The position numbers and the translations under genes are program-made. Positions 1-64,000 of a DNA stretch of 64,000 nt are shown here, piece by piece (positions within the stretch are counted from its first letter, which is position 1; every line of letters begins with the position of its first letter). The notes under the pieces are model-generated. The model did not search any database. It saw only the letters and a program-made list of their open reading frames with translations, and had not been told where the DNA came from. The stretch comes from Candidatus Howiella intestinavium (GTDB taxonomy: Bacteria; Bacillota; Clostridia; Oscillospirales; Acutalibacteraceae). The stretch spans positions 19,319 to 83,318 of the forward strand of contig CAJFVX010000021.1 in assembly GCA_904420585.1 (NCBI GenBank), read 5' to 3'.

Positions 1-1311
1 TGCCTGCCCGCAGAGGCGACGTCGCGGACGGCGGCGGATGTTTTAAGCTGGTGTGAATCCCAGGTGGGCAGGGCCCTGGACTGGGACGGCGCCTATGGAG
101 CCCAGTGCGTGGATTTAATATATGCCCTGTATAATTATTTGGGCGTCAGCCCTGTGGGCGGCAACGCCGTGGACTACACCTGGAATACCCTGCCGGCCGG
201 TTGGCAGCGGCTGCAGGGCGCTGCGCCGCAGCCAGGCGACATTTTGGTGTACAACAACGCCCCTTATGGGCATGTGGGGATATATGCCTCCGCTTCCCTG
301 ATGTACCATCAGGCGCCGAGTATGGGCGGCTACGTCATGCGGGATGCGCGTAATTATAAGTATTATAGTTCTTATTGGGGCGTGATACGCCCCAATTATA
401 CCGACGGTGCAGCCGTGGAGGTGCTTACGGTGTCCGGGGTGAATTATCCTGTCCAGAAGCGGGCGGGGGAGCCCTTTGAGGTCTTCGGCGTCCTGTCGTC
501 GCCCTATCTGCTGACCAGCGGGCAGGCGATTGTATATGACAGCGCCGGCAATCAGAAATTCGGGGTGGGGACGTATGCGGAGCATGGCCGGTCCACATTT
601 AATCTGCATGATTTCAACAGCGACATGACCTTTGCCTCCCTGCCCGCCGGACAGTACAGCTATGTGGTCGACGCCCGTGATGCGCGGGGATATTATGTCA
701 GGCTTACCTATGCGTTCACCGTGGGGGCTGCTGCCACAACGTCGGCCACGGCCCCGACCACCGTGGCAAAGCACGATTGCGATTCCATGGCCGGGACGGC
801 GTATACTTGGGATGAAGGCGTTGTTACGAAGCAGCCTACCAGTACGGCAGACGGCGTCCGGACCTATACCTGCCGTGAATGCGGGGCAGTCAAAACAAGC
901 GTCATTCCCGCAACCGGATATACCGCCGCAGATTTGGACGGGTATATGGAGACGGCCGGCCAGCTGTTTGAATGGGAGCACACGGCGGAAAGCTGGGCGG
1001 CGCTGCAGCAGGCGCTGGGCCGGGCAAAGGCGGCAGACAGGGCGGATGCAGATGCAGTTCACAGGGCGGCAGACGGGCTGCGTACGGCCCTGGAGGAGAG
1101 AGTAAAAGTGGAAAAAGCTTCGGGCGATATGAACCGGAGCGGCAGCGTGACGATTTCCGACGTGATGGCCGCCTGCAGGGTTATAGCCCGCGCATCTGCC
1201 GATGGTTTTACACAGGCGCAGCTTTATCTGGGCGATATGAATGGAGATGACAGCGTCAGTATTGTGGATGTTATGCTGATTTGCCGGGTCCTTGCCACAG
1301 GGCGGGCATAA
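1..1311 (+). CDS. CHAP-domain peptidoglycan hydrolase with C-terminal dockerin (5' end outside window)
   Basis: Frame 1 is open from base 1 (no stop before the GTG at 64), so the gene starts upstream. CHAP Cys/His motifs are GAQCVDLI and GHVGIY. A two-segment dockerin lies at 1123-1308 (GDMNRSGSVTISDVMAACRVIA / GDMNGDDSVSIVDVMLICRVLA). Confidence 0.85.
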   Translation, partial: CLPAEATSRTAADVLSWCESQVGRALDWDGAYGAQCVDLIYALYNYLGVSPVGGNAVDYTWNTLPAGWQRLQGAAPQPGDILVYNNAPYGHVGIYASASLMYHQAPSMGGYVMRDARNYKYYSSYWGVIRPNYTDGAAVEVLTVSGVNYPVQKRAGEPFEVFGVLSSPYLLTSGQAIVYDSAGNQKFGVGTYAEHGRSTFNLHDFNSDMTFASLPAGQYSYVVDARDARGYYVRLTYAFTVGAAATTSATAPTTVAKHDCDSMAGTAYTWDEGVVTKQPTSTADGVRTYTCRECGAVKTSVIPATGYTAADLDGYMETAGQLFEWEHTAESWAALQQALGRAKAADRADADAVHRAADGLRTALEERVKVEKASGDMNRSGSVTISDVMAACRVIARASADGFTQAQLYLGDMNGDDSVSIVDVMLICRVLATGRA

Positions 1312-1330
1312 GCGGCAGGTATGCTGTAGA

Positions 1331-1364
1331 TAAGGCCAAGGGAAGCGCGCTTCCCTTGGCCTTA
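1331..1364. terminator. bidirectional hairpin between convergent genes
   Basis: Perfect 17-bp palindrome taaggccaagggaagcg/cgcttcccttggcctta between stop 1311 (+) and stop 1377 (-). Flanking T-tracts are weak. Confidence 0.6.
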
Positions 1365-1376
1365 TCTTGCCTTGCT

Positions 1377-2066
1377 TTATTTCCTGTCGGCGGGCAGGAA
1401 GGGGATTAAGGCAGCGGCCACGCCGCTTATGGGCATGGTCTGGAGGATAATCCGGCCGGGGCCGGTCACCAGGGTGTTGAAGAAGCCTTCCCCGCCGAAA
1501 AGCTTGTTTTTCAGCCCGCTGACCACCTGGATGTCCAAAGAACAGCTGGCGTCCATCATGGCCAGGTTGCCGCTGTCCACCACCATGCTCTGGCCCGGCT
1601 GCAGGACGTATTCCACCGCCGACCCGTCGATTTCCAGGAAGGCCATGCCGCTGCCCGAGAGCTTCTGCATAATGAACCCCTCGCCGCCGAAGAAGCCGGC
1701 CCCTACCCGCTTCTGGAAATAGATGGACAAATCCACCCCCCGCTCGGCCGCCAGGAAGCCGCTCTTCTGGACAATGACCGGGCGGTCGGGCGTAATCTGC
1801 ACCGCCCGGATGGAGCCGGGGAAGCTGGAGGCAAAGGCTATCATCCCCGGGCCGTTTTCGGCCGTGTAGGTGTTCTGGAAAATGGCCTCCCCCGAAAACA
1901 TCCGGCCGAAGGCCTTGCCGGCCCCGCCGGCGCCGGTGCTCATTTTCATGTTGGGGCTCATCCAGCACATGGAGCCCCTTTCGGTTGTCATGGATTCGCC
2001 GTTTTGCAGATGGCAGACCACCGCCGGCATGGGTTCCCCGATGATTTCGTACTGCATACTGACCAC
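1377..2066 (-). CDS. AIM24 / TIGR00266 (DUF124) family protein
   Basis: 229-aa ORF. Family-typical motifs are YEIIGEPMPAVVCHL, GFFGGEGFIMQKLSGSGMAFLE and LFGGEGFFNTLVTGPGRI. Confidence 0.85.
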   Translation of the reverse strand: MVSMQYEIIGEPMPAVVCHLQNGESMTTERGSMCWMSPNMKMSTGAGGAGKAFGRMFSGEAIFQNTYTAENGPGMIAFASSFPGSIRAVQITPDRPVIVQKSGFLAAERGVDLSIYFQKRVGAGFFGGEGFIMQKLSGSGMAFLEIDGSAVEYVLQPGQSMVVDSGNLAMMDASCSLDIQVVSGLKNKLFGGEGFFNTLVTGPGRIILQTMPISGVAAALIPFLPADRK

Positions 2067-2249
2067 TCCTTATTCCAATTTGTATCCGGCCCTGCGCCGG
2101 CCAAAGGCCTTGGACCGTCTGCCCGCCGCCTTTTTGTACAGTATAACATATGGATATCGCCTGCACCACATTATTTATGTAAAATGTTGCGAAAAAGGCA
2201 AAAGACTCTGTTTCGCCCCGGTTTTACATAAAATTTTCCCCCTTTCCCC

Positions 2250-2278
2250 TTGACGCGGGCGGGGGAGATGTGTATCAT
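2250..2278 (+). promoter_or_regulatory. candidate sigma-A promoter of the two-component operon
   Basis: TTGACG (2250-2255), 17-nt spacer, extended -10 TGTATCAT (2271-2278), about 170 nt upstream of the RR start. Confidence 0.45.
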
Positions 2279-2449
2279 ATACGTGTACTATATGACATAG
2301 TACAGCAAATACAGAAAAGCATCAGGGCTTGTTAAGAAAGTCTTAAGAAGTTGAAAAGGAAAATCTCTAAAACCGAGACGCCGGGGAGCGTACAATAGAC
2401 ACATGCCGCGGGAGAGACCGCGGAACGGGAAAGAGAAGGAGGAACCGGC

Positions 2450-3132
<683 letters not shown>

Positions 3133-3136
<4 letters not shown>

Positions 3137-4830
3137 CCGATAAAGAAGGACGTCCGCCGGCAGGGGATACCGGCGGTTCCCCCCAGGCCCCCGGCGGGGC
3201 GGGAACGCAGCCGGCCGGCGCTTCTCCGCCGGCCGCCGGCTGGCCGGGCGCGGCCCGGAATCCCCAGAGCCCGGTCGGAGCGCCGCTCCCCGGTGCGCCG
3301 GGGACTGCCGGTGTGGCCGGCAGCCCGCCGGATGGGATACCACAGCCCGCCCAGAGCCCGGTAGGTGCGCCGCTCCCCGGCGCGCCGGAGACTGCCGGTG
3401 CGGCCGGCAGCCCGCCGGACGGGATACCACAGCCCGCCCAGAGCCCGGTCGGAGCGCCGCTCCCCGGCGCCCAGCCGGGCGGGGCAGCACAGAATCCCCA
3501 GGGCCCGGCCGGTACGGCCTGGAACAACTGGGCGGCCCAGGCAGGGCAGAATTCCCAGAACCAGGGCCCGGCGCAGGCGCCCGGCCGGAACTACCCGCCG
3601 GGGGGATGGCAGCCCCAAAACGGCTATGTACCTTCCCCGGGGGCCTGCGGCAGCGGCCAGCCCCAGGCCGGGGGCTACGTGCCGGGGGCCTGGCAGGTGC
3701 CGCCCCAGGTGCTCTACGCGGCCCGGGGGCAGGGGGCGCCGGCCAAGAAGCCCGGCCTCTGGAAGCGGGGGATGCAGGCCATCCGAAAGCTCTGGAAGCG
3801 GCTGGTAAGCAGCCTGGTGGTCCGCATCGTCTGCAACGGGGCGGTCAGCGCCCTGGCCGGCTTTGTGGCCAGCGTCATCATATCGGCCGTCCTCAACCTG
3901 TCGGGCTTTACCACCTTCCTGTTCTTTGCCGCCATCACCCTGCTGGTTTTCATCAAGATGACCAACCACACCATGGCCTACGTCAAGGACATCGCCGAGG
4001 CGGTGGGCAAGATTTCCGGCGGGGACTATTCGGTCAAGGTGCCGGAAAAGTACAGCGACGAGCTGGGCACCCTGGCCAGCCAAATCAACCAGATGACCAC
4101 CGAGCTCAGCCGGGCCCGGGAGCGGGAGCAGCTGGAGGAGCAGCGCAAAAACGAATTCATCACCTCCATCGCCCACGACCTGCGCACCCCCCTTACCTCG
4201 GTTATCGGCTATCTGGGACTCATCTCCGAGCAGGACGGCCAGCCGGTGGATAAGGAGACCCTGGTGCAGTACGCCGACGTGGCCTACCGCAAGTCCAAGC
4301 GGCTGGAGCTGCTCATCAACCAGCTTTTCGACTTTTCCCGCTACAACTTCGGGGAAATCAAGCCGGCCGAAAACCGCATCGACTTGGCCGAACTGCTGGA
4401 GCAGATAAACCAGGAATTCTACCCCCAGTTTGCCGAAAACCGCCTGGAGAGCCGGGTCATCGTATCCGGCCGGCCGGTATGGGTCAAGGGGGACGGCAAC
4501 ATGCTGGTGCGGGTGTTTGACAATATTTTGGGCAACGCCGTCCGCTACGGTTCGGCCGGGCGGTATATCGACATCGAGCTCTACAACCGGGGGGCCGAGG
4601 CCGTGGTCCGGGTAACCAACTACGGGGCCGAAATATCCCCCGCCGACCTCACCCGTATTTTTGACAAGTTCTACCGCACCGACGCTTCCCGCTCCTCCGG
4701 GACGGGGGGCGCCGGGCTGGGCATGGCCATCGCCAAAAACATTGTGGAGGCCCACGGCGGCAGTATCCGCGCCTTTAGCGGCGACGGAAAGGTCACCTTT
4801 GAGGTGGTGCTGCCGGTCCTCGCGCAGTAG
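3133..4830 (+). CDS. sensor histidine kinase with long Pro/Gly/Ala-rich N-terminal extension
   Basis: ATGA start/stop overlap with the RR gene. HAMP region present. HisKA motif FITSIAHDLRTPLTSVIGY and HATPase motif GGAGLGMAIAKNIVEAHGG. The first ~215 aa are low-complexity with 29-aa repeats. Confidence 0.9.
3268..3474 (+). repeat. 87-bp (29-codon) in-frame tandem repeat, about 2.4 copies
   Basis: Units start at 3268, 3355 and 3442 (partial). They encode SPVGAPLPGAPGTAGVAGSPPDGIPQPAQ with a few substitutions. Confidence 0.9.
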
Positions 4831-4862
4831 GGCCGGCCCCATATACATGAGGATAAAGGAGT

Positions 4863-5474
4863 GTGTGCAGCGTGAAATCGAAGTTCCGCAAGATAAACCG
4901 GGGGCTGATTCTCAGCCTGCTGGTTATCCTGGGCATTGTGGCCTACTATGTGGTGCTGGGCATCAAGGCCGCCCCCGAAAAGCGGCTGATGGATGAGACC
5001 CTCACCGGCTTTTTCCAGCAGCTGGCCCCCGCCTACCTCGTCCCCGACGAATACAAGGGGGAGGACGTCAGCCGGGAGGACGTGGAGAAGCTGTCGGCTG
5101 AACTGGAAACGAAATTCGCCCCCTACTTTGCCGATACGGACAGCCTCAACCAGTTTATGGAGGACAACATCATCCCCACCCTGGAGAGCCAGACCATCTA
5201 TCCCACTGAAGAAGTCACCAAGGCGGTCTGCGACTATGAGAAAATAACCGAGGCCGACATCGACGGGGACACCGCCGTGGTCAAGGCCCGGGCCGAGACC
5301 AGCAGCGAAATCCAGTATTACAATGTATCCTACCTGGAGGACGGTACCATCGTCAAGCACCCCTCCGGCACCAGCGGCGGCGGCAGCTACACCTGGGAAA
5401 CCACCATCTCCTTCACCATGCAGAAGGTGGACGGGGCCTGGCTTATCACCGGATACGCCGGATACTGGCTGTAA
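4863..5474 (+). CDS. hypothetical membrane-anchored protein
   Basis: The N-terminal TM segment (LILSLLVILGIVAYYVVLGI) is followed by a ~170-aa soluble domain. GTG 4872 is an alternative start (better spacing to AAGGAG at 4855-4860). Confidence 0.6.
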   Translation: MCSVKSKFRKINRGLILSLLVILGIVAYYVVLGIKAAPEKRLMDETLTGFFQQLAPAYLVPDEYKGEDVSREDVEKLSAELETKFAPYFADTDSLNQFMEDNIIPTLESQTIYPTEEVTKAVCDYEKITEADIDGDTAVVKARAETSSEIQYYNVSYLEDGTIVKHPSGTSGGGSYTWETTISFTMQKVDGAWLITGYAGYWL

Positions 5475-5490
5475 AGGAGGCTTCACTGGT

Positions 5491-6420
5491 ATGAACGAAC
5501 AGAATATTGTTTTAAAAACCGAGGGGCTGACCAAGTATTTCGGCCGCCGGCGGATTATCAACAACATCAGCCTGCAGGTGCGGGCCGGGGAAATCTTCGG
5601 CTTCTTAGGGCCCAACGGCTCGGGCAAAACCACCACCATCAAAATGATTTTAGGCCTTTTGAGCATCGACGCCGGCAAGGTCTACATCGGCGGCTGCGAC
5701 CGGGAGAAGGATTTTGAGAACGCCCTGCGGCAGATAGGCGGCATCATCGAAAATCCCGACACCTACGGCTACATGACCGGCTACCGCAACCTGGAGTACT
5801 ACGCCCGGCTGCGGGGCAGGCTGGACCGGCAGCGCATCGACGAGGTGGTAAGGCTGGTGGGGCTGGAAAACCGGATTCACGACAAGGTGAAAACCTATTC
5901 CCTGGGCATGAAGCAGCGGCTGGGCCTGGCCCAGGCCATCGTCCACCGGCCCAAGGTGCTGGTGCTGGACGAACCCACCAACGGCCTGGACCCCGCCGGT
6001 ATGCGGGAGCTGCGGGATACCTTAAAATATCTGGCCTCCACCGAGGGCATCGCCGTCTTTGTGTCCAGCCACATCCTCAGCGAGATGCAGCTGCTTTGCG
6101 ACCGGGTCTGCATCATCAGCGCCGGCACCGTCCTGCGCACCTGCAACGTAGACCAGCTGCTGGACGAACAGGCCCACGGCTACCGGTTCATCCTCCGGCC
6201 GGCCGATCTGGCCCAGTCCATCGTCGACAGCCAGCTTGCCGGCCGTCTGCTGGCCCGGGATGGCGAAACCTTCGATTTGGCCTGCGAGGAAAGCGAGGTC
6301 CCCGGCCTCATCGCCTGCTTTATGCAGTCCGGCGCGGCCGTCTACGGGGTGCAGCCCGCCCTGGGCTCCCTGGAGGACAGCTTTATGGAAATCACGGGAG
6401 GAGGGAACACCATTGCGTAG
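5491..6420 (+). CDS. ABC transporter ATP-binding protein
   Basis: ATG after GGAGG. Walker A GPNGSGKTT, signature YSLGMKQRL, Walker B VLVLDEPTNGLD. The upstream part of track ORF 5323.. overlaps the previous gene and is not needed. Confidence 0.95.
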   Translation: MNEQNIVLKTEGLTKYFGRRRIINNISLQVRAGEIFGFLGPNGSGKTTTIKMILGLLSIDAGKVYIGGCDREKDFENALRQIGGIIENPDTYGYMTGYRNLEYYARLRGRLDRQRIDEVVRLVGLENRIHDKVKTYSLGMKQRLGLAQAIVHRPKVLVLDEPTNGLDPAGMRELRDTLKYLASTEGIAVFVSSHILSEMQLLCDRVCIISAGTVLRTCNVDQLLDEQAHGYRFILRPADLAQSIVDSQLAGRLLARDGETFDLACEESEVPGLIACFMQSGAAVYGVQPALGSLEDSFMEITGGGNTIA

Positions 6421-7900
6421 TTTCGGAAGACTCATCCACAACGAATTTGTCAAGCTATTCGCCCGGCCCACCACCTATATCATGCTGATTCTCATTCCGG
6501 TCATCACCTTTGGCCTCGGCGCCGTTATGAAGCTGGCTCTGGCCCAGAACGCCAGTTACGCCCCCTCTCCCGAAGACCAGATGCAGTGGCGCATTGAGGA
6601 TCTCACTGCCCAAATCGCCGAGGGCACGGAAACCGGAGGCGACGACCTGTATATCTTCCAGGATCAGGCAGCGTCTCCCGCCTATACACCCCAGCAGGAG
6701 CTGGATATCCTCCAGTACGCCCGAACCAATAATATCGACCCCACCAGCTGGAAGATGGCCGCTTTGTACGACAGCCTGACCCCGGCTGCCTGGGAAGCGG
6801 CGGCCGAACCCGGATCGGCCGATGCCGACAAATACGATCGGCTGGTCCAGAGCCTCTACAACGCCATCCGTTCGGACGACTACATGCAGTATCTGACGGC
6901 CTGGCGGGACGCCCTGAACGAGGCCCCCGAAATGCTGGACGCCGACACCCTGGCACAGGAAAAAGAGGAACTGCAGCTGCGCATCGACAACCGGCTGGAA
7001 CCCTACTACATGGGCTTTTTCAGCTACGGTGAGGAGGAGCCCTGGACCGAAACCATGCTGTCCCAGATTTCCTCCGGCCGTTCCCAGCTGCAAAGCGGCA
7101 TGGGGGAGAACGGCGCCCTGACCGAGGCGGAAAAGGAGAACCTGGAAAAGGATATCGCCATCGCCATCCACCGGCTGGAGACCGGAAACGCCCCCTTGTC
7201 CCAGGCCTCCATGTACGGCTTCCTGTCCCAGGCCAGTATGCTGGTCTCCATGATTTCCCTGTTTATCATCATCATCGGCGCCACCATGATGGCCTCGGAG
7301 TATTCCAGCGGCACCATCAAGCTGCTGCTCATCAGCCCCCACAAGCGCTGGAAGCTCTTTGCGGCCAAGATGGTCAGCCTCTTCCTCATGGGCCTTGCCA
7401 TGCTGGTGCTGCTGTTTGGCAGCGCCCTTCTCACCGGCGGCATCCTCTTCGGATTTGAAGGGGCGGGCCCCTATCTCAGCTACAGCGGCGGGCAGGTCAC
7501 CGAGACGCCCTACGCCCTTATGGCCGCCTTCCGTTACCTGCTGGCCTGCCCCGAGGTGCTGGTCATGACCTCTTTGGCCGTCATGCTGGCCGTCATCATG
7601 CGGCGCAGCGCCGTGGCCATCGGCGTGGGGACGGCCCTGCTCTTCGGCGGCAGCATGATTTCCATGATTCTCATGATGCTGCCCTATGACTTCAAGCGGT
7701 TCATCCTCTTCCTCAACACCGATTTGAGCATGTACTTCCCCCAGCTTTCCACCGGCCAGTTTATGAATACCGGCATGGAGACCCTGCCGGCCTCGGGCAT
7801 GACGGTGCAGTTCTCCTTAGCCGTACTGGCGGTCTACTTCATCTGCTTCACCTATATCGCCCTGGATTCCTTCAACCGCCGGGACATCAAGCAGGCCTAG
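6413..7900 (+). CDS. ABC-2 family permease with ~280-aa extracytoplasmic helical insert
   Basis: TTG start after GGGAGGAGGG, with an 8-nt overlap with the ATPase stop. TM1 is followed by a long acidic helical region and then 5 TMs. ABC-2 motif SEYSSGTIKLLLISP. Confidence 0.8.
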   Translation: MRSFGRLIHNEFVKLFARPTTYIMLILIPVITFGLGAVMKLALAQNASYAPSPEDQMQWRIEDLTAQIAEGTETGGDDLYIFQDQAASPAYTPQQELDILQYARTNNIDPTSWKMAALYDSLTPAAWEAAAEPGSADADKYDRLVQSLYNAIRSDDYMQYLTAWRDALNEAPEMLDADTLAQEKEELQLRIDNRLEPYYMGFFSYGEEEPWTETMLSQISSGRSQLQSGMGENGALTEAEKENLEKDIAIAIHRLETGNAPLSQASMYGFLSQASMLVSMISLFIIIIGATMMASEYSSGTIKLLLISPHKRWKLFAAKMVSLFLMGLAMLVLLFGSALLTGGILFGFEGAGPYLSYSGGQVTETPYALMAAFRYLLACPEVLVMTSLAVMLAVIMRRSAVAIGVGTALLFGGSMISMILMMLPYDFKRFILFLNTDLSMYFPQLSTGQFMNTGMETLPASGMTVQFSLAVLAVYFICFTYIALDSFNRRDIKQA

Positions 7901-7930
7901 AAGGAAAAGTCCATCCATTGCCGAACAAAA

Positions 7931-7970
7931 GCCGTCCGCCCTCCTTCGGGAGAGAGCGGGCGGCTTTTTG
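7931..7970 (+). terminator. rho-independent terminator
   Basis: Imperfect GC-rich hairpin gccgtccgccctc...gagagagcgggcggc followed by TTTTT. Confidence 0.6.
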
Positions 7971-8131
7971 CATTTACGCCTGCAGGGAATTTGTTATACA
8001 ATTGCAATGTTAATTTATATTATTTCAATTCAATGAAAAATGAAAATAATGTACAATATATCTAAGAGACGGATAAAACCGGGAGGTTGCGTCCGCCGGG
8101 CTGTGTGCCCAGGGCAAGGAGGAATTTGGCA

Positions 8132-11100
8132 ATGAAGGTGAAATGGATGGTCAGTGCGCTTCTTTCCTGCGCGATTGCCCTGACGCCGGCCCTGCCCGTG
8201 CCGTCGGCGGCGGCCGCCGGGCAGTCCCAGGCTATCGGGGATTTGGATTCCTATGAAGAATCCACCGAGGATGGCAACGTGCTTCTCTTCGACTGCGGCG
8301 GCGACGAGGTGCGGGTGGAACTCTGCACCGCCCGCACCGTGCGGGTGCAGCTGTCGGTGGGCGGCAGCGGCAACTACCGCACCGACGACCCGGAATACTA
8401 CATGGTGCAGAAGAACGAATGGGAGCCTGTGACCAAAACCGTGACCAGGGAGGACGGGGTTATCCGCATCCGCACCGAGGCCATGGAAATTCGGATTCAG
8501 GAAAGCCCCTTCCGCATCGGCATGTATGATTTGGAGGGCAACCTGCTGAGCAAGGACGCCGACGACCAGGGCATGTACTGGGAGGACGACGGCACCCGGG
8601 GCGTCCGCAAGGTAGAGGGCGCCCAGAACGCCGGCGGTATTTTCGGCTTCGGCTCGGGGGACCACGGCCGCCGGCAGAACCTGAACCGCTACAATCAGGA
8701 CTTTACCGAATTTTCCATGTCCCACGGCCGGCTTATCGCCCCCTTCTTTATGAGCAGCGTGGGCTACGGCATCTTTTTGAACACCCTGGAAAAGGATACC
8801 CGCTTTTTCAAGCAGGGGGGCGGCTTTGAGACGGCCGAATATCTGGACTATTACTTTATGTACGGCCCGGATTTCAAAACCATCCTCAATGAATACGCCG
8901 AAATCACCGGCCGCATGGAGCTGTACGGCAAGTGGGCCCACGGCTTCATCCTCTCCAAGTACGGCAACGACAACGCCACCCAGGCCGAGTTTTTGGAATG
9001 GCTCCACACCCTGCGGGACGAGGGCTACCCCTGCGACTCCTACGCCTTTGACTACGGCTGGCGGGGCGACGTGGCCGACAACGGCGGCAACCAGACCGGC
9101 GCCGGGGAGAAGTTCGGCAAGCAGATGTGGAACAACGATAAAACCAAGTTCCCGGATATAGCCGCCATGTTCGAGGAAGCCGACGAACTGGGCTTCCGGG
9201 TGGGCCTGCACAACAACGCCGGCACCCCCGAGGCCTCGGGCGGCAAGGAGCTGTACAAGCCCGAGTATGAGGAAATCTGGGTCAAATCCTATATGGACAG
9301 CGTCATCACCACCGGCTACGGCGACTGGTTCTGGCCGGATGAGTTCGACGTGCTGGGGGTCAACAGCGCGCCGGTCTTCTCCTCCAAGGGGGCCTACGAG
9401 GCCTGGCAGGAATACACCGATCAGAGCCGCCCCATGTTCATCACCCGGGGCAGCTACGCCGGCCAGCATTACGCCACGGCCTGGTCGGGGGATATTGAGA
9501 ACACCTCCTCCGAGCTGGAAAACCAGATAGGCTTCAGCATCGACGCCGGCCTGGTGGGCTACTGGGCGGTGTCCCACGACCTGGGCGGCTTTATGCACCG
9601 CCCCTCGGATGAGCTGTACACCCGGTGGGTGTCGGAATTCGGCGCCTGGACGGGCATCATGCGCACCCACGGCCACGACGGCCGGGAACCCTGGACCTAC
9701 GACGACGTGGCCAGCGATACCTTAAAGGAAAATCTGCAAATCCGCTACGCCCTTTACCCCTACACCTATTCCCTGGCCTGGCAGGGCTATTCGGAAGGCG
9801 TGCCCATGATGCGGGCCATGCTGCTGGAGGACGGCAGCCAGTACAACCCCGACGCCTGGGATTTGAACCAGCAGTATTACTACGGCGACTGGTTCCTGGT
9901 GGCTCCCGCCTCCCAGACCAGCAGCACGGTGGTGTCGGTCTGGCTGCCCCCCGAGACCACCTGGTACAACTACTACACCGGCGAGCGGTATGAAGGCGGC
10001 CGGGACGGCAAGACCATCAACGTGGCCGCCGCCCTGGACGAAATCCCGGTATTCGTAAAGGCCGGGGCCATCGTCCCCATGGGCCCGGATGTGGACTACG
10101 CCGACGAAAAGCCCCTTGACCCCCTGACCCTGGACATCTATCCCCACGAGGGCGCCACCTCCTTTACCCTGTATGAGGACGACGGCCAGACCCGGGAATA
10201 CATCACCCAGAACGCTTACAGCACCACCACCTTTGAGAGCAGGGTGGAGGGCGAAGACATGACCTTCCGCATCCACGAGCGGGAAGACCACAATCCGGCC
10301 GTCTACCTGCCCTGTGAGCGGAATTACAACCTGAAGTTTAACCACATCGACCAGGCCGACGCGGTTTCCATTAACGGCCGGACGGTAGCCGGGGTGGATT
10401 CCCTGGCGGCCTACGACGCCGCCGAAGAAGCCTTCTGGCTGAACGGGGAGGAAAATATCCTCTATGTGAAGACGCCGGACACCGGCGAGGAAATTGTAGT
10501 GGAACTGCAGACCGGCGGCGTGGCCGAGCCGGAGCTGGGGGACGAGGACGAGGGCCTGCCCCCCGAGACCATCCTGGACGGCGGCCGGTATGAGCTGGAA
10601 AACGCCCAGATGGAGCCTGTGGAGGGCGGCCAGGTTATCCTGGACACCGAGTGGGGCGGCTATACCGGCACCGGCTTCGCCAAGGGCTTCAAGGGCGAAG
10701 GGGACGCCATCGAATTCCAGGTGGACATTCAGCAGGCCGGAGACTACAACCTGGTGCTGCGGGTTAACTGCGGCAAGAAAAACGAGGCGATTTACGACAA
10801 CTCCCCCCGGCAGGGCACCATGTATCTGGACGGGGATGTGCTCTCCGCCATGGAGTTTGAGGTGACGCCCGCCTGGGGCTCCACCTCCGGCGGCTCCAAG
10901 CAGGGGGACTGGCGGGACTATACCCTGGAAAACGTCACCTTAAGCGAGGGGGTGCACACCTTCCGGTTTGTGGCCGAGGGGGATCGGAACCCCGGCAACT
11001 ACAATCTGGACTCCCTGACCTTTAACCGCATCGACCGGTCGGTGTCCGCCTTCCAGAATATAGAGGCCGAAAGCGCGGCCAGCCTGGAGAAGGCCGCCGT

Positions 11101-12547
11101 GCAGGAGGATGCGGCGGCGTCGGGCGGCGCCTATGTCCGGATGGAAACCGGCGGCGAGGCTCAGTACAGCGAAGTGCGGGGCGAAGACCGCAGCGGCGTC
11201 CGCTTCCAGGTGCGCAGCGAAACCGGCGGGGAAATCATCGTATATGAAAACGGGGTGGGGGATAAGGTCCTGGCTACCCTCAGCGTGCCCGGCGACGGCC
11301 AGTGGCACACCCTGGAGGCCGTGTCCCAGGACACCGACGCCGAGATAAGCGACATCTGGCTGGAGTGCAGCGACGGCACCTGCGATGTGGACTGGTTCCA
11401 CTTTACCGGCCTTGCCGACGCCTACCGGCAGATCGAAGGGGAGACGGCCGATGAACGCAGCGGCATGGACATCAGCAACGACGGTACCTTCCTCAACCAT
11501 ATTGAAAACGGCGACTGGGCCCTGTTCCGGGATTTGAACTTTGCCGGAGACGGCCCCGAAAGGCTGGAAGTCCGGCTGGCCGCCGGCCTTTCGGGAGGTA
11601 CCTGTACCGTCTATCTGGATTCCCTGGAAGGGCAGAAGCTGGCCGAATTCCAGGTTGCCAATACCGGCAGCTGGAACACCTTCCAGACCTTCCAGGCCGA
11701 CTGCGCCGACGTGACGGGGGTCCATGACGTCTACTTCCTGTTTACCTCCGGTTCCACCGAGTCCATCTGCGACGTAAACTGGCTCCAGTTCTATCCCAAG
11801 AGAGCTGTGGAGGTCATCCCGGAGGAAGCAGTGCTGTATCCGGGAGCCCGGCAGCAGTTCACCGCCCAGGTGTACGGCGAGGCCGCTGCCCAGACGGTGG
11901 AATGGAGTATCAGCGGGGCCGTAAGCGCGGATACGGCCATAACGGCCGACGGCCTGCTGACCATCGGCGGGGATGAGACGGCGAAGACGATTACCGTCCG
12001 GGCTGCGCTGTCGGGCAGCGCGGATATAAGCGATACCGCCCTTGTCACCATCACCGCCCCGCCGGCCGTCACCATTGCCGTGACGCCCGAGACGGCCGAA
12101 CTGGCCCCGGGAGCCCGGCAGCAGTTCACCGCCCAGGTGTACGGCGAGGCCGCTGCCCAGACGGTGGAATGGAGTATAGAGGGGGCTGAGAGCGGGGATA
12201 CGGCCATAACGGCCGACGGCCTGCTGACCATCGGCGCCGACGAGACGGCGGGGACGCTTACCGTCCGGGCCGCCCTCATCGGGAATCCGGAGGTGAGCGC
12301 CGCGGCCACGGTCACCGTCACCCCTGCGTCCCAACCGGTTATCCCGGGGGATATGGACGGCAACGGCCGGGTGGATATCGCCGATGTAATGGCGGCCTGT
12401 AAGGTGCTGGCCCGGCAGACCGCCGGCACGCCGCCCACCCCGCAGGAGATTGAGCGGGGCGATTTGACCGGCGAGGGCCGGGTGGCCATCGACGATGTTA
12501 TGGCCATATGCAAGATTATTGCCGCCGGCAGCCAGAGCGCCGGATGA
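8132..12547 (+). CDS. multimodular GH31 glycoside hydrolase (signal peptide, GH31, three CBM6/35-like modules, two Big_2, dockerin)
   Basis: ATG after AAGGAGG and a signal peptide. GH31 motifs GDWFWPDEFD and AWSGDIENT. CBM6-type endings DVDWFHF and DVNWLQF. Two Big_2-like repeats. Dockerin at 12347-12544 (GDMDGNGRVDIADVMAACKVLA / GDLTGEGRVAIDDVMAICKIIA). Confidence 0.9.
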   Translation: MKVKWMVSALLSCAIALTPALPVPSAAAAGQSQAIGDLDSYEESTEDGNVLLFDCGGDEVRVELCTARTVRVQLSVGGSGNYRTDDPEYYMVQKNEWEPVTKTVTREDGVIRIRTEAMEIRIQESPFRIGMYDLEGNLLSKDADDQGMYWEDDGTRGVRKVEGAQNAGGIFGFGSGDHGRRQNLNRYNQDFTEFSMSHGRLIAPFFMSSVGYGIFLNTLEKDTRFFKQGGGFETAEYLDYYFMYGPDFKTILNEYAEITGRMELYGKWAHGFILSKYGNDNATQAEFLEWLHTLRDEGYPCDSYAFDYGWRGDVADNGGNQTGAGEKFGKQMWNNDKTKFPDIAAMFEEADELGFRVGLHNNAGTPEASGGKELYKPEYEEIWVKSYMDSVITTGYGDWFWPDEFDVLGVNSAPVFSSKGAYEAWQEYTDQSRPMFITRGSYAGQHYATAWSGDIENTSSELENQIGFSIDAGLVGYWAVSHDLGGFMHRPSDELYTRWVSEFGAWTGIMRTHGHDGREPWTYDDVASDTLKENLQIRYALYPYTYSLAWQGYSEGVPMMRAMLLEDGSQYNPDAWDLNQQYYYGDWFLVAPASQTSSTVVSVWLPPETTWYNYYTGERYEGGRDGKTINVAAALDEIPVFVKAGAIVPMGPDVDYADEKPLDPLTLDIYPHEGATSFTLYEDDGQTREYITQNAYSTTTFESRVEGEDMTFRIHEREDHNPAVYLPCERNYNLKFNHIDQADAVSINGRTVAGVDSLAAYDAAEEAFWLNGEENILYVKTPDTGEEIVVELQTGGVAEPELGDEDEGLPPETILDGGRYELENAQMEPVEGGQVILDTEWGGYTGTGFAKGFKGEGDAIEFQVDIQQAGDYNLVLRVNCGKKNEAIYDNSPRQGTMYLDGDVLSAMEFEVTPAWGSTSGGSKQGDWRDYTLENVTLSEGVHTFRFVAEGDRNPGNYNLDSLTFNRIDRSVSAFQNIEAESAASLEKAAVQEDAAASGGAYVRMETGGEAQYSEVRGEDRSGVRFQVRSETGGEIIVYENGVGDKVLATLSVPGDGQWHTLEAVSQDTDAEISDIWLECSDGTCDVDWFHFTGLADAYRQIEGETADERSGMDISNDGTFLNHIENGDWALFRDLNFAGDGPERLEVRLAAGLSGGTCTVYLDSLEGQKLAEFQVANTGSWNTFQTFQADCADVTGVHDVYFLFTSGSTESICDVNWLQFYPKRAVEVIPEEAVLYPGARQQFTAQVYGEAAAQTVEWSISGAVSADTAITADGLLTIGGDETAKTITVRAALSGSADISDTALVTITAPPAVTIAVTPETAELAPGARQQFTAQVYGEAAAQTVEWSIEGAESGDTAITADGLLTIGADETAGTLTVRAALIGNPEVSAAATVTVTPASQPVIPGDMDGNGRVDIADVMAACKVLARQTAGTPPTPQEIERGDLTGEGRVAIDDVMAICKIIAAGSQSAG
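11840..12330 (+). repeat. 267-bp in-frame duplication (two Big_2-like modules) with mosaic identity
   Basis: 11840-11911 is identical to 12107-12178 (72 nt). About 20 diverged nt follow, then another ~40-nt identical block (gatacggccataacggccgacggcctgctgaccatcggcg). Confidence 0.9.
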
Positions 12548-12571
12548 CGCGACGGAACTGAATGAAAACAG

Positions 12572-12605
12572 AAACCCGGTTTGGAAGTATCCAAACCGGG
12601 TTTTT
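12572..12605. terminator. bidirectional rho-independent terminator
   Basis: aaacccggtttgga-agta-tccaaaccgggttt, with an A-tract before and a T-tract after, between convergent stops 12547 (+) and 12638 (-). Confidence 0.8.
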
Positions 12606-12637
12606 GCTGTCGGCCGGGCGGAAGCCTGCCGGCTTTA

Positions 12638-14149
12638 TCAGAACATATAGGATACGGCATAGGTTTGCAGATTGGAATGCTCCTGCAGGATGCTGTCGCC
12701 GATAAAATTGTCGTTTTCGTCAAAAACCAGAAGCAGGGTGAGGATGTCCGCGTCCTCCGCCACGTTGAGATAGGGATTGTCGATGGAGTACTCGACGTCG
12801 CCTGTAATCTGCACGATATAGGAGCTGGACAGGTAATCCCCGTATTCGCCGCTTTCCAGTTCTTCCTGGGTTTCGCTGTCCAAAATGTTCATGTTCCGAG
12901 GGTCACTGATAAAGTCGCGGTAGGCCATGTATTCCCCCTGGTAGCCGGACGCGCACAGATTTAGCAGCTCCACCAGATTGATGGAGGCGCCGCCGTAGCT
13001 GTAGCGGACTTGGTCAAAGGTGTCGTTGATAACCGATTCCGGCACCTGGTGGAAGACGGGCTCCAGGGCTTTGGAGGTAATGGTGAGAGAGATGCTGCCA
13101 TCCTCCTCATCTACTCCCAGCCCAGAAATCTCTACTTCTGTGTCCTGGTTTTCGATGGTGCACCTGGCATAGGCGACGCCGTCTTCCTCGGCAAACTGTA
13201 ATTCTGGTTTTGTGTCAAGAGCGGCCGCATAATAGTCCGCCAACTGTTCGCAGAAGGCTTTGTCACCCTGATGAAACATGCAATCTATCTCAAACAATCG
13301 GCCGTCCAGGTTGTCAAATTCACCATCTAGGGTAAAATAGAAATTGGCCCAGGCAAAATCACCCTCCTCGGCGGGCGGCAGATCACATAGCAGGAAGTCC
13401 GCAAAGTCTTCCGCCTGCCAAACTCCCAATACGGAGGCACGTTTGTTTGGTTTATCCTCGTCTAGTATGATGGAGCTACCTTCTTTTTTAAGAAAGCCCC
13501 AATCGTGACCCCCCTCTACCGTTTCCACAGTATCGCCCCATTCCAGGCCATAGGGGAGCAGGGGGTGGCTGCTCCTGACCATTTCCTTGTGGACGAAAAA
13601 TCCCCCCACGGCCGCCGCCCCAACCAGTACCAGGGCCACGCCGGCCAGCGCCAGCCATTTCAGACGGGATTTTTTCTTTGGTTTTTTTGGCGGGGCGGCG
13701 TTCCAGGGGGAAGCGGCGAAACAGGCCTCCGTCCGCCGGCTCACCTCGTCGCCGGCGGGGGAGATGGCGGAACGGGAAACCAGCATGTCGGCCGTAATCC
13801 CCTCCGGCAGGTTTTCGGCCGTCCCCACCGGGAAAAAGGTACAGGCGCAGTACCGGCCGATATCCTGCCGGTTCCATTCCTCCTCCCGGGTGGTCACGGC
13901 CGGGGCCGTGATTTGGCAGAGGTAGTATTCTTTTGTTTCCGGGTCCCTTACCCATACGAGATCCCCCGCCGCAAAGGCGTCCAGCGCCTTTTCCGCCCGG
14001 GAAAAGGCCGGGCTTTCGGCTTCCTGCGCCGCTTCATCCACCCAGCCGATGCCCACGATTCCCTGCTCCAGGCAAACCGGAATTTGGTTTTTTCCAAATC
14101 GGGCGGCCGGTTGGCTTCCTCCCGGTTGTCCTTCAGATTCATAATCCAT
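12638..14149 (-). CDS. hypothetical single-pass membrane protein (503 aa)
   Basis: ATG 14149 has GAGGAAAA 8-9 nt upstream, while ATG 14197 has poor spacing. The ~170-aa cytoplasmic N-domain is followed by KKPKKKSRLK, a TM (WLALAGVALVLVGAAAVGGFF) and a ~300-aa acidic ectodomain. No family recognised. Confidence 0.65.
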   Translation of the reverse strand: MDYESEGQPGGSQPAARFGKNQIPVCLEQGIVGIGWVDEAAQEAESPAFSRAEKALDAFAAGDLVWVRDPETKEYYLCQITAPAVTTREEEWNRQDIGRYCACTFFPVGTAENLPEGITADMLVSRSAISPAGDEVSRRTEACFAASPWNAAPPKKPKKKSRLKWLALAGVALVLVGAAAVGGFFVHKEMVRSSHPLLPYGLEWGDTVETVEGGHDWGFLKKEGSSIILDEDKPNKRASVLGVWQAEDFADFLLCDLPPAEEGDFAWANFYFTLDGEFDNLDGRLFEIDCMFHQGDKAFCEQLADYYAAALDTKPELQFAEEDGVAYARCTIENQDTEVEISGLGVDEEDGSISLTITSKALEPVFHQVPESVINDTFDQVRYSYGGASINLVELLNLCASGYQGEYMAYRDFISDPRNMNILDSETQEELESGEYGDYLSSSYIVQITGDVEYSIDNPYLNVAEDADILTLLLVFDENDNFIGDSILQEHSNLQTYAVSYMF

Positions 14150-14270
14150 ACCTGCATTTTCCTCTTCCCCCTTCTGTTTTTTGCAGATTGTATACATCGC
14201 CTCAAAATATACCGAAATGGGATATTTAAATCATACCAGATTGGTATACTTCTTGTCAAGAGGTGTATGG

Positions 14271-14477
14271 ATGAGACTGAAAGCATTGCGAAAACAGAGG
14301 GGGATATCCCAGCTGAAGCTGGCCATGGATCTGGGTATGAACCAAAACAGCATCAGCCGGTACGAAAACGGCGAGCGGGAGGCCGATTATAAAACCTTAA
14401 TCGCCCTGGCGGATTACTTTAACGTGTCCATTGATTATCTGCTGGAGCGGACGGATAACCCGGTCTGCAACCGCTGA
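14271..14477 (+). CDS. XRE-family helix-turn-helix transcriptional regulator (68 aa)
   Basis: LKALRKQRGISQLKLAMDLGMNQNSISRYENGEREADYKTLIALADYFNVSIDYLL is a classic HTH_3 sequence. Divergent from the 12638-14149 gene. Confidence 0.9.
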   Translation: MRLKALRKQRGISQLKLAMDLGMNQNSISRYENGEREADYKTLIALADYFNVSIDYLLERTDNPVCNR

Positions 14478-14641
14478 GTTTTTCGGTTTTCCCTGCTTCG
14501 GAATGGGGCGGAGGGGACGGCGGCCCTTTTCCCGGGGCTTTGCAAAAATTTTAAGACTGCTTGTCGAGGTCACAGGCTCTTTGGGGGCCTGCGGCCTTTT
14601 TTGTTTGGCCATAGGGCGGCCGGTTATCTATCAGGAAAAGC

Positions 14642-14692
14642 AAAAACGCCCCCCTGCCGCCGGCTGCAGGCTGGTGGGCGGCAAAGGGGGCG
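14642..14692 (-). terminator. rho-independent terminator of queT
   Basis: On the minus strand cgccccctttgccgcc ... ggcggcaggggggcg is followed by TTTTT (plus-strand A-tract at 14642-14646). Confidence 0.75.
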
Positions 14693-14710
14693 CAGAAATA
14701 AGGCGAAAGC

Positions 14711-15262
14711 CTATCGCTTGGCCAGTTGGGGGCCGAATAAGAAGGCGGCCCGGCCGGATTTGTGGATGGCCAGCCACAAAAGGCTGCCCAGGACGATGCA
14801 TACCGTCACTTCGCCCAGGGCCACGCCGGCCGCCATGGTGACAAAGCCCCAGGCGGTAAAGCCCTCGGGCAGGGTCAGAATGGCCAGTTCGGCGCCCACG
14901 ATAATCGCGTTGCAGAGGATGGGGAAGAGGGGGGCCAGCACCGGGAAGCCCTTGACGGTCACCCGGGCGGTCAGCCGCACCAGGATGGCGGCCAGCAGGG
15001 TGGCCAGGGTGCCGCATATCCAGTCCACCGGGCCTAAAGAGCTGCCCAGGTTGCCCAGGAAGCACCCCACCGTCAGGCCGGGGATGGCCGCCGGCGTAAA
15101 GACCGGCAGGATGGTCAGGGCCTCCGAGATGCGGAACTGGACGCTGCCGTAGGCCAGAGGCGCGCCGGCGTAGGTCAGGGCCACGTAGAGGGCGGCGATG
15201 ACGGCCGCCCGGACTACAAACAGGACAGGCTTTTCCTTGGGTTTGCGTATTGCTTGCTGCAT
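14711..15262 (-). CDS. queT: queuosine-precursor transporter QueT family protein
   Basis: 183-aa polytopic protein. QueT-typical N-terminus (AALYVALTY...VQFRISEALTILPVF). A preQ1-I aptamer sits directly upstream. Confidence 0.85.
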   Translation of the reverse strand: MQQAIRKPKEKPVLFVVRAAVIAALYVALTYAGAPLAYGSVQFRISEALTILPVFTPAAIPGLTVGCFLGNLGSSLGPVDWICGTLATLLAAILVRLTARVTVKGFPVLAPLFPILCNAIIVGAELAILTLPEGFTAWGFVTMAAGVALGEVTVCIVLGSLLWLAIHKSGRAAFLFGPQLAKR

Positions 15263-15270
15263 GTTACATT

Positions 15271-15311
15271 CCTCCGTAGTTTTGTTTTAGGTCAGGATGT
15301 TGCGACTGACC
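15271..15311 (-). promoter_or_regulatory. preQ1-I riboswitch
   Basis: Minus-strand RNA is GGUCAG-UCGCAACAUC-CUGACC-UAAAACAAAACUACGGAGG. It has a 6-bp P1, a 10-nt loop starting UCGCA, and an A-rich tail with ACAAAAC..CUA running into the SD GGAGG 8 nt before the queT ATG. It closely parallels the T. tengcongensis and B. subtilis preQ1-I aptamers. Confidence 0.8.
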
Positions 15312-15319
15312 GCTTATGT

Positions 15320-15350
15320 AAAATGAAAGCCGCCTGCCTGCGGGCGGCTT
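15320..15350 (-). terminator. rho-independent terminator of the CNNM gene
   Basis: Minus strand aagccgcc-N8-ggcggctt followed by tcatttt, 18 nt after stop 15368. Confidence 0.7.
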
Positions 15351-15367
15351 CCATGGGTTGGAATGTT

Positions 15368-16792
15368 TTATTTTTTGTCTTTCTCGGCCTTGTCGGCCTT
15401 GTCGCTTTTCTTCTCGCCCTTTTCCTTTTTATCGGACTTTCCGGCCTCCTCCTCGGCGGGAGGCTCGGGGAGGCGTTCGATTTTCACCCGCTCGATGCGG
15501 CGCTCCTCCACCTCTTCCACCGTAAAGCGGAAGCCGGCGATTTCCACGGAAGGGTGCTCCCCCGGCTCGGGAATCCGGCCGATTTCGGCCATAATCATAC
15601 CGCCGATGGTGTCGTACTCCCCTTCGGGCAGGGTTACATCCAGCAGGTCGTCCACCTCTTCGATGTCGGCCGTGCCGTCGATGGTGAAGGTGTCCTCGTC
15701 CAGCTTCTGAAACTCTTCTTCTTCGTTGTCAAACTCGTCCTGGATGTTGCCCACAATGGACTCCAGCAAATCCTCGATGGTCACAAGGCCTGCCGTGCCG
15801 CCGTATTCGTCCGATACAATGACCATCTGCAGATGCTTCTCGGTCATCTCGGAGAAAAGGTCCCCGCACTTCTTGCTCTCGGGCACATAGGTGGCCGGCC
15901 GCATAAGCTCCTTCAGGGTGACCTGGTTGGCCGCCTTGCCCACATAGGGCAGCAGGTCCTTTACATATAAAATGCCCTTGATATTGTCCAGGTCCTCTTC
16001 ATAGACCGGGATGCGGGAAAAGCCGTCGTTGATGGCCACGGTCAGCACATCCTCGATGGAGTCGTTAATCTCCACTGCCTCCATGTCGGTGCGGTGGGTC
16101 ATGACGTCGGAGGCGTCGATGTCGTCAAACTCGAAGATGTTGTTGATCATGTCCTTCTGGCTTTCCTCGATGACGCCGGTCTCCTCGCCCGCGTCCACCA
16201 TCAGGCGGATTTCCTCCTCGGTGACCGCCTCCTGGCTGGAGCCGGGGGTCAGGCCGAAGAGCCGGCCCACCAGGTTGGTGGAGACCGACAAAAACCAAAT
16301 GAAGGGACGCATGACCGCCTTGACGCCCAAAAGAATACCCACAACCCTAAAGGACACCGCCTCGGCCCGCTGCATGGCGATGCGCTTGGGCACCAGCTCC
16401 CCCAGCACCAGGGAGAAGTAAGAGATGATGATGGTCACCACCACCAGGGAGGCGGCGCTTAAGAAGGACAAAGCCGCCCCGTCGGTGACGTGGAACCAGC
16501 CGGCCAGGGTGGCCGCCAGGGGCTCGGAGAAGTTGTCGGCCGCCGAAGCGGAGGTGAGGAAGCCGGCCAGGGTGACGCCGATCTGGATGGTGGACAGGAA
16601 GGCCGACGAATCCGCGGTCAGCCGCAGCACCTTCTGGGCTTTTTTGTGCCCCTCCTCGGCCATTTTCCGCAGCTTGCTCTCGTTTAGGGAGATGACGGCG
16701 ATTTCGCTCATGGCGAAAAAGGCGTTGACAAGGATCAGGATAAAGAGAACCACCAGTTTTACGATTAGATTACCAGGGCCAGGGTCGTCCAT
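15368..16792 (-). CDS. CNNM/TlyC-family hemolysin-like protein (DUF21, CBS pair, CorC_HlyC)
   Basis: RBS GAGAGGAG. DUF21 TM region (FFAMSEIAVISL), CBS pair and a CorC_HlyC domain (GFRFTVEEVEERRIERVKI). Lys/Glu-rich C-terminal tail. Confidence 0.9.
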   Translation of the reverse strand: MDDPGPGNLIVKLVVLFILILVNAFFAMSEIAVISLNESKLRKMAEEGHKKAQKVLRLTADSSAFLSTIQIGVTLAGFLTSASAADNFSEPLAATLAGWFHVTDGAALSFLSAASLVVVTIIISYFSLVLGELVPKRIAMQRAEAVSFRVVGILLGVKAVMRPFIWFLSVSTNLVGRLFGLTPGSSQEAVTEEEIRLMVDAGEETGVIEESQKDMINNIFEFDDIDASDVMTHRTDMEAVEINDSIEDVLTVAINDGFSRIPVYEEDLDNIKGILYVKDLLPYVGKAANQVTLKELMRPATYVPESKKCGDLFSEMTEKHLQMVIVSDEYGGTAGLVTIEDLLESIVGNIQDEFDNEEEEFQKLDEDTFTIDGTADIEEVDDLLDVTLPEGEYDTIGGMIMAEIGRIPEPGEHPSVEIAGFRFTVEEVEERRIERVKIERLPEPPAEEEAGKSDKKEKGEKKSDKADKAEKDKK

Positions 16793-17303
16793 GGATACAT
16801 AACTCCTCTCAAAATTGTCTGTGGACTGCCTTCCCCTTCCCGCGGGAAACCCCGCCGAAAGGCGAAAATCAGATACATATCATAATAGCGGTTTTAGCGG
16901 CGTTTGTCAAAGGGCCGTCCGGCTTCTGCGGCGGTCTGCGGAGGCGTGCAAGGGCAGCGGCCGCGCCGCTTGCGGGTTTTTCCGCCCGCATTAGGGAAAT
17001 GGGGGCAAAATCGGGTAATTCCGGGACAAAATTTTAAACTGGTGGATATGGACATAAAAATAAGGACGAAAAAACCGCATTTTTTCGGTTTTTGCACTTT
17101 ACTTATCTGCGCAAAGGTGCTACTATAAATTGCGAGTTGAAATCAGTTGCGGCGGCCTTTCCATCGCGCCGATTTCACGGGGCTTTTCCGGCCGGTCCGG
17201 ACAAGCCTGCCCGCGCCGCCCGGGAGAGGCGGCGGCCCGTCTTCTATTATAATGTAAGGGGCGGGCGCAGGATTTGTCTATCATCAAAAGGAGGCAATCT
17301 TTC

Positions 17304-20300
17304 ATGGCAAGAAAATGGAAAACCATGGACGGCAACTCGGCCGCGGCGCATGTATCCTACGCCTTTACCGACGTTGCCGCAATCTACCCCATCACCCCCT
17401 CGTCCAACATGGCCGAGGAGACCGACAAGATGGCTACCGCCGGCGTGAAGAATATCTTCGGCCAGACGGTGAAGGTCACCGAGATGCAGTCTGAGGCCGG
17501 CGCTGCCGGCGCTGTCCACGGCTCCCTGGCCGCCGGCGCCCTTACCACCACCTACACTGCCTCCCAGGGCCTGCTGCTCATGATCCCCAACATGTACAAG
17601 ATCGCCGGTGAGCTGCTGCCGGGCGTTATCAACGTCTCGGCCCGCGCCATCGCCGCCCACGCCCTGTCCATCTTCGGCGACCACTCCGATATCTACGCCT
17701 GCCGCCAGACCGGCTTCGCCATGCTCTGCTCCAACGACCCCCAGGAGGTCATGGATCTGGGCGCTGTGGCCCATCTGTCGGCCATCAAGGGCCGGGTTCC
17801 TTTTGTGCACTTCTTCGACGGCTTCCGCACCTCCCATGAAATCCAGAAGATCCAGATGTGGGACTACAAGGATCTGGAGGAGATGCTGGATAAGGACGCC
17901 GTCAACGCCTTCCGCCGCCGCTCCTTAAACCCCGAGCATCCCGAGCAGCGCGGTACCGCCCAGAACCCCGACGTCTTCTTCCAGGCCCGCGAGGCTGCCA
18001 ACAACTACTACACCGCCATTGTGGACGTTGTGGAAGATTACATGAACCAGGTCAATAAGAAGCTGGGCACCAAGTACAAGCTCTTCAACTACTACGGCGC
18101 CCGGGATGCCGAGCATGTCATCGTGGCCATGGGCTCGGCCTGCGACACCATCGAGGAGACCGTGGACTACCTGAACGCCCAGGGCGAGAAGGTGGGCCTG
18201 GTGAAGGTGCATCTCTACCGTCCCTTCTCGGCCAAGCACCTGATTGCCGCCATCCCCTCCACCGTCAAGAAGATTTCCGTGCTGGATCGCACCAAGGAGC
18301 CCGGCTCCATCGGCGAGCCCCTGTACCTGGACGTTGTGGCTGCCCTGAAGGATTCCAAGTTTGCCGACGTGCCGGTATACGGCGGCCGCTACGGCCTGGG
18401 CTCCAAGGACACCACCCCCGCCGACTTCATCGCGGTTTACCGCAACATGGAGAAGGCCCGCTCCAAGAAGCGCTTCACCCTGGCCATCGAGGACGACGTG
18501 ACCGGCCTGTCCCTGAAGGTCAAGGAGAATCCCGACACCACCCCCAAGGGCACCACTTCCTGTAAGTTCTGGGGCCTGGGTTCGGACGGCACCGTGGGCG
18601 CCAACAAGAACTCCATCAAGATCATCGGCGACAACACCGATATGTACGCCCAGGGCTACTTCGACTATGACTCCAAGAAGTCGGGCGGCGTAACCGTTTC
18701 CCACCTGCGCTTCGGCAAGAAGAAGATCAAGTCCACCTACCTCATCAACAAGGCCGACTTTGTGGCCTGTCATAACCCCTCCTATGTGGACAAGTATGAC
18801 ATTGTAGAGGACATCAAGCCCGGCGGCATCTTCCTGCTCAACTGCTCCTGGGACGACGCCGAGCTGGATACCCACCTGCCCGCCAAGATGAAGCGGTATA
18901 TCGCCAAGAACGACATCAAGTTCTACACCATCGACGCCACCCACATCGCCAAGGAACTGGGTCTGGGCGGCCGCGTCAACACCATCCTGCAGGCTGCCTT
19001 CTTCAAGCTCTCCAAGATCATCCCCGCCGACAAGGCCGTGGTGCTCATGAAGGAAGCCGCCACCAAGTCCTACGGCAAGAAGGGCGAGAAGGTCGTGGCC
19101 ATGAACCACGCCGCTATCGACCGGGGCGTGGCCGGCGCCAAGAAGGTCAAGGTGCCCGCCGCCTGGGCCAAGGCTGAGGATACCGACAATGCCGCCGGCG
19201 TGCTCACCGAGGGCCGTCCCGAAATCAAGGATTATATCGATAGCATCCTGACCCCTGTCAATGCCCAGCGGGGCAACAAGCTGCCCGTATCCGCCTTCCT
19301 GGATTACGTGGACGGCACTGTGCCCCTGGGTTCTTCGGCCTACGAGAAGCGGGGTATCGCCGTGGACGTTCCCACCTGGAACCCCGACAATTGTATCCAG
19401 TGTAACTTCTGCTCCTACGTCTGCCCCCACGCCGTCATCCGGCCGGTGGCCATGACCGACGAGGAAGTGCAGAACGCCCCCGAAGGCACCAAGTCCATGC
19501 CCATGACCGGCGTGCCCGGCCTGCATTTCGCCATGACCGTGTCCGTGCTGGACTGCACCGGCTGCGGTTCCTGCGCCAACGTATGCCCCGGCAAGAAGGG
19601 CGAGAAGGCCCTGACCATGCAGCCCCTGGATACCCAGCTGGACAAGGAAGCCGGCTTCGTCTACGGCCGCAAGCTGCCTGAGAAGCCCGAGGTGGCCGAG
19701 AAATTCAAGCCCACCACCGTCAAGGGCAGCCAGTTCAAGCAGCCTCTGCTGGAGTACTCCGGCGCCTGCGCCGGCTGCGGCGAGACCCCCTATGCCAAGC
19801 TGGTAACCCAGCTGTTCGGCGACCGGATGTACATCGCCAACGCCACCGGCTGTTCCTCCATCTGGGGCGGCTCCGCTCCCTCCACTCCCTACACCGTCAA
19901 CAAGGAAGGCCACGGCCCCGCCTGGCAGAACTCCCTGTTTGAGGACAACGCCGAGTTCGGCTACGGCATGCTGCTGGCCAACAAGGCCATCCGCGGCCGC
20001 CTGGCCGACGCCGCTGGGAAGCTGGTCGAGCTGACCGACGGCGACCTGAAGGCCGCTGCCGAGAAGTGGCTGGAGACCATGGAAGACGGCACTGCCAACA
20101 AGACGGCCGCCGCCGACTTCAAGGCCGCCCTGTCGGCCGCTAAGGTGTCCGGCGAGGCCGAGGCCCTGGTAAAAGAGCTGCTGGAAGACGCCGACTATTT
20201 GGCCAAGAAGTCCTTCTGGGCCTTCGGCGGCGACGGCTGGGCCTATGACATCGGCTTCGGCGGCCTGGATCATGCCATCGCCTCCGGTGAGGACATCAAC

Positions 20301-20864
20301 ATCCTGGTCTTCGATACCGAGGTGTACTCCAACACCGGCGGCCAGTCCTCCAAGGCCACTCCCACCGGCGCCATCGCCCAGTTCGCGGCGGCCGGTAAGG
20401 AGACCAAGAAGAAGGATCTGGCTTCCATCGCCATGAGCTACGGCTATGTCTATGTGGCTTCCATCGCCATGGGCGCCGACTATAACCAGTGCCTGAAGGC
20501 CTTCCACGAGGCCGAAAGCTACCATGGCCCCTCCATCATCATCGCCTACGCCCCCTGTATCAACCATGGTATCCGGGGCGGCATGGGCATCAGCCAGACC
20601 GAGGAGAAGAAGGCCGTAGCCGCCGGCTACTGGAACCTCTTCCGGTATGACCCCCGCAAGGTGGGCACCGACGAGAGCGCTTTCTCCCTGGATTCCAAGG
20701 CTCCCACGGCCGATTACAAGGAGTTCATTGAGGGCGAGGTTCGTTACTCCTCCCTCATGCGCGCCAACCCCGAGCGTGCCGAGAAGCTCTTCGACAAGGC
20801 CGAGGAGAACGCCAAGGCGCACTTGGCTTACCTGGAGAAGCTCAAGACCCTGTACAGCAAATAA
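17304..20864 (+). CDS. nifJ: pyruvate:ferredoxin (flavodoxin) oxidoreductase
   Basis: ATG after AAAGGAGG. The ~1186-aa protein has PFOR N-terminus MDGNSAAAHVSYAF, two 4Fe-4S motifs (CIQCNFCSYVCPH, CTGCGSCANVCP) and a TPP site GGDGWAYDIGFGG. Confidence 0.97.
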   Translation: MARKWKTMDGNSAAAHVSYAFTDVAAIYPITPSSNMAEETDKMATAGVKNIFGQTVKVTEMQSEAGAAGAVHGSLAAGALTTTYTASQGLLLMIPNMYKIAGELLPGVINVSARAIAAHALSIFGDHSDIYACRQTGFAMLCSNDPQEVMDLGAVAHLSAIKGRVPFVHFFDGFRTSHEIQKIQMWDYKDLEEMLDKDAVNAFRRRSLNPEHPEQRGTAQNPDVFFQAREAANNYYTAIVDVVEDYMNQVNKKLGTKYKLFNYYGARDAEHVIVAMGSACDTIEETVDYLNAQGEKVGLVKVHLYRPFSAKHLIAAIPSTVKKISVLDRTKEPGSIGEPLYLDVVAALKDSKFADVPVYGGRYGLGSKDTTPADFIAVYRNMEKARSKKRFTLAIEDDVTGLSLKVKENPDTTPKGTTSCKFWGLGSDGTVGANKNSIKIIGDNTDMYAQGYFDYDSKKSGGVTVSHLRFGKKKIKSTYLINKADFVACHNPSYVDKYDIVEDIKPGGIFLLNCSWDDAELDTHLPAKMKRYIAKNDIKFYTIDATHIAKELGLGGRVNTILQAAFFKLSKIIPADKAVVLMKEAATKSYGKKGEKVVAMNHAAIDRGVAGAKKVKVPAAWAKAEDTDNAAGVLTEGRPEIKDYIDSILTPVNAQRGNKLPVSAFLDYVDGTVPLGSSAYEKRGIAVDVPTWNPDNCIQCNFCSYVCPHAVIRPVAMTDEEVQNAPEGTKSMPMTGVPGLHFAMTVSVLDCTGCGSCANVCPGKKGEKALTMQPLDTQLDKEAGFVYGRKLPEKPEVAEKFKPTTVKGSQFKQPLLEYSGACAGCGETPYAKLVTQLFGDRMYIANATGCSSIWGGSAPSTPYTVNKEGHGPAWQNSLFEDNAEFGYGMLLANKAIRGRLADAAGKLVELTDGDLKAAAEKWLETMEDGTANKTAAADFKAALSAAKVSGEAEALVKELLEDADYLAKKSFWAFGGDGWAYDIGFGGLDHAIASGEDINILVFDTEVYSNTGGQSSKATPTGAIAQFAAAGKETKKKDLASIAMSYGYVYVASIAMGADYNQCLKAFHEAESYHGPSIIIAYAPCINHGIRGGMGISQTEEKKAVAAGYWNLFRYDPRKVGTDESAFSLDSKAPTADYKEFIEGEVRYSSLMRANPERAEKLFDKAEENAKAHLAYLEKLKTLYSK

Positions 20865-20877
20865 AATCCGCTTTGCG

Positions 20878-20913
20878 AAAGAGGCCCGGCCAAATTTGGC
20901 CGGGCCTCTTTGC
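20878..20913 (+). terminator. rho-independent terminator of nifJ
   Basis: gaggcccggcca-aatt-tggccgggcctc followed by TTTG. Confidence 0.85.
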
Positions 20914-21236
20914 GTGCCTGCATGAGCGGAAGCGTGAGATGCAGGGCGGGAAAAATTTGCCGGGCCTGCAGCAAAATAGGGGTCTGCAGGGCACTAAACT
21001 ATGGGAAGAAGAAATGCGGGAATTGTGTCCTATTCCGTCGCAAATACTAGATAATGGGGCTTGTATTCCTGCCTTTAAAACACTTTTGTGCAAGGTGCAC
21101 TTACACATTCTACGGATTCATACAATATGTAAGAATCTTCAGGCAAAACGATAAAATGTGAAAGGAAAAGGGGGCGCAAAATCCCATGTTTTAACAAAAT
21201 TGGTTAGATAAGTCGGATAAAAAATATATAAAACCA

Positions 21237-21264
21237 CTTGACATTATAGAATATCCGACTATAA
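21237..21264 (+). promoter_or_regulatory. consensus sigma-A promoter P1
   Basis: TTGACA (21237-21242), 16-nt spacer, TATAAT (21259-21264). Confidence 0.6.
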
Positions 21265-21317
21265 TGAAGAAGGGGAAAGGCGGTGTTTGGCGCAAACTGT
21301 TAAAATTTACATATGAG

Positions 21318-21346
21318 TTGACAAACTGCAGGATTTCCTTTATAAT
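21318..21346 (+). promoter_or_regulatory. consensus sigma-A promoter P2
   Basis: TTGACA (21318-21323), 17-nt spacer, TATAAT (21341-21346). About 230 nt upstream of ATG 21576. Confidence 0.65.
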
Positions 21347-21575
21347 TATGAAACAATCCTGTAATAATCTCTACTGGATAAAATGGTGAATTTGTGAATG
21401 TGTGCACGCCCCTTGTTATATGTATGTAAAAGGGGGAACAAGCCCAAACGGGCGGCCTTTGTCCGGGCAGGGAGGAAGTCTAGGGCTAAAGCGGGGTTGC
21501 CGGATGCCTCTCCGGCGGTTTCGCTTTCCATAAATGGACTGAGGAAATCATTATCATGACTGGAGGAAACGAACG

Positions 21576-24500
21576 ATGAGAAAGAGCTTGAGGCGCGGAG
21601 CGTCCCTCTTGGTCTCCTTGTCGCTTTGTGTGTCGGCCTTTGCGGGCCTGACGGCACAGGGTTATGAGGCGACTATCAGCGGCTGGTCGGATGCAATCAG
21701 TTCCGATTATTATTGGCTGCAGAAAAACAACGTGACCGACGAGGATCAAGAGGTAACGCATGCTGCCGTAGCCGATGAACTGAAGTATCAGAATGAAACG
21801 CTGAATTTCAGAATTGGTACGACGAATGACGGAGCCACTTCCTTTACTTTGAACGATTCCTGGAGCAGCATGCTGCATGTTCAGTTTGAAAACTGGCTGG
21901 CTCCGGATGATACGTCGGTTACCGATAATGTAGGCAACCCCTGGGGCCAGACCAATGACCAGGGTCAGATCCGCAAATGGGGTGTTATCACAGTTCCCTT
22001 TATCGGCATGGCCTTTACCTGCAAAGGGCAGATGGCTGCTTCCGCCCCCGATCCGAGCAAGCCGATCCTGGGCAATGAATTTACGATTGATGGCGTTACC
22101 TACCAGCCCATGTGGGACAATGTGCGCATTCTGCAGAATGGCGCGGTAAGCACACAGCAGATGTTCCCCGGCATGAATGCGGAGGGAAATGACATTACCG
22201 CCAATACATTCCGCTATGCCATCGCTGCGTACAATCAGAACAATAAGCGCGCGGGCGCCGACGGCAAGGGCCTGCATGCCGGCTATCCTGTTGGCAACGC
22301 TGCATTGACCGACGATGCCTCTATGATTTATCAGGAACTGCTTGGCCCCGACGGCACGGCTTACCTGGTAGAGGGTGCGGATGTGGCGGAAAGCGGCGCC
22401 TTGACCGGCGCGCAGGTGATTCCCAGCGAGCTTGCCGGGGCCTTTGAGGGCCTGGGCGACAGCATGGATGCGCGGTTGGCTGTTACGGGTGTTCCCCTGG
22501 GCGCATATGCCGACGGTCGGATGGATTTTGCCAACGGCTATTTGACGGCCTCCGGCTTCCACAGCACCACCTGCAGCATCGTAAGCTTCTCCTTTGGTTC
22601 GGCTGAGGCGGCCCCCAGTGTGATTGATGAGGCGAATCACACGGTTACCGCTTATGTGAAGGATGGCACCAACCTTTCTTCTCTGACCCCCGAGGTGGAG
22701 ATCATCGGCAAAAGCTATACTCCCTCCGGTGCCCAGAACTTCAGTTCTCCCGTCACCTATACGGTTACGGCGGCTGCGGGCAATACGCAGGATTATACCG
22801 TGACGGTTATTACCCTGAATGAGGCTACCATTTCCACTTTTGCCATCGGCGATGCGACGGCTACCATTGATCAGGCCAACCGTGAGATCACCATTGCCGT
22901 CCATTCGGATGCCGACCTTTCCAACGTGACGCCCGAAGTGACCTTTGTGGGCAGCGGCGCCAGCATGTCCCCGGCCTCCGGCCTGAACCTGGAGGATTCC
23001 TGGGACAATCCGGTAGAGGTTACCGTCACCGCCGGCTCGGCTACCGCGACCTATACCATCCGGGCGCGTTACCTGAATACGGATAACAGCATCACTTCCT
23101 TTGTTGTTTCGGCCGATCAGTTCAAGTATGCTTGGGGCGACGTGGTTGCAACGATTGACAATGATGCCAAGACCATTAACATGGAATATGCCTGGGGTAA
23201 CTTTACAGGCGATGAGAACAACCCCACTCCCTATGCGCGGGTTTCCGCAGAGGTCACCCTGCCCTCCGGCGCCACCATTTCCCCGGATCCTGCCATTGCG
23301 CGGGATCAGCTGGGCCAGGAATATGTTGTTACCTCCGAGAACGGCGATGAAGCTGTCTATACGGTGCATATCACCCTGGACGACAACAAAATCTTCCCGC
23401 CGGTAGACGACCTTGACCTGTATGCGCAGGATAACTGGGGCCGTTTCAGCGGGGATGCTGAGGCTGCTGAGTTTGAAGCGATTCTGGAAGAGTACAATTA
23501 CCAGCGGTCTCAGGGATTTGACCCCGGCACGCCCAGCGGCGGCGTAAGCAACTGGGACGATTTGCTTTCCCGTCAGCTGTTTGTCAACGGAAGCGGAAAA
23601 AATGATATAATCAATGGCGCTACGGCCATGATCGCGGCCGATGTCAGCTATGGTAAAGCGAATACTTTGAAAAATACGATGGTTCGCGCTTGGCAGATCG
23701 ATGACGTAGTCGATGAAGACGGCATTAAGCACCGCGGCTGGTCTTGGGCCGGCAGCCCGGTGGAGAATGAATTCGTAATGGATAAACTCCATTATCAGCA
23801 GTTCTCCATGAGTTATGGTACCTATGACGACAACGGTAATATTCAGCGCGTGCTGAACGGTGTGGGCAATAGCTATAATGCCGTATCCAACGTTCTGAAG
23901 GAAGAGAATTCTCCTTTCTTTGATTTTGATAATGTGCAGGTCAAGGAGGGAGTACGCAATACCATCCGTGATGCGTACGAGGGCGCCAACAAGTCCGGCA
24001 TTAACCCCGGTATCGCTTTGGACGGCGCGATGAAGTATGATGCGGAGAACAAAATTCTCTACCAGGTCTTCAGCGGAACCGGCGAATACCATTCTACCGT
24101 GCGCGATCGCAACAATAAGACCATCATCATTAAGGGCCTTACTCCCGCTGAGAATGAGGAAGGCGAGATCGAGATGACCTCCAATGGTTCGGCCATCGCC
24201 ATGCTGCCCCGTATTCAGCATGTCTATGAGAATATCGATCTCAGCGGCTCGGAAGCTTATGCCGGTCAGGAGAACGAATACGTTTCGCTGAACCTGGATG
24301 GCTTCGAAGTAAAATACAGCAAGACGCTGGGCATGCCCAACAGCGCGCCGGAAATTCAGGATGACAGCGAAACCGGAAATGGCACCGTGATTATGGACTT
24401 TGCCAAGGGCTGGGTCGAGTGCAAGGCGGATTCGGATGAGGTTATCTGGCACGATGGCAGCCGGCTGAACAATGAAAATCGGATTGAGTCGGTTGAAGCC

Positions 24501-25130
24501 AGCGGCAACGTGGCGGTTGAGAAGGTTGTTGTCAATTCTCTGGATTCGGAGAATCCCAACGAGGAAACCGATTGGCTGGGCAACTCCATCAACATTTACT
24601 TTGCTGAGGGCGAAACGGTTGATTTGACTAATGTCACCATCAACAATATCGTGACTGTGGATCCCAATGCCACCGTGGAGTATAACGGCGAGGCTTTTGT
24701 GCCCGGCACTGCCGTGAACCTGACCTACAGCGCTTTGCTCCAGGTAAATGCTGAGAACGGCGCCAACCGCAGGTACAGCGTTTACGCCTGGCAGGGCGAC
24801 GAGGCGCTGTCTGCTGATGCGCCGGACGATCCCAATCAGGAAATTGTAAATCCGCCCACCGATGACGATCCAAGCGATCCCTCGCAGCCCGGCAACAACA
24901 ATTCCCAGCAGCCTAATGGAAGCAACGGCGGCGGCAATTCGGATGAGGATCCCTATGAGTACGGCTATTATGATGCCAATGGCAAGTGGGTGCCTGTAAC
25001 CAAGGGGTTCTATGAGCAGTGGCTCAGGAGCGGCGGAAACGCTGCCACTGGCGAGGCCGGCGTGGTTGGCGTGGTCCTGCTGACCGCTGCGGCTGCAGGC
25101 GCACTGGTTGTACTGCGCAAGAAGAAATAG
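21576..25130 (+). CDS. 1184-aa cell-surface protein with Ig-like repeats and a C-terminal sorting-signal-like anchor
   Basis: RBS GGAGGAA and a signal peptide (LLVSLSLCVSAFAGLTA). At least three ~85-aa beta-sandwich repeats end in YTVTV, YTIRA or YTVHI. Pro/Asp/Asn linker. C-terminus NAATG + 21 hydrophobic residues + RKKK. Confidence 0.85.
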   Translation: MRKSLRRGASLLVSLSLCVSAFAGLTAQGYEATISGWSDAISSDYYWLQKNNVTDEDQEVTHAAVADELKYQNETLNFRIGTTNDGATSFTLNDSWSSMLHVQFENWLAPDDTSVTDNVGNPWGQTNDQGQIRKWGVITVPFIGMAFTCKGQMAASAPDPSKPILGNEFTIDGVTYQPMWDNVRILQNGAVSTQQMFPGMNAEGNDITANTFRYAIAAYNQNNKRAGADGKGLHAGYPVGNAALTDDASMIYQELLGPDGTAYLVEGADVAESGALTGAQVIPSELAGAFEGLGDSMDARLAVTGVPLGAYADGRMDFANGYLTASGFHSTTCSIVSFSFGSAEAAPSVIDEANHTVTAYVKDGTNLSSLTPEVEIIGKSYTPSGAQNFSSPVTYTVTAAAGNTQDYTVTVITLNEATISTFAIGDATATIDQANREITIAVHSDADLSNVTPEVTFVGSGASMSPASGLNLEDSWDNPVEVTVTAGSATATYTIRARYLNTDNSITSFVVSADQFKYAWGDVVATIDNDAKTINMEYAWGNFTGDENNPTPYARVSAEVTLPSGATISPDPAIARDQLGQEYVVTSENGDEAVYTVHITLDDNKIFPPVDDLDLYAQDNWGRFSGDAEAAEFEAILEEYNYQRSQGFDPGTPSGGVSNWDDLLSRQLFVNGSGKNDIINGATAMIAADVSYGKANTLKNTMVRAWQIDDVVDEDGIKHRGWSWAGSPVENEFVMDKLHYQQFSMSYGTYDDNGNIQRVLNGVGNSYNAVSNVLKEENSPFFDFDNVQVKEGVRNTIRDAYEGANKSGINPGIALDGAMKYDAENKILYQVFSGTGEYHSTVRDRNNKTIIIKGLTPAENEEGEIEMTSNGSAIAMLPRIQHVYENIDLSGSEAYAGQENEYVSLNLDGFEVKYSKTLGMPNSAPEIQDDSETGNGTVIMDFAKGWVECKADSDEVIWHDGSRLNNENRIESVEASGNVAVEKVVVNSLDSENPNEETDWLGNSINIYFAEGETVDLTNVTINNIVTVDPNATVEYNGEAFVPGTAVNLTYSALLQVNAENGANRRYSVYAWQGDEALSADAPDDPNQEIVNPPTDDDPSDPSQPGNNNSQQPNGSNGGGNSDEDPYEYGYYDANGKWVPVTKGFYEQWLRSGGNAATGEAGVVGVVLLTAAAAGALVVLRKKK

Positions 25131-25215
25131 CCTTTGTTTCCTCTCAGTCTGTTTGGAATATTGGACAAAATCGGTGAATGGATACCGGTTCCACCATGTA
25201 GGTTTGTGCGGTTTT

Positions 25216-25235
25216 GGGGGCGCGGCAGCGCCCCC
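25216..25235 (+). terminator. GC hairpin after the 1184-aa gene (no clear T-tract)
   Basis: gggggcgc-ggca-gcgccccc. Possibly a weak or partial terminator. Confidence 0.35.
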
Positions 25236-25283
25236 ATGACCTGCAACGTATCTTAATCTGAAATTTTAGGAGGAAAACAGATT

Positions 25284-26471
25284 ATGAAGAAGTTGGTTTC
25301 GGCAGCCATTTCGGCTGCTCTGGCCCTGACGACCTTGTCCATGGGGCTGATGGCTGGTGCCACGGATGCCAGCCAGGTTGGCGCTATCGGCGACAGCGGT
25401 GTACCTGACGCTTTTAAAGGGAAGGAAGCTGAACTGACCCAGAAGTATAAAGAGGCGTACAACTGGGGCATCACCCTGCATTCCCACAAGGAAAACGACG
25501 GGTTGTTTAATTTCGGCGATGCGTCCGGCGAGCTGGTACATATCTGGTCCGGCACGGATCCGGAAGGCAATGTGTACCAGATCTGCAACCAGGACTTTGA
25601 TAACGGTACTTCTACCGTTTCCAACGCTTTCTCCTACAACAACTGGGCTGCCATTGTCTGCGCGGATCCGGAGACCTTGAATGTAGTTATTATGCGCGAC
25701 GCCGCTGCTGAGTGGTATGCAAAGGGCGGCGGTGTAAACAACTGGAAGTCCGGCAGCCCCACAACCAACCAGTATTGGCGTACGGAAAACGGCGTGCCCG
25801 TCTGCTATCAGCAGTTTGAAAACGGCCATCTGCGCATTGAAGAAGGCGAAGTTTGGTACGCTGAGTTCTACAGCAAAATCGATTTAGGCGACGCTTATCC
25901 CCAGCCCCCGGCTGCCCCGCCGGCCTATGGCGATATCTACACCCCCAATGCGGACGGCTGTACCTGGGAAGAGCCCAAATATCTGCCCTCGAATGTTACA
26001 CCGCCCGATGTCACCACCAATGTGCCTAACAATGAGGTACCCGGTGGTCAGACCGGCGACGATAATCAGAATCCTGCGATCGTTGATCCCAGTCTCCCTG
26101 CAGGGACGGTTGATCCCAACAGCACCACCGCTTCCGGTGCGGCCTCCGGTACGGCCTCCGGCACGGTAAGCGACACTACTGTCTCCGGCAGCACCGTTTC
26201 CGACAACACTGTTTCCGGCAGCACCGTTTCCGGCAGCACCGTTTCCGGCAGCACCACCGGCGGCACTACCACCGTCCGTCAGATGAATGTAGGCGCTACG
26301 GTCGGTATTGTGGTAGCCTGCGTAGTCGTTGTAGGCGCCGGCGCCTTCTGCCTGTACTGGTTCGTACTGCGCAAGAAGAAGGCGGCTGCGGATGGCGTGG
26401 ATGCCGAAGCTGTTGACGAGGCTGCACAGGCCGAGGAGAAGTCGGACGATAAGACCGACGACAAGAAATAA
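25284..26471 (+). CDS. surface protein, paralog family member A (conserved ~200-aa N-module, Thr/Ser linker, TM anchor)
   Basis: RBS AGGAGGAA and a signal peptide. The N-module has NNWAAIVCADPET and PTTNQYWRTENGVPVCYQQFENGHLRIEEG. TVSGS repeats. TM FCLYWFVLRKKK and an acidic tail. Paralogous to 54210-55343 and 55381-56274. Confidence 0.85.
   Translation: MKKLVSAAISAALALTTLSMGLMAGATDASQVGAIGDSGVPDAFKGKEAELTQKYKEAYNWGITLHSHKENDGLFNFGDASGELVHIWSGTDPEGNVYQICNQDFDNGTSTVSNAFSYNNWAAIVCADPETLNVVIMRDAAAEWYAKGGGVNNWKSGSPTTNQYWRTENGVPVCYQQFENGHLRIEEGEVWYAEFYSKIDLGDAYPQPPAAPPAYGDIYTPNADGCTWEEPKYLPSNVTPPDVTTNVPNNEVPGGQTGDDNQNPAIVDPSLPAGTVDPNSTTASGAASGTASGTVSDTTVSGSTVSDNTVSGSTVSGSTVSGSTTGGTTTVRQMNVGATVGIVVACVVVVGAGAFCLYWFVLRKKKAAADGVDAEAVDEAAQAEEKSDDKTDDKK
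26178..26252 (+). repeat. 15-bp in-frame tandem repeat x5 (TVSGS/TVSDN)
   Basis: Units begin at 26178, 26193, 26208, 26223 and 26238. The last two are identical (accgtttccggcagc). Confidence 0.9.
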
Positions 26472-26589
26472 GCGGGAGTCCGGGTAAAGCCTTGTATTTC
26501 CCCTTATGACCCAAGCATAATGAATACCGGGCGGCGCTTCGCGCTGCGGACGCGCCGCCCGATATCCTGCGCCGGCACGCCGGCAGGAT

Positions 26590-26618
26590 TTGCACAAAAG
26601 TGCATATATGATTATATT
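26590..26618 (+). promoter_or_regulatory. candidate promoter of the GH125/GH76 block with overlapping palindrome
   Basis: TTGCAC (26590-26595), 17-nt spacer, TATATT (26613-26618). The palindrome TGCAC-AAAA-GTGCA (26591-26604) overlaps the -35. Confidence 0.55.
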
Positions 26619-26635
26619 GCCGGGAGTGTTGTAAG

Positions 26636-27931
26636 TTGGCAGAAGTTAAATTCCCTGAGCTGAACGCCAGGATCGATAAGCTGGCGGAGGGTATCCACAA
26701 TCAGAAACTCCGCAACATGTTTAAAAACTGTTTCTATTCCACCCTGGAAACCACCACCAAACTCCACGACGACGGGTGCACCTATGTCTTTACCGGGGAT
26801 ATTCCCGCCATGTGGCTGCGGGATTCCAGCGCCCAGGTCATGCACTATCTGCGGGTGTGTGACTGCCCCGGTATCAAGGAGGCCATTGCCGGCCTTGTCA
26901 AGCTGCAGATGCGTTATATCGCCCTGGACCCCTACGCCAACGCCTTCAACGAGGAGGCCAACGGCGCCGGCCACGGCGGCGATACGACAAACTTCAACGA
27001 GAACAAAGACTGGATCTGGGAGCGCAAGTATGAAATCGATTCCCTGTGCTACCCGGTCTGGATTTCCTATAAATACTGGAAGAAAACCGGCGACACGTCC
27101 GTTTTTGACGAGCAGTATAAAAAGAGCACGGGCATGATTCTGGATCTGTTCCGGGTGGAGCAGCATCACGAGGAGAAGTCCCCCTACCGGTTCCAGCGGT
27201 TCAACTGCCCCGAAACCGACACCCTCCCCCGGGAGGGCAAGGGGGCGGAGGTGGCCTACACCGGCATGACCTGGTCGGGCTTCCGCCCCAGTGACGACGC
27301 CTGTGTTTACGGGTATCTGGTACCCTCCAATATGTTTGCCGTTGTGATTTTGGGGTATCTGGAAGAGATTTATGCGGACGTGTACCATGACGCCGACATG
27401 GCTGCCTCGGCCAAGGCGCTGAGGGACGAAATCGAGGCCGGCATTCAGAAGTACGCCGTATTCGAGGACCCCGATTGCGGGAAGGTTTACGCCTATGAGG
27501 TGGACGGGAAGGGCAACGCCGTCTTTATGGACGACGCCAATGTCCCCAGTCTGCTGTCCCTGCCCTATCTGGGGTATTGCGATATGGACGATCCCATTTA
27601 CCAGAACACCCGCAAATATATCCTTTCCAAAAAGAACCCCTACTACTACGAGGGTTCCTTCGCCAAGGGCATCGGCAGCCCCCACACCCCGCCGGGCTAC
27701 ATCTGGCACATCGCCCTGGTCATGGAGGCCATGACCTGCCACGACGACGCGGAGAAGGCCAAGGTTCTGAACACCATTATGGCCTGCGACGGCGGTACCG
27801 AAGTGATGCACGAGGGGTTTGACGCCAATGATCCCACCGTATATACCCGCGAATGGTTTGCGTGGGCCAACTCCCTTCTGGCGTATTTTATTCTGGAAGA
27901 GATTGACAAGGTCAATACATTCGTGAAATAA
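26636..27931 (+). CDS. GH125 exo-alpha-1,6-mannosidase (no signal peptide)
   Basis: TTG start 10 nt after GGGAG. GH125/DUF1237 motifs FTGDIPAMWLRDSSAQV and HEGFDANDPTVYTREWFAWANSL. Confidence 0.9.
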   Translation: MAEVKFPELNARIDKLAEGIHNQKLRNMFKNCFYSTLETTTKLHDDGCTYVFTGDIPAMWLRDSSAQVMHYLRVCDCPGIKEAIAGLVKLQMRYIALDPYANAFNEEANGAGHGGDTTNFNENKDWIWERKYEIDSLCYPVWISYKYWKKTGDTSVFDEQYKKSTGMILDLFRVEQHHEEKSPYRFQRFNCPETDTLPREGKGAEVAYTGMTWSGFRPSDDACVYGYLVPSNMFAVVILGYLEEIYADVYHDADMAASAKALRDEIEAGIQKYAVFEDPDCGKVYAYEVDGKGNAVFMDDANVPSLLSLPYLGYCDMDDPIYQNTRKYILSKKNPYYYEGSFAKGIGSPHTPPGYIWHIALVMEAMTCHDDAEKAKVLNTIMACDGGTEVMHEGFDANDPTVYTREWFAWANSLLAYFILEEIDKVNTFVK

Positions 27932-27939
27932 AGCAAAGG

Positions 27940-29034
27940 ATGGTGAGGCGCATGAACCACGCCGACTGTTTAAACTTTGATTTTAAGGCTGCCGGCCACG
28001 AGCTGCTGGCCACAATCCGGAAGGGCTTTTGGAACCCGGTGGGATATTTTGCCAAGGAAAAGCTTATCGGTACCGACAAGGCTTTCTTCTGGCCCTACGG
28101 CGGCCATCTGGAGGCGGTTGCCGCCCAGCTGGAGAATTATCCCGACTGTGCCAACGCCAAGCAGATGTATCTGGATACCCTGGTGGGCGTCCTGCCCTAC
28201 ACGGTCTGCCGGGACGACGGGCATCTGGCCTATGCGGCTGCCAACGGCGGCGGCGGAGATGTCTTTTATGACGACAATGTGTGGATTGCCATCATCTATC
28301 TCAACGCTTCCCATATTTTGAAAGAGCCCCGTTATCTGGAGCTGTCTGAAAGGGTAACCGAGTTCTGCTACTCCGGCTGGGACGAGAAGCTGGGCGGCGG
28401 TGTCTACTGGCAGGAGAACCACAAGACCAGCAAGAACACCTGTATCAACGCCCCCCTGGCCAAGGTGTCGGCCCAGCTTTACAAGGAGACGGGCAAGCAG
28501 AAGTATCTGGATTGGGCCGTCAAGCTGTATGACTGGACCAAGGAGAAGCTGATGGATCCCAAGGATTACCTCTATTGGGACAACATCAACCTGGAGGGCA
28601 AAATCCAGGAATGGAAGTTTGCCTACAACACGGGCTGCATGATTGGCGCGGCGGCGCATCTCTACGATATAACCAAGGATGAGAAGTATCTGACCGATGC
28701 GAAAAATTCCGCCATGTCCGCCCTGAACGGCGGCTTTGGCCGGTGGGACGACAAGGGGGATTACCACTTCACCGACCCCAACCCCTGGTTCCTGACCTGG
28801 CTGTTGGACGGCTATATGGCCCTGTATCCCTTCGATTCCAACGATGAATATATCGAAAGCTTTGCCTCGGCGGTTTCCTATTGCGTCCGCAATACGAAAA
28901 ATGCCAGCGGCTTCGTACATAGGGATTGGAAATCCAAGGATATGCCGGATGCGGATGTGCACGTGCTGGATCAGTCGGGTACGGCGCGGGTCCTCTTCGA
29001 CGTGCAGACCTGGAAGGACACCTACGGGAAGTAG
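27940..29034 (+). CDS. GH76 alpha-1,6-mannanase, paralog 1 (no signal peptide)
   Basis: FYDDNVWIAIIYLNA (catalytic DD), GGVYWQENHKTSKNTCINAP, YNTGCMIGAAAHLY. The start could also be ATG 27952. Confidence 0.88.
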   Translation: MVRRMNHADCLNFDFKAAGHELLATIRKGFWNPVGYFAKEKLIGTDKAFFWPYGGHLEAVAAQLENYPDCANAKQMYLDTLVGVLPYTVCRDDGHLAYAAANGGGGDVFYDDNVWIAIIYLNASHILKEPRYLELSERVTEFCYSGWDEKLGGGVYWQENHKTSKNTCINAPLAKVSAQLYKETGKQKYLDWAVKLYDWTKEKLMDPKDYLYWDNINLEGKIQEWKFAYNTGCMIGAAAHLYDITKDEKYLTDAKNSAMSALNGGFGRWDDKGDYHFTDPNPWFLTWLLDGYMALYPFDSNDEYIESFASAVSYCVRNTKNASGFVHRDWKSKDMPDADVHVLDQSGTARVLFDVQTWKDTYGK

Positions 29035-29112
29035 GTTCCGTTTATTGGGCTTTATGCTCCGGGCATGGAGCGGTTGGTATATATTTTAAAATGAGGAAAA
29101 GGAGATTCAGCT

Positions 29113-30735
29113 ATGCGTAAACGTATTGTCACGGCGTTGTTGGCTGCGGCCATGATGCTGTCGCTTTTGGCGGGATGCTATACGGAGACGACCGTGCCGG
29201 TGGAAAGCACGGATACCAATGTCACCACCTCCGCCCAGAGCGAGACGCCCTCTTCGTCTGAGGCGACCACCACCTCCCAGACGACGACTACATCCCAGAC
29301 CACCACTTCCACCAGTTCTACTTCCTCCAAAAAGAGCCCCACCACCGCCAGGTTCCCCTACAGCCTGATTAAGCGGCTGAAGAGCAGTTCCGCTACGGGC
29401 GGCGGCACCGGCAGTACGGACGGCGGAAGTAGCGGCGGTACGACCACTTCGGACGGTGGGACCCAGGTTAACGAAAACGAGTTCTTTTACGATGAATACC
29501 GTGCCTATACCCAGGTTGCCGACCGCATTATGAGCAGTGCAAAGCGGGATATCAACCGGCAGAATCCCACCCAGGGCGGTTTCTGGCGGAATAACGGGAC
29601 CAATTTGGCTTCGGATTTGTTAAAGATGGGCGATGATTTGAACGGTACAACCCTGTGGCCTTATGCTACCTACATGGAGGGTGTGGGCGCGCAGATTTCC
29701 TCCGCCGGCCTGGCTCAGTCCTATGATGCCAAGCAGGAGTATGCCAAGCTTCTGAAGAATGTTCTGAATTATACGGACAGCGAGTACAATTCGGCCGACA
29801 GCCTGGGCCTCGGCTGCGTACAGGGTTCTGGCCCCGGCACCCAGATTTTTAACGACGATAATGTGTGGGTCGCCATGGAGTGGATGAACGCTTACCAGCT
29901 GCTGGGCGACAACCAGTATCTCACCCTGGCCAAGCGCAACCTGAACTTTATCTTCGAAAGCTGGGATACCACTGTTTTGGACGGCGGTATCTGGTGGTGC
30001 CGTCCCGGACGTGAAGGCAAGGAGCCTCTGCAGAAGAATGCCTGTATCAACGCCCCTTACGCTTGGGCTGCGGCTGAGATGTATGAGCTGACCGGTGAGC
30101 AGTCTTATTTAAATAACGCTATCCAGGCCTATACATGGACCAAAAATACGCTGTGGGATAAGAATAAGAATGTTATTCTTGATAAATATTATCAGGTTTC
30201 AACTGGCTATGAGTTGGATGGCAGCACCTATGCCTATAACACCGGCTGTATGATCGGCGCGGCTGCCATGCTGTATAAAGTCACCGGCGATGAACAGTAC
30301 CGGACGGATGCGTATGCTTTGGCGGAAGGTGCCTCAACCACCTTCTATTCTGAACGCATCAGGATTCGCCCCACCGGCGAGGATGCCCCTGAAGGCGCCA
30401 CGGGTTATTATTTTGATTCGCCCTCTCCCTATAGTTCTTCCAACCTGCTTTGGTTCCAGAGCAACCTGGCCAAGGGTATTTTTACTTTGTATAAAATCGA
30501 TACCGAAAAGGGCAACACAGCTGATCCCAAGTATGCCCGCATCGTGTTGAACGCGACTGCCGTGGGTGCTGTTAACGCCGGCCGCGCGGACAACTATATC
30601 AACCCGGATATGAGGAGCGCAGAGGCGCCGGCACTGGCTGATATTACGCCTACCGGCGAAGGCGCTGCCGCCCGGCTGATGTATATGTGCGATGAGTTCC
30701 TGAAGGATTATCCCCGGTTTGACCGGATTGGCTAA
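29113..30735 (+). CDS. GH76 alpha-1,6-mannanase lipoprotein, paralog 2
   Basis: RBS AAGGAGA. Lipobox LLAGC. Thr/Ser/Gly-rich linker. FNDDNVWVAMEWMNAY, GGIWWCRPG...KNACINAP, YNTGCMIGAAAMLY. Confidence 0.9.
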   Translation: MRKRIVTALLAAAMMLSLLAGCYTETTVPVESTDTNVTTSAQSETPSSSEATTTSQTTTTSQTTTSTSSTSSKKSPTTARFPYSLIKRLKSSSATGGGTGSTDGGSSGGTTTSDGGTQVNENEFFYDEYRAYTQVADRIMSSAKRDINRQNPTQGGFWRNNGTNLASDLLKMGDDLNGTTLWPYATYMEGVGAQISSAGLAQSYDAKQEYAKLLKNVLNYTDSEYNSADSLGLGCVQGSGPGTQIFNDDNVWVAMEWMNAYQLLGDNQYLTLAKRNLNFIFESWDTTVLDGGIWWCRPGREGKEPLQKNACINAPYAWAAAEMYELTGEQSYLNNAIQAYTWTKNTLWDKNKNVILDKYYQVSTGYELDGSTYAYNTGCMIGAAAMLYKVTGDEQYRTDAYALAEGASTTFYSERIRIRPTGEDAPEGATGYYFDSPSPYSSSNLLWFQSNLAKGIFTLYKIDTEKGNTADPKYARIVLNATAVGAVNAGRADNYINPDMRSAEAPALADITPTGEGAAARLMYMCDEFLKDYPRFDRIG

Positions 30736-30751
30736 AAGCATGTAAGCAAAA

Positions 30752-30812
30752 GGGTATTGTCCCGGGATACTGTTATCTCGGGACAATACCCAGGTTTATT
30801 CCTTTTTCTTTG
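30752..30812 (+). terminator. hairpin plus T-rich tract after GH76 paralog 2
   Basis: gggtattgtcccg-N14-cgggacaataccc followed by aggtttattcctttttcttt. Confidence 0.55.
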
Positions 30813-30846
30813 AGCGGCATTGAGATTTTGAAAGGGGTTATGCCTT

Positions 30847-32127
30847 CTGTTTAAAAAGATTACGGCAGCCAGTCTATCTGCCATTTTGGTATTGGGCGCT
30901 GCGGGCTGCGGTGCGGATACCGGTACGGAAAGTTCCAGCAGCGCATCTGCCGGAACCAGCACATCTACCGCTTCCTCTGTGGCGGATGTGGCCATAACCG
31001 ATTTTCAAAATTTCAATGGTTACGGCGACCGCGGCGACGCCATTATGGAGTATTTTAGCCAGAGTTTTTGGAAAGCCGACGGCCGCATGAAGAGCGAACA
31101 GGCAAAAAGCGATTCGGTAACGCTCTGGGGCTATGCTTCCTACATGGAAGCCTGCGGTGAATGGCTGGCCCTGCATCCGGACGACGCCGAGGTAAAGGCC
31201 GAATATATAAAGGTTTTGGAGAATGTGGAGTATTACCGCACGGTATGGCGTACCGATGACCTGCAGGTCTATCAGTGCGTACCGGTAGAGAGCAAGGCCG
31301 AGTGCTTTTTTGATGACGACGTTTGGGTTGTGCTGGAGTTTATCCACGCCTATCAGCTCTTAGGAGAGCAAAAGTGGCTGGATAATGCCAAGGGAACCAT
31401 AGAGTTCTGCTATTCCGGCTGGGATGACAAGCAGGGCGGCGGCGTCTACTGGAAGGAAGATGATGTGGGCACGGAGAACGCCAGCAAAAATACCTGCATC
31501 AACGCCCCCCTGGCCCTGGCCTCCGCCGAACTCTACGAGATCACCCAGGATCAGCAGTATCTGGACTGGGCCATCCGGCTGTACGATTGGACCAAGGCGA
31601 CCCTGATGGATCCCAAGGATTCCCTGATGTGGGATAATATTATGGCGGATTCGGGCAGTGTGACCCGGACGAAATGGACTTACAATACGGGCAATATGAT
31701 CGCCTCGGCCGCCATGCTCTATAAAATCACCGGCCAGGAGTCCTACCTCACCGATGCCAAGACCATGGCGGAATCCGCCTATACAACCTTTGGCACCGAA
31801 GTGGTTAAGGATGATCCTGCCCAATCCTATTACATCGCCGGCGAGTCCAATCCCTGGTTCCAGTCATCTTTGTTGAAGGGCTACATAAAGCTGTACGAAG
31901 TGGACAGTTCCAACGCAACCTATGTAAAGAGTTTTTTGACCGCGTTGGCCTACGCCTGCTCCAAGAATAAGGATTTTCGCGGATTCCTGGACTCGGATTG
32001 GAAAACGCGGGATGAGGTCGGCGTTATCACCAACCCGGATCTGCTGAACCAGTCGGGTAACGCCCGGGTGCTGCTCATGCTGCAAAACTGGAAGAACGCC
32101 CATCCGGACGCCCTGGGCCAGGCTTAA
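30847..32127 (+). CDS. GH76 alpha-1,6-mannanase lipoprotein, paralog 3 (start codon uncertain)
   Basis: The frame opens at 30832. CTG 30847 (9 nt after GAAAGGGG) gives the lipoprotein signal MFKKITAASLSAILVLGAAGC. The track start TTG 30886 would remove that signal. FFDDDVWVVLEFIHAY, GGVYWKED...KNTCINAP, YNTGNMIASAAMLY. Confidence 0.8.
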   Translation: MFKKITAASLSAILVLGAAGCGADTGTESSSSASAGTSTSTASSVADVAITDFQNFNGYGDRGDAIMEYFSQSFWKADGRMKSEQAKSDSVTLWGYASYMEACGEWLALHPDDAEVKAEYIKVLENVEYYRTVWRTDDLQVYQCVPVESKAECFFDDDVWVVLEFIHAYQLLGEQKWLDNAKGTIEFCYSGWDDKQGGGVYWKEDDVGTENASKNTCINAPLALASAELYEITQDQQYLDWAIRLYDWTKATLMDPKDSLMWDNIMADSGSVTRTKWTYNTGNMIASAAMLYKITGQESYLTDAKTMAESAYTTFGTEVVKDDPAQSYYIAGESNPWFQSSLLKGYIKLYEVDSSNATYVKSFLTALAYACSKNKDFRGFLDSDWKTRDEVGVITNPDLLNQSGNARVLLMLQNWKNAHPDALGQA

Positions 32128-32177
32128 TCAGGCATCCGCCGAGGAAATTCGGTTGATGATAAAAATTTTAGAAAGGG

Positions 32178-33563
32178 ATGTTATGCGTGAACAAGAAAAG
32201 AATCATCAGCGCCCTGCTGTGCGCCGCTATGATTGTCAGCGCGGGAGTTATGGCTTCTTCCTGCGGCGACAACGACGGCACCCCCAGTGGCAGCACTGAC
32301 AGTTCCGACGAATGGGTTCTTGCTGACAAGAACGTCACTATGTGGGGAGGCTTCGGCGAGGACTACTACGAGAATTTCAAGCGGGATAATCCGGATATCA
32401 ATCTGAATTATGCCACCTCCTCTGACAACAGCCTGGTGACCCTGGCTGCGGCAATCCAGTCGGGCAACCAGCCGGATATGTTCTACACCAACAATGCCGC
32501 CAATGCGCCTCTGGGCGATGCGGTGGGCCGTGACCTGCTGCTGCCCCTGGAAGGCTATTTTGACCGGGATCCCAACTATAAGTGGGAGGATCTGCCCGAA
32601 TGGTATGATATGTTTGTCAAGTATACGGGCAACGATGGGCAGGATCATATTTACGCCGTCTACACCGACGTGTCGGTAGCCTGCTTGGTCTGGAACAAGG
32701 ATATGTTTGAAGCCAATGGCCTGGATCCCGATAAGCCGCCGACAACCTGGTCTGAAATGCAGACCATGGCTTCTCAGCTGAACAAAACCGACTCCAACGG
32801 CATGCTGAGCCAGGCCGGTTTCACCTCCTATAACTGGTGGTTCCAGCATTGGCGCCTGACCTATGGCACGACCTATCAGGATCCCCTGACTGGCGAGCCC
32901 AACATCAATACCCCCGAGATGCAGAATGTCATGAACTTCTTAAAGTCCTTCCCCGAATCCTTCGGCGGCGCCGACCGGCTGCCCGAGACGGTGAACTGGG
33001 GCGCAGGCAACGTGGGTATGGCTATTGCCGATACGGGTTATTCCCAGAACATGGTTAATGACTTTGAGACCGGTATCGCCATTATGCCCAAGCCTGACGA
33101 TAAGGAAGGCGACCAGGTGGTTGCCGGTTATGCCTGGCAGTGGTACGGCGTACCCAAGGGCTGTAAGAACCCCGACGGCGGCTGGACGGTAGCCCGCTGG
33201 GCTGTGACCGGCGGCTGCGCCGGCGTACAGGCCCGTGCCGCTCTGGAGAATCCCGAGACCTGGGTGCCTGTCTATCAGGTACACAAGCCCTCCAAGCAGG
33301 AACTGTTCGATCGGTATCTGGAAGGCTGCCGGGAGGATATCCAGGAAATCCTGATGAAGCGCGAGGAGATCTTTGATCAGATTTCCATTGCCCGCCCGGT
33401 TAATGCGCCTATCAATGCCAACTGGGAAAGCGCTCTGGAAACCAAGTGCGTTGAGATCATCAACGGCGAAACGACTGTTACCGATGGTTTGGATTATATT
33501 CAGAAAGTTGGTATGCAGTTGTACGAGGATTATCGTTCGGATGTACTGGGCATAACCGAATAA
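32178..33563 (+). CDS. ABC sugar transporter substrate-binding lipoprotein (family 1)
   Basis: Signal with Cys (VMASSCGDN). SBP_bac_1-type features are PDMFY, MPKPD, and a mid-protein YAWQWYGVPKGCKNPDGGW segment. Confidence 0.85.
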   Translation: MLCVNKKRIISALLCAAMIVSAGVMASSCGDNDGTPSGSTDSSDEWVLADKNVTMWGGFGEDYYENFKRDNPDINLNYATSSDNSLVTLAAAIQSGNQPDMFYTNNAANAPLGDAVGRDLLLPLEGYFDRDPNYKWEDLPEWYDMFVKYTGNDGQDHIYAVYTDVSVACLVWNKDMFEANGLDPDKPPTTWSEMQTMASQLNKTDSNGMLSQAGFTSYNWWFQHWRLTYGTTYQDPLTGEPNINTPEMQNVMNFLKSFPESFGGADRLPETVNWGAGNVGMAIADTGYSQNMVNDFETGIAIMPKPDDKEGDQVVAGYAWQWYGVPKGCKNPDGGWTVARWAVTGGCAGVQARAALENPETWVPVYQVHKPSKQELFDRYLEGCREDIQEILMKREEIFDQISIARPVNAPINANWESALETKCVEIINGETTVTDGLDYIQKVGMQLYEDYRSDVLGITE

Positions 33564-33597
33564 GTGCCAGTTGCAGTATATGCGACAGTGAAGGTGG

Positions 33598-33628
33598 CGC
33601 CCGGCCACGATGGCCGGGCGTCCCTTTT
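33598..33628 (+). terminator. rho-independent terminator after the SBP gene
   Basis: cgcccggcca-cga-tggccgggcg (10-bp stem) followed by tcccTTTT. Confidence 0.75.
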
Positions 33629-33661
33629 AGCGGTAGAATCTGTAAGTGAGGAGAAAAGTTT

Positions 33662-34918
33662 ATGAAACACGGGCAGCCCTGCGGCACCCCTGTTGTGGGA
33701 AGACTGCATCGCTGGTTGTGCCTGCTATTGGCTTTGGCGCTGTCGGCGACAGCGCTGGCTTCCTGTGAACAGACCAGCGCGTCGGAAGGCGGCGCTTCCT
33801 TACAGGCCGGTTCTGCTGCCAGCACGGTACAAATCTATATTGACGAGGAGAAGGCCCCAGCCCTTCGGGCCGATTCCGAGAAGGGGATTTGGGAAAAGCG
33901 GGCGGATGCCACCCAGGCTTTTATGCGGGAAAACTTCTTCGGCGCCTATGATATGTACCAAAACAAATACCCCCTCACAAGACAGAGGGACAATGCGACC
34001 TTTCACTACTGGATCCAGGCGCAGGTTTTGGATTCTATTGTGGACGCCTACATCCGCACAGGCGATGCAGTCTATGCCCAGCGGGCCAAGGAACTGATCG
34101 CTGCGGTGAAAAAGCGGAATGGCAATCATATTACCAATGATTTATACGACGATATGGGATGGATGGCCAACGCGGCCTTCCGGCTGTATCAGGCCACAGG
34201 CGACCAAGATTTGTGGAGCGACATCGACCTTTTATACCGGACCATTGCCGACGGATGGAATGAGGCCAGCGGCGGCATTGCCTGGCGGCGGGATCAAATG
34301 TACTACCGCAATTCCCCGTCCAACGGCCCTGCCTGCATTCTGGCGGCCCGGCTGTACCAGCATACCGGGGAGCAGGAATATTTGGACATGGCGCTCCGGA
34401 TTTTTGACTGGTGGACGGAAACCCTGGTGGATCCGGAAACCGGACTGGTTTGGGACGGCATCAACCGGCAAATGGACGGAAAGATAGACAAGAACTGGCA
34501 GTTTACCTATTGCCAGGGGGTATACATTGGCGCCTGCGTGGAATTATACCGCATCACCAATGAACAGGATTATATTGACAAGGCGGTGCGGACCGCCGAT
34601 TACGCGCTGGATACCATGCTGGAGAGCGGGATTCTCCGTTCCGAAGGTGGCGGGGACGGCGGCGCCTTCAAGGGCATATTCTGCCGGTATCTGACGCAGC
34701 TGATATTGACTACATCGGTCAATCGGGAACTGTACTGCAGGGTGTTGGAGAGGAACGGGGAAGCGCTTTGGGCGAATATCCCCAGCGAGGAGGAGCCGAT
34801 TTGCAGCGAAAAATGGAGCGACAAGCCCGGCAAATCGGTAGAACTCCAGGTGCAGTCCAGCGGGCTGGCCCTGCTGGAAAGTTTGGCCGTTTTAAATAAA
34901 ATGGGTTATATTTCATAA
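33662..34918 (+). CDS. GH76 alpha-1,6-mannanase lipoprotein, paralog 4 (divergent)
   Basis: RBS GAGGAG. Lipobox LASC. LYDDMGWMANAAFRLY, GGIAWRRDQ...SPSNGPA, TYCQGVYIGACVELY. Confidence 0.85.
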   Translation: MKHGQPCGTPVVGRLHRWLCLLLALALSATALASCEQTSASEGGASLQAGSAASTVQIYIDEEKAPALRADSEKGIWEKRADATQAFMRENFFGAYDMYQNKYPLTRQRDNATFHYWIQAQVLDSIVDAYIRTGDAVYAQRAKELIAAVKKRNGNHITNDLYDDMGWMANAAFRLYQATGDQDLWSDIDLLYRTIADGWNEASGGIAWRRDQMYYRNSPSNGPACILAARLYQHTGEQEYLDMALRIFDWWTETLVDPETGLVWDGINRQMDGKIDKNWQFTYCQGVYIGACVELYRITNEQDYIDKAVRTADYALDTMLESGILRSEGGGDGGAFKGIFCRYLTQLILTTSVNRELYCRVLERNGEALWANIPSEEEPICSEKWSDKPGKSVELQVQSSGLALLESLAVLNKMGYIS

Positions 34919-34975
34919 ACCCTTCTTGACGAGCCGTATATTTATGCGGTATACTTTATAAAAGGTTATTTTTGC

Positions 34976-34999
34976 CCGGCGGTACATACCGCCGGATTT
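34976..34999 (+). terminator. hairpin after GH76 paralog 4
   Basis: ccggcggt-acat-accgccgg followed by aTTTg. Confidence 0.45.
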
Positions 35000-35015
35000 G
35001 CCTCTTTACGACAAA

Positions 35016-35044
35016 TTACGGATTTTGTGCAAAATGCGCATAAT
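35016..35044 (+). promoter_or_regulatory. candidate promoter of the seven-gene transporter operon
   Basis: TTACGG, 17-nt spacer, CATAAT. The spacer contains TTTTGTGCAA (35023-35032). An alternative TTGACG-N18-TATACT lies at 34926-34955. Confidence 0.4.
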
Positions 35045-35196
35045 CCATTGTCGAATTTTTATGTATTCGCCATGCGGGCGGGTGCAGTTGCCAGAAAATT
35101 ACATCGCTGCTTCTTTTTGGAAGGCTTACGGCCGGTCAAATGGGGGAACAGACGGTAATGCATAACGGCGATTGTAAAACAGGAAAGGGGATTTGT

Positions 35197-38100
35197 ATGG
35201 AATTCAGGAAAAAAGGCTACATGCGTCTGGCCGCTTTGCTGCTGACATTCTGTCTTCTGACTACGGGCGCAGGCGTAAACGCCTGGGCTGCGGAAGGGGA
35301 CGAAGACGGCGCCGCGGCGGCTGCGGATGCGGGGACGGGGACGTCAGGGCTGAACTCGGCCCTGGAGGAACTGTTGCAGCATGAGGATTCCGGCGAGGAT
35401 GAAAACGCCGCAGAGGGCACCGATCTGGAATACCTTGACGTGGAAGCCACATATGAATCGATCGAGAGCTACGGCCTGACTGAGGCGGATACCATCACCC
35501 TGCAGGCCGACGCCGCTGCCAAGACGGACGGGACTGCGCCGACCTTTACCCAGACCGACCCTGCCTATGAGGGTGGGATGGCTGTTTTGTCGGACGAAGC
35601 CACCGGCTCTTTGTCCTGGCAGGTGACCGTGCCCAAGACGGGACTATACGACATCCATATCGACTACCTCCCTACCGTGGATGATAAATCGGACATCCAA
35701 CGGAAGATTGCTTTCGACGGGGCGCTGCCCTTTGACGAAAGTGGTAACATCGGCTTCCTGCGGGCCTGGACCGAAGAGGCCGACCCGGTGCTGGATGCCA
35801 ACGGCGATGAAATCAAGCCCAAGCTGGCCCAGGTGGCCGGATGGGATACCAATAAAGTGACCGACGTAGACGGCATGATTGAGACCCCCTTCCGCTATCT
35901 GCTGACCGCCGGCACCCATACCCTTACGCTGGAGTATGTCAACGCCGACATGTATGTGGGCGATATCCGGCTGGTTCCCTCAGAAGAATACAAGACCTAC
36001 GCCGAGGTTAAGGCGGAATATGAAGCCAACGGCTACACCGAGTATACGGGCGAGCCTGTCCGCCGGGAGGGCGAGGAGTCGGAATACCGCTCCAGCCAGA
36101 TCCTCCGCCGGGAGGCCAATTCCGATCCCGGCACCACCCCGTATGTCCGCGGCCATGTGAAGCTGAATACCATCGGCGGCTACAACTGGCGCGCAGGCAA
36201 CCAGCTGGTGGAATGGGTCATCGACGTGCCGGCAGATGGGCTGTATAAGCTGAATATGCGCATCTTCCAGAACCACGGCGAAGGCCTGAACGTACATCGG
36301 CAGATCACCATTGACGGCGAGGTGCCCTTTGCAGAGGTGGCCGCCTACGCATTTGGCTATTCCTCCAAGTGGCAGAACGAGACCATCTGCGACGCCGAGG
36401 GCAATCCCTACCTTTTCTATCTGACGGCGGGACAGCATGTGCTGGGCGTGCAGGTAAAGATGGGCGATTCCGCAGACGTCATCAACGGGCTGCTGGATAT
36501 CAATAATGATATGTCCCAGCTTATCCGGAATATCACCCGGGTGACCGGTTCGGAGCCCGACGCCAACTTCGACTATCAGCTGGAGGCCAAGGTGCCTTCC
36601 CTCATGGAGCAGATGACCGACCTGCGGGATCGGTACCGCTATTATGTGGACTTCCTGACCACCCATTCCCGCAAGGTCCCCACCCTGGCCAACTCCCTGA
36701 ATACGGCGGCGGATCAGCTGGACTACCTGATTGAGCGGCCCAAGAAAATCCCCGCCAAGCTGGATGAGCTGACTACAACCCAGACCAGCGTCTCCACCTG
36801 GTATTACAACATCCAGGACCAGCCTATGATGATCGACTATGTGCAGTTTGTGGCGCCGGCCGAAGAGGTCAAGATGCCCAAGAGCAGCATCTGGGAAAAG
36901 ATCGCCGGCACCTGTGTGAACTTTGCGCTTTCCTTTGTCAAGGATTACGACAGCGTTATGTATGTGAGCACCACCGGTGAAGAACTCTTCGAGGGTGAAG
37001 CGCTGGACGTCTGGGTGGCCCGCAGCAAGGAAATGTGTGAAATCATCCAGCAGATGGCTTCGGAGGAATTCACCCCCGAATCCCATATCGGCGTTGCGGT
37101 CAACGTGCTCCCCAGCGGTTCGGTGGGCGCCGTCGGCAGCGTCAGCCCCCTGATGCTGGCGGTTATCTCGGGCAATGTGCCGGATATCGCCCTGGGCAGT
37201 GACTCCCAGACCCCTGTGGAGCTGGCCATCCGCGGCGCGGCCTATGACCTGAAGAATTTTGAGGGGTATGACGAGGTGGCGTCCTGGTTCCTGCCCGGCG
37301 CCCTGGAGCCTATGTCCTATCAGCAGAAGGATGCGTCCGAGCCCGGCCAGTACGCCCTGCCCGAAAACATGGACTTTAAGGTCATGTTCTACCGGACGGA
37401 TATCATGGAGGAGATCGGCGCCAAGGTGCCCGATACCTGGACGGAACTCTACAACGAGGTCCTGCCCATCCTGGATCAGAACGGCATGATGTTCTATATG
37501 GCGTCGGATTACGCCCCCTTCCTCTTCCAGCTGGGCGGCGACTACTACAACGAGGACAAGACCGCCACGGCTTTGGACAGCGATGTAGCTTACCAGGCCT
37601 TCCTGCAGTGGACCCGGAACTACACGGTCTACGACTTTGAGACCACCGCCGATATCTACAACCATTTCCGTATCGGCGATATCCCGCTGGTCATCGGCGG
37701 CTATAATGATTACCTGAAGATTATGTACGCGGCGCCTGACCTGTACGGCCGCTGGATGATTGCCCCCATCCCCGGCACCGAGCAGGAGGACGGCACCATC
37801 GACCGGACGGCCGGCGGCGCCTCCACCACCCTGATGATGTTCACCGATTCCAAGCGGAAGGAAGATGCCTGGGAGTTCGCCAAGTGGTGGATGTCCGCGG
37901 ATGTGCAGTACAACTTCTCCACCGAGGTGGAAGCCACCATGGGCCAGGAGGCCCGTTGGAATTCGGCCAATGTGGAAGCCTTCTTCCGGCTGCCCTGGCA
38001 GAACGACCATGTGCCGGTCTTCCAGGAGATTTTCAGCCAGTTTGAAAACCAGCCCAATGCGCTGGGCGGCTATTACACCGCGCGTAACGTAACCAACGCC

Positions 38101-38232
38101 TGGACGCGCGTAGTCATGAATGACATGAATCCCCGGAAATCCTGGGAGCAGGCCATTGACGATATTTCCAACGAGATGCTGCGCAAGCAGATTGAGTACG
38201 GCTTTACCACGGAGGAAGAAGCGTACGAATAA
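35197..38232 (+). CDS. 1011-aa secreted solute-binding protein with two N-terminal CBM6/35-like modules
   Basis: ATG 7 nt after GGAAAGGGG. Type-I signal (VNAWA/AEG) and an acidic linker. Two beta-sandwich modules (GLYDIHIDY...YVGDIRL; GLYKLNMRI...VLGVQVKMG). The C-terminal ~450 aa is SBP-like (PDIALGS, YALPENMDFKVMFYRTD, PDTWTELY, AWEFAKWWMS). Confidence 0.85.
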   Translation: MEFRKKGYMRLAALLLTFCLLTTGAGVNAWAAEGDEDGAAAAADAGTGTSGLNSALEELLQHEDSGEDENAAEGTDLEYLDVEATYESIESYGLTEADTITLQADAAAKTDGTAPTFTQTDPAYEGGMAVLSDEATGSLSWQVTVPKTGLYDIHIDYLPTVDDKSDIQRKIAFDGALPFDESGNIGFLRAWTEEADPVLDANGDEIKPKLAQVAGWDTNKVTDVDGMIETPFRYLLTAGTHTLTLEYVNADMYVGDIRLVPSEEYKTYAEVKAEYEANGYTEYTGEPVRREGEESEYRSSQILRREANSDPGTTPYVRGHVKLNTIGGYNWRAGNQLVEWVIDVPADGLYKLNMRIFQNHGEGLNVHRQITIDGEVPFAEVAAYAFGYSSKWQNETICDAEGNPYLFYLTAGQHVLGVQVKMGDSADVINGLLDINNDMSQLIRNITRVTGSEPDANFDYQLEAKVPSLMEQMTDLRDRYRYYVDFLTTHSRKVPTLANSLNTAADQLDYLIERPKKIPAKLDELTTTQTSVSTWYYNIQDQPMMIDYVQFVAPAEEVKMPKSSIWEKIAGTCVNFALSFVKDYDSVMYVSTTGEELFEGEALDVWVARSKEMCEIIQQMASEEFTPESHIGVAVNVLPSGSVGAVGSVSPLMLAVISGNVPDIALGSDSQTPVELAIRGAAYDLKNFEGYDEVASWFLPGALEPMSYQQKDASEPGQYALPENMDFKVMFYRTDIMEEIGAKVPDTWTELYNEVLPILDQNGMMFYMASDYAPFLFQLGGDYYNEDKTATALDSDVAYQAFLQWTRNYTVYDFETTADIYNHFRIGDIPLVIGGYNDYLKIMYAAPDLYGRWMIAPIPGTEQEDGTIDRTAGGASTTLMMFTDSKRKEDAWEFAKWWMSADVQYNFSTEVEATMGQEARWNSANVEAFFRLPWQNDHVPVFQEIFSQFENQPNALGGYYTARNVTNAWTRVVMNDMNPRKSWEQAIDDISNEMLRKQIEYGFTTEEEAYE

Positions 38233-38271
38233 CCCCGGGTTCATTACATTAGGAAAAAAGGTGAGATGTAA

Positions 38272-39246
38272 GTGATTAGTAGCGCTAACACCAAGGTCAC
38301 CGGCGCAGGAGCGGCAGCGGTCGAGAAAAAGGCACCCAAGCCCAAGCGGAAGAATAAGCTGCTCAGCGGTTATGCCCGGGACAAAATTTCCGGCTACCTG
38401 ATGGCCGCCCCCTTTATCATCCTCTTTATCATCTTCATTGTTGTGCCGGTTATATGGAGTTTGGTCATCAGCCTGACCCATTACAACATCGTGCAGCCCA
38501 TGACCTGGGCGGGACTGGACAACTACAGGGACCTGTTTACCAACGACGACCTGTTCATTACCGCATGTAAAAATACCTTTACATATGCGATTATCGTGGG
38601 CCCTGTGGGATTCCTGATGTCCTTTATCTTCGCCTGGCTTATCAACCAGCTGAAGTTCCGCAACGCTTTCGCCATGGCCTTCTACGCCCCCTCCCTGACG
38701 GGCGCCACCGCCATGTCGGTTATCTGGCTGGTGCTTTTCTCCAGCGACCGGTACGGCTACATCAACGATAAGCTGATCAGCCTGGGGCTCATCAGTGAGC
38801 CGATTTTGTGGAATACCGACCCCACTTACATCATGCCGGTTATCATTATCGTAGCCCTTTGGAGCAGCTTGGGCCAGGGCTTCTTAACCAACCTGGCCGG
38901 TTTGAACAATATCCCGGTAGACCGCTATGAGGCGGCGCAGATCGACGGCATCCGGAACAAGTTCCAGGAACTCATCTACATCACCCTGCCTTCGGTCAAG
39001 CCGCAGCTGCTGTTCAACGCCGTTATGGGCATTGTGGGTGCGCTGGGCGTATTCGACCTGGCCACCGGTATCGCCGGCTTCCCCAGCCCCGACTATGCGG
39101 CCCACACCATCGTGGCCCATATGTACGACTACGCCTTCCTGCGTTTTGAGCTGGGCTACGCGTCTGCTATCGCGTTTATCCTGTTTGTACTGAACTTTGG
39201 GCTTGGCAGAATATTTATGAAAATATTCTCCTCGAAAGGCGAATAG
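38272..39246 (+). CDS. ABC sugar permease, MalF/UgpA-type (pair 1)
   Basis: 6 TM. EAA loop RYEAAQIDGIRNKFQELIYITLPSVKP. Confidence 0.92.
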   Translation: MISSANTKVTGAGAAAVEKKAPKPKRKNKLLSGYARDKISGYLMAAPFIILFIIFIVVPVIWSLVISLTHYNIVQPMTWAGLDNYRDLFTNDDLFITACKNTFTYAIIVGPVGFLMSFIFAWLINQLKFRNAFAMAFYAPSLTGATAMSVIWLVLFSSDRYGYINDKLISLGLISEPILWNTDPTYIMPVIIIVALWSSLGQGFLTNLAGLNNIPVDRYEAAQIDGIRNKFQELIYITLPSVKPQLLFNAVMGIVGALGVFDLATGIAGFPSPDYAAHTIVAHMYDYAFLRFELGYASAIAFILFVLNFGLGRIFMKIFSSKGE

Positions 39247-39257
39247 GGGGGACGACG

Positions 39258-40148
39258 ATGCAGGCAGTCAACGTAAAGAAAATCAAAGTCAGAAAGTTCA
39301 GCTGGAAAAAGATCACCTTCGGCCGCGTGCTTTTCTACCTCATCATGATCGCCCTGGCCCTCTTCTTTCTCCTCCCGCTGATTTACATGGTGTGTACGGC
39401 CTTCAAGCCGCTGGATGAGTTGTTCCTCTTCCCGCCCACCTTCTTTGTGCGCCATCCAACCATGCAGAACTTCACCGACCTGGTGGCCACGCTGGACAGC
39501 AGCACCGTGCCCTTCACCCGGTACATTTTCAACAGCGTACTGGTGACGGTGGCTTCGGTTGTGGGCACGGTTATCGTCTGTTCCATGGGCGCCTTTGTGG
39601 CGGAGAAGCTGAGCCTGCGGGGCATGAAGCTCTTTGGCCAGATCGTCACCTACGCCCTGATGTTCTCGGTGCCGGCCGGCCAGATCCCCATCTACATCAT
39701 TATCAACAACATGGGCATGCTGGACACCTACTGGTCCCTCATCATTCCCAAGCTGGCTACTCCTATGTACTTCTTCCTCTATCAGCAGTTTGTTTCCCAG
39801 GTTCCCAACGAACTGCTGGAAAGCGCCAAGCTGGACGGCTGCGGCAACTTCCGGATCTTCATGAAGATTGTCCTTCCCATGACCAAGGCTGTTATCTCCA
39901 CCATCGTGGTTTTCGCCTTCGTGGCCAACTGGAACGACAGCTTCTCGGCCCTTATCTATATCAATAAGCAGGCCATGAAGACCGTCCCGCTGATTCTGAA
40001 TACCATCGGTTCCGGCGTAGGTACAGTGGCCCGGGCGGGCGCCCAGTCGGCGGCTGTATTCATCACGACCCTGCCGTCGATTCTGATTTCGGTCCTGATG
40101 GAGCGGAATATCTTAAAGGCCATGGCCTACTCCGGTATTAAGGGTTAA
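39258..40148 (+). CDS. ABC sugar permease, MalG/UgpE-type (pair 1)
   Basis: EAA loop LLESAKLDGCGNFRIFMKIVLPMTKA. 11-nt gap to the previous gene. Confidence 0.92.
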   Translation: MQAVNVKKIKVRKFSWKKITFGRVLFYLIMIALALFFLLPLIYMVCTAFKPLDELFLFPPTFFVRHPTMQNFTDLVATLDSSTVPFTRYIFNSVLVTVASVVGTVIVCSMGAFVAEKLSLRGMKLFGQIVTYALMFSVPAGQIPIYIIINNMGMLDTYWSLIIPKLATPMYFFLYQQFVSQVPNELLESAKLDGCGNFRIFMKIVLPMTKAVISTIVVFAFVANWNDSFSALIYINKQAMKTVPLILNTIGSGVGTVARAGAQSAAVFITTLPSILISVLMERNILKAMAYSGIKG

Positions 40149-40161
40149 GGGGGGGAAGACA

Positions 40162-42288
40162 ATGAATTGGAGTAAATTGAAACAAATCAGCCTCATATTT
40201 CTTGTCTTCATCCTCATGGCCGGCATGTTCGGCATGCAGGCCAGCGCCTACGATGAGCAGAACTATGTGCTGGACGCCGACGGCTACCAGCTGCCTATTC
40301 CGGTAACCTACAACGCCGAATCGGTCACCCGCTACCTCAGCGACGAGGCCGGGCAGCTCAGCAGCCCTACGGATATCTTTATCACCAAATCCGACCGGAT
40401 GTATATTGTGGACGGCGGCAACAACCGCATCGTCAGCATGAACTGCGACGGCACGGATGTGAAGACCTTCAGCAATTTCAGCGGCGAAACCCTTTCCAAT
40501 CCCAACGGCATCTATGTCTATGAGGATTCGGGGGACATGCTGATTGCCGATACCGACAACGGCCGCCTGCTGCTGACGGATAAGGACGGCAACCTGAAAA
40601 AGATTTACACCCAGCCGGAATCCGAGCTGTACGATAAGACCTATCCCTTCAAGCCCCTGAAGGTGGCGGTCAACCTTATCGGTCAGATCTATGTCATCAA
40701 CACCGATGACTACCACGGTTTTGTGGTGCTGGACGAGGCGGGCGAACTGCGGGGCTATATGGCGCCGACCAAGGTCCCCTTTGACCTGGTGTACAGGCTG
40801 GCCTCCATCTTCGCCACCGAGGAGCAGCTGTCCCGTATGGAGCAGCCCATGCCCCCGGTGCACACCAACCTGTTTATCGATGACGACAACTATATTTACA
40901 CCACCACCGGCCGGGGTGCGGACGAGGGGCAGCTGATGGTATTCTCCCCCGTGGGCAAGAATATCTATCCCTTTACCGGCGCCTTCGGCGAGGAGCGTAC
41001 CGACTACGTCCTGCGGCATTATAACGTCAATGCCGACTCCACCGAGCAGAACTTTGTGGACGTGGTTGTGGACGACGGCGGCATCGTGAGCATTCTGGAT
41101 TCGGTCACCGGCCGTATCTACCAGTATGACAGCGAGGGCAACAACCTGACCGTCTTCGGCGGCGTGGGCGTCTGGGAAGGCCGCTTCCAGGGCGCCTCGG
41201 GCATGGCCATGGACAGCCAAGGCAATATCTACGTTGTGGACCAGACCCAGTCCTCTCTGCATAAGTTTGTCCCCACCCAGTTCACCAATCTCATACATAC
41301 TGCCCTGGGCCTGTATTACGACGGCAAGTATGATGAGGCTGTGGAATACTGGGATCAGGTTTTGGAACTGAATCCCAACTACCCCATGGCCCACGTGGGA
41401 CGGGGCAATGCCTATCTGCGGAACGACCAGTACGAAGAGGCCATCGAAGAGTTCCGTCTGGCCGACAACAAGGCGGGCTATTCGGATGCCTTTGATGAAA
41501 ACGAACTGCAGTTTGTCCGGCAGAACTTTGCCTTTGTCCTCCTGGCCATCATTGCCATTGTAGTTCTTGTGGTGCTGCTGATTATGTACCTGCACAAGCG
41601 GTATAAGCAGACCTATGAGAAACAAAGCCGCATCAAGTGGTTCAACAACCGAGGGCGGCTGCAGATTCTGCTGGGATGTATTTTCGATCCCAACGAGGGC
41701 TTCCGCAACATTCGGCGGCACCGGCAGGATTACGATATTGTCATCCCGCTGATCATCTATGCGCTGATTTTTGTGGCCAAGTGCTTCTCCTTGTTTGTAA
41801 CCCATTACCCCTTCCAGGCCACCGACATCGCCCGGGTGAACTTGGCGCAGGAGACCCTTATGATATTCCTGCCGCTGCTGACCTGGGTTGTGGGCAACTA
41901 TCTGGTCACTACCATCCGCAGCGGTGAGGTAAAGATGCGGGAGGTTTTTAGTGCCTCGGCCTATTCCATGCTGCCCTATGTCATCATTACCATCCCGCTG
42001 GCCTGCGTATCCAACGTCATGTCCCTGAGCAGTTCGGGCATTTACAACGGCATTACCGTGATCATGTGGGTCTGGATTGGCATCCTCTTCTTTGCCAGCA
42101 CCATGTCCATGAACTCGTACCGGTTCTTTGAGACGGTGGGAATTATCATCATCGCCCTGTTTGCCTGTGTGTTCATGTGGGTCGTCTTCGCCATGATCTT
42201 CATGCTGGGCAATGAGGTGGTTTCCTTCTTCACCGGCATCTTTGAGAACTGGCAGGTATATTTCAGCATGCAGGGAGGTAACGTGTAA
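40162..42288 (+). CDS. NHL-repeat beta-propeller / TPR / Yip1-domain membrane protein (708 aa)
   Basis: Signal peptide. NHL-like repeats (PTDIFITKSDRMYIVDGGNNRIV, PNGIYVYEDSGDMLIADTDNGRLL, GMAMDSQGNIYVVDQTQSSLHKF). TPR (YYDGKYDEAVEYWDQVLELNPNYPMAHVGRGNAYL). A TM segment is followed by a multi-TM Yip1-like C-terminal domain. Confidence 0.8.
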   Translation: MNWSKLKQISLIFLVFILMAGMFGMQASAYDEQNYVLDADGYQLPIPVTYNAESVTRYLSDEAGQLSSPTDIFITKSDRMYIVDGGNNRIVSMNCDGTDVKTFSNFSGETLSNPNGIYVYEDSGDMLIADTDNGRLLLTDKDGNLKKIYTQPESELYDKTYPFKPLKVAVNLIGQIYVINTDDYHGFVVLDEAGELRGYMAPTKVPFDLVYRLASIFATEEQLSRMEQPMPPVHTNLFIDDDNYIYTTTGRGADEGQLMVFSPVGKNIYPFTGAFGEERTDYVLRHYNVNADSTEQNFVDVVVDDGGIVSILDSVTGRIYQYDSEGNNLTVFGGVGVWEGRFQGASGMAMDSQGNIYVVDQTQSSLHKFVPTQFTNLIHTALGLYYDGKYDEAVEYWDQVLELNPNYPMAHVGRGNAYLRNDQYEEAIEEFRLADNKAGYSDAFDENELQFVRQNFAFVLLAIIAIVVLVVLLIMYLHKRYKQTYEKQSRIKWFNNRGRLQILLGCIFDPNEGFRNIRRHRQDYDIVIPLIIYALIFVAKCFSLFVTHYPFQATDIARVNLAQETLMIFLPLLTWVVGNYLVTTIRSGEVKMREVFSASAYSMLPYVIITIPLACVSNVMSLSSSGIYNGITVIMWVWIGILFFASTMSMNSYRFFETVGIIIIALFACVFMWVVFAMIFMLGNEVVSFFTGIFENWQVYFSMQGGNV

Positions 42289-44849
42289 TGAGGAAAAGAT
42301 TAGTTACCGGACTGCTGGCGGCGGCTTTATCGGTTAACCTTCTGGCGGCGACGGCTCTGGCCGAACCCGCCCCGGCCGACGCCGCCGGCGCTGCGGCTGT
42401 CACCGAGCCCACCACCACCCAGGTGTCCTCTGATTTTGAGCTCATGGCCTCCAACGACCAGGCCGAGCTCTATGCCAGCGAGGAACTGGGGGCCGTGGCT
42501 GTCAAGGATCTGCGCAGCGGCTTTATCTGGTATTCCAACGTCCCCAGTGATACCTATGACCGCACCGGCCTGCAGGCCGCTCAGAGCCATCAGCTGGATT
42601 CGCTGGTTGTCCTGACCTATACCGAGCTGAATAACAACGACGCTTCCACTACCACCACGCCCATCAATGATATGGAGCCCGAGATTTCCACCGAGAAAAT
42701 CGATAACGGCGTCCGTATCAACTATCGGGTGGACGATATCAACCTGGAGATGAGCGTAGAGGCGGTTCTGGACGGCGGCGCTTTGGTGCTGTCCGTCCCC
42801 AACGACCGCATCCTGGAGGGCGAAGGCACGGTTGACCGGATGAACAATTATATCGAGAATATCGAGGAGTTCATCAACTATGCCAACGAGGCCCTGGATG
42901 AGGTGGAAAGCTACGACGTCCGGGGCACGGGATCGGATATCCGGAAATCCCGTTCCCGGCTCAAGGAGCTGCAGGGCATCGTGGACGATCTGACCTCGGT
43001 GGTCGGCGTGGCCGCCGCCCAATCCCAGGCCAAGATCATCCTGGAGGATGAACTGAAAACCTTTATGTGCGGCGGTACCAGCACCGTGGGTATTTACGGC
43101 CGCGTACAGAATGCGGACGTCCCCTCCAGCGTAAAGAGCACCTGGAGCGGCATGCAGATGGAGATCGAAAACTGCAGCTATGATTTCGGCCTGCTGGCCT
43201 CCATCAAGTACGGCGGTATTGTCAGCCTGGAGCTGGCGCCCAACCTGGGTGCCGCGGCCGATACCGAAGAGGGATATGTTTTTTATCCCGACGGATCCGG
43301 CGCCCTGACCTACAATACGGCCAGCCACGGATCCATGGCCGAAGTATACGAAGCCAGCCTGTACAGCGATCAGGATGTGGATATGTCCTGGGAAAACAAC
43401 CGGGATTCCACCGGGCTCAAGCGGGCGATGCTGCCGGTTTTCGGCGTCAAGAAGAACAGCCACGCCTACGTGGCCATTGTGGAGGACGGGGACACCGACG
43501 CTAGCCTGCGGTTTGTTCCCAGCGGCAACAATGTCAACCTGAACCGGGTAAGCGCTTCTTTTGTTTACCGCAATGAGGTGCAGGTCACCTCTTCCAGCCA
43601 GTACGCCACCGGCGTGGCCACCATCTACAACAAGGAACGAATGGAGACCCAGCCCAAAGTCCGCTATGTTTTCCTGGACGGGGAGAATGCCGACTACAGC
43701 GGCATGGCCAATACCTATCGGGACTACCTGCTGGAAAAGGGCCAGCTGGAAAAGAGCGACCTGGTCACCGATGAGCTGCCTTTGGCCATCGATATTTATG
43801 GTTACACCCTCAAGTCAATGCTTTTCTTCAAGCAGGTCATGCCCCTTTCCACCTTTGAGGAAATGAACCAGATTGTCAACGAGTTGAACGACGCGGGGAT
43901 TACCAACACCTTCCTGCATATTCAGCAGTGGGATCGCAACGAGGATCCCAACGGCTTCAAGGTGCCCGGCAAACTGGGCGGGGCCGACGGGCTCCGGCAG
44001 CTGGTGGAGAATACCCGCAATATCGGCGGCCATGTTTTCCTGCAGACCGATATGGTGGACGCCGATACGGATGAGCACAGCATCAGCAATTCCCGTCTGG
44101 CCTACGACAACAACCTGAAGATTTACGAGTACCAGACCATGTGGCTGAAGCTGTTCTCGCCCGTATATGTGCAGAGCCAGATGGCCTCTTATCTGAAGGA
44201 TGTGGACAGCCTGGGCAATCCCGGCGTGGGCCAGTACCGGATGGGCTCCATGATCTACAATGACTACAATACCCGCAACGCCGCCACCCGCGACGATACC
44301 GCCCAGATCTGGAACGATATCTATCGCACCACGCAGGAGCAGACCGAGACGACCTCCTACTCCGGCAACGCCTATCTGCTGAATGGGACCGACTGGCTGC
44401 AGGATATCCCCATGAGCTCCACGGGCTATATCTTCTCGGATGAGTCCATCCCCTTCTACCAGATGGTGGTGCACGGCCTTATCCCCTACAGCGCCAAGCC
44501 CTTCAACCACTTCTACGACGCCGACCGGGAAAAGCTGCAGACCATTGAGTACGGCGCCATCCCGCTGTACAAAATCACCTACCGGGATTCCACCGACCTG
44601 CGCGAGCTGTTCTACGGCTTCACCACCCCCTATTCCTCGGTGAAGGACGGCATGATCGAGGTATACAACGAGATGAACAGCCGGCTGAGCCACCTTTATA
44701 CCCAGTATATCGTGGATCATCAGCGGGTGACCGACGATGTGGTGGTGGAAACCTTCAGCGGCGGGCAGAAGCTGTACATCAACTACTCGGAAGAAGACTA
44801 CACCCTGGACGGCGTAACCATTCCCGCCCTGGATTATGTGGTACAGTAA
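42288..44849 (+). CDS. 853-aa secreted protein of unknown function (possibly DUF5696-like, glycoside-hydrolase-like)
   Basis: TAATG overlap with the previous gene. Signal peptide LLAATALA/EP. Barrel-like segments are NTFLHIQQWDRNEDPNGFKVPGKLGG and IPFYQMVVHGLIPYSAKPFN. The family assignment comes from memory only. Confidence 0.7.
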   Translation: MRKRLVTGLLAAALSVNLLAATALAEPAPADAAGAAAVTEPTTTQVSSDFELMASNDQAELYASEELGAVAVKDLRSGFIWYSNVPSDTYDRTGLQAAQSHQLDSLVVLTYTELNNNDASTTTTPINDMEPEISTEKIDNGVRINYRVDDINLEMSVEAVLDGGALVLSVPNDRILEGEGTVDRMNNYIENIEEFINYANEALDEVESYDVRGTGSDIRKSRSRLKELQGIVDDLTSVVGVAAAQSQAKIILEDELKTFMCGGTSTVGIYGRVQNADVPSSVKSTWSGMQMEIENCSYDFGLLASIKYGGIVSLELAPNLGAAADTEEGYVFYPDGSGALTYNTASHGSMAEVYEASLYSDQDVDMSWENNRDSTGLKRAMLPVFGVKKNSHAYVAIVEDGDTDASLRFVPSGNNVNLNRVSASFVYRNEVQVTSSSQYATGVATIYNKERMETQPKVRYVFLDGENADYSGMANTYRDYLLEKGQLEKSDLVTDELPLAIDIYGYTLKSMLFFKQVMPLSTFEEMNQIVNELNDAGITNTFLHIQQWDRNEDPNGFKVPGKLGGADGLRQLVENTRNIGGHVFLQTDMVDADTDEHSISNSRLAYDNNLKIYEYQTMWLKLFSPVYVQSQMASYLKDVDSLGNPGVGQYRMGSMIYNDYNTRNAATRDDTAQIWNDIYRTTQEQTETTSYSGNAYLLNGTDWLQDIPMSSTGYIFSDESIPFYQMVVHGLIPYSAKPFNHFYDADREKLQTIEYGAIPLYKITYRDSTDLRELFYGFTTPYSSVKDGMIEVYNEMNSRLSHLYTQYIVDHQRVTDDVVVETFSGGQKLYINYSEEDYTLDGVTIPALDYVVQ

Positions 44850-44864
44850 GAGGAGGCGAACGGA

Positions 44865-45824
44865 ATGAATAATACAAGCGCACCGGTCAAAGCCGCCAAG
44901 CCTCCCAAGGCGAGGAAGCCCCGCAAGTCGCGGCTCCGCGCCCGGGAAAATCTGTGGGGGTATGTCTTTACCGCACCCTGGGTACTGGGCTTCTGCTTCT
45001 TCTTCGCCTATCCCATTGTCTATTCCTTGATTCTGGCCTTTGGCCGGATTACCGACCTGACCAACTTCTCTACCCAGTTCGTGGGCTTTGAGAACTTCAT
45101 CAACGCCTTTACCCGCGACGAGCAGTTCCTGCCGCTTTTGGGACAGTCCCTGGGCGATATGCTGATTAAAACCCCGGTGGTCGTGGTTTTCTCCCTGTTT
45201 ATCGCCATTCTGCTGAACCGGAACATCAAGGGGCGCGGCCTCTTCCGCGTCTTCTTCTTCCTGCCGGTTCTCCTGGGTACCGGTATCGTGCTGAGCACCA
45301 TCAACGGCAGCCTGGGCAACGATTCGGCCCAGCTGGCCCAGGAGGCGGCCCAGCAGGCCGCTACCGGCACGGATATGCAGGGCTATTCCTCCTCGGTTGG
45401 CCTGACGGTTATGCTGCTGGGGCCGGATCTGGCCCTGATACTGGAGGATATCCTGACCGTGGTTACCGACGTGCTTTGGATGTCGGGTATCCAGATCGTT
45501 ATCTTCCTGGGCGCCCTGCAGACCATCCCCTCCTCCTACTATGAGGCGGCCTACTGCGACGGCGCTTCCGAATGGGAGAAGTTCTGGAAGATCACCCTGC
45601 CCCTGACCATGCCCAATATCCTGCTGAACACGGTTTATACCATGATTGACTACCTGAGCAGTACGGACAACGAGGTGGTCACCTACATCCGGGATACGGG
45701 CCTTACAGGCGGCAACGTGACCTTCGGCAGCGCCATGGGCTGGGTTTACTTCCTGACGTCCGGTATCATCATCCTGATTGTCTTCCTGATTCTGAAACGG
45801 TTTACGTTCTATGGAGATGAATAA
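44865..45824 (+). CDS. ABC sugar permease, MalF/UgpA-type (pair 2)
   Basis: RBS GAGGAGG. EAA loop YYEAAYCDGASEWEKFWKITLPLTMP. Confidence 0.92.
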   Translation: MNNTSAPVKAAKPPKARKPRKSRLRARENLWGYVFTAPWVLGFCFFFAYPIVYSLILAFGRITDLTNFSTQFVGFENFINAFTRDEQFLPLLGQSLGDMLIKTPVVVVFSLFIAILLNRNIKGRGLFRVFFFLPVLLGTGIVLSTINGSLGNDSAQLAQEAAQQAATGTDMQGYSSSVGLTVMLLGPDLALILEDILTVVTDVLWMSGIQIVIFLGALQTIPSSYYEAAYCDGASEWEKFWKITLPLTMPNILLNTVYTMIDYLSSTDNEVVTYIRDTGLTGGNVTFGSAMGWVYFLTSGIIILIVFLILKRFTFYGDE

Positions 45825-45863
45825 GCAGATGAAAATCGACAGAAAAGAGAAGGAGGCAATCGT

Positions 45864-46778
45864 ATGACCGGAAAGCTTTCGCTGAAAACCCAGAGCCGTC
45901 TGGCGACTGCGAAAAAGTATTCGGGCAAGTTTATCATAAACCTGATTATTTACATCCTGCTGATTGAATTTGCCTTTACGTTCCTGTATCCCTTCATCTA
46001 TATGATCCTGAACTCCTTAAAGTACGACTACGAGGTCATCGACGCGACCAAGCAGTGGATCATTACGGATATCAACTGGAACAACTATGTAAGCGCCTTT
46101 GAGGGACTGGATTATATGAAGTCCCTGGTGAATACCCTGATTGTGGTGCTGGGCAGCACCCTGGGCCATATCATCTCCTGCTCCCTGGCTGGATACGGCT
46201 TCGCCCGGTTTAAGTTCAAGGGCAGCAGCCTGATGTTCGGTTTGGCCATGCTGAACCTGATTATCCCCTCGGCCCTGATGATTATGCCCCTGTACATTCA
46301 GTTCTCCAAGTTCCACATGATGGGCACCTACCTGCCGATTATCCTGCCCTCTTTCTTCGGCTTCGGGCTGAAGGGCGGCATCTACATCTTCCTGTTCCGG
46401 CAGTTCTTCAAATCCCTGCCGGTATCCTACGAGGAAGCCGCCAAAATCGAAGGCTGCTCCATGCTGCAGGTTTTTGTCCGCATTATGCTCCCCATCGCGC
46501 GGACGACCATCCTGGTGGTCTTTATCCTCTCGGTGGTGTGGCACTGGAACGACTACTTTGAACCGGCGACCTATCTGTCGGGCAACCTGCAGATTCTCAG
46601 CCAGAAGATATCGTCGGTGGCCAGCGCTTCAGCTACGGTAACGTCGGCTGTGGGCGCCAGCGTCAATATGACGGCTCTGGCGGCCTGCGTGCTGGTTATC
46701 CTGCCGCTGCTGATTGTCTACTTCATCTTCCAGAAGCAATTCATGGAAGGCGTGGAGTTCAGCGGCCTGGCCAACTAA
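45864..46778 (+). CDS. ABC sugar permease, MalG/UgpE-type (pair 2)
   Basis: RBS GAAGGAGG. EAA loop SYEEAAKIEGCSMLQVFVRIMLPIART. Confidence 0.92.
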   Translation: MTGKLSLKTQSRLATAKKYSGKFIINLIIYILLIEFAFTFLYPFIYMILNSLKYDYEVIDATKQWIITDINWNNYVSAFEGLDYMKSLVNTLIVVLGSTLGHIISCSLAGYGFARFKFKGSSLMFGLAMLNLIIPSALMIMPLYIQFSKFHMMGTYLPIILPSFFGFGLKGGIYIFLFRQFFKSLPVSYEEAAKIEGCSMLQVFVRIMLPIARTTILVVFILSVVWHWNDYFEPATYLSGNLQILSQKISSVASASATVTSAVGASVNMTALAACVLVILPLLIVYFIFQKQFMEGVEFSGLAN

Positions 46779-46791
46779 AGGACTTTGATGC

Positions 46792-46830
46792 AAAAACTCC
46801 CGGATGGCTTTCGCCGTCCGGGAGTTTTTC
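46792..46830 (+). terminator. rho-independent terminator closing the seven-gene operon
   Basis: actcccgga-N12-tccgggagt followed by TTTTC, 14 nt after stop 46778. Confidence 0.8.
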
Positions 46831-46889
46831 TGCCCGCCTGTTATGGCGGCAGGGAAGAGGGGCGCTTGCGGCGGGACACCCGGCCGCCC

Positions 46890-47075
46890 TTGCTCTCGCC
46901 CGGGCCGGAAGAAGAGGTGGAGATAGGCTATCTGTTCGAACGGCGGTTTTGGCATAGGGGGTACGCCACCGAAGCGGCCTGCGGCTGCCGCGCCCCTCTT
47001 CTTCAGCTTGTGGACTTTGCCGATAAGCTGAAAGCTCCCCCGGTCGAATGGCCGGAGGAGCTTTTTGACGGATAG
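46890..47075 (+). pseudogene. possible remnant of a GNAT acetyltransferase gene
   Basis: Only a short GNAT-like motif (VEIGYLFERRFWHRGYATEAA) is present. There is no N-terminal half or C-terminal motifs, and the upstream part of the ORF is occupied by a terminator. Confidence 0.3.
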
Positions 47076-47081
47076 GCGGAC

Positions 47082-47115
47082 AAAAAGCCAGGCGGGGACA
47101 TCTCTTGGGCCCGCC
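47082..47115 (-). terminator. terminator of the AraC-flavodoxin-maa-yoaK operon
   Basis: Minus-strand hairpin ggcggg-N13-cccgcc followed by ctTTTTTg. Confidence 0.5.
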
Positions 47116-47122
47116 CTTCGCT

Positions 47123-47872
47123 TTAATGCCCGTGGGGCACCTGTCCCAGCTGTCCTTTTTCTTTGATTAAATCCGCGTACAGCAGGTCGGCAAGGATGAC
47201 GCCCAGGGGGATGAGGGAAAGCCAGACGGCTTTGCCCAGCAGCAGCCCGCAGAAGAAGGTGGACGCCACCCCGCCGGCCAAAAAGCTGCACAGCATCCCC
47301 AGATGCATCCCCATGCGCTTAAAATGGCTGCGCCTGTCGGTCGGATGCTGGATGGCTTTGCAGACCGAAAGGCCCACCTGCCGGATATGGTTGGTGCAGA
47401 AGGTGGTGGCCATGGGGACGCCCTCGGCCTGCCGGAAGGTGTTGTACTGCATGGAGCAGATAAAGTTGACCAGCACCTGGGTGATTTGGACGGGGGCGCT
47501 TTCCGGCAGGCATCCCAGGAAGATAACCACGGCGATTTCCACCATAATAAACAGGGTATCCCAGCGGATGAGGCGGAAGCGCTTTACGTATTTGGGCAGC
47601 AGTTCGGAAAGGAACGCGCCGAGGCAGTAGGCGCTGATGGGTATGAGGAAGTAGAGGGCGTGCATCCACTCCCGCCGGCCCAGGGCCATGGCCAGCAGCA
47701 CAAAATTCCCGGTCTGGGCGTTGCAGAACACCCCGCCCCGGATAGAATAGGTAAAGGCGCCGAAATAGCCGCCTACAAAGGTCATCACGGCATAGACCCA
47801 CCGTTTTTCGCAGGCCAGAAAATCCCCCGCCTGGGGCGGCGCGGCAGCCTGCAGGGCCTTTTCCTTTTCCAT
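47123..47872 (-). CDS. YoaK/DUF1275 family membrane protein
   Basis: VYAVMTFVGGYFGAFTYSIRGGVFCNAQTGNFVLLAMAL is typical of DUF1275. ATG 47872 has GGGAGGA 6 nt upstream. Confidence 0.85.
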   Translation of the reverse strand: MEKEKALQAAAPPQAGDFLACEKRWVYAVMTFVGGYFGAFTYSIRGGVFCNAQTGNFVLLAMALGRREWMHALYFLIPISAYCLGAFLSELLPKYVKRFRLIRWDTLFIMVEIAVVIFLGCLPESAPVQITQVLVNFICSMQYNTFRQAEGVPMATTFCTNHIRQVGLSVCKAIQHPTDRRSHFKRMGMHLGMLCSFLAGGVASTFFCGLLLGKAVWLSLIPLGVILADLLYADLIKEKGQLGQVPHGH

Positions 47873-47978
47873 TGGCATTCCTCCCGAATACAGGCGGCGC
47901 AGAAAAACACCCCCTTTGCCGCCCATGGGCACGGTCTGCTCCGCCGGCAAATGGGGTGGTGCGCCGCCGTATGTTCCT

Positions 47979-48593
47979 TTACTTTTCCAAACTTTCTTTT
48001 ACCCGCCGGTCCTTAAAATAAAATTCCCTGTCGTGCTCGCCGATTTCCCGCAGGACCTTGCAGGGCACCCCCAGGGCCACCACATTGGCCGGGATGTCCT
48101 TGGAAACCACGCTGCCGGCGCCGATGACCGTGTTTTCCCCGATGGTGACCCCCGGCAGGATAACCGTGCCGGCCCCGATCCAGCAGTTGCGCCCGATGTG
48201 CACCGGGGCGTTGAACTGGTAGGCCTGCTCCCGCAGCTCGGGCAGGATGGGATGGCCGGCGGTGGCCACGGTTACGTTGGGGCCGAACATGGTGTAATCC
48301 CCCACGTAAATATGGGTGTCGTCCACCATGGTCAGGTTGAAGTTGGCGTAAATATGGCTGCCGAAATGGACGTGTCTGCCGCCGAAATTGGCGTGGAAGG
48401 GGGGCTCGATATAGCAGCCCTCCCCGATTTCCGCAAACATTTCCTTGAGCATGGCCGTCCGCTTGTCCTGCTCGGTGGGACGGGTCATGTTAAAATCGTA
48501 CAGGCGGTCGAGGCAGGCCAGTTGTTCTTTGGCCAAATCCTCATCTGTGGGCAGGTACAGCTCACAGCCGTGCATTTTGGTTTTCACATCCAT
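47979..48593 (-). CDS. maa: maltose/galactoside O-acetyltransferase (hexapeptide-repeat family)
   Basis: N-terminal Mac motif (MHGCELYLPTDEDLAKEQLACLDRLYDFN). LbH repeats (IGRNCWIGAGTVILPGVTIGENTVIGAGSVV). Confidence 0.88.
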   Translation of the reverse strand: MDVKTKMHGCELYLPTDEDLAKEQLACLDRLYDFNMTRPTEQDKRTAMLKEMFAEIGEGCYIEPPFHANFGGRHVHFGSHIYANFNLTMVDDTHIYVGDYTMFGPNVTVATAGHPILPELREQAYQFNAPVHIGRNCWIGAGTVILPGVTIGENTVIGAGSVVSKDIPANVVALGVPCKVLREIGEHDREFYFKDRRVKESLEK

Positions 48594-48623
48594 GGTTTGC
48601 TCCTCCTGTTGTAAAAATCATGG

Positions 48624-49166
48624 CTAGGCCTGCCGCATATATTCCAGAATGGGCGCGATGGAGGCCTTATCCGTAAAATCCACCTTTTGTCCATAGGTGC
48701 GCAGCAGCTCCCTGTCCTCCTGCCGCAGGGTGTCCGGGTCTTTTCCCAAAAGCATCCGGCGCAGCATGGCCATCATGGCCCTGTGCACCGGCCCCAGCCG
48801 CGCATAATCGATACCGCCCCGCAGATGGAAAATTTCCACGGCCTCCACCATGGGCGGCGTCAGAATTTTATCCAGCCCCGCGCGGATATGGGATACATTC
48901 TCCGGATCCGAAGGGTCGGCCAGCCCGCAGGTAAAGAGGGCCAGCCTTTTGCCCTTAAGCCGCTGGAAGTTTTTGGCCAAAAGGGAAATGCCGCCCACGC
49001 CTCCCGCGTACAGCCCGCCGCCGAAGAGAAGGGCGTCGTAGGGCTCCAGCGCGGCGGGACGCAGGCCCCTCGCGTCCAGCAGGTCGCAGGAAAGGGCCTC
49101 GGCAATCCAGGCGGCGTACTGCCGGGTAAACCCGTATTTGGATGTGTATACCACGGCGGTTTTCAT
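48624..49166 (-). CDS. flavodoxin-domain protein
   Basis: MKTAVVYTSKYGFTRQYAAWIAE, and a Gly-rich segment LLFGGGLYAGGVGG. Confidence 0.75.
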   Translation of the reverse strand: MKTAVVYTSKYGFTRQYAAWIAEALSCDLLDARGLRPAALEPYDALLFGGGLYAGGVGGISLLAKNFQRLKGKRLALFTCGLADPSDPENVSHIRAGLDKILTPPMVEAVEIFHLRGGIDYARLGPVHRAMMAMLRRMLLGKDPDTLRQEDRELLRTYGQKVDFTDKASIAPILEYMRQA

Positions 49167-49185
49167 GCAAAATCCCTCCTACCGT

Positions 49186-49986
49186 TTATCCCTTGCGCAG
49201 GCTGCGCTTATATTCCTTGGGCGTGGTCTGGTAGAGCAGCTGGAAATACCGGTTGAAATTCCGGATGTTCTGGAATCCGGAGCGGGCGGCGATTTCTTCA
49301 ATTCCCGCGTCCGACTCCCGCATGAGGGAGGCTGCGTGGCGCACCCGCAGGGTGTTGATGTACCGGTTGAAACCGCAGCCCAGGACGGAATTGAAAAACC
49401 GGGAAATATAGCATTTGTTGTATCCGCACTGCCGGGCGATGTCGTCCAGGGTCAGGGGCTCCAGATAGTGGTTATCTATATACAGCAGGATATTCCGGGT
49501 CAGGGAGGGCATGCCGCCCCCCTTGCTCAAGGGCTTTATGCCGATTTGCTGTATGAATATCCCCAGCAGCACATAGAGATAGCCGGTAACCAGCATGGTA
49601 TTGTCGGTGCGGTGGTAGAAATCCAGTTTGTTGATGACCGTCTCCAAATCGCTGATGTGGGGCCCGGGGGGCAGGAAGGGGGAGGCAAAGCATTTATTCT
49701 GCATAAAGGCGCCGAACTGCCCTATCATATCCAGCGGGATGACCAGGATACGGGCGTCGGAATACCGGGGGGTCTGATAGGTGTGGACGTCGTAGCTGTT
49801 GGCGATAGAGGCCCAGCCGTGGGTCAGCAGGCGGGTCTCGCCGTTGATGGTGACCTCCATTTCCCCGTCTTCCACATATACCGTTTCCACATGGGAGTGG
49901 AAGTGAGGCTGACAGAAATTGCTGACGCGGGGGCGGATGTCCAGGGATTTGTCGTATTCTACATTTCTTTCCAAAAAGGCCTGCAA
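49186..49986 (-). CDS. AraC-family transcriptional regulator (cupin + HTH)
   Basis: N-terminal cupin (HFHSHVETVYVEDGEMEV). C-terminal AraC HTH (LTLDDIARQCGYNKCYISRFF ... IEEIAARSGFQNIRNFNRYF). Confidence 0.92.
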   Translation of the reverse strand: MQAFLERNVEYDKSLDIRPRVSNFCQPHFHSHVETVYVEDGEMEVTINGETRLLTHGWASIANSYDVHTYQTPRYSDARILVIPLDMIGQFGAFMQNKCFASPFLPPGPHISDLETVINKLDFYHRTDNTMLVTGYLYVLLGIFIQQIGIKPLSKGGGMPSLTRNILLYIDNHYLEPLTLDDIARQCGYNKCYISRFFNSVLGCGFNRYINTLRVRHAASLMRESDAGIEEIAARSGFQNIRNFNRYFQLLYQTTPKEYKRSLRKG

Positions 49987-50178
49987 AGCCGCCGCCCTCC
50001 TTTCCCATAGGGCAATTTTTTGCGGTTCCCTTTTATTTTACGCATGAAAAAGGGTTCTGTCAATGACCACTTGGGGCGAAAGGGTCCGCCGCTGATTGCC
50101 AGGGGCGGCCTGCCGTGTTACAATAAAAGAGAAAATTGCCCGCGGGCTGTCCCAGCCTGTAAAAAAGGGGGAATCCAT

Positions 50179-51444
50179 GTGAATAAACGCCGCATTGCCA
50201 TAGGGTCTGTGGCCCTTCTGATCATACTGGCTCTTCTGGCCGGGTCGGCCGTCTTTGTTTATGTAAATAACCGCCGGCAGGAAGCCCAGGTGGAGATGGA
50301 CGGTGTGCTCTATAATCAGCAGGACTTGCTGGGTTACCGGAGTCCTTATGACCAGGTTATCCAGCCGCTGTGCAAACCCTGCCTGCAGGGGGAGGACCGG
50401 CTGCTGTACAGCGCCCTGCTGTATGCCTACGAAAAGGGCATATCGGAAATCCGCCTGCAGACCCAAACGCCCTACACCGAGACAGATGTGTTTTCCATCC
50501 TGTCCATGGTCAAAGCCGATTATCCCCAGTTTATGACCACCACTCTGGAAAGCAAATTTTCCATCAGCCGGGACGAGGAAGGGGTGCTTACCATCCAAAT
50601 CCCCGAGACCGAACTGGCGTATATTGTGGGCGGGGAAATAATAGAGCAAGCGGCCGCCCAGCTGGAAGCCATGCCGTCCGCCGGGGTTGATGGCATGGGA
50701 GACGAGGCCCGGCAGGCCTATGCCATATACAGCTACATGCTGGACACCATGGCCTATAAAGCCGAAGGCAGCCTGGAAGAGGGGACGGGCTGGAACTTTA
50801 CCATCCGGGGCGCCCTTATGGATAAGCAGGCCCAGTGCAACGGTCTGGCGGGGGCCTTCCAGCTTTTCTGCCGGCTGAAAGGCATCGAGTGCTACAAGGT
50901 GTTCTACCGGGGCCGGGACGTGGGCCGGGAGTACGGGCACGTCTGGAATGTGGTGCGGCTGGATGGGCAGTGGTGCCATGTGGACGTCACCGCCGCCCTG
51001 CAGTGCAAGGAAAGCCAAATCAACTACCTTACCGGGGAGGGCCTGTCGCCCCAGGTGGATATCCCCGACTTTTTCGGTATGCCGGACGCCGAGGCCCTGG
51101 CCGACGGGCTCACCTATACCGGCGTGCTGGCCGATAAGGTCCCCGCCTGCCCGGCTACCTTAAGCGGGCGGGAGCAGCTGTACGACGTGACGGAGGCGGC
51201 GGGGGGCGAGGAGGAGGCTGCCCTGGCCGCCCGGGCCGGCCAGGTGCTGGCCGCCCGGCAGCAGGAGGCGGCGCCTGCCGTCTGCATCCGGTTTGCCGAC
51301 CAGACGGGCCTTACCGCCTTCCGGGAAAACCTCTTTGACGGCGCCGCCTACATCTCGCTGCTCATGGAGAATGTGGCGTACAACGCCGGGGTATACGTTT
51401 TTCAAAGCCAGTCTACCTTATATATCTATCTGCAGCCGGCATAA
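50179..51444 (+). CDS. membrane-anchored transglutaminase-like protein
   Basis: GTG after AAAGGGGGAA. N-terminal TM. Cys-His-Asp core QCNGLAGAFQLFC ... YGHVWNVVRLDGQWCHVDVT. Confidence 0.8.
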   Translation: MNKRRIAIGSVALLIILALLAGSAVFVYVNNRRQEAQVEMDGVLYNQQDLLGYRSPYDQVIQPLCKPCLQGEDRLLYSALLYAYEKGISEIRLQTQTPYTETDVFSILSMVKADYPQFMTTTLESKFSISRDEEGVLTIQIPETELAYIVGGEIIEQAAAQLEAMPSAGVDGMGDEARQAYAIYSYMLDTMAYKAEGSLEEGTGWNFTIRGALMDKQAQCNGLAGAFQLFCRLKGIECYKVFYRGRDVGREYGHVWNVVRLDGQWCHVDVTAALQCKESQINYLTGEGLSPQVDIPDFFGMPDAEALADGLTYTGVLADKVPACPATLSGREQLYDVTEAAGGEEEAALAARAGQVLAARQQEAAPAVCIRFADQTGLTAFRENLFDGAAYISLLMENVAYNAGVYVFQSQSTLYIYLQPA

Positions 51445-51456
51445 AAAGCCGTCCCT

Positions 51457-51483
51457 CAGCTTGTCGACTTTGTCGACAAGCTG
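51457..51483 (+). terminator. perfect 12-bp hairpin after the transglutaminase-like gene (no T-tract)
   Basis: cagcttgtcgac-ttt-gtcgacaagctg. It is the first of four hairpins in the 51445-51656 spacer. Confidence 0.45.
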
Positions 51484-51656
51484 TAGAAGAGGGGCGAGCC
51501 CCCCTTCTAACATTCCCCCTAAAAATCCCGCAGAAGCGGGATTTGTCGTATGCGTGACCCGACGCACATGTCGCCGGTTTCTGCGATACAAATGGCTTCC
51601 ATTGGTTTTTTCGACAGACTGAGGGCGTTCCGGAAAACCGGAACGCCCTTACAAAC

Positions 51657-52226
51657 CTATGCTTTTTCGGCCTGCAGTTCGTCCACGGCCGCCCGGATTT
51701 TCAGAAAATCCTCAAAGGCTGCCGGCTTCTGTCCCGGGTTGCGCAGTAAGGCGGCCGGATGGAAGGTGCCCATGAACCGGATACCGCCCTTTTCTATCCA
51801 TTCCCCGTGCTGCCGGGTGACCTTAAATCCGGGGTCAATCAGGCGGCAGGCGGCGATGCGACCCAGGCATACGATGATTTTCGGCCGGATGATGCGCACC
51901 TGCTCCCGCAAAAAACCGATACAGCTTTCGGTTTCCTCCGGCTTGGGGTCCCGGTTCTGGGGCGGCCGGCATTTGACCATATTGCCGATGTAAACCATGG
52001 AGCGGTCCAGGTCCACGGCGGCCAGGAATTTATCCAGCAGCTGGCCGGCCCGGCCCACAAAGGCCCGGCCGGTCAAATCCTCCTGCTGGCCGGGGCCTTC
52101 GCCGATAAACATCAGGTCGGTGTGCGGATTGCCGTCGCCGAAGACCACATTGGTGCGGGTTTCCCAAAGGGGACAGGCCTTGCAGGCCTTACAGCGCGCC
52201 TCCAGCGCGTTCCATTTTTCGTTCAT
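51657..52226 (-). CDS. family 4 uracil-DNA glycosylase
   Basis: ATG 52226 after AGGAGAGA. Fe-S Cys cluster CKACKACPL, motif A FIGEGPGQQED, motif B GTFHPAALLR. Confidence 0.92.
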   Translation of the reverse strand: MNEKWNALEARCKACKACPLWETRTNVVFGDGNPHTDLMFIGEGPGQQEDLTGRAFVGRAGQLLDKFLAAVDLDRSMVYIGNMVKCRPPQNRDPKPEETESCIGFLREQVRIIRPKIIVCLGRIAACRLIDPGFKVTRQHGEWIEKGGIRFMGTFHPAALLRNPGQKPAAFEDFLKIRAAVDELQAEKA

Positions 52227-52432
52227 GATATGTCTCTCCTGTCTGACGGCCGGCGGCGGGGCCCCGGACGCCTGGGGGTTTACCGGTATTATAGCATTTT
52301 TTGTCCGCCGGTGCAAACAGGCCTTGCAAATTGGGGGCTGGACTGCTACAATAATCCCTGTAATAAGCCGCCGGCCGCGCGGACGGTCAAAATCGTAGTT
52401 TATAGCTGCGCGGAGAAAGAGGAGTTTGCACA

Positions 52433-53008
52433 ATGGAAAAACCTGTCCTTGCGGAAATTTCCGCCCGCCATGTCCATTTGTCCAAGGAGCATCTGGCCGT
52501 CCTGTTCGGCGAGGGCTACCAGCTGACCAATAAAAAAGACCTGTCCCAGCCGGGCCAGTTCGCCTGCGAGGAGCGGGTGACAGTGGTAGGCCCCAAGCGG
52601 GAACTGAAAAACGTTTCCATCCTGGGTCCCGTCCGGCCCGAATCCCAGGTGGAACTGTCCATGACCGACGCCCGGTCCATCGGCGTCAGCGCGCCGGTGC
52701 GGGAGTCGGGGGATTTGGAGGGTTCGGCTCCCTGTAAGCTCATCGGCCCCTGCGGGGAAGTGGAGCTGCAGCAGGGCGTCATCATCGCCAAGCGCCATAT
52801 CCATATGACGCCGGAGGACGCCGAGAAGTACGGCATGCAGGACAAGCAGATTGTCCGGGTTGCGGTCAAGTCGGCCGAGCGCAGCCTGATTTTTGAAGAT
52901 GTGGTCTGCCGGGTGAGCCCCAAGTACGCCCTGGCCATGCATCTGGATACCGACGAGGCCAACGCCGCCGGTATGGCCGGCAGCTGCACCGCCTATATTC
53001 TGGACTAA
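52433..53008 (+). CDS. pduL: phosphate propanoyl/acetyl-transferase PduL
   Basis: Duplicated PduL motifs ISARHVHLSKEHLAVLFG and IAKRHIHMTPEDAEKYG. Confidence 0.92.
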   Translation: MEKPVLAEISARHVHLSKEHLAVLFGEGYQLTNKKDLSQPGQFACEERVTVVGPKRELKNVSILGPVRPESQVELSMTDARSIGVSAPVRESGDLEGSAPCKLIGPCGEVELQQGVIIAKRHIHMTPEDAEKYGMQDKQIVRVAVKSAERSLIFEDVVCRVSPKYALAMHLDTDEANAAGMAGSCTAYILD

Positions 53009-53017
53009 ATCTTATCC

Positions 53018-53048
53018 CGGCCGGCAAGGGTTGCTTTGCCGGCCTTTT
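53018..53048 (+). terminator. rho-independent terminator of pduL
   Basis: ggccggcaa-N8-ttgccggcc followed by TTTTT. Confidence 0.8.
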
Positions 53049-53091
53049 TGCGCCCTTTGGGGCGCAGGTTTGGGGAAAGCGGGGGAGGGCC

Positions 53092-53661
53092 ATGCCTGTT
53101 TTGAACCCGGGGACCGGCCCGGTGCTGCGCGGGGGCGGCCTTGCGGTTTTCCCCCTGCCGCCGGCGGCCTTCCGGCTCCTGCTGGAGGATGGGGCCGCCT
53201 TCGGGCAGGCGTGGGGGATGCGTGTTCCCGGCGGGATGTGGGATGCCGATACACGGGCGGCCCTGAAAGCCCTCTGCCGAAAGGCGGAAGGGCTTTCCCG
53301 CCGGCAGATGGAAAAGGGCCGCTGGCGCTGGTACGCGGTTTGGCTCATCCTGCAGGGGGACTGCATCGTGGGCAGCGCCTGTTTCCTGGGCCCGCCCTGC
53401 GCCGCCGGCTGGGTGGAACTGGGCTATTGTATCCAAGCGGCTTTCCGGGGGAAGGGATACATGACCACGGCGGCCGGCCTGCTGACCGCCTGGGCCATGG
53501 AGCAGCCCGGGGTCCGGTCGGTGCGGGCCCAGACGGCCCGGGACAATTCGGCTTCCTGCCGGGTGCTGGAAAAGTGCGGATTTCGTGTTATACGGGTTTT
53601 ACCGGCCGAGGGCGGGGAAGAATGGGTTTGGGAATACGGCGGCGTCCCGCCCGTCCTGTAA
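53092..53661 (+). CDS. GNAT-family N-acetyltransferase
   Basis: VELGYCIQAAFRGKGYMTTAAGLLTAWAM ... ARDNSASCRVLEKCGFRV. Confidence 0.85.
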   Translation: MPVLNPGTGPVLRGGGLAVFPLPPAAFRLLLEDGAAFGQAWGMRVPGGMWDADTRAALKALCRKAEGLSRRQMEKGRWRWYAVWLILQGDCIVGSACFLGPPCAAGWVELGYCIQAAFRGKGYMTTAAGLLTAWAMEQPGVRSVRAQTARDNSASCRVLEKCGFRVIRVLPAEGGEEWVWEYGGVPPVL

Positions 53662-53739
53662 GGAGTCCGACATATAAACGGAAATGGGGTTTTTACCGGC
53701 CGGCTTTTTGGATAAGAGGGGGGAATTTGCAAAAAGAAC

Positions 53740-53768
53740 TTGCAAATCTTCCGAAAAGGTGGTAATAT
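53740..53768 (+). promoter_or_regulatory. candidate rpsT promoter
   Basis: TTGCAA, 17-nt spacer, extended -10 TGGTAATAT. Confidence 0.55.
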
Positions 53769-53802
53769 AGTTTTACTTAAATGCTGGCAAGGAGGTGGAA
53801 TC

Positions 53803-54069
53803 ATGCCCAACATTAAATCCGCCAAGAAGCGGGTCCTTGTTACCGAGAGGAATAATCTGCGGAACAAGAGCTGCCGTTCTGCTCTGAAGACCGAGATTAA
53901 GAAGGCCGACGCCGCGCTGTCCGGTAAGGACGCCGATATGGATGCAGCTGTCAAGGCCGCTATCAAGAAGATTGATCAGGCCGTTTCCAAGGGTGTCCTG
54001 CATAAGAATACGGCTGCCCGGAAGAAGTCTGCCCTGGCCGTTAAGCTGAATAAAGCCAAGGTTTCGTAA
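53803..54069 (+). CDS. rpsT: 30S ribosomal protein S20
   Basis: [23 protein letters not shown]..., RBS AAGGAGG. Confidence 0.97.
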
Positions 54070-54165
54070 GGTCCGCCTTAGGAAGCAGTTTACAGGCTTT
54101 GTCCTCTTTTGTGCAGAAGAGGCTGAGGCCTGTTTTTGCTGTGGAAAAGTCGGGTGAAAATGTGG

Positions 54166-54201
54166 AAAACGCGCCCCGGAGTCTTCCGGGGCGCGTTTGT
54201 T
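54166..54201. terminator. bidirectional rho-independent terminator
   Basis: aaaac-gcgccccgga-gtct-tccggggcgc-gtttgttt, between rpsT (+) and stop 54210 (-). Confidence 0.8.
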
Positions 54202-54209
54202 TATCCCTG

Positions 54210-55343
54210 CTATTCGGTTTTATCCTCCTTGTCCGGCTCCTCGGAAAGCTGGCCTTCTGCGGGCAGGGCGGCCTTTTTACCCCGCAGGACAAACCAGTAG
54301 AGGCAGAAGCCCCCGCCGGCGATGACCACTACAGCTGCGGCAATGCCCGCTGTGAGACCGGCGTTCCAGCCTCCTGTATCCGATGTGTCGGCGTTTGCAC
54401 CCAGGCCGCTGGATGTCCGGCTTTCCGGGTGGGATGAAACGTCGGATGTCTCCTCCACGGGGGCGGAGGTGTTTTCGGACGGGGCAGAAGAACTGATGCT
54501 GTCTGCTGCAGATGTGGTGGTGATGGTTCCGCCTGCCGGGATGCTTTCATCCACAGGGGCGTCGGATTCGGAATCAACGCTTTCGGGCTGGCTTTCGGAT
54601 GTCACACCGGTGCTGGTATCGGTTGAAGACGGCTCTTCCGGAGCGTTCCAGCCGATATATAAGGGGTTTTCCCAGGTGCAGCCGTCCGGGCTGACCTCGT
54701 CTATGGGGCCGTAGGCCTTGGGCGGTTGGGGCGGTTCTGTGTAAAATTCGCCTTCGGCTAAAGGATCGTGAAACTCTACAAAATAAGGTTCTCCCTTTTC
54801 CGCACGCAGGTACCCGTTTTCAAACTGCTGATAGAGGACGGGAATGCCATCTTCCATCCGCCAGTATTGGTTGGTGGTGGGCATACCTATGCCTTTGCTG
54901 TTTTTGCCTCCGCCCGTGGCAACATATTCCGCCGGTGCATCCCGCAGGATGAAGACCTCGCAGGTTTCCGGGTCGGCGCAGACGAGAGCCGCCCAGTTGT
55001 CAAATCGGAACGCATTGCGCGAAGAAGAATTTCCTCCGTCGAAGTCCTGTAAGAGCACATCCTTGCTTGTTTCGTATTGCAGCCTTTCGGTATAATGCAG
55101 CAGCTGGTCGGTGCTCTGGCCAAATTGAAAGCCGCCGTCCTCCGCTTCTTTGGCGTGGAGCTGCAAAGCCCACTCATAAGCCTTTTTGCAGTTTTGCTCC
55201 AACAGGGCCTCCTTACCCTGGAAGGCTTCGGGAAGTTCCCCGGTCACAATGCCAACATGGGACGGCACATCGGCCGCCCATGCGGTACAGGCCATGGTGC
55301 CGGCCAATACCGCAGACAAAGCAATCGTCCATGCTCTTTTCAT
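54210..55343 (-). CDS. surface protein, paralog family member B (N-module, acidic Ser/Thr linker, TM anchor)
   Basis: ATG 55343 after AGGAGGTG. Signal peptide ...CTAWAADVP. DNWAALVCADPET and PTTNQYWRMEDGIPVLYQQFENGYLRAEKG. TM FCLYWFVLRGKK. Confidence 0.85.
   Translation of the reverse strand: MKRAWTIALSAVLAGTMACTAWAADVPSHVGIVTGELPEAFQGKEALLEQNCKKAYEWALQLHAKEAEDGGFQFGQSTDQLLHYTERLQYETSKDVLLQDFDGGNSSSRNAFRFDNWAALVCADPETCEVFILRDAPAEYVATGGGKNSKGIGMPTTNQYWRMEDGIPVLYQQFENGYLRAEKGEPYFVEFHDPLAEGEFYTEPPQPPKAYGPIDEVSPDGCTWENPLYIGWNAPEEPSSTDTSTGVTSESQPESVDSESDAPVDESIPAGGTITTTSAADSISSSAPSENTSAPVEETSDVSSHPESRTSSGLGANADTSDTGGWNAGLTAGIAAAVVVIAGGGFCLYWFVLRGKKAALPAEGQLSEEPDKEDKTE
54798..54887 (-). repeat. 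90-nt block, 89/90 identical to 55729-55818
   Basis: ttccgcacgcaggtacccgttttcaaactgctgatagaggacgggaatgccatc[t/c]tccatccgccagtattggttggtggtgggcatacc occurs in both tandem paralogs. Flanking sequence is clearly more diverged. Confidence 0.9.
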
Positions 55344-55380
55344 ATCCGGTTGCACCTCCTTGTTCAGCGGCCGGGCGGCG

Positions 55381-56274
55381 TTAGGCGGCCCGCTGGGCCA
55401 GAATCCGGCAAAGGGCCATGACATCCCCTATGGAAATGGAATCATCCCCGTCCAGGTTCCCGCGGGACAACTGGTCTGCGTCGGGCTGGATATTGGTGTT
55501 TATGCAGGCCAGAATTTTGCACAGGGCCATCACGTCCTGGATGTCCACCCTGCCGTCCCCATTGACATCCCCGCGGAGAGAATCCAGATACAGGGGATTC
55601 TCCCAGGTGCAGCCGTCGGCGCTGACCTCGTCTATGGGGCCGTAGGCCGTGGGGGGCTGGGGCGGCTCCACATAAACTGTGCCTTCGGCTGTTTTGTTGT
55701 GGAATTCCGCAAACCAGGATTTGCCTTCTTCCGCACGCAGGTACCCGTTTTCAAACTGCTGATAGAGGACGGGAATGCCATCCTCCATCCGCCAGTATTG
55801 GTTGGTGGTGGGCATACCAGTTTGCAGATTGAGGGGGCCGCCGCCCAGAGAAAAGTATTCGGCCGGGGTATCCCGCAGGACGATGAATTCGCAGGTCTCC
55901 GGATCAACGCAGACAAGGGCGGCCCAGCTGCCGGTTCCAAAGGCGCCGGGGGCGGTGGAATTTCCGCCGGAAAAATCCTGGCAGAGAAGGACGTTTACGA
56001 CTTCCTCCATATCCATCCCGTACCAGGCATGGAGCAGTGTGCCGCTGCTTTCGCCAAACCGGAAGCTGCCGTCTTCCTCCTGGGCGTGAAGCTGCAAGGC
56101 CCATGCATAGGCTTTTTTGCAGTTTTGCTCCAGAATTGCCTCCTTACCCTGAAAGGCCGCAGGCATCTCACCCATAAAAACGCCTACATTGGCAGGCACA
56201 TCGGCCGCCCATGCGGTGCAGGCCATGCATACGGCCAATAGGGCCGACAGGACCGCTGTGGTAAGCTTTTTCAT
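55381..56274 (-). CDS. paralog family member C (same N-module fused directly to a dockerin)
   Basis: ATG 56274 after GAAGGAGGGG. Signal ...CTAWAADVP. GSWAALVCVDPET and PTTNQYWRMEDGIPVLYQQFENGYLRAEEG. Dockerin at 55384-55572 (GDVNGDGRVDIQDVMALCKILA / GNLDGDDSISIGDVMALCRILA). Confidence 0.85.
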   Translation of the reverse strand: MKKLTTAVLSALLAVCMACTAWAADVPANVGVFMGEMPAAFQGKEAILEQNCKKAYAWALQLHAQEEDGSFRFGESSGTLLHAWYGMDMEEVVNVLLCQDFSGGNSTAPGAFGTGSWAALVCVDPETCEFIVLRDTPAEYFSLGGGPLNLQTGMPTTNQYWRMEDGIPVLYQQFENGYLRAEEGKSWFAEFHNKTAEGTVYVEPPQPPTAYGPIDEVSADGCTWENPLYLDSLRGDVNGDGRVDIQDVMALCKILACINTNIQPDADQLSRGNLDGDDSISIGDVMALCRILAQRAA

Positions 56275-56411
56275 ATAGACCCCTCCTTCGGCGCCGGGGC
56301 GCTTCTGTCCCATACATTTCCCGCCCGCGGCTTTTTCTCTTACATCGGAAATGCTTACCTATAAATATGGTACTATATTATTAACAAAAAGTCTATATAT
56401 GTTTACAATTA

Positions 56412-57248
56412 TCACAAATTTATCCCCTGCTTTGCCGCCTCTTCCAACAGGAAACGGGCCACGCCGTCCCCGCCGTTGGGGCCGATGACCTGGTCGGCAG
56501 CCCGGAGGGCTTCGGGCTGGGCATTGGCCACGGCTACGCCCCGGTGGGCCATTGTGAGCATCTCCAGGTCGTTGAGGTTGTCCCCTATGGCCACAATGGT
56601 ATCAAAACCTTCCATGGCGGCCAGCCGGCGGATGCCCTGCCATTTGCCGGCCGTATGGCTGAAGGTCTCCAGGTAATAATACCGGCTGTCGTAGCTGTCG
56701 GGATAGCAGACGGCGGCAAGGCCGGGGATTTTCCCCACCGCCTCGTACAGGGGCAGGATGACCTCCGGCCGGTCGATGCCGTTGATATAGACCGTACGGT
56801 CGCCTATGACATAATCCGGCGCCTGCCGGAAGCTGTGATAGCGGGATTTCCGCTCGGCCGCGAAATTTTCCTCATAGGCATGGAGCAGCCGGGTATAGAC
56901 CACGTCGATGCCCGCCCCCGCAGGGCAGGTGTAGACAAAGGGCGGCCGTCCATGGGCCAAAAAGGTATCCACCGTGCGGCGGGCCGTTTCGGCCGGGATA
57001 TAGGCCACGGCCGCGTGCCTTTCGGTGGCGATGTCGGTCAGGAATACCCCGTTCATCATCACGCAGGGCAGCCGAAGCCGCAGGCCGGCCAGGATGGGCC
57101 GGGCCGAGGCCACCGAGCGGGCGGTGGCCAGGGTAAAGGGGAAGCCCTTCTCCACCAGCCGGTTGATGGTATCCCGGGAAAAGGGTGAGAGTTTCCCATC
57201 CGGCCCCAGCAGGGTGCCGTCCAGGTCGGATGCGTATAAGGTCGCCAT
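56412..57248 (-). CDS. Cof-type HAD-IIB phosphatase
   Basis: LYASDLDGTLL, TLATARS and IVAIGDNLNDLEML motifs. Confidence 0.88.
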   Translation of the reverse strand: MATLYASDLDGTLLGPDGKLSPFSRDTINRLVEKGFPFTLATARSVASARPILAGLRLRLPCVMMNGVFLTDIATERHAAVAYIPAETARRTVDTFLAHGRPPFVYTCPAGAGIDVVYTRLLHAYEENFAAERKSRYHSFRQAPDYVIGDRTVYINGIDRPEVILPLYEAVGKIPGLAAVCYPDSYDSRYYYLETFSHTAGKWQGIRRLAAMEGFDTIVAIGDNLNDLEMLTMAHRGVAVANAQPEALRAADQVIGPNGGDGVARFLLEEAAKQGINL

Positions 57249-57250
57249 GC

Positions 57251-57448
57251 TTATTCCTCCTTTGCTGGTACGGGGGACCGGAACTGCCGAAAGAAGGCCG
57301 GCCGAAAGGCCGAGCCGGACGATATTGCCCCCGCCGCCAGCCAGACAAGGCCGGTGATAAGCAGCAGGAAGGCCTTGGGGATGTGATAAAACCCGTATTT
57401 GGGATGCGCATATCCGCCTTCAGGGCATGATGCAATCTTTATGTTCAT
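57251..57448 (-). CDS. possible small membrane protein (65 aa)
   Basis: ATG 57448. One hydrophobic segment (AFLLLITGLVWLAAGAI). The stop abuts the Cof start. The RBS is weak and support is thin. Confidence 0.3.
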   Translation of the reverse strand: MNIKIASCPEGGYAHPKYGFYHIPKAFLLLITGLVWLAAGAISSGSAFRPAFFRQFRSPVPAKEE

Positions 57449-57566
57449 GGTATCATCGCCCCCATGCCCTGTCAAGGGCGGCGGGGCCCGCCGGAAATTT
57501 TCGTCCCGCCGGATAGCCGCCGCCGGCCGTTGGCATACTACCAAAAGAATGGAAGGAGGAAAAAGC

Positions 57567-58454
57567 ATGCAGCTGCGTACAGATTTGGCACTGGAGCAGA
57601 AGGAAATGCTGGAGGAGGACCGCCGGACGCCGGAAGGGGTGGAAAGCGATGAAATCCAGATGGGGCAGGTGCGGGTAACCCGCATCCGGGTACGCAACGA
57701 GGCGGGGGAGCGGGCCCTGGGACGCAAACAGGGGACCTATGTCACCGTGGAGGTCCCCCCCTTCACCGACGACGCCGGCCTGGACGAGAATGCCCTGGCC
57801 GCCGTCCGGCGGGAGCTGGCCGCCCTGCTGCCCGAAGAAGGGACGGTGCTGGTGGCCGGCCTGGGCAATACCCGCATTACCCCCGACGCCCTGGGGCCCA
57901 AGGCGGCCGGCCGGGTGCTGGCTACGAGGCACATCGCCGGGGAGGTGGCCCGGGCGGCCGGGCTGGGGAACTTAAGGCCGGTGGCCGTGCTGGCCCCTGG
58001 GGTGCTGGGGCAGACCGGCATCGAGACGGCCGAAATCCTGGCCGGCTCGGTGGAGCGCATCCGGCCGGCGGCGGTGGTGGTGGTGGACGCCCTGGCCTCC
58101 CGCCGGCTGGCCCGGCTGGGCTGTACGGTGCAGATATCGGATACAGGCATCGCCCCCGGCGCCGGGGTGGGCAACCGGCGGCAGGAGATAAGCCGGGATA
58201 CCCTGGGGGTGCCGGTGGTGTCCATGGGGGTGCCCACGGTGGTGGACGCGGGCACCCTGGCCTGGGACCTGCTGGGCGGCCGGTCTCCCGAGGACGCCGA
58301 ACTCACCAATCCCAGGGGGGCCGGGATGATTGTCACCCCCCGGGAAATCGACCTGCTTATCGACCGGGCGGCCCAGCTGGTGGCCCAGGCCATCAACTGC
58401 GCCCTGCAGCCCGGGCTGGACAGCGAAACCCTCCTTTCCCTGACCGAAGACTAG
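57567..58454 (+). CDS. gpr: germination protease (GPR endopeptidase)
   Basis: ATG after GGAAGGAGGA. MQLRTDLALE, VAGLGNTRITPDALGP, VVVDALASR, ISDTGIAPGAGVGN. Confidence 0.95.
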   Translation: MQLRTDLALEQKEMLEEDRRTPEGVESDEIQMGQVRVTRIRVRNEAGERALGRKQGTYVTVEVPPFTDDAGLDENALAAVRRELAALLPEEGTVLVAGLGNTRITPDALGPKAAGRVLATRHIAGEVARAAGLGNLRPVAVLAPGVLGQTGIETAEILAGSVERIRPAAVVVVDALASRRLARLGCTVQISDTGIAPGAGVGNRRQEISRDTLGVPVVSMGVPTVVDAGTLAWDLLGGRSPEDAELTNPRGAGMIVTPREIDLLIDRAAQLVAQAINCALQPGLDSETLLSLTED

Positions 58455-58524
58455 GCCGGGGAGTACTGCCGGCCCCCGCCGCCGCATATATTTATGTGAG
58501 ATAAGCGGGAAAGGGGGCTGGGCC

Positions 58525-59604
58525 ATGCGATTGTTCCGGCGGGCGGCGGCGCTGTTTTTATGTGTCTGCGTCATATGCTTTATCGCCCGCAGCGGCCTTC
58601 TGGATAAGCTGGGAAAGGGGGATACGGCGGTGGGGGCCGCCTATTTCTCGGCCATGCTGGCCATGCCGGAGGGGGCTGCGGCGGGGGCCGCGGCCGCCGA
58701 TGGGGAGGAGGATGAGGAGCCCTATATCCCCGACCCCCAGATTGTGGAGGCGCCGGTGCTGTCCTCCCGTGTTTCGGCGGCCTCTCAGCCCTCCGCGGCC
58801 GACCCGGCCGACACGGTGGGAAAAATCCTGCCCAAGTTCATCTCCCCCTATACGGCGGGGCTGCACTGGAATAAAATCTATATCCGGAACATGACCTCCA
58901 AGGAAATCGATTTGGAGGCTGAAATGGCCCAGCCCTTAAGCTGGGCCCCCGCCATAACCGGCGAGCCGGAGGTGCTGATTCTCCATACCCACGCCACCGA
59001 AAGCTACATGCCGGAGGACCGGGACTTCTACACCGCCGACGACCCCACCCACTCGGAGGACGATTCCCAAAACGTCGTACGGGTGGGGGAGGCCATCGCC
59101 CAGCAGCTGACGGCGGCGGGCATCGGGGTCATCCACGACAAGACCCTCCACGACAAGGCGTCCTACACCGGCAGCTACGGCCGCTCGGCCGAGACGGCCG
59201 CCCGGTATCTGGAGGAATACCCCTCCATCAAGGTCATTCTGGACGTGCACCGGGATTCGGTCTCCAGCGGGGAGAAGGACAAGGTCAAGCCGGTGGTGGA
59301 GGTGGACGGCCGGCAGGCCGCCCAGATTATGCTGGTGGTGGGGTGCGAGGACGGCAAGGTCACCGATTTCCCCAACTGGCGGGAAAACTTCCGGCTGGCC
59401 ATCCGCATGCAGCAGACCTGCGAGGAGCTCTATCCCGGCCTGGCGCGGCCCATGTACTTTGCCCCCAAGAAATACAACCAGAACCTGTCCCCCGGCTCCA
59501 TGCTCTTTGAAATGGGGACCGAGGCCAACACCCTGGAGGAGGCCGTATACGCCGGTGAACTGGCCGGCAAGGCCCTGGCCCAGGTGCTGCTGGATTTAAA
59601 ATAG
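58525..59604 (+). CDS. spoIIP: stage II sporulation protein P
   Basis: N-terminal TM. VLILHTHATESY and VILDVHRDS motifs. Located downstream of gpr. Confidence 0.9.
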   Translation: MRLFRRAAALFLCVCVICFIARSGLLDKLGKGDTAVGAAYFSAMLAMPEGAAAGAAAADGEEDEEPYIPDPQIVEAPVLSSRVSAASQPSAADPADTVGKILPKFISPYTAGLHWNKIYIRNMTSKEIDLEAEMAQPLSWAPAITGEPEVLILHTHATESYMPEDRDFYTADDPTHSEDDSQNVVRVGEAIAQQLTAAGIGVIHDKTLHDKASYTGSYGRSAETAARYLEEYPSIKVILDVHRDSVSSGEKDKVKPVVEVDGRQAAQIMLVVGCEDGKVTDFPNWRENFRLAIRMQQTCEELYPGLARPMYFAPKKYNQNLSPGSMLFEMGTEANTLEEAVYAGELAGKALAQVLLDLK

Positions 59605-59625
59605 AAAGGCGCGCATAAAAAGGAC

Positions 59626-60261
59626 ATGAACAAAACGCAGGAAGAGAAAAAAGAGGCGCGGTACTGCCGGGCGGTGTCCCGGCAGGTGGATAAGGCCCTG
59701 AAAAGCCGGCAGAAGGCGGGCGCCGCCGACGCCCGCCGCCGGACCCGCCTGGCCCGGCAGCAGGCCATTCGGCGGGAAAGGGAGGAGGAACGCAAGGCCC
59801 GCATCCGGCAGAGAGCGGCCGCCAGAAGGGCCTGGAACATCAAAAAGGGCCGGCCGCTGCCGCTGGAGGCCCCGGTCTGGCTGACCCGTCCCGCGGCAGG
59901 CCGGCGGCCGGATTCCCTGCGGGACCTTTTGTCCCGGAAGGAGGCCCGGGCCGGCTTTTTGCGGGCCTTCTGGCTGACGGCCCTTTTTATCGGCTGTCCT
60001 GTATTGGCCCTCCTGGGCATGGGGGAGGCCTATACGGCCGTGCGGGCCAACGGCTTTGCGGAGGATGTGCCGGCCCTGGCCCTTGCCCCGTCGGAGGGCG
60101 GCCTGCGTCTGTTTGATTTTTTCATCCAGCCGGACGCCCTGCCCGGGCCGGCCCGGTGGTTCCTGCAGGCCCTTATACAGCTCAGCGGGCCGGCCCTGCG
60201 GCTGCTTTGGCAGTTTTTTACCCTGCTGCCCAGGGTTGTCCTGGGACTTTTGCAGCTGTAG
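59626..60261 (+). CDS. hypothetical protein, Arg-rich N-terminus plus hydrophobic C-terminal half
   Basis: 211-aa ORF 21 nt after spoIIP. Coiled, highly basic first 100 aa, then 2-3 hydrophobic segments. No family recognised. Confidence 0.5.
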   Translation: MNKTQEEKKEARYCRAVSRQVDKALKSRQKAGAADARRRTRLARQQAIRREREEERKARIRQRAAARRAWNIKKGRPLPLEAPVWLTRPAAGRRPDSLRDLLSRKEARAGFLRAFWLTALFIGCPVLALLGMGEAYTAVRANGFAEDVPALALAPSEGGLRLFDFFIQPDALPGPARWFLQALIQLSGPALRLLWQFFTLLPRVVLGLLQL

Positions 60262-60265
60262 GTGC

Positions 60266-60301
60266 AGAAAAAGAGCACCCCAAGGATAACCTTGGGGTGC
60301 T
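60266..60301 (-). terminator. rho-independent terminator of the ABC-2/GldG/DUF4340 operon (hairpin shared with the + strand)
   Basis: agcaccccaagg-ataa-ccttggggtgct. On the minus strand it is followed by cTTTTTc. Confidence 0.75.
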
Positions 60302-60318
60302 GGGCATACATATGGGTT

Positions 60319-62049
60319 TTACGGGGTGGGGATGGCTTCCCCGGCGTAGATGGACTGGTCGTAGGAAATCAGCTGATCCACCGTGTTGACGGCCGCATAC
60401 CCCAGAGGAGAACCGTTTACCGCCACATGATACCGGCGGTCGGAACTGGGGGTGAAGGTCAGGACAAGCTCCGGCCGGGCGTCGTCCATGTAGTGGACGG
60501 TGATGACCAGGGCGGGTTCCACGCCTTCTGCCGCCGGCTCCAGGGTAAAGTCGGAGGCCGGGCAGCGGAGGATATACTGATAGAAGTTGCGGAAATCCTC
60601 GGTGTTGATGACCTTATCGTCGCAGACCACATCCAGGGTGGCCGCATCGTTCTCATCCGTGCCGTGGGTGAAATTGTAGACATGGTCGCTGCCGGGCGTC
60701 TTCATCTCCAGCCACTTGACCGAGGTGATATCGTCCATGAAGAGGACCGAACTGAAGTAGCCCTCCGGCCCGTAATCCACAAAGGGCAGGACGCTGGTCT
60801 GGACCTTATAGATAACCGGCCGGTCGTCCACCATGACGGGGTAGTAGCCGTCCTCGGTGGCGTTGCCGATTTTCAGGGTCATCTCGGTGCGGCCCACCTT
60901 GTAGGAGATAACCGTGCCCGGGTTGTCCAGGCCGTAGGCGGCCAGCTGCTCGGCGGTGGGATTGAAAGCATAGCCCCCGTCGGCAGTGAGACCGTTGGAA
61001 ATGACGTGGAACACGTCGTCAAAGACATCCCCCATGACATTCTGGGTCACCGGCGCGGTCATCAGATAGGGGACAAGGGAGGTGTCCGCATAGGGGTTGG
61101 GGACAAACTCCATGGTTTGGGCATGATTCCGGCCGGAGATGGTGATGCGGTCGAAGGAGGCCAGGGCGCCGTCCTCGTCAAAGTAGGAACTGTTGTCCTC
61201 GGTCTGGGTTACCGACAGCACCATGTTAATATTGGTAAAGGCGGTTTTGCCCCGGTTGAACAGGTCCCGGACATAGGTGGAGGCCAGGTAAATCTGGGAA
61301 CTGTTTGACAGCTTCAGATAGGTGCCGTCGCCGTTGGGGGCGTCGTCGCCGAAATAGAGTATAAAGCTGTCGGCCTCGTCCTTGGCGGTGACGGTGACGG
61401 TGATGCGGGGGGTATCCAGGCCGTAGGCGGCCAGGTCGGTATCCTCGCCGATGAGGCGCATGGCCTGCACGCCGGCCGCATTGTCGGCAAATACGCCCAC
61501 CGAGTAGGTGTCCACATACTCGTCGGACACCCCTTCAATATGCCAGGTCAGGTTATCCGTATCGCCGCTGGCCGTACTGGTCTCGGCGCCCTCGTCCTCG
61601 GTGGGATACACCGCGTAGGCGCCGCTGTCATTGGCAAGGTCGATGCGGGTGATGTCCGAAGCGGACATGGAAACCAGCTGGATGACGGTGGAGGAACTGC
61701 TGGAAGCGGTTTCCTCCTCGGGGGCGGGGACAAAGATGTAGATGGACAGGACGGCCCCGGCCAGCACGCACAGCACAACCAGGGCGGCCACGATATTGCG
61801 CACCATGTGGCTGCCGCCTTTTTTGGGCGGCTTTTTGGCCTGGCCGGTCTGCTGCGGCTTGGTAAAGATGGTGGATTCGGCCGATGCGGCCGCCTCGTCG
61901 GCGGTGGTGCGGGGCTGTTCGGAGGCTTCTTTGGAAGCCGCCTCTGCCGTCTCTGCCGCCTCCTCCGGCGTGGCCGGTTCCTCGGCCGGCGCAGCCTCGG
62001 TATCCAGGGCGGCCGGCTGGTTTATGTCTTTCTCGGGGAATTCGCTCAT
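60319..62049 (-). CDS. DUF4340-like membrane-anchored protein
   Basis: ATGA overlap with the GldG-like gene. Acidic N-terminus, one TM, and a large ectodomain. The position after the GldG-like gene is typical of DUF4340. Confidence 0.6.
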   Translation of the reverse strand: MSEFPEKDINQPAALDTEAAPAEEPATPEEAAETAEAASKEASEQPRTTADEAAASAESTIFTKPQQTGQAKKPPKKGGSHMVRNIVAALVVLCVLAGAVLSIYIFVPAPEEETASSSSSTVIQLVSMSASDITRIDLANDSGAYAVYPTEDEGAETSTASGDTDNLTWHIEGVSDEYVDTYSVGVFADNAAGVQAMRLIGEDTDLAAYGLDTPRITVTVTAKDEADSFILYFGDDAPNGDGTYLKLSNSSQIYLASTYVRDLFNRGKTAFTNINMVLSVTQTEDNSSYFDEDGALASFDRITISGRNHAQTMEFVPNPYADTSLVPYLMTAPVTQNVMGDVFDDVFHVISNGLTADGGYAFNPTAEQLAAYGLDNPGTVISYKVGRTEMTLKIGNATEDGYYPVMVDDRPVIYKVQTSVLPFVDYGPEGYFSSVLFMDDITSVKWLEMKTPGSDHVYNFTHGTDENDAATLDVVCDDKVINTEDFRNFYQYILRCPASDFTLEPAAEGVEPALVITVHYMDDARPELVLTFTPSSDRRYHVAVNGSPLGYAAVNTVDQLISYDQSIYAGEAIPTP

Positions 62050-63641
62050 CTTCTTCTCCTCCAGACCCAGATAATGACGCCGGTCGCAAGGACGGCAACG
62101 GGCAGGACAATCATAAAGAGGATGACCATGAACCGGGACAGCCCGGAATCCTGGGTAAAGGTCAGGGTATTGATCGTCCTGGTAGAGATGGTGATGTCAT
62201 CGGCATCCCGTCCCATCACCGTGTTCACCGCCGAAAGGACAAGCTCGTTGTTGCCCACGGTGGGATAGCTGTTCCACGCCTCGCCAATAAAATCGATGCT
62301 GGAGAAGGCAATGACATAGCTGTTCCGCTCGGCCATATTTTCGGCGTAAATGGTATCCTTGGAGACAATGCCCGCTGCGTAGGTGCCTTTGGTGGCGTTA
62401 TCGGGATTAAACTCGTCCCCCACGCCGGCCGGCCGGACCACGACGGTGTCGTTGGTAGCTATAAGCTGGGTGGTGGTACGGTTGCCCTGGGAATCAAAGC
62501 CCACGGTCATGGGCAGGCAGTCCTGGCCTACATACTCATAAGTGGTATCATTGACCGAAGCGGTGTAATCGCTCTGGCTGTTCTGCAGCATCATGGCGGT
62601 TTCGCTGCCCGAATACGAATCGGTCTCGTACAGGGTGCCGGCGGAGGCGTGGATGCCCCATTCGTCCAGGAAGTCATAGAAGTTAGGCAGGTCGGGAGAG
62701 GCGGCGCTGCCGAAGAAGAGAAGGGTTTTCCCCCGCTGGCCGTCGTTTTCCAAAAAGGCGTCCAGCTTGGCCAGTTCTTCCCCCGAATAATCGCTGGTGG
62801 GAGCGGTGATGAGCACGATGTCGGTCTCCTCGGGGATATCCTCATTTATCAGGTTGTCCAGGGTGGAGAAGGCGTAATTGTTGTGCTCCATCATGGTCTG
62901 CAGGGCGGTAATATCCTCCTCGCTGGAATGGCCGGCGATAAACAGCACCTGGGTGGTCTCGTCGGAGGTGACGCTGTAAATGGCCGAGGTCAGTTCGGTT
63001 TCCAGGTTGGAGCCGGTGATGTAATAATAGACATACCTCCCATATGGGTCCAGAGGAACGGATTCCAGCTGGAACATATCGTCCAGGGCGATGACCCGGT
63101 TGCGCTCCACCATCTGACCGTCTACTTCAAAGGTGCTTTCCACCAGGATGTAGCCGTAGCCTATCTGCTGGTCGGAGAAGCGCTGCTGGATGTCGGTAAA
63201 GGCGGGCAGCTGGGGGTCGGAGTACTGCAGGGTGATATTGCTGTTATACTGGGTGTATTCCCGCAGCATGGCGTCCACCTGCTGGAGATACCGGCCGCCG
63301 GTGGAGTCGATAACGTTTTGCTGGTCGTACAGATACTGGGCGGTGCTGGCCGCATTGGTGACGTCGTAGTCCCCTTCCCCCACACAGAGGGTGATGGTGA
63401 CGGGATGGGCCACCTCCCGGATGTAGTCGATATTCTTATCGGAAATGGAGTAATCCTGGTTGGCGGTCAAATCCAGATCCACGGGGAAACGGTTGACCAC
63501 CATGGTGGCCAGGATGTTGATCACCAGGGCCACTACAATGACGATCACCGTAATCAGGACGGCATAGCTGCCATGCCGCAGAGTTTTGAAATTCTTGATT
63601 TTTGTGTCCTTGCCTTCGGCTTTGTTTTCTATGCGCTTCAT
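62046..63641 (-). CDS. GldG-family ABC-transport auxiliary protein
   Basis: N- and C-terminal TMs flank a large ectodomain (RFPVDLDLTANQDYSIS...). It lies between an ABC-2 permease and the DUF4340-like gene. Confidence 0.7.
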   Translation of the reverse strand: MKRIENKAEGKDTKIKNFKTLRHGSYAVLITVIVIVVALVINILATMVVNRFPVDLDLTANQDYSISDKNIDYIREVAHPVTITLCVGEGDYDVTNAASTAQYLYDQQNVIDSTGGRYLQQVDAMLREYTQYNSNITLQYSDPQLPAFTDIQQRFSDQQIGYGYILVESTFEVDGQMVERNRVIALDDMFQLESVPLDPYGRYVYYYITGSNLETELTSAIYSVTSDETTQVLFIAGHSSEEDITALQTMMEHNNYAFSTLDNLINEDIPEETDIVLITAPTSDYSGEELAKLDAFLENDGQRGKTLLFFGSAASPDLPNFYDFLDEWGIHASAGTLYETDSYSGSETAMMLQNSQSDYTASVNDTTYEYVGQDCLPMTVGFDSQGNRTTTQLIATNDTVVVRPAGVGDEFNPDNATKGTYAAGIVSKDTIYAENMAERNSYVIAFSSIDFIGEAWNSYPTVGNNELVLSAVNTVMGRDADDITISTRTINTLTFTQDSGLSRFMVILFMIVLPVAVLATGVIIWVWRRRR

Positions 63642-63659
63642 ATTTCTCAGCTCCCTCCT

Positions 63660-64000
63660 TTAGGCCCATCTCTTTTTCTCGAGCACCCGGACGGCCAGGA
63701 AGAGGAAGATGCCTATGAGGCTCAGGAAAAAGATGATGTTGGAAAGATCCACGACTCCCGTTACAAAGGCCTGGTACCGGCCGTTGAAGGAGATCCAGTT
63801 CACAACGGTCTGCACAATCGTATTGGTGGTCATGGAGGGGAGCAGATCGATGAGGGAGAGCAGCAGGGAAATGGCAAGGCTCCCCAGGGCGGCCACGGCC
63901 TGGCTCTCGGTTAAGGAGGAGATGAAAAGGCCGATGGCGATGAGGGCGCCGCCGAAAAGCAGCACGCCCAGCAGGTTGCCGATGAAGATCATCCAGTCAA
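63660..64000 (-). CDS. ABC-2 family permease (C-terminal part; 5' end outside window)
   Basis: The ORF is open to the window edge. Hydrophobic C-terminal TMs (LGVLLFGGALIAIGLFISSL ... IIFFLSLIGIFLFLAVRVL). Confidence 0.7.
   Translation of the reverse strand, partial: DWMIFIGNLLGVLLFGGALIAIGLFISSLTESQAVAALGSLAISLLLSLIDLLPSMTTNTIVQTVVNWISFNGRYQAFVTGVVDLSNIIFFLSLIGIFLFLAVRVLEKKRWA

Follow-up and report, generated by a model that had tools for sequence, protein, structure and literature searches.

Use of the α-1,6-mannan backbone has so far been worked out in Bacteroides only. In Bacteroides thetaiotaomicron, a GH76 enzyme at the cell surface is combined with an internal GH76 and a GH125 (PMC4978465). 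The combination of GH38, GH92 and GH76 was found in no Firmicutes among 177 gut genomes (Cuskin 2015, PMC4978465), and a 2026 transporter review cites α-mannan uptake for Bacteroides only. In the literature we searched, no Firmicute equivalent of an α-mannan locus was found. Characterised GH76 enzymes are α-1,6-mannanases or transglycosylases, one of them the Firmicute endo-α-1,6-mannanase Aman6 of Bacillus circulans (4bok, 5agd), with D124/D125 as catalytic residues (PMC11233589). The literature we searched describes no uptake locus dedicated to Aman6. Aman6 is a free secreted enzyme. GH125 enzymes are exo-α-1,6-mannosidases, and in Clostridium perfringens (CPE0426) and Streptococcus pneumoniae they are linked to the degradation of N-glycans.

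We analyzed a 64,000-nucleotide stretch of DNA (the window) from an uncultured spore-forming Clostridia lineage of gut or digester related to Candidatus Howiella. Judged from sequence, the region from about 21.1 to 46.8 kb is probably one conserved catabolic locus for α-1,6-linked mannan or manno-oligosaccharides, most likely those of the fungal cell-wall mannan backbone; every function given below is a prediction. If this is right, a Gram-positive bacterium would cut, import and digest the α-1,6-mannan backbone of yeast cell walls, and use of this backbone would be tied to an uncharacterised Gram-positive sugar-import module. The original prediction described a block at 26590-34918 with one GH125, four GH76 and a family-1 solute-binding lipoprotein. 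Pfam bears out the content for 26636-34918 (GH125 2e-158; GH76 4e-35 to 2e-50; SBP_bac_1 1e-20), and the matches are strong; chance similarity is not their source. The block itself was drawn too small, as the conserved unit is a cluster of about 25 kb that also takes in two upstream surface proteins (21576-26471). Its proposed beginning at 26590 is no coding start and falls on the −35 hexamer of a promoter.

Synteny is kept in at least nine related Clostridia MAGs. The kept order is PFOR, the large and small surface proteins, GH125, GH76a and one to three GH76 lipoproteins, followed by the solute-binding protein, GH76d, the large binding protein and the transporter cassette. This order was scored in L001, L007-L011, L016 and L018, whole or for whatever part each contig holds. 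L015/L019 carry a reduced form of the locus. Where GH125 is present in this set, its identity is 78-100%. All genes, promoters and the terminator described here are on the + strand.

The GH125 gene (26636..27931) starts at TTG 26636 with a GGGAG ribosome-binding site 5' of it, and the Pfam match covers its full length. The motifs TGDIPAMWLRDS and WFAWAN are in its translation. Like the C. perfringens and S. pneumoniae enzymes, it has the catalytic Asp and Glu and no signal peptide. The PDB search matched it to CpGH125 at E 5e-154 with about 60% of aligned residues identical (counted from the alignment). Both D220, the residue altered in the 5m7i chain, and E393 of CpGH125 are conserved in a gap-free alignment block. 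As it has neither a signal peptide nor a hydrophobic N-terminus, the enzyme is predicted to be cytoplasmic.

This likeness to CpGH125 would also suit a block that finishes high-mannose N-glycans of host or diet, as the C. perfringens and S. pneumoniae GH125 enzymes do, and not mannan polymer. Firmicute GH125 genes are usually filed under N-glycan loci, for example Roseburia Ros-10 (PMC5320581). However, GH125 is accompanied here by four GH76 genes, and by no enzyme of N-glycan degradation; neither the locus nor the scanned window ORFs encode a GH18 or GH85 endo-β-N-acetylglucosaminidase, GH38, GH92, GH20, GH2 or GH130. Characterised GH76 enzymes act on chains of consecutive α-1,6-mannose, which N-glycan cores lack, and four GH76, three of them extracellular, would be senseless for such a core. 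The reduced relative L015/L019 retains two GH76 genes on a contig of about 26 kb, and GH125 was not seen there. We regard an N-glycan role as highly improbable.

GH76a (27940..29034, Pfam 1e-40) starts 8 nt after the GH125 stop, or at 27952 according to gene callers (360 aa). It has no signal peptide and is thus predicted to be cytoplasmic. It aligns with BT2949 (4mu9) at E 9e-53, including the DD pair, and orthologs above 53% identity are restricted to this lineage. GH76b (29113..30735, Pfam 4e-35) is a lipoprotein, its lipobox read as LLAGC in the original prediction and as LAGC by regular expression, with a Ser/Thr-rich tether of about 100 aa; its assignment is backed by PDB alignment. GH76c (30847..32127; Pfam 1e-42 for the ORF from 30886; PDB match) has an AAGC lipobox and starts with CTG, 9 nt after a GGGG ribosome-binding site. 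Only translation from CTG 30847 yields its signal peptide, MFKKITAASLSAILVLGAAGC; the start at 30886 given by the ATG/GTG/TTG rule was rejected as truncated (MVLGAAGC). L007 and L010 share the CTG start codon; L008 has GTG. GH76d (33662..34918, Pfam 2e-50), a lipoprotein with the lipobox LASC, belongs to the Lin0763/ShGH76 subfamily. Over its whole catalytic domain, DD included, it aligns with 3k7x (E 6e-71) and 6shd (E 5e-66).

The motifs YDDNVW, NDDNVW, FDDDVW and YDDMGW are all present in the GH76 translations, and in four of four genes the Asp-Asp pair aligns with the DD of BT2949 (4mu9), Lin0763 (3k7x) and ShGH76 (6shd). The catalytic residues, the three GH76 lipoboxes and the predicted split between surface (three lipoprotein GH76) and cytoplasm (GH76a and GH125, both without signal) stand as first proposed. 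The four-fold GH76 expansion that had been called unusual needs rewording. There are four copies, but they share 30-42% identity, fall into two subfamilies and number 2-5 across the lineage, pointing to old paralogs and no recent amplification.

Upstream of the enzymes is surf1184 (21576..25130, 1184 aa; Pfam DUF5018; terminal TM-like segments), a candidate surface glycan-binding protein. It consists of a signal peptide, an N-terminal domain, three DUF5018 Ig-like domains, a domain common with surf395 and a β-sandwich, followed by a linker of low complexity and, at the C-terminus, a membrane anchor. Its AF2 model (pLDDT 71.5) matches chain 8aa2_G of the B. thetaiotaomicron levan utilisome in Foldseek. 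Full-length homologs are limited to this lineage, and in every relative the gene is syntenic with GH76 genes. The neighboring surf395 (25284..26471) has a signal peptide, a domain of about 160 aa, a Pro/Ser/Thr-rich linker and a membrane anchor (TM segment 339-357). That domain is homologous to surf1184 residues ~615-760 (hhalign against 610-960: probability 94.5%, E 8e-8), and the pattern W..GG.N..G.P..NQYW..YQ.F.NG is conserved in seven homologs. The two proteins occur only together with GH76 genes and are absent at cassette loci with other CAZymes. Weak fold and profile similarity makes both candidate glycan binders.

Side-chain removal is where the locus departs from the proposed Firmicute counterpart of yeast-mannan PULs. 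The window ORFs scanned include no enzyme for α-1,2 or α-1,3 side chains or for mannose-phosphate (GH92, GH38, GH99), so the locus corresponds to the backbone-degrading part only. Access to native yeast mannan would be very limited if neither another part of the genome nor other organisms supply debranching enzymes. The lack of the debranching enzymes needed for heavily branched yeast mannan is consistent with a different natural substrate for the same enzymology, the α-1,6-mannan core of actinobacterial lipomannan/lipoarabinomannan (LM/LAM). Corynebacteriales and relatives in guts or digesters would be the source, and LGFP-like surface domains would dock onto the actinobacterial envelope. LGFP modules are known to bind cell walls in Actinobacteria and the phages of these bacteria, which favors this substrate, as do weak Pfam LGFP matches in the surf proteins and a Foldseek match of surf1184 to 6swz, the LGFP-repeat C-terminal domain of C. 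glutamicum mycoloyltransferase A (MytA; E 4e-5). The GH76 LamH cleaves LM/LAM and is active only on undecorated α-1,6-mannan (PMC11233589). However, the LGFP likeness is weak, with Pfam E values of 0.006-0.13 (surf395, 0.13) below the family cut-off, LGFP repeats have no defined ligand, and arabinanase or lipase genes do not accompany the locus. ShGH76, the closest characterised relative of GH76d, comes from a cluster its authors tie to fungal α-mannan (PMC9213526). We consider LM/LAM an unlikely natural substrate and favor fungal mannan.

The original prediction also invoked ABC import. An importer is present, but its permeases lie outside the block, downstream at 38272-46778, and its cassette is not mannan-specific. 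SBP461 (32178..33563; Pfam SBP_bac_1 1e-20; lipobox ASSC), a family-1 solute-binding lipoprotein, is predicted from sequence to be the receptor for manno-oligosaccharides; its best PDB match is distant (MBP1, 4r9f, E 3e-13). The seven-gene cassette codes for a binding protein of about 1000 aa, four permeases, an NHL/TPR/Yip1 membrane protein and a DUF5696 protein. The binding protein (35197..38232), secreted according to its signal peptide, has 1011 aa from ATG 35197, as in the L001 gene call. Its N-terminal ~600 aa give weak CBM35-like Pfam matches and its C-terminal part is SBP_bac_1, with a distant PDB match to Lin1841. For both binding proteins the nearest solved relatives are distant and have other sugars as ligands. 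The locus thus holds two binding proteins and two complete permease pairs, of 324 + 296 aa (38272..40148) and 319 + 304 aa (44865..46778), each with Pfam BPD_transp_1 and TM segments, multiple in the first pair. Between the pairs, the NHL/TPR/Yip1 protein (40162..42288; Pfam, TM prediction) has a signal or anchor, an extracellular NHL β-propeller, TPR and a Yip1 domain with 5-6 TM segments. It holds an equal cassette position in L011-L014, L015/L019 and L018, and we propose that it is a scaffold of the import module. In other Firmicutes the same cassette adjoins unrelated CAZymes; as it is generic, its link to mannan is by synteny alone.

The secreted DUF5696 protein (42288..44849, Pfam E 7e-144) gave an AF2 model (pLDDT 87) with an N-terminal β-sandwich, a (β/α)8 barrel and a C-terminal β-sandwich. 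The best Foldseek matches are GH129 (5opq, 8rzk, 5wzq; E 1e-29 to 1e-22, TM 0.68-0.73 on target), followed by GH101, GH36 and GH31, and D502, D659, D718 and E754 are conserved. The model therefore predicts a GH129/GH101/GH36-like, glycosidase-like fold, sharing the three-domain architecture and barrel of these retaining α-glycosidases. Unlike them, it has a helical insertion of about 125 residues and is always embedded between permease genes; sequence identity is only 9-12%, and a PDB search found no sequence-level match.

A palindromic site, TTTTGTGCAAGGTGCAC (21084..21100, no strand assigned), lies upstream of the surface-protein operon and matches TTTTGTGCA-N3-TGCAC exactly. With up to two mismatches, this pattern has three matches in the window against 0.37 expected, and three or more occurred in 0 of 100 shuffles. 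The site is in the equal place in L008 (a 29-bp perfect palindrome), L009, L016 and L018. A second site, TTTTGTGCAAAATGCGC (35023..35039, no strand assigned), was found by palindrome scan in the transporter-cassette leader; its L010 equivalent upstream of the large binding protein is TTTTGTGCAGAGTGCAC. At the GH125 operon promoter, TTGCAC-N17-TATATT (26590..26618), the −35 hexamer shares bases with an inverted repeat, TGCAC-AAAA-GTGCA (26591-26604). The scan gave overlapping 9/12 matches here (26589-26618 and 26591-26618), and the TTGCAC-N17 register was read by eye. A 13-mer, CACTTTTGTGCAA, is common to this promoter and the site at 21081. Operator-like sites are thus found in three promoter regions, conserved in relatives, and this shared palindrome suggests that one regulator may control the whole set. 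No regulator, ATPase or mannose-catabolic gene was found inside the locus.

The surface operon has two consensus σ70-type promoters (21238..21346), TTGACA-N16-TATAAT and TTGACA-N17-TATAAT, both matching at 12/12 positions and followed by a leader of about 230 nt. The TTGACAAA ... TATAAT of the second and the ribosome-binding site GACTGGAGGAA are invariant in six species. A terminator-like hairpin (30752..30791), with an 18-bp stem and then a T-rich tail, divides two transcription units. Promoters this strong look constitutive, and with no sugar-responsive regulator gene in the locus they would fit exported GH76 lipoproteins that remodel or release a mannose glycopolymer of the cell's own envelope, like LamH in mycobacteria or the Dfg5/Dcw1 transglycosylases in fungi, with importer and cytoplasmic enzymes just recycling fragments. 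Endogenous, non-nutritional GH76 members do exist (PMC11233589, PMC12295086). Yet the window ORFs that were scanned include no glycosyltransferase and no gene for mannan synthesis, and binding proteins, permeases, a cytoplasmic exo-enzyme and surface binding proteins make a catabolic-locus architecture. Elsewhere the cassette goes with clearly catabolic CAZymes. Clostridia are not known to make α-1,6-mannans, and such an endogenous role is very unlikely.

The best reading of the sequence remains the model first proposed, of surface endo-mannanases, ABC import and cytoplasmic GH76 and GH125, with four amendments. Membrane-anchored surf1184 and surf395, which have a lineage-specific, weakly LGFP-like domain in common, would capture the polymer, the Ig-like stalk of surf1184 resembling Bacteroides surface glycan-binding proteins. 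GH76b, GH76c and GH76d, from two subfamilies and on Ser/Thr-rich tethers of different lengths, would then cut the backbone outside the cell. SBP461 and/or the CBM-bearing ~1000-aa binding protein may pass oligosaccharides to the two permease pairs, energized by an ATPase encoded elsewhere. In the cytoplasm, GH76a would shorten them and the translationally adjacent GH125 would free mannose.

Among known systems, the gpPULs of Roseburia and Eubacterium rectale (Sheridan et al. 2016, PMC5320581) likewise place CAZymes beside an ABC sugar importer, with no Sus homologs. They have a simple SBP and two permeases, whereas this locus has the seven-gene, four-permease cassette and no transcriptional regulator inside its boundaries; α-mannan is absent among the gpPUL substrates predicted in the Table 2 extract of PMC5320581. 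All four GH76 match Aman6 (E 5e-23 to 5e-25) but are closer to BT2949 (a, b, c) or Lin0763 (d). To our knowledge, Listeria innocua Lin0763 (3k7x) is a structural-genomics structure with no described function. GH76d differs from it and from ShGH76 of Salegentibacter sp. Hel_I_6, a Bacteroidota enzyme of the same subfamily (Solanki et al. 2022, PMC9213526), in being a tethered lipoprotein, its gene flanked by that of a binding protein and by an ABC cassette. Compared with MAN-PUL1/2/3 of B. thetaiotaomicron (PMC4978465), the locus has no SusC/SusD pair, hybrid two-component sensor, or GH92, GH38, GH99 and phosphatase for side chains; it has ABC import across a single membrane, lipoprotein enzymes of a Gram-positive envelope, last steps predicted to be cytoplasmic instead of periplasmic, and additional LGFP-like surface proteins and a DUF5696/NHL-Yip1 cassette. 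The parallel drawn with the adjacent GH125-GH76 pair of these PULs is real. On the predictions made here, both systems encode a cell-surface endo-α-1,6-mannanase GH76, an inner-compartment GH76 and GH125 side by side, and glycan-binding surface proteins that contain Ig-like domains of the DUF5018 type, and in both oligosaccharide import would precede final hydrolysis.

Six open reading frames, encoding GH125, four GH76 proteins, and one binding protein, occupy the stretch from 26.6 to 34.9 kb on the window's plus strand. GH125 (26636-27931, +) matched Pfam PF06824 across the whole profile (positions 1-414 of 414, E 2e-158). The GH76 genes, all on the plus strand, are GH76a (27940-29034), GH76b (29113-30735), GH76c (30886-32127 when starts are limited to ATG, GTG, or TTG), and GH76d (33662-34918). 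Their E values against PF03663, matched across the (alpha/alpha)6 catalytic domain, were 1e-40, 4e-35, 1e-42, and 2e-50, respectively, and all four score far above the family cut-off of 25.9 bits. SBP461, encoded between GH76c and GH76d (32178-33563, +), was assigned by Pfam to the family-1 solute-binding proteins. NCBIfam was uninformative for every protein of the locus, giving no useful names.

All four GH76 proteins matched GH76 structures in the PDB, and the Asp-Asp pair in their YDDNVW, NDDNVW, FDDDVW, and YDDMGW motifs aligns with the DD of 4mu9, 3k7x, and 6shd. The closest structure is BT2949 (4mu9) for GH76a, GH76b, and GH76c; for GH76d the closest are Lin0763 (3k7x) and ShGH76 (6shd), with the DD aligned in each case. 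The catalytic roles of the pair are assigned after D124 and D125 of Aman6, and the GH76 enzymes characterized so far, only 11, are alpha-1,6-mannanases or transglycosylases (PMC11233589). About 60% of the aligned residues, counted from the alignment, are identical between the window's GH125 and CpGH125 (2nvp/5m7i). D220 and E393 of CpGH125 are both kept within a gap-free block of the alignment, the 5m7i chain itself having an Asn at 220. GH125 enzymes are exo-alpha-1,6-mannosidases. A rule-based scan found lipoboxes on GH76b (LAGC), GH76c (AAGC), GH76d (LASC), and SBP461 (ASSC) and no hydrophobic N-terminus on GH125 or GH76a, which are encoded 8 nt apart. Both are predicted to be cytoplasmic. 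As enzymes, GH125 and the four GH76 proteins are unremarkable members of known families.

Every motif quoted in the original prediction was found in the translations, and its gene content (GH125, four GH76, and a lipoprotein family-1 binding protein) and catalytic residues were upheld by Pfam, the alignments to solved GH76 and CpGH125 structures, and the lipobox scan. With these lines of evidence the observation is confirmed, with two corrections, one to the start of the block and one to the start of GH76c. The six-gene block had been taken to begin at 26590, which is not a coding start: the frame hits a stop before the TTG at 26636 where the GH125 ORF starts, and 26590 is the first position of the -35 hexamer of a promoter, TTGCAC-N17-TATATT. 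ABC import had also been proposed, and permeases are indeed present, but downstream of GH76d and so outside the block of 26590-34918.

The start of GH76c needed closer reading. A protein starting at 30886 would begin MVLGAAGC and could not be exported; the signal peptide requires an in-frame CTG upstream at 30847. Translation from this CTG gives MFKKITAASLSAILVLGAAGC, and a GGGG ribosome-binding site lies 9 nt before it. The CTG and its upstream sequence are identical in three related contigs (L001, L007, and L010), and in a fourth, L008, the equivalent codon is GTG. On account of this conservation we take GH76c to start, non-canonically, at CTG 30847. An out-of-frame ATG 7 nt upstream might suggest a frameshift or an error in sequencing, but this was rejected because the arrangement is kept in the same relatives. 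That ATG opens a conserved four-codon mini-ORF (ATG NNT TCT GNT TAA) overlapping the GH76c start, in the region 30840-30849 of the window, ~7006-7015 of L007, and ~9761-9770 of L010; it may serve translational control or be coincidental.

The original prediction also described a four-fold expansion of GH76. Four copies are present, but a recent tandem amplification was rejected: GH76a, GH76b, and GH76c are pairwise only 30-42% identical, and GH76d can be aligned to the other three over only ~120-160 residues. Together with the different nearest structures of GH76a-c and GH76d, these identities indicate an old diversification into two predicted subfamilies and two compartments. Orthologs of GH76a with >53% identity over ~360 aa are confined to this lineage. 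The few next-best matches that carry names are Bacteroidota (Paludibacter and Prevotella) at 36-38%, and one inspected relative from outside the lineage adjoins a TonB-dependent receptor gene. GC3 is 0.66-0.70 for the exported, mannan-specific genes (surf1184, surf395, GH76b, GH76c, GH76d, and SBP461), 0.76-0.81 for GH125, GH76a, and the transporter cassette, and about 0.75-0.87 for flanking housekeeping genes. The exported genes' lower GC3 may reflect an origin outside the lineage. Horizontal transfer from Bacteroidota is only hinted at by this composition and by the nearest named GH76a relatives outside the lineage.

The host is a Gram-positive spore former, encoding Gpr and SpoIIP, with ~58% G+C and dockerin-bearing proteins. 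Pfam dockerin type I was matched by a CHAP-domain protein (64-1311, +) and by another ORF (55381-56313, -). In a 1486-aa GH31 enzyme (8087-12547, +), CBM6/CBM35 modules and Big_2 domains are accompanied by a dockerin-like repeat at the C-terminus, the latter read from the sequence rather than from a Pfam match. Given this repeat and the Pfam dockerin matches, the host may have a cellulosome-type assembly. A 519-aa ORF (12638-14197, -) with one predicted membrane segment and no Pfam match adjoins an XRE-family HTH gene (14181-14477).

We then examined how widely the locus is shared. The GH125 sequence is unchanged on six metagenome contigs. Among GTDB species representatives there are four related loci, all from Clostridia MAGs (HRGM_Genome_3484, a Candidatus Howiella sp., an anaerobic-digester MAG, and ABMPRH_142), with GH125 78-92% identical to that of the window. 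A tblastn comparison with the window proteins gave a single gene order in all four, as far as each contig covers: PFOR comes first, then surface proteins of ~1180 and ~390 aa, GH125, and GH76a, followed by one to three additional GH76 genes, a binding protein, GH76d, and a ~1000-aa binding protein. The order is also kept in four further relatives reached through homologs (L011, L016, L018, and the reduced form L015/L019). The number of GH76 copies varies, from five in the digester MAG (L009, 12782-17036) to two in L015 (5147-7632). GH125 was not seen on the ~26-kb contig of L015/L019, the most distant relative; the cassette is followed there by an AraC-family gene and part of a Y1 transposase gene. 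As judged from this conserved order, the GH125/GH76 block is part of a stable chromosomal locus of the lineage and not the oddity of a single genome.

Two surface proteins are encoded upstream of GH125, surf1184 (21576-25130) and surf395 (25284-26471). Both start with a signal peptide and end in a membrane anchor, with a linker of low complexity in addition, and surf1184 has three DUF5018 Ig-like domains. Full-length homologs of surf1184 were found in this lineage only. In its AlphaFold model, of moderate confidence (pLDDT 71.5), the Ig-like domains matched by Foldseek a chain of the B. thetaiotaomicron levan utilisome (8aa2_G). The model also matched mycoloyltransferase A of C. glutamicum (MytA; 6swz, E 4e-5) at the C-terminal domain, which we take to be its LGFP-repeat domain. 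Pfam PF08310 (LGFP) was weakly matched by surf395 (E 0.13) and by three of 12 surf1184 homologs (best E 0.006), all under the 22-bit cut-off. Profile-profile comparison showed that surf395 has a domain homologous to residues ~615-760 of surf1184 (probability 94.5%, E 8e-8), a kinship visible only in this way since BLASTP gave nothing meaningful between the two. Where the locus is reduced, as in L015, both proteins still occur with GH76 genes, and they are absent from loci where the cassette stands beside other CAZymes (L012, L013, and L014). We infer that they are substrate-capture proteins. The points in favor of actinobacterial lipomannan as the substrate are the weak LGFP-like signal and the LamH precedent, and we regard it as unlikely.

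The permeases belong to a seven-gene cassette spanning 35197-46778, with operon-tight spacings of -1 to 39 nt. The first gene encodes a secreted binding protein of 1011 aa (35197-38232) with weak CBM35-like matches in its N-terminal part and a C-terminal SBP_bac_1 domain. Next come two permeases and a membrane protein that combines an extracellular NHL propeller with TPRs and a multi-pass Yip1 domain, and after it a secreted DUF5696 protein (42288-44849) and two more permeases. No ATPase gene is present in the cassette or the locus. Neither the large binding protein nor DUF5696 has an anchor, and both carry cleavable signal peptides, which makes the NHL/TPR/Yip1 protein a plausible scaffold. 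The closest solved structures of the binding proteins are too distant to infer ligand specificity. Just 3' of the cassette is a maltose-O-acetyltransferase-like (Mac/hexapeptide) gene (47979-48593, -), with a 72% identical counterpart in L011 (14699-15325, +) that likewise follows the cassette but in opposite orientation; an accessory role is possible.

The same seven genes in identical order are found in L011, L012, L013, L014, L018, and L019, from Oscillospirales-like Clostridia, Lachnospiraceae, and Paenibacillus. In L012 the cassette stands beside GH51-like and sulfatase genes, in Paenibacillus eucommiae (L013) beside a GH67N/DUF4838 gene, a histidine kinase, and an AraC-type response regulator, and in an Acetatifactor MAG (L014) beside GH43, GH106, GH128-like, and GH30 genes. 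Its conserved order next to unrelated CAZyme sets marks the cassette as a generic module that, by genomic context, carries attached substrate-specific genes. It is the more novel element compared with the enzymes of the locus and merits a study of its own. Literature searches found no paper on the cassette, and DUF5696 is mentioned in none of the papers searched.

A sequence search of the PDB found no relative of DUF5696, and only the fold search was informative. Its AlphaFold model (pLDDT 87) has a (beta/alpha)8 barrel between two beta-sandwiches, as in the GH129, GH101, GH36, and GH31 alpha-glycosidases, with an extra helical insertion of ~125 residues (~181-305). Foldseek matched GH129-type folds with E 1e-29, probability 1.0, and TM scores of 0.68-0.73 normalized to the target. 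Among 36 homologs, 30-36 keep the four acidic residues D502, D659, D718, and E754. When 1.84 billion representatives were searched with a profile, 4041 DUF5696 clusters (50% identity) were found at E <= 1e-30. One may speculate, quite tentatively, that a general, undescribed Gram-positive machine for glycan capture and import underlies the locus, with the mannan genes attached to it for a specific substrate. The cassette might then be a surface complex functionally analogous to the Bacteroidota SusC/D utilisome, and in the window the tethered GH76 enzymes and the LGFP-like capture proteins might specialize it for alpha-1,6-mannan.

Two promoters matching the consensus at 12 of 12 positions precede surf1184, a terminator with an 18-bp stem follows GH76b, and promoter-like sites lie ahead of GH125 and the cassette. 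The surf1184 gene is preceded by a GC-rich leader of ~230 nt (21346-21575), which follows an invariant TTGACAAA...TATAAT promoter, shows partial conservation in L010 and L018, and has no Rfam match. Across the whole window, Rfam at the gathering threshold gave no match, hence no riboswitch or known leader, and ARAGORN found no tRNA.

A search for shared intergenic words revealed the palindrome TTTTGTGCA-N3-TGCAC at 21084-21100 and 35023-35039. A related TGCAC-TTTT-GTGCA (26591-26604) lies over the -35 of the GH125 promoter. With up to two mismatches the palindrome occurs three times in the window against 0.37 expected, and three were reached in none of 100 shuffles. Placement differs among the sites, one being far upstream, one over the -35, and one within a leader. 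Equivalent sites precede the surf gene in L008 (4592, a perfect 29-bp palindrome), L009 (4964), L016, and L018, and the large binding protein in L010 (14319). Operator-like sites at three promoter regions, conserved in relatives, support one predicted regulon across all three modules.

From 21.1 to 46.8 kb no regulator gene was found. The nearest regulator is an AraC-family gene (49186-49986, -) three unrelated genes away from the locus. Its role as the locus regulator is not supported, as no ortholog of the gene was detected beside the related loci and the site is palindromic, whereas direct repeats are the usual targets of AraC proteins. AraC-type genes do flank the cassette in L013, L014, and L019, which leaves the AraC gene a candidate.

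Taken together, the locus probably acts on alpha-1,6-mannan by cutting, import, and digestion. Three tethered extracellular GH76 endo-enzymes would cut the backbone, the binding proteins and permeases would take up the fragments, and the cytoplasmic GH76a and GH125 pair would complete the digestion. N-glycans as the substrate are very improbable, the enzyme set speaking against them. A role in remodeling endogenous glycans is scarcely more credible, as no biosynthetic genes were found among the window ORFs scanned. The substrate is the weaker part of the main reading: among the ORFs scanned in the 64-kb window and in the regions flanking related loci, no GH92, GH38, or GH99 was found. Yeast mannan in its native, heavily branched form should thus be poorly accessible to the window's enzymes, unless side-chain enzymes are encoded elsewhere or the branches are removed by other organisms.

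Use of alpha-mannan in the gut is currently credited to a few species of Bacteroides and Parabacteroides. If Clostridia do have a conserved locus for the alpha-1,6-backbone, it would bring a second phylum into this niche, with relevance to yeast-derived feed additives, gut fungi, and cross-feeding. The locus also offers four diverged GH76 enzymes with defined predicted cellular locations for specificity tests, and a defined substrate context for working out the widespread DUF5696/NHL-Yip1/four-permease cassette. Our literature search found no described Firmicute GH76/GH125 locus. The GH38/GH92/GH76 grouping was found in no Firmicutes among 177 gut genomes (Cuskin 2015, PMC4978465), and in a review of glycoside transporters from September 2026, Bacteroides alone is named for the uptake of alpha-mannan.

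By the SusC/D criterion, which calls for a neighboring SusC-like TonB-dependent transporter and SusD-like lipoprotein, the locus is not a Bacteroidetes-type PUL, with no Plug, TonB_dep_Rec, or SusD match among the window ORFs scanned. A Gram-positive PUL (gpPUL) is defined by one or more enzymes that degrade polysaccharides, a system for carbohydrate transport, and a regulator of transcription in the locus (Sheridan 2016, PMC5320581). Here the enzymes are the four GH76 and GH125, and transport is represented by two binding proteins and four BPD_transp_1 permeases with the ATPase gene absent. The regulator is missing, though operator-like sites exist. The yeast-mannan system of Cuskin 2015 combines GH76 with GH92 and GH38 (and GH99), a co-occurrence found neither in the window nor in the related flanks. 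The proposal of a Firmicute counterpart of yeast-mannan PULs consequently does not extend to these side-chain enzymes, but it does fit the predicted topology of GH76 and GH125. B. thetaiotaomicron has a surface GH76 and a periplasmic GH76 and GH125 (PMC4978465), and the arrangement in the window is its Gram-positive translation.

Follow-up and report, generated by a model that had tools for sequence, protein, structure and literature searches.

The window (the whole 64,000-nucleotide stretch of Candidatus Howiella intestinavium DNA analyzed here) carries on its forward strand seven co-directional genes (35197-46778) encoding a giant solute-binding protein (SBP), two pairs of ABC permeases and two large accessory proteins, preceded by alpha-mannan enzyme genes and a second SBP:

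26636..34918 (+), region of the associated alpha-mannan enzyme genes, all assigned from Pfam and N-termini
26636-27931 (+), GH125 without signal peptide
27940-29034 (+), GH76 without signal peptide
29113-30735, 30886-32127 and 33662-34918 (+), GH76 lipoproteins
32178..33563 (+), second SBP, a conventional lipoprotein of 461 aa (SBP_bac_1, E 1e-20; lipobox ...MASSC)
34926..34955 (+), promoter-like site TTGACG-18-TATACT, within the 279-nt gap upstream of the operon (10/12 match to the sigma-70 consensus)
34960..35196 (+), structured 5' leader including the hairpin CCGGCGGUACAUACCGCCGG (fold z-score -3.8)
35197..38232 (+), giant SBP, 1011 aa (Pfam SBP_bac_1, E 7e-20; AF2; Foldseek; CBM35 profile)
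38272..39246 (+), permease F1, MalF/UgpA-type, 324 aa (BPD_transp_1; UgpA/GlcT-like)
39258..40148 (+), permease G1, MalG/UgpE-type, 296 aa (BPD_transp_1; UgpE/GlcU-like)
40162..42288 (+), NHL-TPR-Yip1 protein, 708 aa (Pfam NHL, TPR and Yip1 above cut-offs; hydropathy)
42288..44849 (+), DUF5696 protein, 853 aa (PF18952, E 7e-144; AF2; Foldseek)
44865..45824 (+), permease F2, 319 aa (BPD_transp_1, E 3e-9)
45864..46778 (+), permease G2, 304 aa (BPD_transp_1, E 8e-16; UgpE-like)
about 46790..46833 (+), intrinsic terminator (-31.9 kcal/mol, z -7.2, followed by U5)

The seven-gene operon described in a first-pass annotation of this DNA is confirmed: open reading frame coordinates checked against the sequence match exactly, as do the gaps (39, 11, 13, -1, 15 and 39 nt), including the TAATG 1-nt overlap at 42288, where the 708-aa gene ends and the 853-aa gene starts, and the strong terminator said to close the operon is the one listed above. 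The promoter-like site is the best sigma-70 match in 31.9-47.4 kb, as a consensus match only, and across the whole region such sites showed no enrichment over shuffles. No Rfam family matched the 5' leader.

All four permeases score above the PF00528 cut-off and have a legible EAA...G...LP motif in translation, in agreement with the earlier description of two MalF/MalG pairs with EAA loops. F1 and F2 share only 26% identity, and G1 and G2 24%; in the related loci described below, F1/F2 and G1/G2 form separate orthologous groups at every locus (median margins of 130-280 bits), F1 being the most conserved part of the module (median identity 49%). F1G1 and F2G2 are two deeply diverged CUT1-type permease pairs. 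As previously noted, the operon holds no CUT1-type (MalK/MsmK-type) ATPase; none was found in the 64-kb window either, where the sole Walker A/ABC site (about 5608) is part of an ABC-2 exporter, nor in the module across the 85 loci compared. In Firmicutes, CUT1 systems usually have their ATPase encoded in trans (e.g. MsmK/MsmX).

The giant SBP begins with a hydrophobic helix and a disordered acidic linker of ~50 aa, followed in the AF2 model (pLDDT 86.6) by two CBM35-like beta-sandwiches (about 100-261 and 288-421), a four-helix bundle (425-540) and a family-1 oligosaccharide SBP domain (about 600-1000), of which Pfam SBP_bac_1 covers 616-904 and which matches oligosaccharide SBP structures in Foldseek (TMt 0.7-0.8, up to 0.81). 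Pfam CBM_35 scores the window protein at 18.8 bits, under its cut-off of 28, and the giant-SBP family profile matches the CBM35 of CITase (E 3e-8) and that of CsxA (4e-4). Judged from profile matches and the predicted model, the N-terminal modules are thus CBM35-like, in keeping with the original reading of two CBM-like modules and a C-terminal SBP domain. The window protein has no lipobox, and a loose lipobox pattern is matched by only 7 of 67 orthologues; an AWA-AE site in the window protein could be cleaved. Across loci, the C-domain is one family (all pairs alignable, median identity 40%), and in P0255 a GH26 is fused to the giant SBP.

Pfam also bears out the NHL, TPR and Yip1 assignment of the 708-aa protein, with 38 bits for NHL (PF01436, cut-off 20) and 39 bits for Yip1 (PF04893, cut-off 28.6). 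Its predicted layout comprises a signal peptide, a six-bladed NHL propeller and two TPRs outside, a transmembrane (TM) helix at 456-474 and a 5-TM Yip1 domain, for which hydropathy gives five or six hydrophobic segments at 526-679. The NHL family profile matches the sensor propeller of PknD (E 9e-35) and the NHL domain of TRIM71 (6e-41). NHL/TPR and Yip1 are split genes in 45 related loci, with the C-terminal TM kept in 44 of the 45 NHL/TPR parts and mostly five TM segments in the separate Yip1 proteins; fused or as the next gene, the TM helix and 5-TM Yip1 domain (median identity 27.5%) always follow the NHL/TPR ectodomain. In P0125, a single metagenomic contig, G1 is fused to NHL/TPR.

The 853-aa protein, at first regarded as unplaceable, matches DUF5696 with 481 bits (cut-off 25.6) over profile positions 52-612 of 612. 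Its AF2 model (pLDDT 88) comprises an N-terminal hydrophobic helix, a beta-sandwich with a helical insert (181-304), a TIM barrel (about 499-765) and a C-terminal beta-sandwich, i.e., by AF2 and Foldseek, a GH129-type beta-sandwich/TIM barrel/beta-sandwich architecture. Foldseek places ZgGH129/DagB (E 9e-31) and NagBb (2e-23) ahead of GH101, GH36 and GH31; the closest structures (5opq, 8rzk and entries beginning 5wz; TMt about 0.71-0.74, E 1e-31 to 1e-22) share 11-12% identity, and the nearest are all active exo/endo alpha-glycosidases. The single DUF5696 sequence matched no PDB sequence, and the family profile matched NagBb (E 1.8e-11) over only about 170 residues, covering the barrel start with a conserved Trp/Gly motif. 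Membership of GH129 at the level of a sequence family was rejected, given this partial ~170-residue match, no full-length match and the low identity. Among 81 orthologues, the conserved acids are D335 (78/81), D659 (66/81, Asn in 12), D718 (68/81) and E754 (81/81), the sole invariant acid; no classical catalytic pair is invariant. D659 lies where the spacing after the W398-equivalent region would place the nucleophile (the catalytic Asp being D435 in NagBb and D486 in DagB), a mapping that reflects spacing in a partial HMM alignment and not structural superposition. DagB itself has the beta-sandwich/TIM barrel/beta-sandwich architecture and uses an N-domain Asp together with barrel acids (PMC5698469). 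Since the DUF5696 model has a GH129/GH101/GH36 alpha-glycosidase fold, the operon probably does include a CAZyme: DUF5696 is a probable alpha-glycosidase of a new family, and the earlier statement that no recognisable CAZyme lies in the operon does not hold at the fold level. A TM anchor or a lipobox is present in the orthologues, whose median identity across loci is 29.5%, and DUF5696 forms >7000 clusters at 50% identity.

The same eight functions (giant SBP, F1, G1, NHL/TPR, Yip1, DUF5696, F2 and G2) occur in the same order at 85/85 loci, 80 of which were fetched by the DUF5696 profile and five found through other proteins. All 80 DUF5696-profile loci carry the module (69 complete, 11 cut by contig ends), even the most divergent DUF5696 proteins (about 25% identity) sit in the same module, and an independently found NHL homologue also lies inside one, so that DUF5696 and NHL homologues were found together with the permeases throughout, and the suspected conserved, non-random gene combination was borne out. 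Rare rearrangements retain every part, and gene spacing is tight here and in called genes elsewhere. The module is found in Paenibacillaceae, Lachnospiraceae, Oscillospirales, Limnochordales, Spirochaetales and Anaerolineae, with relatives encoded in >554 species genomes, including gut Lachnospiraceae/Oscillospirales and soil Paenibacillaceae. A literature search found no paper on DUF5696 or on a functional role of this gene combination, in line with the original remark that no functional description existed.

The second SBP gene lies 1.6 kb upstream of the operon, outside the coordinates of the first-pass annotation, which had assumed one binding protein for two permease pairs. At least 46 of the 80 related loci also have a co-directional extra SBP next to the module, so that the two pairs can draw on two binding proteins, and the second SBP is the probable partner of one of them; however, about 30-40% of loci have no adjoining second SBP, so that a pairing with F2G2 is not general. 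These adjoining SBPs are heterogeneous. The neighbouring enzymes support a coherent alpha-1,6-mannan pathway, as predicted from their domains and N-termini, with GH76 lipoproteins outside and GH76 and GH125 inside. The mannan target proposed for the operon thus fits the Howiella locus, but not the module family as a whole, which is not mannan-specific because the flanking CAZymes vary widely: related copies adjoin GH10/43, GH26, GH38, GH53, GH51, GH106 or sialic-acid genes. Flanking CAZymes could also be chance neighbours in CAZyme-rich genomes. Gram-positive PULs combine CAZymes, a transporter and a regulator in a single locus; here CAZymes and transporters are present, and the closest regulatory gene, of AraC type, sits on the opposite strand about 2.4 kb further downstream.

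The original interpretation of the operon as a glycan capture and processing machine is partly supported. We infer a physical assembly with an enzymatically active DUF5696, and give an even chance to the reading that the operon is one copy of a module of monoderm glycan degraders whose products form a surface assembly anchored in the membrane, which captures glycan fragments, trims them and takes them up with an ATPase supplied in trans. Every non-permease part looks membrane-anchored and outward-facing. The N-terminal helix and the long disordered linker would tether the giant SBP, which would hold a polymer or large oligosaccharide with its CBM35s and feed F1G1, while DUF5696, anchored beside it, would remove alpha-linked residues with D659 as candidate nucleophile, D718 as candidate acid/base and, by analogy with DagB, D335 contributed from the N-domain. 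The variable second lipoprotein SBP may set substrate specificity and feed F2G2, NHL/TPR-Yip1 may act as the element that keeps the assembly together, a role that YknW, also a Yip1 protein, has in another ABC system, and both translocators would be powered by a shared MsmK/MsmX-type ATPase encoded elsewhere. In the Howiella genome, the cargo would be alpha-1,6-mannan fragments released by the GH76 lipoproteins and finished intracellularly by the GH76 and GH125 that have no signal peptide. A constant core (the single-family giant-SBP C-domain) combined with variable specificity (the heterogeneous second SBPs) was counted in favour of the assembly, together with the synteny, the anchoring features, the DUF5696 fold and its distant GH129 homology, the SBP architecture, the P0255 and P0125 fusions, the tight gene spacing and the YknW precedent. 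Counted against it were the Asn at D659 in 12 of 81 orthologues, the spacing-based mapping of catalytic residues, the loci that show no adjoining second SBP, the possible cleavage of the N-terminal helices, the single contig behind the P0125 fusion and the possibility that the flanking CAZymes are chance neighbours.

It is unlikely, although deserving of weight, that the module is a glycan importer in which neither DUF5696 nor the NHL propeller is catalytic, the accessories serving only as lectin-like binders, gates or cell-wall spacers that give large ligands access to the two translocators. This would fit the Asn replacing D659 in some orthologues, E754 as the only invariant acid, the faster evolution of DUF5696 and Yip1 relative to the permeases, and the NHL propellers that, like that of PknD, are binding domains. 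It fits less well with the retention of D335, D659, D718 and E754 in most orthologues, with nearest structures that are all active alpha-glycosidases, and with a sequence-level GH129 link that spans the barrel start and its conserved Trp/Gly motif.

Less probable again is a role in the cell's own envelope or in signalling, not in nutrition, e.g., recycling of a shared wall or capsule glycan, or transporter-coupled sensing that controls neighbouring CAZyme genes. Despite differing flanking CAZymes, conservation of the giant-SBP C-domain and of F1G1 is unusually high (40-49% median identity), which would fit a constant ligand, regulators often adjoin the module (AraC, LacI, GntR, or a histidine kinase with an AraC-type response regulator), and PknD-like propellers are sensor domains; yet catabolic CAZymes and sugar-catabolic enzymes dominate the flanks, the CBM35 modules and the GH26 fusion point to polysaccharide capture, and Pfam finds no signalling output domain in any module protein. 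We regard as very improbable that two ordinary, independent sugar ABC importers flank unrelated genes by chance, without joint function: the conserved order at all 85 loci in several phyla, the retention of all parts after rearrangement, the maintained orthologous separation of the two pairs and the tightly spaced or overlapping genes, including TAATG here, all argue against it, notwithstanding the standard F-G layout of each pair, the existence of a second SBP and the in-trans ATPase customary for CUT1 systems in Firmicutes.

Compared with known systems, the module shares with CUT1 importers (MalEFGK2, MsmEFGK, UgpBAEC; TC 3.A.1.1) F/G pairs with EAA loops, a cluster-B-type oligosaccharide SBP domain and a probably shared ATPase encoded elsewhere (cf. 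MsmK/MsmX), and differs in having two diverged pairs locked in a single operon, a 1011-aa SBP that lacks a lipobox and carries, besides a helical bundle, two CBM35-like modules, and NHL/TPR, Yip1 and DUF5696 between the pairs. DUF5696 resembles GH129 NagBb (alpha-N-acetylgalactosaminidase; PDB 5wzn) and the "GH129-like" DagB/ZgGH129 (3,6-anhydro-D-galactosidase; 5opq, 8rzk) in its model-based three-domain fold, the profile link at the barrel start, an Asp at nucleophile spacing and a conserved N-domain Asp as in DagB, GH101, GH36 and GH31 being more distant fold relatives; it differs in its 11-12% identity without full-length match, the lack of an identifiable acid/base residue, its membrane anchoring and constant place within an ABC operon and, in the subfamily of the window, a ~120-aa helical insert. 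Similarities to Sus-like systems (SusCD utilisomes) and Gram-positive PULs lie in the co-localised surface binding protein, surface glycanase (a candidate here) and transporter, and in a constant uptake core amid variable CAZymes, and the Howiella GH76/GH125 alpha-mannan locus resembles Bacteroides MAN-PULs. However, the module has no SusC/SusD or outer membrane, imports through ABC translocators and is only a putative complex; neither SusC TonB-dependent transporter nor SusD domains were found in module or flanking proteins, making the analogy functional only. YknW, a Yip1-family protein, modulates assembly of the YknXYZ ABC transporter in Bacillus (PMC4887032) and, like the module protein, is a bacterial polytopic Yip1 protein encoded with an ABC transporter, on whose complex it acts; in contrast, YknYZ belongs to the MacB-type exporters and has a membrane fusion protein, the module partners are type I importers, and the module Yip1 domain either bears an NHL/TPR ectodomain or is encoded next to one.

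More tentatively, and as a rather doubtful extension, the module may be the monoderm counterpart of the Bacteroidota utilisome, a stable surface machine whose Yip1-anchored NHL/TPR scaffold links two ABC translocons and holds the tethered CBM35 receptor together with DUF5696 as founding member of a new GH family, and which is retargeted to different polysaccharides by a swappable second SBP and neighbouring CAZymes in hundreds of species from soil and gut. Far less is understood about how fibre degraders among Gram-positive bacteria retain and take up large glycan fragments than about the Sus paradigm of Bacteroidota, and the module, large and invariant in content, contains three accessory proteins (NHL/TPR, Yip1 and DUF5696) without known function. 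If it forms a physical complex, it would represent a new type of ABC-based uptake apparatus, DUF5696 would be assigned an enzymatic function and would probably form a new GH family, and bacterial Yip1 proteins would have a function beyond that of YknW. Apparently unstudied and found in hundreds of Gram-positive species, the module is directly testable in cultured carriers with clear substrates, which include Lachnospiraceae bacterium YSD2013 (module beside GH10/GH43), Butyrivibrio sp. MC2013 and many Paenibacillus and Cohnella strains.

The seven co-directional genes at 35197-46778 (+ strand) encode a giant solute-binding protein (SBP; 1011 aa), the MalF/MalG-type permeases F1 and G1, an NHL-TPR-Yip1 protein, a DUF5696 protein and a second permease pair, F2 and G2. 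On re-checking, their coordinates and successive spacing (gaps of 39, 11 and 13 nt, a 1-nt TAATG overlap, and gaps of 15 and 39 nt) matched the first-pass annotation exactly. The start of the giant SBP gene at 35197 is preceded by a ribosome-binding site (GGAAAGGGGA), and the 279-nt gap upstream contains, at 34926-34955, the region's closest sigma-70-like match (TTGACG-18-TATACT). Downstream of this promoter-like site, the 5' leader (34960-35196) is more structured than shuffled sequences (z -3.8) and has an 8-bp GC-rich hairpin directly after the site; no Rfam riboswitch or leader family was found in the 21-47.5 kb region, operon leader included. A terminator lies 3' of G2 (-31.9 kcal/mol, z -7.2, then U5). 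Pfam/NCBIfam assignments bear out the domains initially proposed, i.e., a family-1 SBP domain in the first protein (SBP_bac_1, residues 616-904), four MalF/MalG-class permeases, and NHL, TPR and Yip1 in the 708-aa protein. The operon indeed lacks an ATPase, and a CUT1 ATPase is absent from the whole window as well; the sole ABC-type Walker A site there, at about 5608, lies beside an ABC-2 membrane protein.

The same set of genes recurs widely. When one genome for each GTDB species was scanned with DUF5696 motifs, at least 554 loci were confirmed, and the best 80 of these were annotated using the window's proteins. All eight functions of the module (giant SBP, F1, G1, NHL/TPR, Yip1, DUF5696, F2 and G2) are held by 69 of these 80 loci, while the remaining 11 end at contig edges, with the expected genes present up to the edge. 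Carriers among the best 80 include Paenibacillus, Cohnella, Gorillibacterium and Lachnospiraceae (including Butyrivibrio and Acetatifactor), together with Ruminococcaceae/Oscillospirales, Limnochordales, one Spirochaetales MAG and one Anaerolineae MAG. The most divergent DUF5696 proteins (about 25% identity) also lie inside the module, as does an NHL homologue found without a DUF5696 query (28% identity, Lachnospiraceae bacterium YSD2013). Absence of synteny with ABC permeases elsewhere had been named at the outset as an observation against a functional unit; because the module parts co-occur in the loci examined, around DUF5696 and around the independent NHL homologue alike, this test fails to refute it, and the gene combination is non-random. 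The module is strictly co-inherited, and its domain identities and topology-relevant features are directly observed. NHL/TPR and Yip1 form a single protein in 27 loci and are encoded by neighbouring genes in 45; of these 45 separate NHL/TPR proteins, 44 have a C-terminal TM helix. Rearrangements are rare and retain all parts: L005 and L057 have F1 downstream of G2, in L011 the two blocks have changed places so that SBP-F1-G1 follows G2, and L058 has an extra 599-aa gene separating F1 from G1. The two permease pairs share little identity (F1 vs F2, 26%; G1 vs G2, 24%), and each permease is nearer its positional counterpart in every locus (median margin 130-280 bits), which indicates that the duplication is ancient and that both pairs were kept.

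Two module copies on different contigs were observed in each of two genomes (L004/L022 in MAG DAOSDD01; L055/L075 in MAG CAKTXU01), as would be expected if each copy were dedicated to a different glycan. A metagenomic 799-aa protein, P0125, joins a G1-type permease to NHL/TPR, and in it the NHL signal peptide is retained as an additional TM. It was rejected as strong Rosetta-stone proof of contact, being a single contig with the look of read-through and the NHL signal peptide kept.

The 853-aa protein, initially regarded as an orphan that could not be placed, belongs over its full length to Pfam DUF5696 (E 6.7e-144). Grouping at 50% identity yields 7217 clusters of this family in a library of 1.84 billion proteins (4119 with E <= 1e-30). 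In the AlphaFold2 model of the 853-aa protein, built with 50 homologues (pLDDT 88, pTM 0.87), a TIM barrel is set between two beta-sandwiches, the N-terminal one of which is interrupted by a helical insert (181-304). A PDB search with the single sequence gave no match, but the fold search and the family profile succeeded: Foldseek retrieved from the PDB the GH129-like 3,6-anhydro-D-galactosidase DagB/ZgGH129 (E 9e-31, TM 0.71 on target) and the GH129 alpha-GalNAc-ase NagBb (E 2e-23), then GH101, GH36 and GH31 enzymes, and the family profile matches the NagBb sequence from the end of the N-domain to barrel strand 3 (E 1.8e-11), so that homology to GH129 is supported by sequence as well as fold. 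Four acidic residues are conserved in 81 orthologues (D335, 78/81; D659, 66/81; D718, 68/81; E754, 81/81), position 659 being Asn in 12 of them. Candidate catalytic residues were assigned by spacing only, rather than by structural superposition: D659 lies 36-37 residues past the position aligned to NagBb W398, the same spacing as the NagBb nucleophile D435. DagB also requires an Asp supplied by its N-terminal domain (PMC5698469), of which the near-invariant D335 (YPDGSG motif) may be the counterpart. DUF5696 falls outside GH129 at the level of sequence membership and, if active, would most likely constitute a new GH family. Five Clostridia MAG loci (L042, L044, L047, L048 and L077) form a clade of longer module proteins (giant SBP ~1100 aa, NHL ~600-620 aa, DUF5696 ~900-1000 aa), and two of these loci, L042 and L048, encode a DUF5696 whose candidate nucleophile is replaced by Asn (GNYK in place of xDYN).

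The giant SBP was modelled by AlphaFold2 (pLDDT 86.6), with the following parts preceding its C-terminal SBP domain:

Residues 4-22: N-terminal helix
Residues 23-74: disordered acidic linker
Residues about 100-261 and 288-421: two beta-sandwiches
Residues 425-540: four-helix bundle

By Foldseek the SBP domain resembles oligosaccharide-binding proteins (TM up to 0.81), including sophoro-oligosaccharide, cycloisomalto-oligosaccharide, maltodextrin and acarbose binders. As this domain swamped the whole-protein search, the N-terminal part (residues 95-425) was profiled separately. The second sandwich matches the CBM35 of CITase (E 3e-8) and the first those of CsxA (E 4e-4) and a C. thermocellum esterase (2e-3), which supports the two CBM6/35-like modules originally noted. 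A lipobox is lacking, atypically for a Gram-positive SBP, and even a loose pattern occurs in only 7 of 67 orthologues; the long disordered linker in the model suggests a putative tether through an uncleaved N-terminal helix. In P0255, a metagenomic protein of 1467 aa, a giant SBP is fused to a GH26 mannanase domain.

The operon is the last part of a 25-kb co-directional locus, which also contains:

21576-25130, + strand: secreted 1184-aa DUF5018/DUF4971 protein, heading the locus
32178-33563, + strand: second, lipoprotein SBP (461 aa) with a classical lipobox, just outside the stretch delimited by the first-pass annotation
Same locus: secreted 395-aa protein, no family assigned
Same locus: GH125 and one GH76, both without signal peptide
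Same locus: three GH76 lipoproteins

One GH76 gene sits between the 461-aa SBP gene and the operon. By iterative search, a co-directional extra SBP (434-652 aa) flanks the module in at least 46 of the 80 loci, within 2.5 kb in 42, either ahead of the giant SBP or past G2, and a Pfam survey agrees. The second SBPs are a mixed set, with just 26% of pairs aligning over 70% of their length, whereas the giant SBP C-domains are one family (all 2211 pairs alignable, median 40% identity). Median identities relative to the window's proteins are as follows:

F1: 49%
G1: 44%
SBP C-domain: 40%
F2 and G2: 37%
SBP N-part: 33%
NHL: 31%
DUF5696: 29.5%
Yip1: 27.5%

This pattern fits a core that stays constant and an adaptor that varies and sets specificity, without proving which SBP serves which pair.

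The proposed mannan target is plausible for this locus, a coherent alpha-1,6-mannan route with endo-mannanases outside, import, and exo- and endo-enzymes inside, but does not extend to the module family. DUF5018/DUF4971 domains are a typical feature of the surface proteins with which Bacteroidota bind glycans. GH92, GH38 and GH99 debranching enzymes are absent from the locus, a gap that DUF5696, to speculate, would fill by removing alpha-linked side chains. Elsewhere the module neighbours GH10 and GH43, GH26, GH38, GH30, GH53, GH51, GH106 and GH2, as well as pectinesterase, BNR/NanA/NanE genes and a GH67N/DUF4838 protein, and nearby regulators vary (AraC, LacI, GntR, or an AraC-type response regulator paired with a histidine kinase). 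Because the neighbouring CAZymes differ from locus to locus, mannan specificity was rejected for the module, which is instead a general platform.

The best-supported reading of the operon, held at about even confidence, is a membrane-anchored surface assembly. In the complex we infer, with its DUF5696 activity, SBP-permease pairings and ligands, the tethered CBM35-SBP receptor would supply F1G1, the anchored GH129-like enzyme would trim the captured glycan, the variable lipoprotein SBP would supply F2G2, the NHL/TPR ectodomain on the Yip1 membrane domain would organise the parts, and an MsmK-type ATPase would power the system in trans. The only bacterial precedent found for the Yip1 role is YknW, which reportedly modulates how the YknXYZ ABC complex assembles (PMC4887032). 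A reading in which the accessory proteins are non-catalytic, favoured by the Asn-bearing DUF5696 orthologues and by E754 being the only invariant acid, is unlikely. An envelope or sensing role appears less probable still. Two unrelated sugar importers, each with a permease pair and potentially an SBP, are very improbable alongside the strict co-inheritance of all parts. The building blocks of the surface assembly are of known kinds (CUT1 importer, CBM35, NHL propeller, Yip1, GH129-like fold), and a genuinely novel kind of import machinery is less likely than not. In line with the original remark that no functional description was known, literature searching in a library with few subscription papers found nothing on DUF5696, this gene combination, or a Yip1/NHL partner of sugar importers, which is absence of evidence only.

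Other features of the window were observed around the operon. The third GH76 gene (ORF from TTG 30886; region 30829-30905) starts part-way through a lipoprotein signal peptide (...KKITAASLSAILVLGAAGC); upstream, a good RBS and ATG 30840 lie in another frame with a stop after 4 codons, and a T3/A5 homopolymer run separates the two starts, which looks like a 1-nt indel (assembly error, pseudogene or slippage). G+C content is 0.52-0.57 at 20000-36000 vs 0.60-0.66 in the flanks (1-20 kb and 52-62 kb), and the mannan locus may have been horizontally acquired. Finally, 8087-12547 encodes a multidomain GH31 of 1486 aa that carries a Big_2 domain and two CBM6/CBM35 modules; it is a further large surface CAZyme, unrelated to the operon.

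What the first reader, a model, noticed from the sequence alone, without database searches (positions are those of the whole stretch)
40162..42288. Fusion of an extracytoplasmic NHL beta-propeller and TPR to a Yip1-type polytopic membrane domain, embedded between ABC permease genes
Seen: a signal/TM segment is followed by several NHL-like blades (for example GNIYVVDQTQSSLHKF and DMLIADTDNGRLL) and one clear TPR pair. A TM segment (FAFVLLAIIAIVVLVVLLIMYL) and a C-terminal block of about five hydrophobic helices follow, with the layout of Yip1-domain proteins. The gene is translationally coupled (TAATG) to the following 853-aa gene.
Established: bacterial Yip1-domain proteins are essentially uncharacterised, and NHL propellers are ligand or protein interaction platforms.
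Inference: it may be a membrane scaffold or receptor that tethers the lipid-anchor-less giant binding protein or the exoprotein to the permeases.
Basis: partly seen in the sequence, partly recalled or inferred. Interest (0 to 1): 0.62.

Follow-up and report, generated by a model that had tools for sequence, protein, structure and literature searches.

The report
Propeller-Yip1 subunit of twin sugar importer
This gene encodes a membrane protein with an outward-facing six-bladed propeller; it always occurs next to an enzyme-shaped protein (DUF5696) between two sugar importers, in a widespread Gram-positive glycan-uptake gene cassette that I found described in no paper.

Summary
ORF 40162-42288 encodes a 708-aa protein with these parts in order:
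- a cleavable-type signal peptide;
- a six-bladed NHL propeller;
- two TPR motifs;
- a TM helix;
- a five-helix Yip1 domain.

The propeller is predicted to face outside.

It is not an isolated oddity. It is a fixed part of a conserved cassette: giant SBP, permA, permB, NHL-TPR-Yip1, DUF5696, permC, permD, usually with an ordinary SBP nearby. In 401 sampled Bacillota genomes, 32 carry DUF5696. Of the 49 DUF5696 loci, 47 have this gene directly upstream, one has a variant propeller-Yip1 gene there, and one lies at a contig start and cannot be tested.

Three observations tie the parts together.
- The propeller and Yip1 halves have been split and fused repeatedly.
- In one locus the propeller is fused to permB.
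- DUF5696 has a GH129-like fold.

The cassettes sit beside varied glycan-degrading enzymes (here GH76/GH125, alpha-mannan). The ectodomain is nevertheless the best-conserved part, which favours a conserved protein partner over a glycan ligand.

Best reading: a membrane-anchored docking or assembly subunit, comparable to YknW in YknWXYZ. It would hold DUF5696, and perhaps the anchorless giant SBP, at the permeases. Membership of the cassette is shown. The tethering mechanism is inferred. I found no literature on it.

The parts
40162..42288 (+). Gene for the 708-aa NHL-TPR-Yip1 membrane protein (P0001)
   Evidence: ORF and translation. Pfam NHL, TPR and Yip1 matches above cut-off. 232 homologues. 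Zero-mismatch contigs from chicken-gut metatranscriptomes lie inside the gene.
40162..40248 (+). Signal peptide, residues 1-29, with the motif ASA/YDE
   Evidence: Hydrophobic segment at 9-27. All 20 orthologues inspected carry AXA-type motifs at the same place. Cleavage itself is inferred.
40249..41277 (+). Six-bladed NHL beta-propeller, residues 30-372. It carries a family-specific helical insert at about 209-225 (FATEEQ).
   Evidence: AF2 model. Foldseek to NHL domains, target TM-score about 0.8. Conservation.
41278..41526 (+). Two TPR motifs plus a capping helix, residues 373-455
   Evidence: Pfam TPR_2 and TPR_16. Helices 373-454 in the model. W397 is invariant.
41527..41619 (+). Transmembrane helix, residues 456-486, continuous with the last TPR helix
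   Evidence: Hydropathy 3.63. Helix 456-486 in the model.
41620..42285 (+). Basic cytoplasmic linker and five-TM Yip1 domain, residues 487-708. Conserved P510, G588 and P605.
   Evidence: Pfam Yip1 at 505-673. TM segments and positive-inside counts. Conservation.
42288..44849 (+). DUF5696 gene (P0002, 853 aa), translationally coupled. Secreted, with a GH129-like fold.
   Evidence: Pfam 481 bits. TAATG overlap. AF2 pLDDT 87.9. Foldseek to 5opq at E 2.6e-30. Profile hit to NagBb at 8.6e-11.
35140..38232 (+). Giant solute-binding protein (P0003). The SBP domain is at residues 635-923 and there is no lipobox.
   Evidence: Pfam. N-termini of 17 orthologues.
38272..40148 (+). Permease pair A/B (38272-39246 and 39258-40148)
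   Evidence: Pfam BPD_transp_1. Orthologous groups distinct from C/D.
44865..46778 (+). Permease pair C/D (44865-45824 and 45864-46778)
   Evidence: Pfam BPD_transp_1. Orthology.
32178..33563 (+). Ordinary 461-aa SBP, probably the second binding protein of the cassette. A GH76 gene separates it from the rest.
   Evidence: Pfam SBP_bac_1. Ordinary SBPs flank the module in 7 of 10 loci tested, and 16 were found among the flanks of 21 loci.
46793..46830 (+). Intrinsic terminator that closes the operon
   Evidence: Stem of about 16 bp followed by a T-run; -33.1 kcal/mol, z = -5.9.
34926..34955 (+). Promoter-like site upstream of the giant SBP gene
   Evidence: TTGACG-18-TATACT, 10 of 12 positions. 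This is a consensus match only.

Best explanation
P0001 is the propeller-Yip1 accessory subunit of a conserved twin ABC-importer cassette for glycan uptake.

Shown:
- It is an obligate, co-transcribed partner of the GH129-like protein DUF5696.
- It always lies between two CUT1-type permease pairs.

Predicted:
- After export and probable signal-peptide cleavage, the acidic NHL propeller and the TPR pair sit outside the cell. They stand on a rigid helix that continues into the membrane.
- The Yip1 five-helix bundle lies in the membrane, with a basic linker in the cytoplasm.

Inferred:
- The Yip1 bundle packs against the permease transmembrane domains, as YknW does with YknXYZ.
- The propeller and TPR form a docking platform. 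It holds the secreted DUF5696, and possibly the anchorless giant binding protein, next to the translocators. Capture, trimming and import of oligosaccharides (here from yeast-type alpha-mannan) would then happen in one complex.
- A shared MsmX-type ATPase encoded elsewhere supplies the energy.
For: Architecture and topology.

Obligate pairing with DUF5696:
- In 401 Bacillota genomes, DUF5696 occurs in 32. Strong A1 matches occur in 31 of those same genomes.
- 36 DUF5696 loci are adjacent to a match listed.
- All 11 apparently unpaired DUF5696 loci also have an NHL-TPR-Yip1 gene directly upstream once the DNA is read.
- The 32nd genome has a variant propeller-Yip1 gene at that position.

Gene order: giantSBP-permA-permB-X-DUF5696-permC-permD is conserved or circularly permuted in 20 of 22 loci. 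It also occurs in Chloroflexota.

Fusion and fission evidence:
- permB is fused to NHL-TPR in L002, with an extra TM that keeps the propeller outside.
- Fused and split Yip1 states need 5 changes on the tree.

Conserved-partner argument: the ectodomain is the best-conserved part, although the flanking CAZymes differ (GH26, GH10, GH3, GH38, GH43, apiosidase; GH76/GH125 here).

Need for a tether: 17 of 17 giant SBPs lack a lipobox, and the window's DUF5696 has a cleavable-type signal peptide and no anchor.

Co-variation: distance matrices of NHL, DUF5696 and the giant SBP co-vary (r 0.84-0.87; partial r 0.75-0.81).

Operon and expression:
- TAATG coupling.
- A terminator only after permD.
- Metatranscriptome contigs lie inside the gene and one crosses the permB/P0001 junction.
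- A single MalK-type ATPase is encoded on another contig.

Precedent: YknW (PMC4887032, PMC4338810).
Against: - No physical interaction was predicted or measured.
- Co-variation of distance matrices can arise from shared history or from shared rates among extracellular proteins.
- No natural fusion of NHL or Yip1 to DUF5696 was found.
- Many DUF5696 orthologues carry their own N-terminal TM anchor, and one has a lipobox. Tethering therefore cannot be the only role.
- The permB fusion is a single case.
- Metatranscriptome contigs may contain DNA carry-over, and their depth is low.
Confidence: 0.5

Rival explanations
1. Glycan receptor. The NHL propeller, with or without the TPR, binds the polysaccharide or oligosaccharide chain itself and feeds it to DUF5696 and the binding proteins, much as SusE/F or SusD do in Bacteroidota.
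For: - The propeller is extracytoplasmic.
- It sits in a glycan-utilisation operon with GH76/GH125.
- Propellers are common ligand-binding platforms (established knowledge).
Against: - The ectodomain is the most conserved part of the protein across cassettes that sit beside very different CAZymes. A glycan-specific site should vary.
- The conserved residues are mostly the structural NHL and TPR consensus positions.
Confidence: 0.2
2. Sensor or gate. The propeller senses substrate or the occupancy of a partner, as the NHL sensor domain of the kinase PknD may do (recalled from memory, not tested here). The signal passes through the TM helix and Yip1 bundle to regulate or couple the activity of the two translocators.
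For: - A rigid continuous helix runs from the TPR into the membrane.
- A cytoplasmic loop motif is conserved (TTIxxGE, G588 invariant), and the conserved linker residue P510 lies in a basic stretch.
- YknW modulates the assembly and oligomeric state of its transporter (PMC4887032, PMC4338810).
Against: - There is no recognisable cytoplasmic output domain.
- The cassettes usually carry separate LacI or AraC/histidine-kinase regulators.
Confidence: 0.15
3. Enzyme. The six-bladed propeller is a catalytic SGL, lactonase or lyase-type domain acting on the glycan or on a modification of it.
For: - Weak SGL match at 24.3 bits.
- Partial matches to ScyF and ScyE.
- Virginiamycin B lyase appears among distant Foldseek hits.
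Against: - The SGL score is below the gathering cut-off of 26.3, and the NCBIfam matches are far below theirs.
- The best structural matches are non-enzymatic NHL domains.
- No conserved His/Asp/Asn metal-site pattern appears among the invariant residues.
Confidence: 0.05

Closest known systems
YknW of Bacillus subtilis/amyloliquefaciens (Yip1-family fourth component of the ABC transporter YknWXYZ)
   Same: - It is a Yip1-domain polytopic membrane protein encoded in an operon with ABC-transporter membrane components.
- It is reported to form an interface with the transporter and to modulate its assembly (PMC4887032, PMC4338810).
- A variant cassette (L054) places a propeller-Yip1 + DUF5696 pair directly beside a MacB-type permease and a HlyD-type membrane-fusion protein.
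   Different: - YknW is small and has no ectodomain.
- Its partner is a MacB-type exporter with a membrane-fusion protein, involved in toxin resistance.
- Here the partners are type-I CUT1 sugar importers and a GH129-like protein, and the Yip1 domain carries a 430-residue propeller-TPR ectodomain.
- I did not compare the two sequences directly.
Six-bladed NHL propellers (TRIM71/LIN-41, Brat, TRIM2/3, Thin; bacterial PknD sensor domain, the template of the 'Pizza' designs)
   Same: The same six-bladed fold, with target TM-score about 0.8 and E about 1e-15. NHL repeat motifs score above the Pfam cut-off.
   Different: - The eukaryotic NHL domains are cytoplasmic RNA- or protein-binding modules.
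- PknD couples its propeller to a kinase (recalled from memory, not tested here).
- This propeller is extracytoplasmic, has a family-specific helical insert, and is coupled to TPR and Yip1.
CUT1-family ABC sugar importers of Gram-positive bacteria with a shared MsmX/MsmK ATPase (for example MalEFG-MsmX). Compare the MalF P2 loop, which docks the binding protein.
   Same: - BPD_transp_1 permease pairs and SBP_bac_1 binding proteins.
- No ATPase in the operon, and one MalK-type ATPase elsewhere in the genome.
- An extracytoplasmic domain attached to a permease, as in the L002 fusion, recalls the MalF P2 loop (established knowledge).
   Different: Canonical systems have one SBP and one permease pair and no further subunits. 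Here two pairs are permanently joined with a giant SBP, a propeller-Yip1 protein and a GH129-like protein.
Sus-like systems of Bacteroidota (SusCD with the surface proteins SusE/F/G)
   Same: This is a functional analogy only. In both, a transporter is genetically locked to surface glycan-binding or enzyme components, and the cassette is reused beside many different CAZyme sets.
   Different: There is no homology. These are monoderm ABC importers, not TonB-dependent outer-membrane transporters. No complex has been shown here.
GH129/GH101 glycoside hydrolases (ZgGH129, PDB 5opq; NagBb, PDB 5wzn), for the partner protein DUF5696
   Same: Same overall fold (E 2.6e-30, target TM-score 0.71) and detectable profile-to-sequence similarity (8.6e-11).
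   Different: - Sequence identity is only about 12%.
- The window's protein has an additional helical insert at 181-305.
- Candidate acidic residues are D659 (26 of 30), D718 (25 of 30) and E754 (30 of 30). I could not map them onto the GH129 catalytic pair.
- No activity is known.

Membership tests
NHL repeat / six-bladed NHL beta-propeller (Pfam PF01436) | NHL repeat profile match above the gathering score | tested here: met
   38.1 bits against a cut-off of 20
NHL repeat / six-bladed NHL beta-propeller (Pfam PF01436) | Six-bladed propeller fold | tested here: met
   AF2 model with pLDDT 85.4. Foldseek to TRIM71, Thin, TRIM2, Brat and Pizza6, target TM-score about 0.8.
Tetratricopeptide repeat | At least two consecutive TPR motifs above the profile cut-off | tested here: met
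   TPR_2 at 43.9 bits against 27, in two stretches; TPR_16 at 41.1 against 32.7. Helix pairs at 373-433.
Yip1 domain (Pfam PF04893) | Full-length profile match above the gathering score | tested here: met
   39.0 bits against 28.6; profile positions 2-172 of 173
Yip1 domain (Pfam PF04893) | Five-helix polytopic membrane domain whose N-terminal part is cytoplasmic | tested here: met
   Five hydrophobic segments at 526-679. K+R is 12/3/1 inside and 1/0/0 outside. Helices in the model. This is a prediction, not an experiment.
YknW-like accessory subunit of an ABC transporter | Encoded in one operon with ABC-transporter membrane components | tested here: met
   Lies between permB and permC with 13-nt and overlapping junctions. 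Conserved in 20 of 22 loci.
YknW-like accessory subunit of an ABC transporter | The partner is a MacB-type exporter with a membrane-fusion protein | tested here: not met
   The partners here are BPD_transp_1 importer permeases. Only the variant locus L054 has MacB_PCD/FtsX and HlyD genes beside the pair.
YknW-like accessory subunit of an ABC transporter | Physical association with the transporter and an effect on its assembly | not testable with these tools
   Indirect evidence only: the permB-NHL fusion.
Conserved twin-importer cassette (giant SBP, permA/B, propeller-Yip1, DUF5696, permC/D, ordinary SBP) | DUF5696 gene directly downstream on the same strand | tested here: met
   TAATG overlap in the window. 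Of 49 DUF5696 loci, 47 have this gene upstream, one has a variant, and one lies at a contig start.
Conserved twin-importer cassette (giant SBP, permA/B, propeller-Yip1, DUF5696, permC/D, ordinary SBP) | Two distinct permease pairs and a binding protein of about 1000 aa in the same gene cluster; no ATPase gene | tested here: met
   The MalK-type ATPase is on another contig.
Conserved twin-importer cassette (giant SBP, permA/B, propeller-Yip1, DUF5696, permC/D, ordinary SBP) | An ordinary SBP of about 450 aa adjacent to the cassette | tested here: met
   A 461-aa SBP_bac_1 gene lies at 32178-33563, separated from the rest by one GH76 gene. 7 of 10 flanking ORFs tested in other loci are SBP_bac_1.
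SMP-30/gluconolactonase/strictosidine-synthase-like (SGL) enzymes | Profile match above the gathering score and a conserved metal or catalytic site | tested here: not met
   SGL at 24.3 bits against a cut-off of 26.3. The invariant residues are the structural NHL/TPR consensus.

The most novel reading that the evidence does not exclude
The cassette encodes a previously unrecognised multi-subunit glycan-import machine of monoderm bacteria, a functional counterpart of the Bacteroidota Sus apparatus.

In this reading the propeller-Yip1 protein is the organising hub. It would bridge two ABC translocators in the membrane. Above them it would hold a GH129-like processing enzyme and a CBM-bearing giant binding protein. 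Long glycan chains could then be captured, cut and imported through two channels in one coupled step.
Probability: 0.25. Interest if true: 0.85.

Novelty: new variant of a known kind. Interest (0 to 1): 0.66.

Why it matters
Glycan uptake by Gram-positive gut and soil bacteria is usually pictured as a simple system of binding protein, two permeases and a shared ATPase. This cassette adds three obligate, uncharacterised parts: the propeller-TPR-Yip1 protein, a GH129-like protein and a giant binding protein.

It occurs in about 8% of the sampled Bacillota genomes (32 of 401), often in several copies per genome, and it is also present in Chloroflexota. It sits beside enzymes for mannans, xylan, pectic sugars and other glycans.

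Working out what the propeller-Yip1 subunit does would give prokaryotic Yip1 domains a first defined role beyond YknW. It could also reveal a general Gram-positive strategy for importing complex carbohydrates, which bears on fibre and yeast-mannan use in animal guts.

Tried and rejected
- The search for related loci with alignment A1 failed because no stretch was conserved enough. I surveyed with the genome search instead.
- Literature: 'DUF5696' returns 0 papers. Searches combining Yip1, NHL, permease, glycoside hydrolase and 'YIP1 family protein' found nothing on this cassette. Yamada 2012 (PMC3416220) is not held, so YknW facts come from PMC4887032 and PMC4338810.
- A single-sequence PDB search of DUF5696 found nothing meaningful. 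The profile search and the fold search did.
- I looked for natural fusions of DUF5696 with NHL or Yip1 among long family members and found none.
- The enzyme reading of the propeller is rejected (SGL below cut-off, no catalytic pattern).
- I considered that the apparently unpaired DUF5696 loci might break the pairing. They do not: the tool had scored only 2-3 candidates per genome.
- Mirror-tree correlations are consistent with co-evolution but not specific enough to count as evidence of contact.
- Multimer modelling was not possible.
Full report
**Observation**

The window holds an ORF at 40162-42288 (+) of 708 codons. A G-rich Shine-Dalgarno sequence lies 5-6 nt upstream, 13 nt after the stop of the preceding permease gene. 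The stop overlaps the ATG of the next gene as GTGTAATG.

Pfam gives the following matches:
- NHL, 38.1 bits (cut-off 20).
- TPR_2 and TPR_16 at residues 380-438, above cut-off.
- A full-length Yip1 match at residues 505-673, 39.0 bits (cut-off 28.6).
- A sub-threshold SGL match.

NCBIfam gives only partial, far sub-threshold matches such as ScyF/ScyE and TPR lipoproteins.

**Structure and topology**

An AlphaFold2 model built on 34 homologues has mean pLDDT 85.4 and pTM 0.74. It shows these elements:
- an N-terminal helix at 3-22;
- beta strands from 35 to 371;
- five helices at 373-454, which form two TPR motifs plus a cap;
- a long helix at 456-486 that follows without a break;
- a helical bundle at 492-707.

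Foldseek against the PDB returns six-bladed NHL propellers (TRIM71, Thin, TRIM2/3, Brat and the Pizza6 designs). E is about 1e-15 and the TM-score normalised to the target is about 0.8.

Hydropathy finds seven hydrophobic segments. The predicted cytoplasmic loops hold 12, 3 and 1 Lys+Arg. The predicted outer loops hold 1, 0 and 0. The 428-residue ectodomain is strongly acidic, with 67 Asp+Glu against 29 Lys+Arg. The N-terminal segment ends in ASA/YDE, and all 20 orthologues inspected carry an AXA-type motif at that place.

The propeller and TPR are therefore predicted to be outside the cell. They stand on a helix that runs straight into the membrane, followed by a basic cytoplasmic linker and a five-TM Yip1 domain.

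**Context in the window**

The gene is the fourth of seven co-directional genes:
1. A giant binding protein, 35140-38232, with its SBP domain at residues 635-923.
2. Permease A.
3. Permease B.
4. This gene.
5. DUF5696, 481 bits.
6. Permease C.
7. Permease D.

A promoter-like site lies upstream at 34926-34955. A strong intrinsic terminator follows permD at 46793-46830 (-33.1 kcal/mol, z = -5.9). Upstream lie an ordinary SBP, four GH76 genes and a GH125 gene, which together form an alpha-1,6-mannan set. The operon has no ATPase gene. The genome, a MAG of 2.43 Mb and 83% completeness, has one MalK/MsmX-type ATPase ORF on another contig.

**Expression**

The sequence is found in chicken-gut metagenomes. 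Short contigs with zero mismatches from two chicken-gut or gut metatranscriptome studies lie inside the gene: 40460-40822, 40920-41273, 41288-41499 and 41462-41617. One contig at 39908-40191 crosses the junction between permB and this gene. This suggests transcription in the gut and co-transcription with permB. Depth is low, and DNA carry-over cannot be excluded.

**The family and the cassette**

A homology search found 232 relatives. They fall into three groups:
- full-length proteins of about 700 aa in Bacillota, labelled 'YIP1 family protein', 'DUF1282 family protein' or 'tetratricopeptide repeat protein' where a source names them;
- NHL-TPR-only proteins of about 480-510 aa;
- one 799-aa protein that joins an ABC permease domain to the NHL part.

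A profile search of 1.84 billion cluster representatives returned 150 listed hits. About 135 of them are single-stretch, full-length matches of 670-770 aa at more than 675 bits, so the list is saturated.

I sampled 401 Bacillota genomes.
- Strong matches (E below 1e-100) occur in 31 genomes.
- DUF5696 occurs in 32 genomes: those 31 and one more.
- Of the 49 DUF5696 loci listed, 36 lie directly downstream of a listed NHL/Yip1 match.
- The 11 apparently unpaired DUF5696 loci all have a 714-823-codon frame (read stop to stop) matching NHL-TPR-Yip1 immediately upstream once the DNA is read.
- One locus starts at a contig end and cannot be tested.
- In the last locus (G350, L054) the upstream gene is a 635-aa fusion of a different six-bladed propeller (DUF5128 profile) to Yip1.

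The pairing with DUF5696 is therefore obligate in this sample.

Reading 20-kb regions of 22 loci shows the order giantSBP-permA-permB-[NHL-TPR-Yip1]-DUF5696-permC-permD, or a circular permutation of it, in 20 of them (L039 and L054 depart). PermA/B and permC/D form separate orthologous groups. An ordinary SBP flanks the module in 7 of 10 cases tested, and 16 SBP_bac_1 proteins occur among the flanks of 21 loci. The cassette also occurs in a Chloroflexota MAG. Several genomes carry three or more copies.

**What links the parts**

1. Fission and fusion.
   - In 7 of the 22 loci, NHL-TPR-TM (about 490-510 aa) and Yip1 (about 205-230 aa) are adjacent separate genes.
   - On a tree of the NHL-TPR part, the fused and split states need five changes. 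At least two of these are forced by well-supported branches.
   - The two halves therefore work together whether or not they are joined.

2. The permB fusion.
   - In L002, permB is fused to the N-terminus of the NHL-TPR protein.
   - A basic stretch and an extra hydrophobic segment (residues 330-348, still ending in an AXA motif) follow the permease. The propeller thus stays outside.
   - Yip1 is the next gene.

3. Anchoring of the partners.
   - None of 17 giant SBPs has a proper lipobox, which is unusual for a Gram-positive binding protein.
   - The window's DUF5696 has a cleavable-type signal peptide and no anchor.
   - Other DUF5696 proteins have an N-terminal TM anchor, and one has a lipobox.

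4. Conservation.
   - Within the family, the ectodomain is better conserved than the membrane part. Mean top-residue frequencies are 0.46 for NHL and 0.49 for TPR, against 0.34 for the TM helix and 0.42 for Yip1.
   - The flanking enzymes nevertheless differ widely: GH26, GH10, GH3, GH38, GH43 and apiosidase-like elsewhere, GH76/GH125 here.
   - A site that reads the glycan should vary with the glycan. A site that binds a conserved protein partner should not.

5. Co-variation.
   - Pairwise distance matrices of NHL, DUF5696, the giant-SBP core, Yip1, permC and permD correlate at r 0.66-0.87.
   - The highest value is between NHL and DUF5696 (0.87; partial r 0.81 after controlling for permease distances).
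   - PermA/B correlate only with each other.
   - This agrees with co-evolution of the outer components but is not specific evidence of contact.

**The partner protein**

The DUF5696 model has pLDDT 87.9 and pTM 0.85. It matches the following:
- GH129 enzymes: ZgGH129 (PDB 5opq) at E 2.6e-30 and target TM-score 0.71, and NagBb (PDB 5wzn);
- then GH101, GH36 and GH31;
- the family profile also hits NagBb by sequence at E 8.6e-11.

Acidic positions D659 (in YxDYN, 26 of 30), D718 (25 of 30) and E754 (30 of 30) are conserved. I could not superimpose them on the GH129 catalytic pair, so activity remains open. The window's protein has a helical insert of about 125 residues (181-305) that shorter family members lack.

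**Mechanism**

Shown:
- the domain architecture;
- the operon;
- the obligate pairing with DUF5696;
- membership of a conserved twin-importer cassette;
- the fission and fusion pattern.

Predicted:
- the topology;
- the propeller fold;
- signal-peptide cleavage.

Inferred:
- The Yip1 bundle packs against the permease transmembrane domains. [quoted passage not shown]
- The propeller and TPR form a docking platform that keeps DUF5696, and perhaps the anchorless giant SBP, at the translocators.

I give the full statement about 0.5. Membership of the cassette is near certain. The rivals are:
- a direct glycan receptor (0.2), which the conservation argument disfavours;
- a sensor or gate of the transporters (0.15), with no output domain, although a cytoplasmic loop is conserved (TTIxxGE, G588 invariant);
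- an enzyme (0.05), since SGL is below cut-off and no catalytic pattern is visible.

**Comparison with what is known**

The closest characterised relative of the membrane half is YknW. That protein is small, and its partner is a MacB-type exporter. The membership feature 'MacB/MFP partner' is not met here, so this is 'works like', not 'is a'. The variant locus L054 places a propeller-Yip1 + DUF5696 pair next to a HlyD-type membrane-fusion protein and a MacB_PCD/FtsX permease, as well as a permC/D pair. This ties the two contexts together.

The propeller is a true NHL fold. The transport core is an ordinary CUT1 importer without its own ATPase.

I found no paper describing the cassette. Earlier notes of this scan describe the same cassette in many other genomes. 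I treated them as leads and re-derived the cassette, the pairing and the GH129 fold independently.

**Verdict**

- The protein is a regular member of an annotated but uncharacterised family.
- The system is a new variant of a known kind: an ABC importer with obligate extra subunits.
- Interest is moderately high. The cassette is widespread and conserved, its three accessory parts have no assigned role, and the hypothesis is directly testable.

Noticed in passing
L054 (G350:C60:202700-222699), 7635-18682: A variant cassette. A DUF5128-type propeller fused to Yip1 (635 aa) and DUF5696 are followed by a HlyD-type membrane-fusion protein, a MacB_PCD/FtsX permease, a permC/D pair, GH16 and a LuxR regulator. 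There is no giant SBP and no permA/B. This links the Yip1 pair to a YknXZ-like exporter module.
   Followed up: partly
L002 1507-3948: A single 813-aa (799 as called) protein joins permease B, an extra TM and the NHL-TPR-TM part. Yip1 is the next gene. The internal hydrophobic segment still ends in an AXA motif, so signal peptidase might cut the fusion.
   Followed up: partly
L056 9001-16767: Another variant. The Yip1 protein is 820 aa, and Pfam barely recognises its ectodomain as NHL. The permC homologue is enlarged to 918 aa by an unassigned N-terminal region of about 650 residues.
   Followed up: partly
window 42828-43202 (P0002 residues 181-305): The window's DUF5696 carries an insert of four long helices within its N-terminal beta domain. 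Family members of about 710-790 aa lack it. The Pfam match starts only after it.
   Followed up: no
16 cassettes (window, L001, L002, L038-L053): PermA/B distances correlate with each other (r 0.90) but hardly with the other six cassette proteins (r 0.12-0.44). Those six all co-vary (r 0.66-0.87). PermA/B may be under much tighter constraint, or may be exchanged separately.
   Followed up: no
window 21576-25130: A 1184-aa protein upstream of the mannan genes carries DUF5018 and DUF4971 domains. From memory, these are typical of Bacteroidota surface glycan-binding proteins.
   Followed up: no
window 40148/40149: One metatranscriptome contig (run X28) has an extra G in the 13-nt spacer between permB and this gene. 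This is probably strain variation in the G-run of the ribosome-binding site.
   Followed up: no
L055 (Chloroflexota MAG, GCA_036260315.1): The cassette is present outside Bacillota: giant SBP, two permeases, split NHL and Yip1 genes, and DUF5696. Only one permease gene follows DUF5696 before unrelated Pup-ligase genes.
   Followed up: no
window 40138-41805 (-): A 555-codon ORF on the opposite strand overlaps most of the gene. It is a shadow ORF of this GC-rich coding region.
   Followed up: no
G054, G044, G088, G136, G172, G236, G386: These genomes carry three or more complete propeller-Yip1/DUF5696 pairs each; G054 has at least four. The pattern resembles a PUL-like paralogous expansion.
   Followed up: partly
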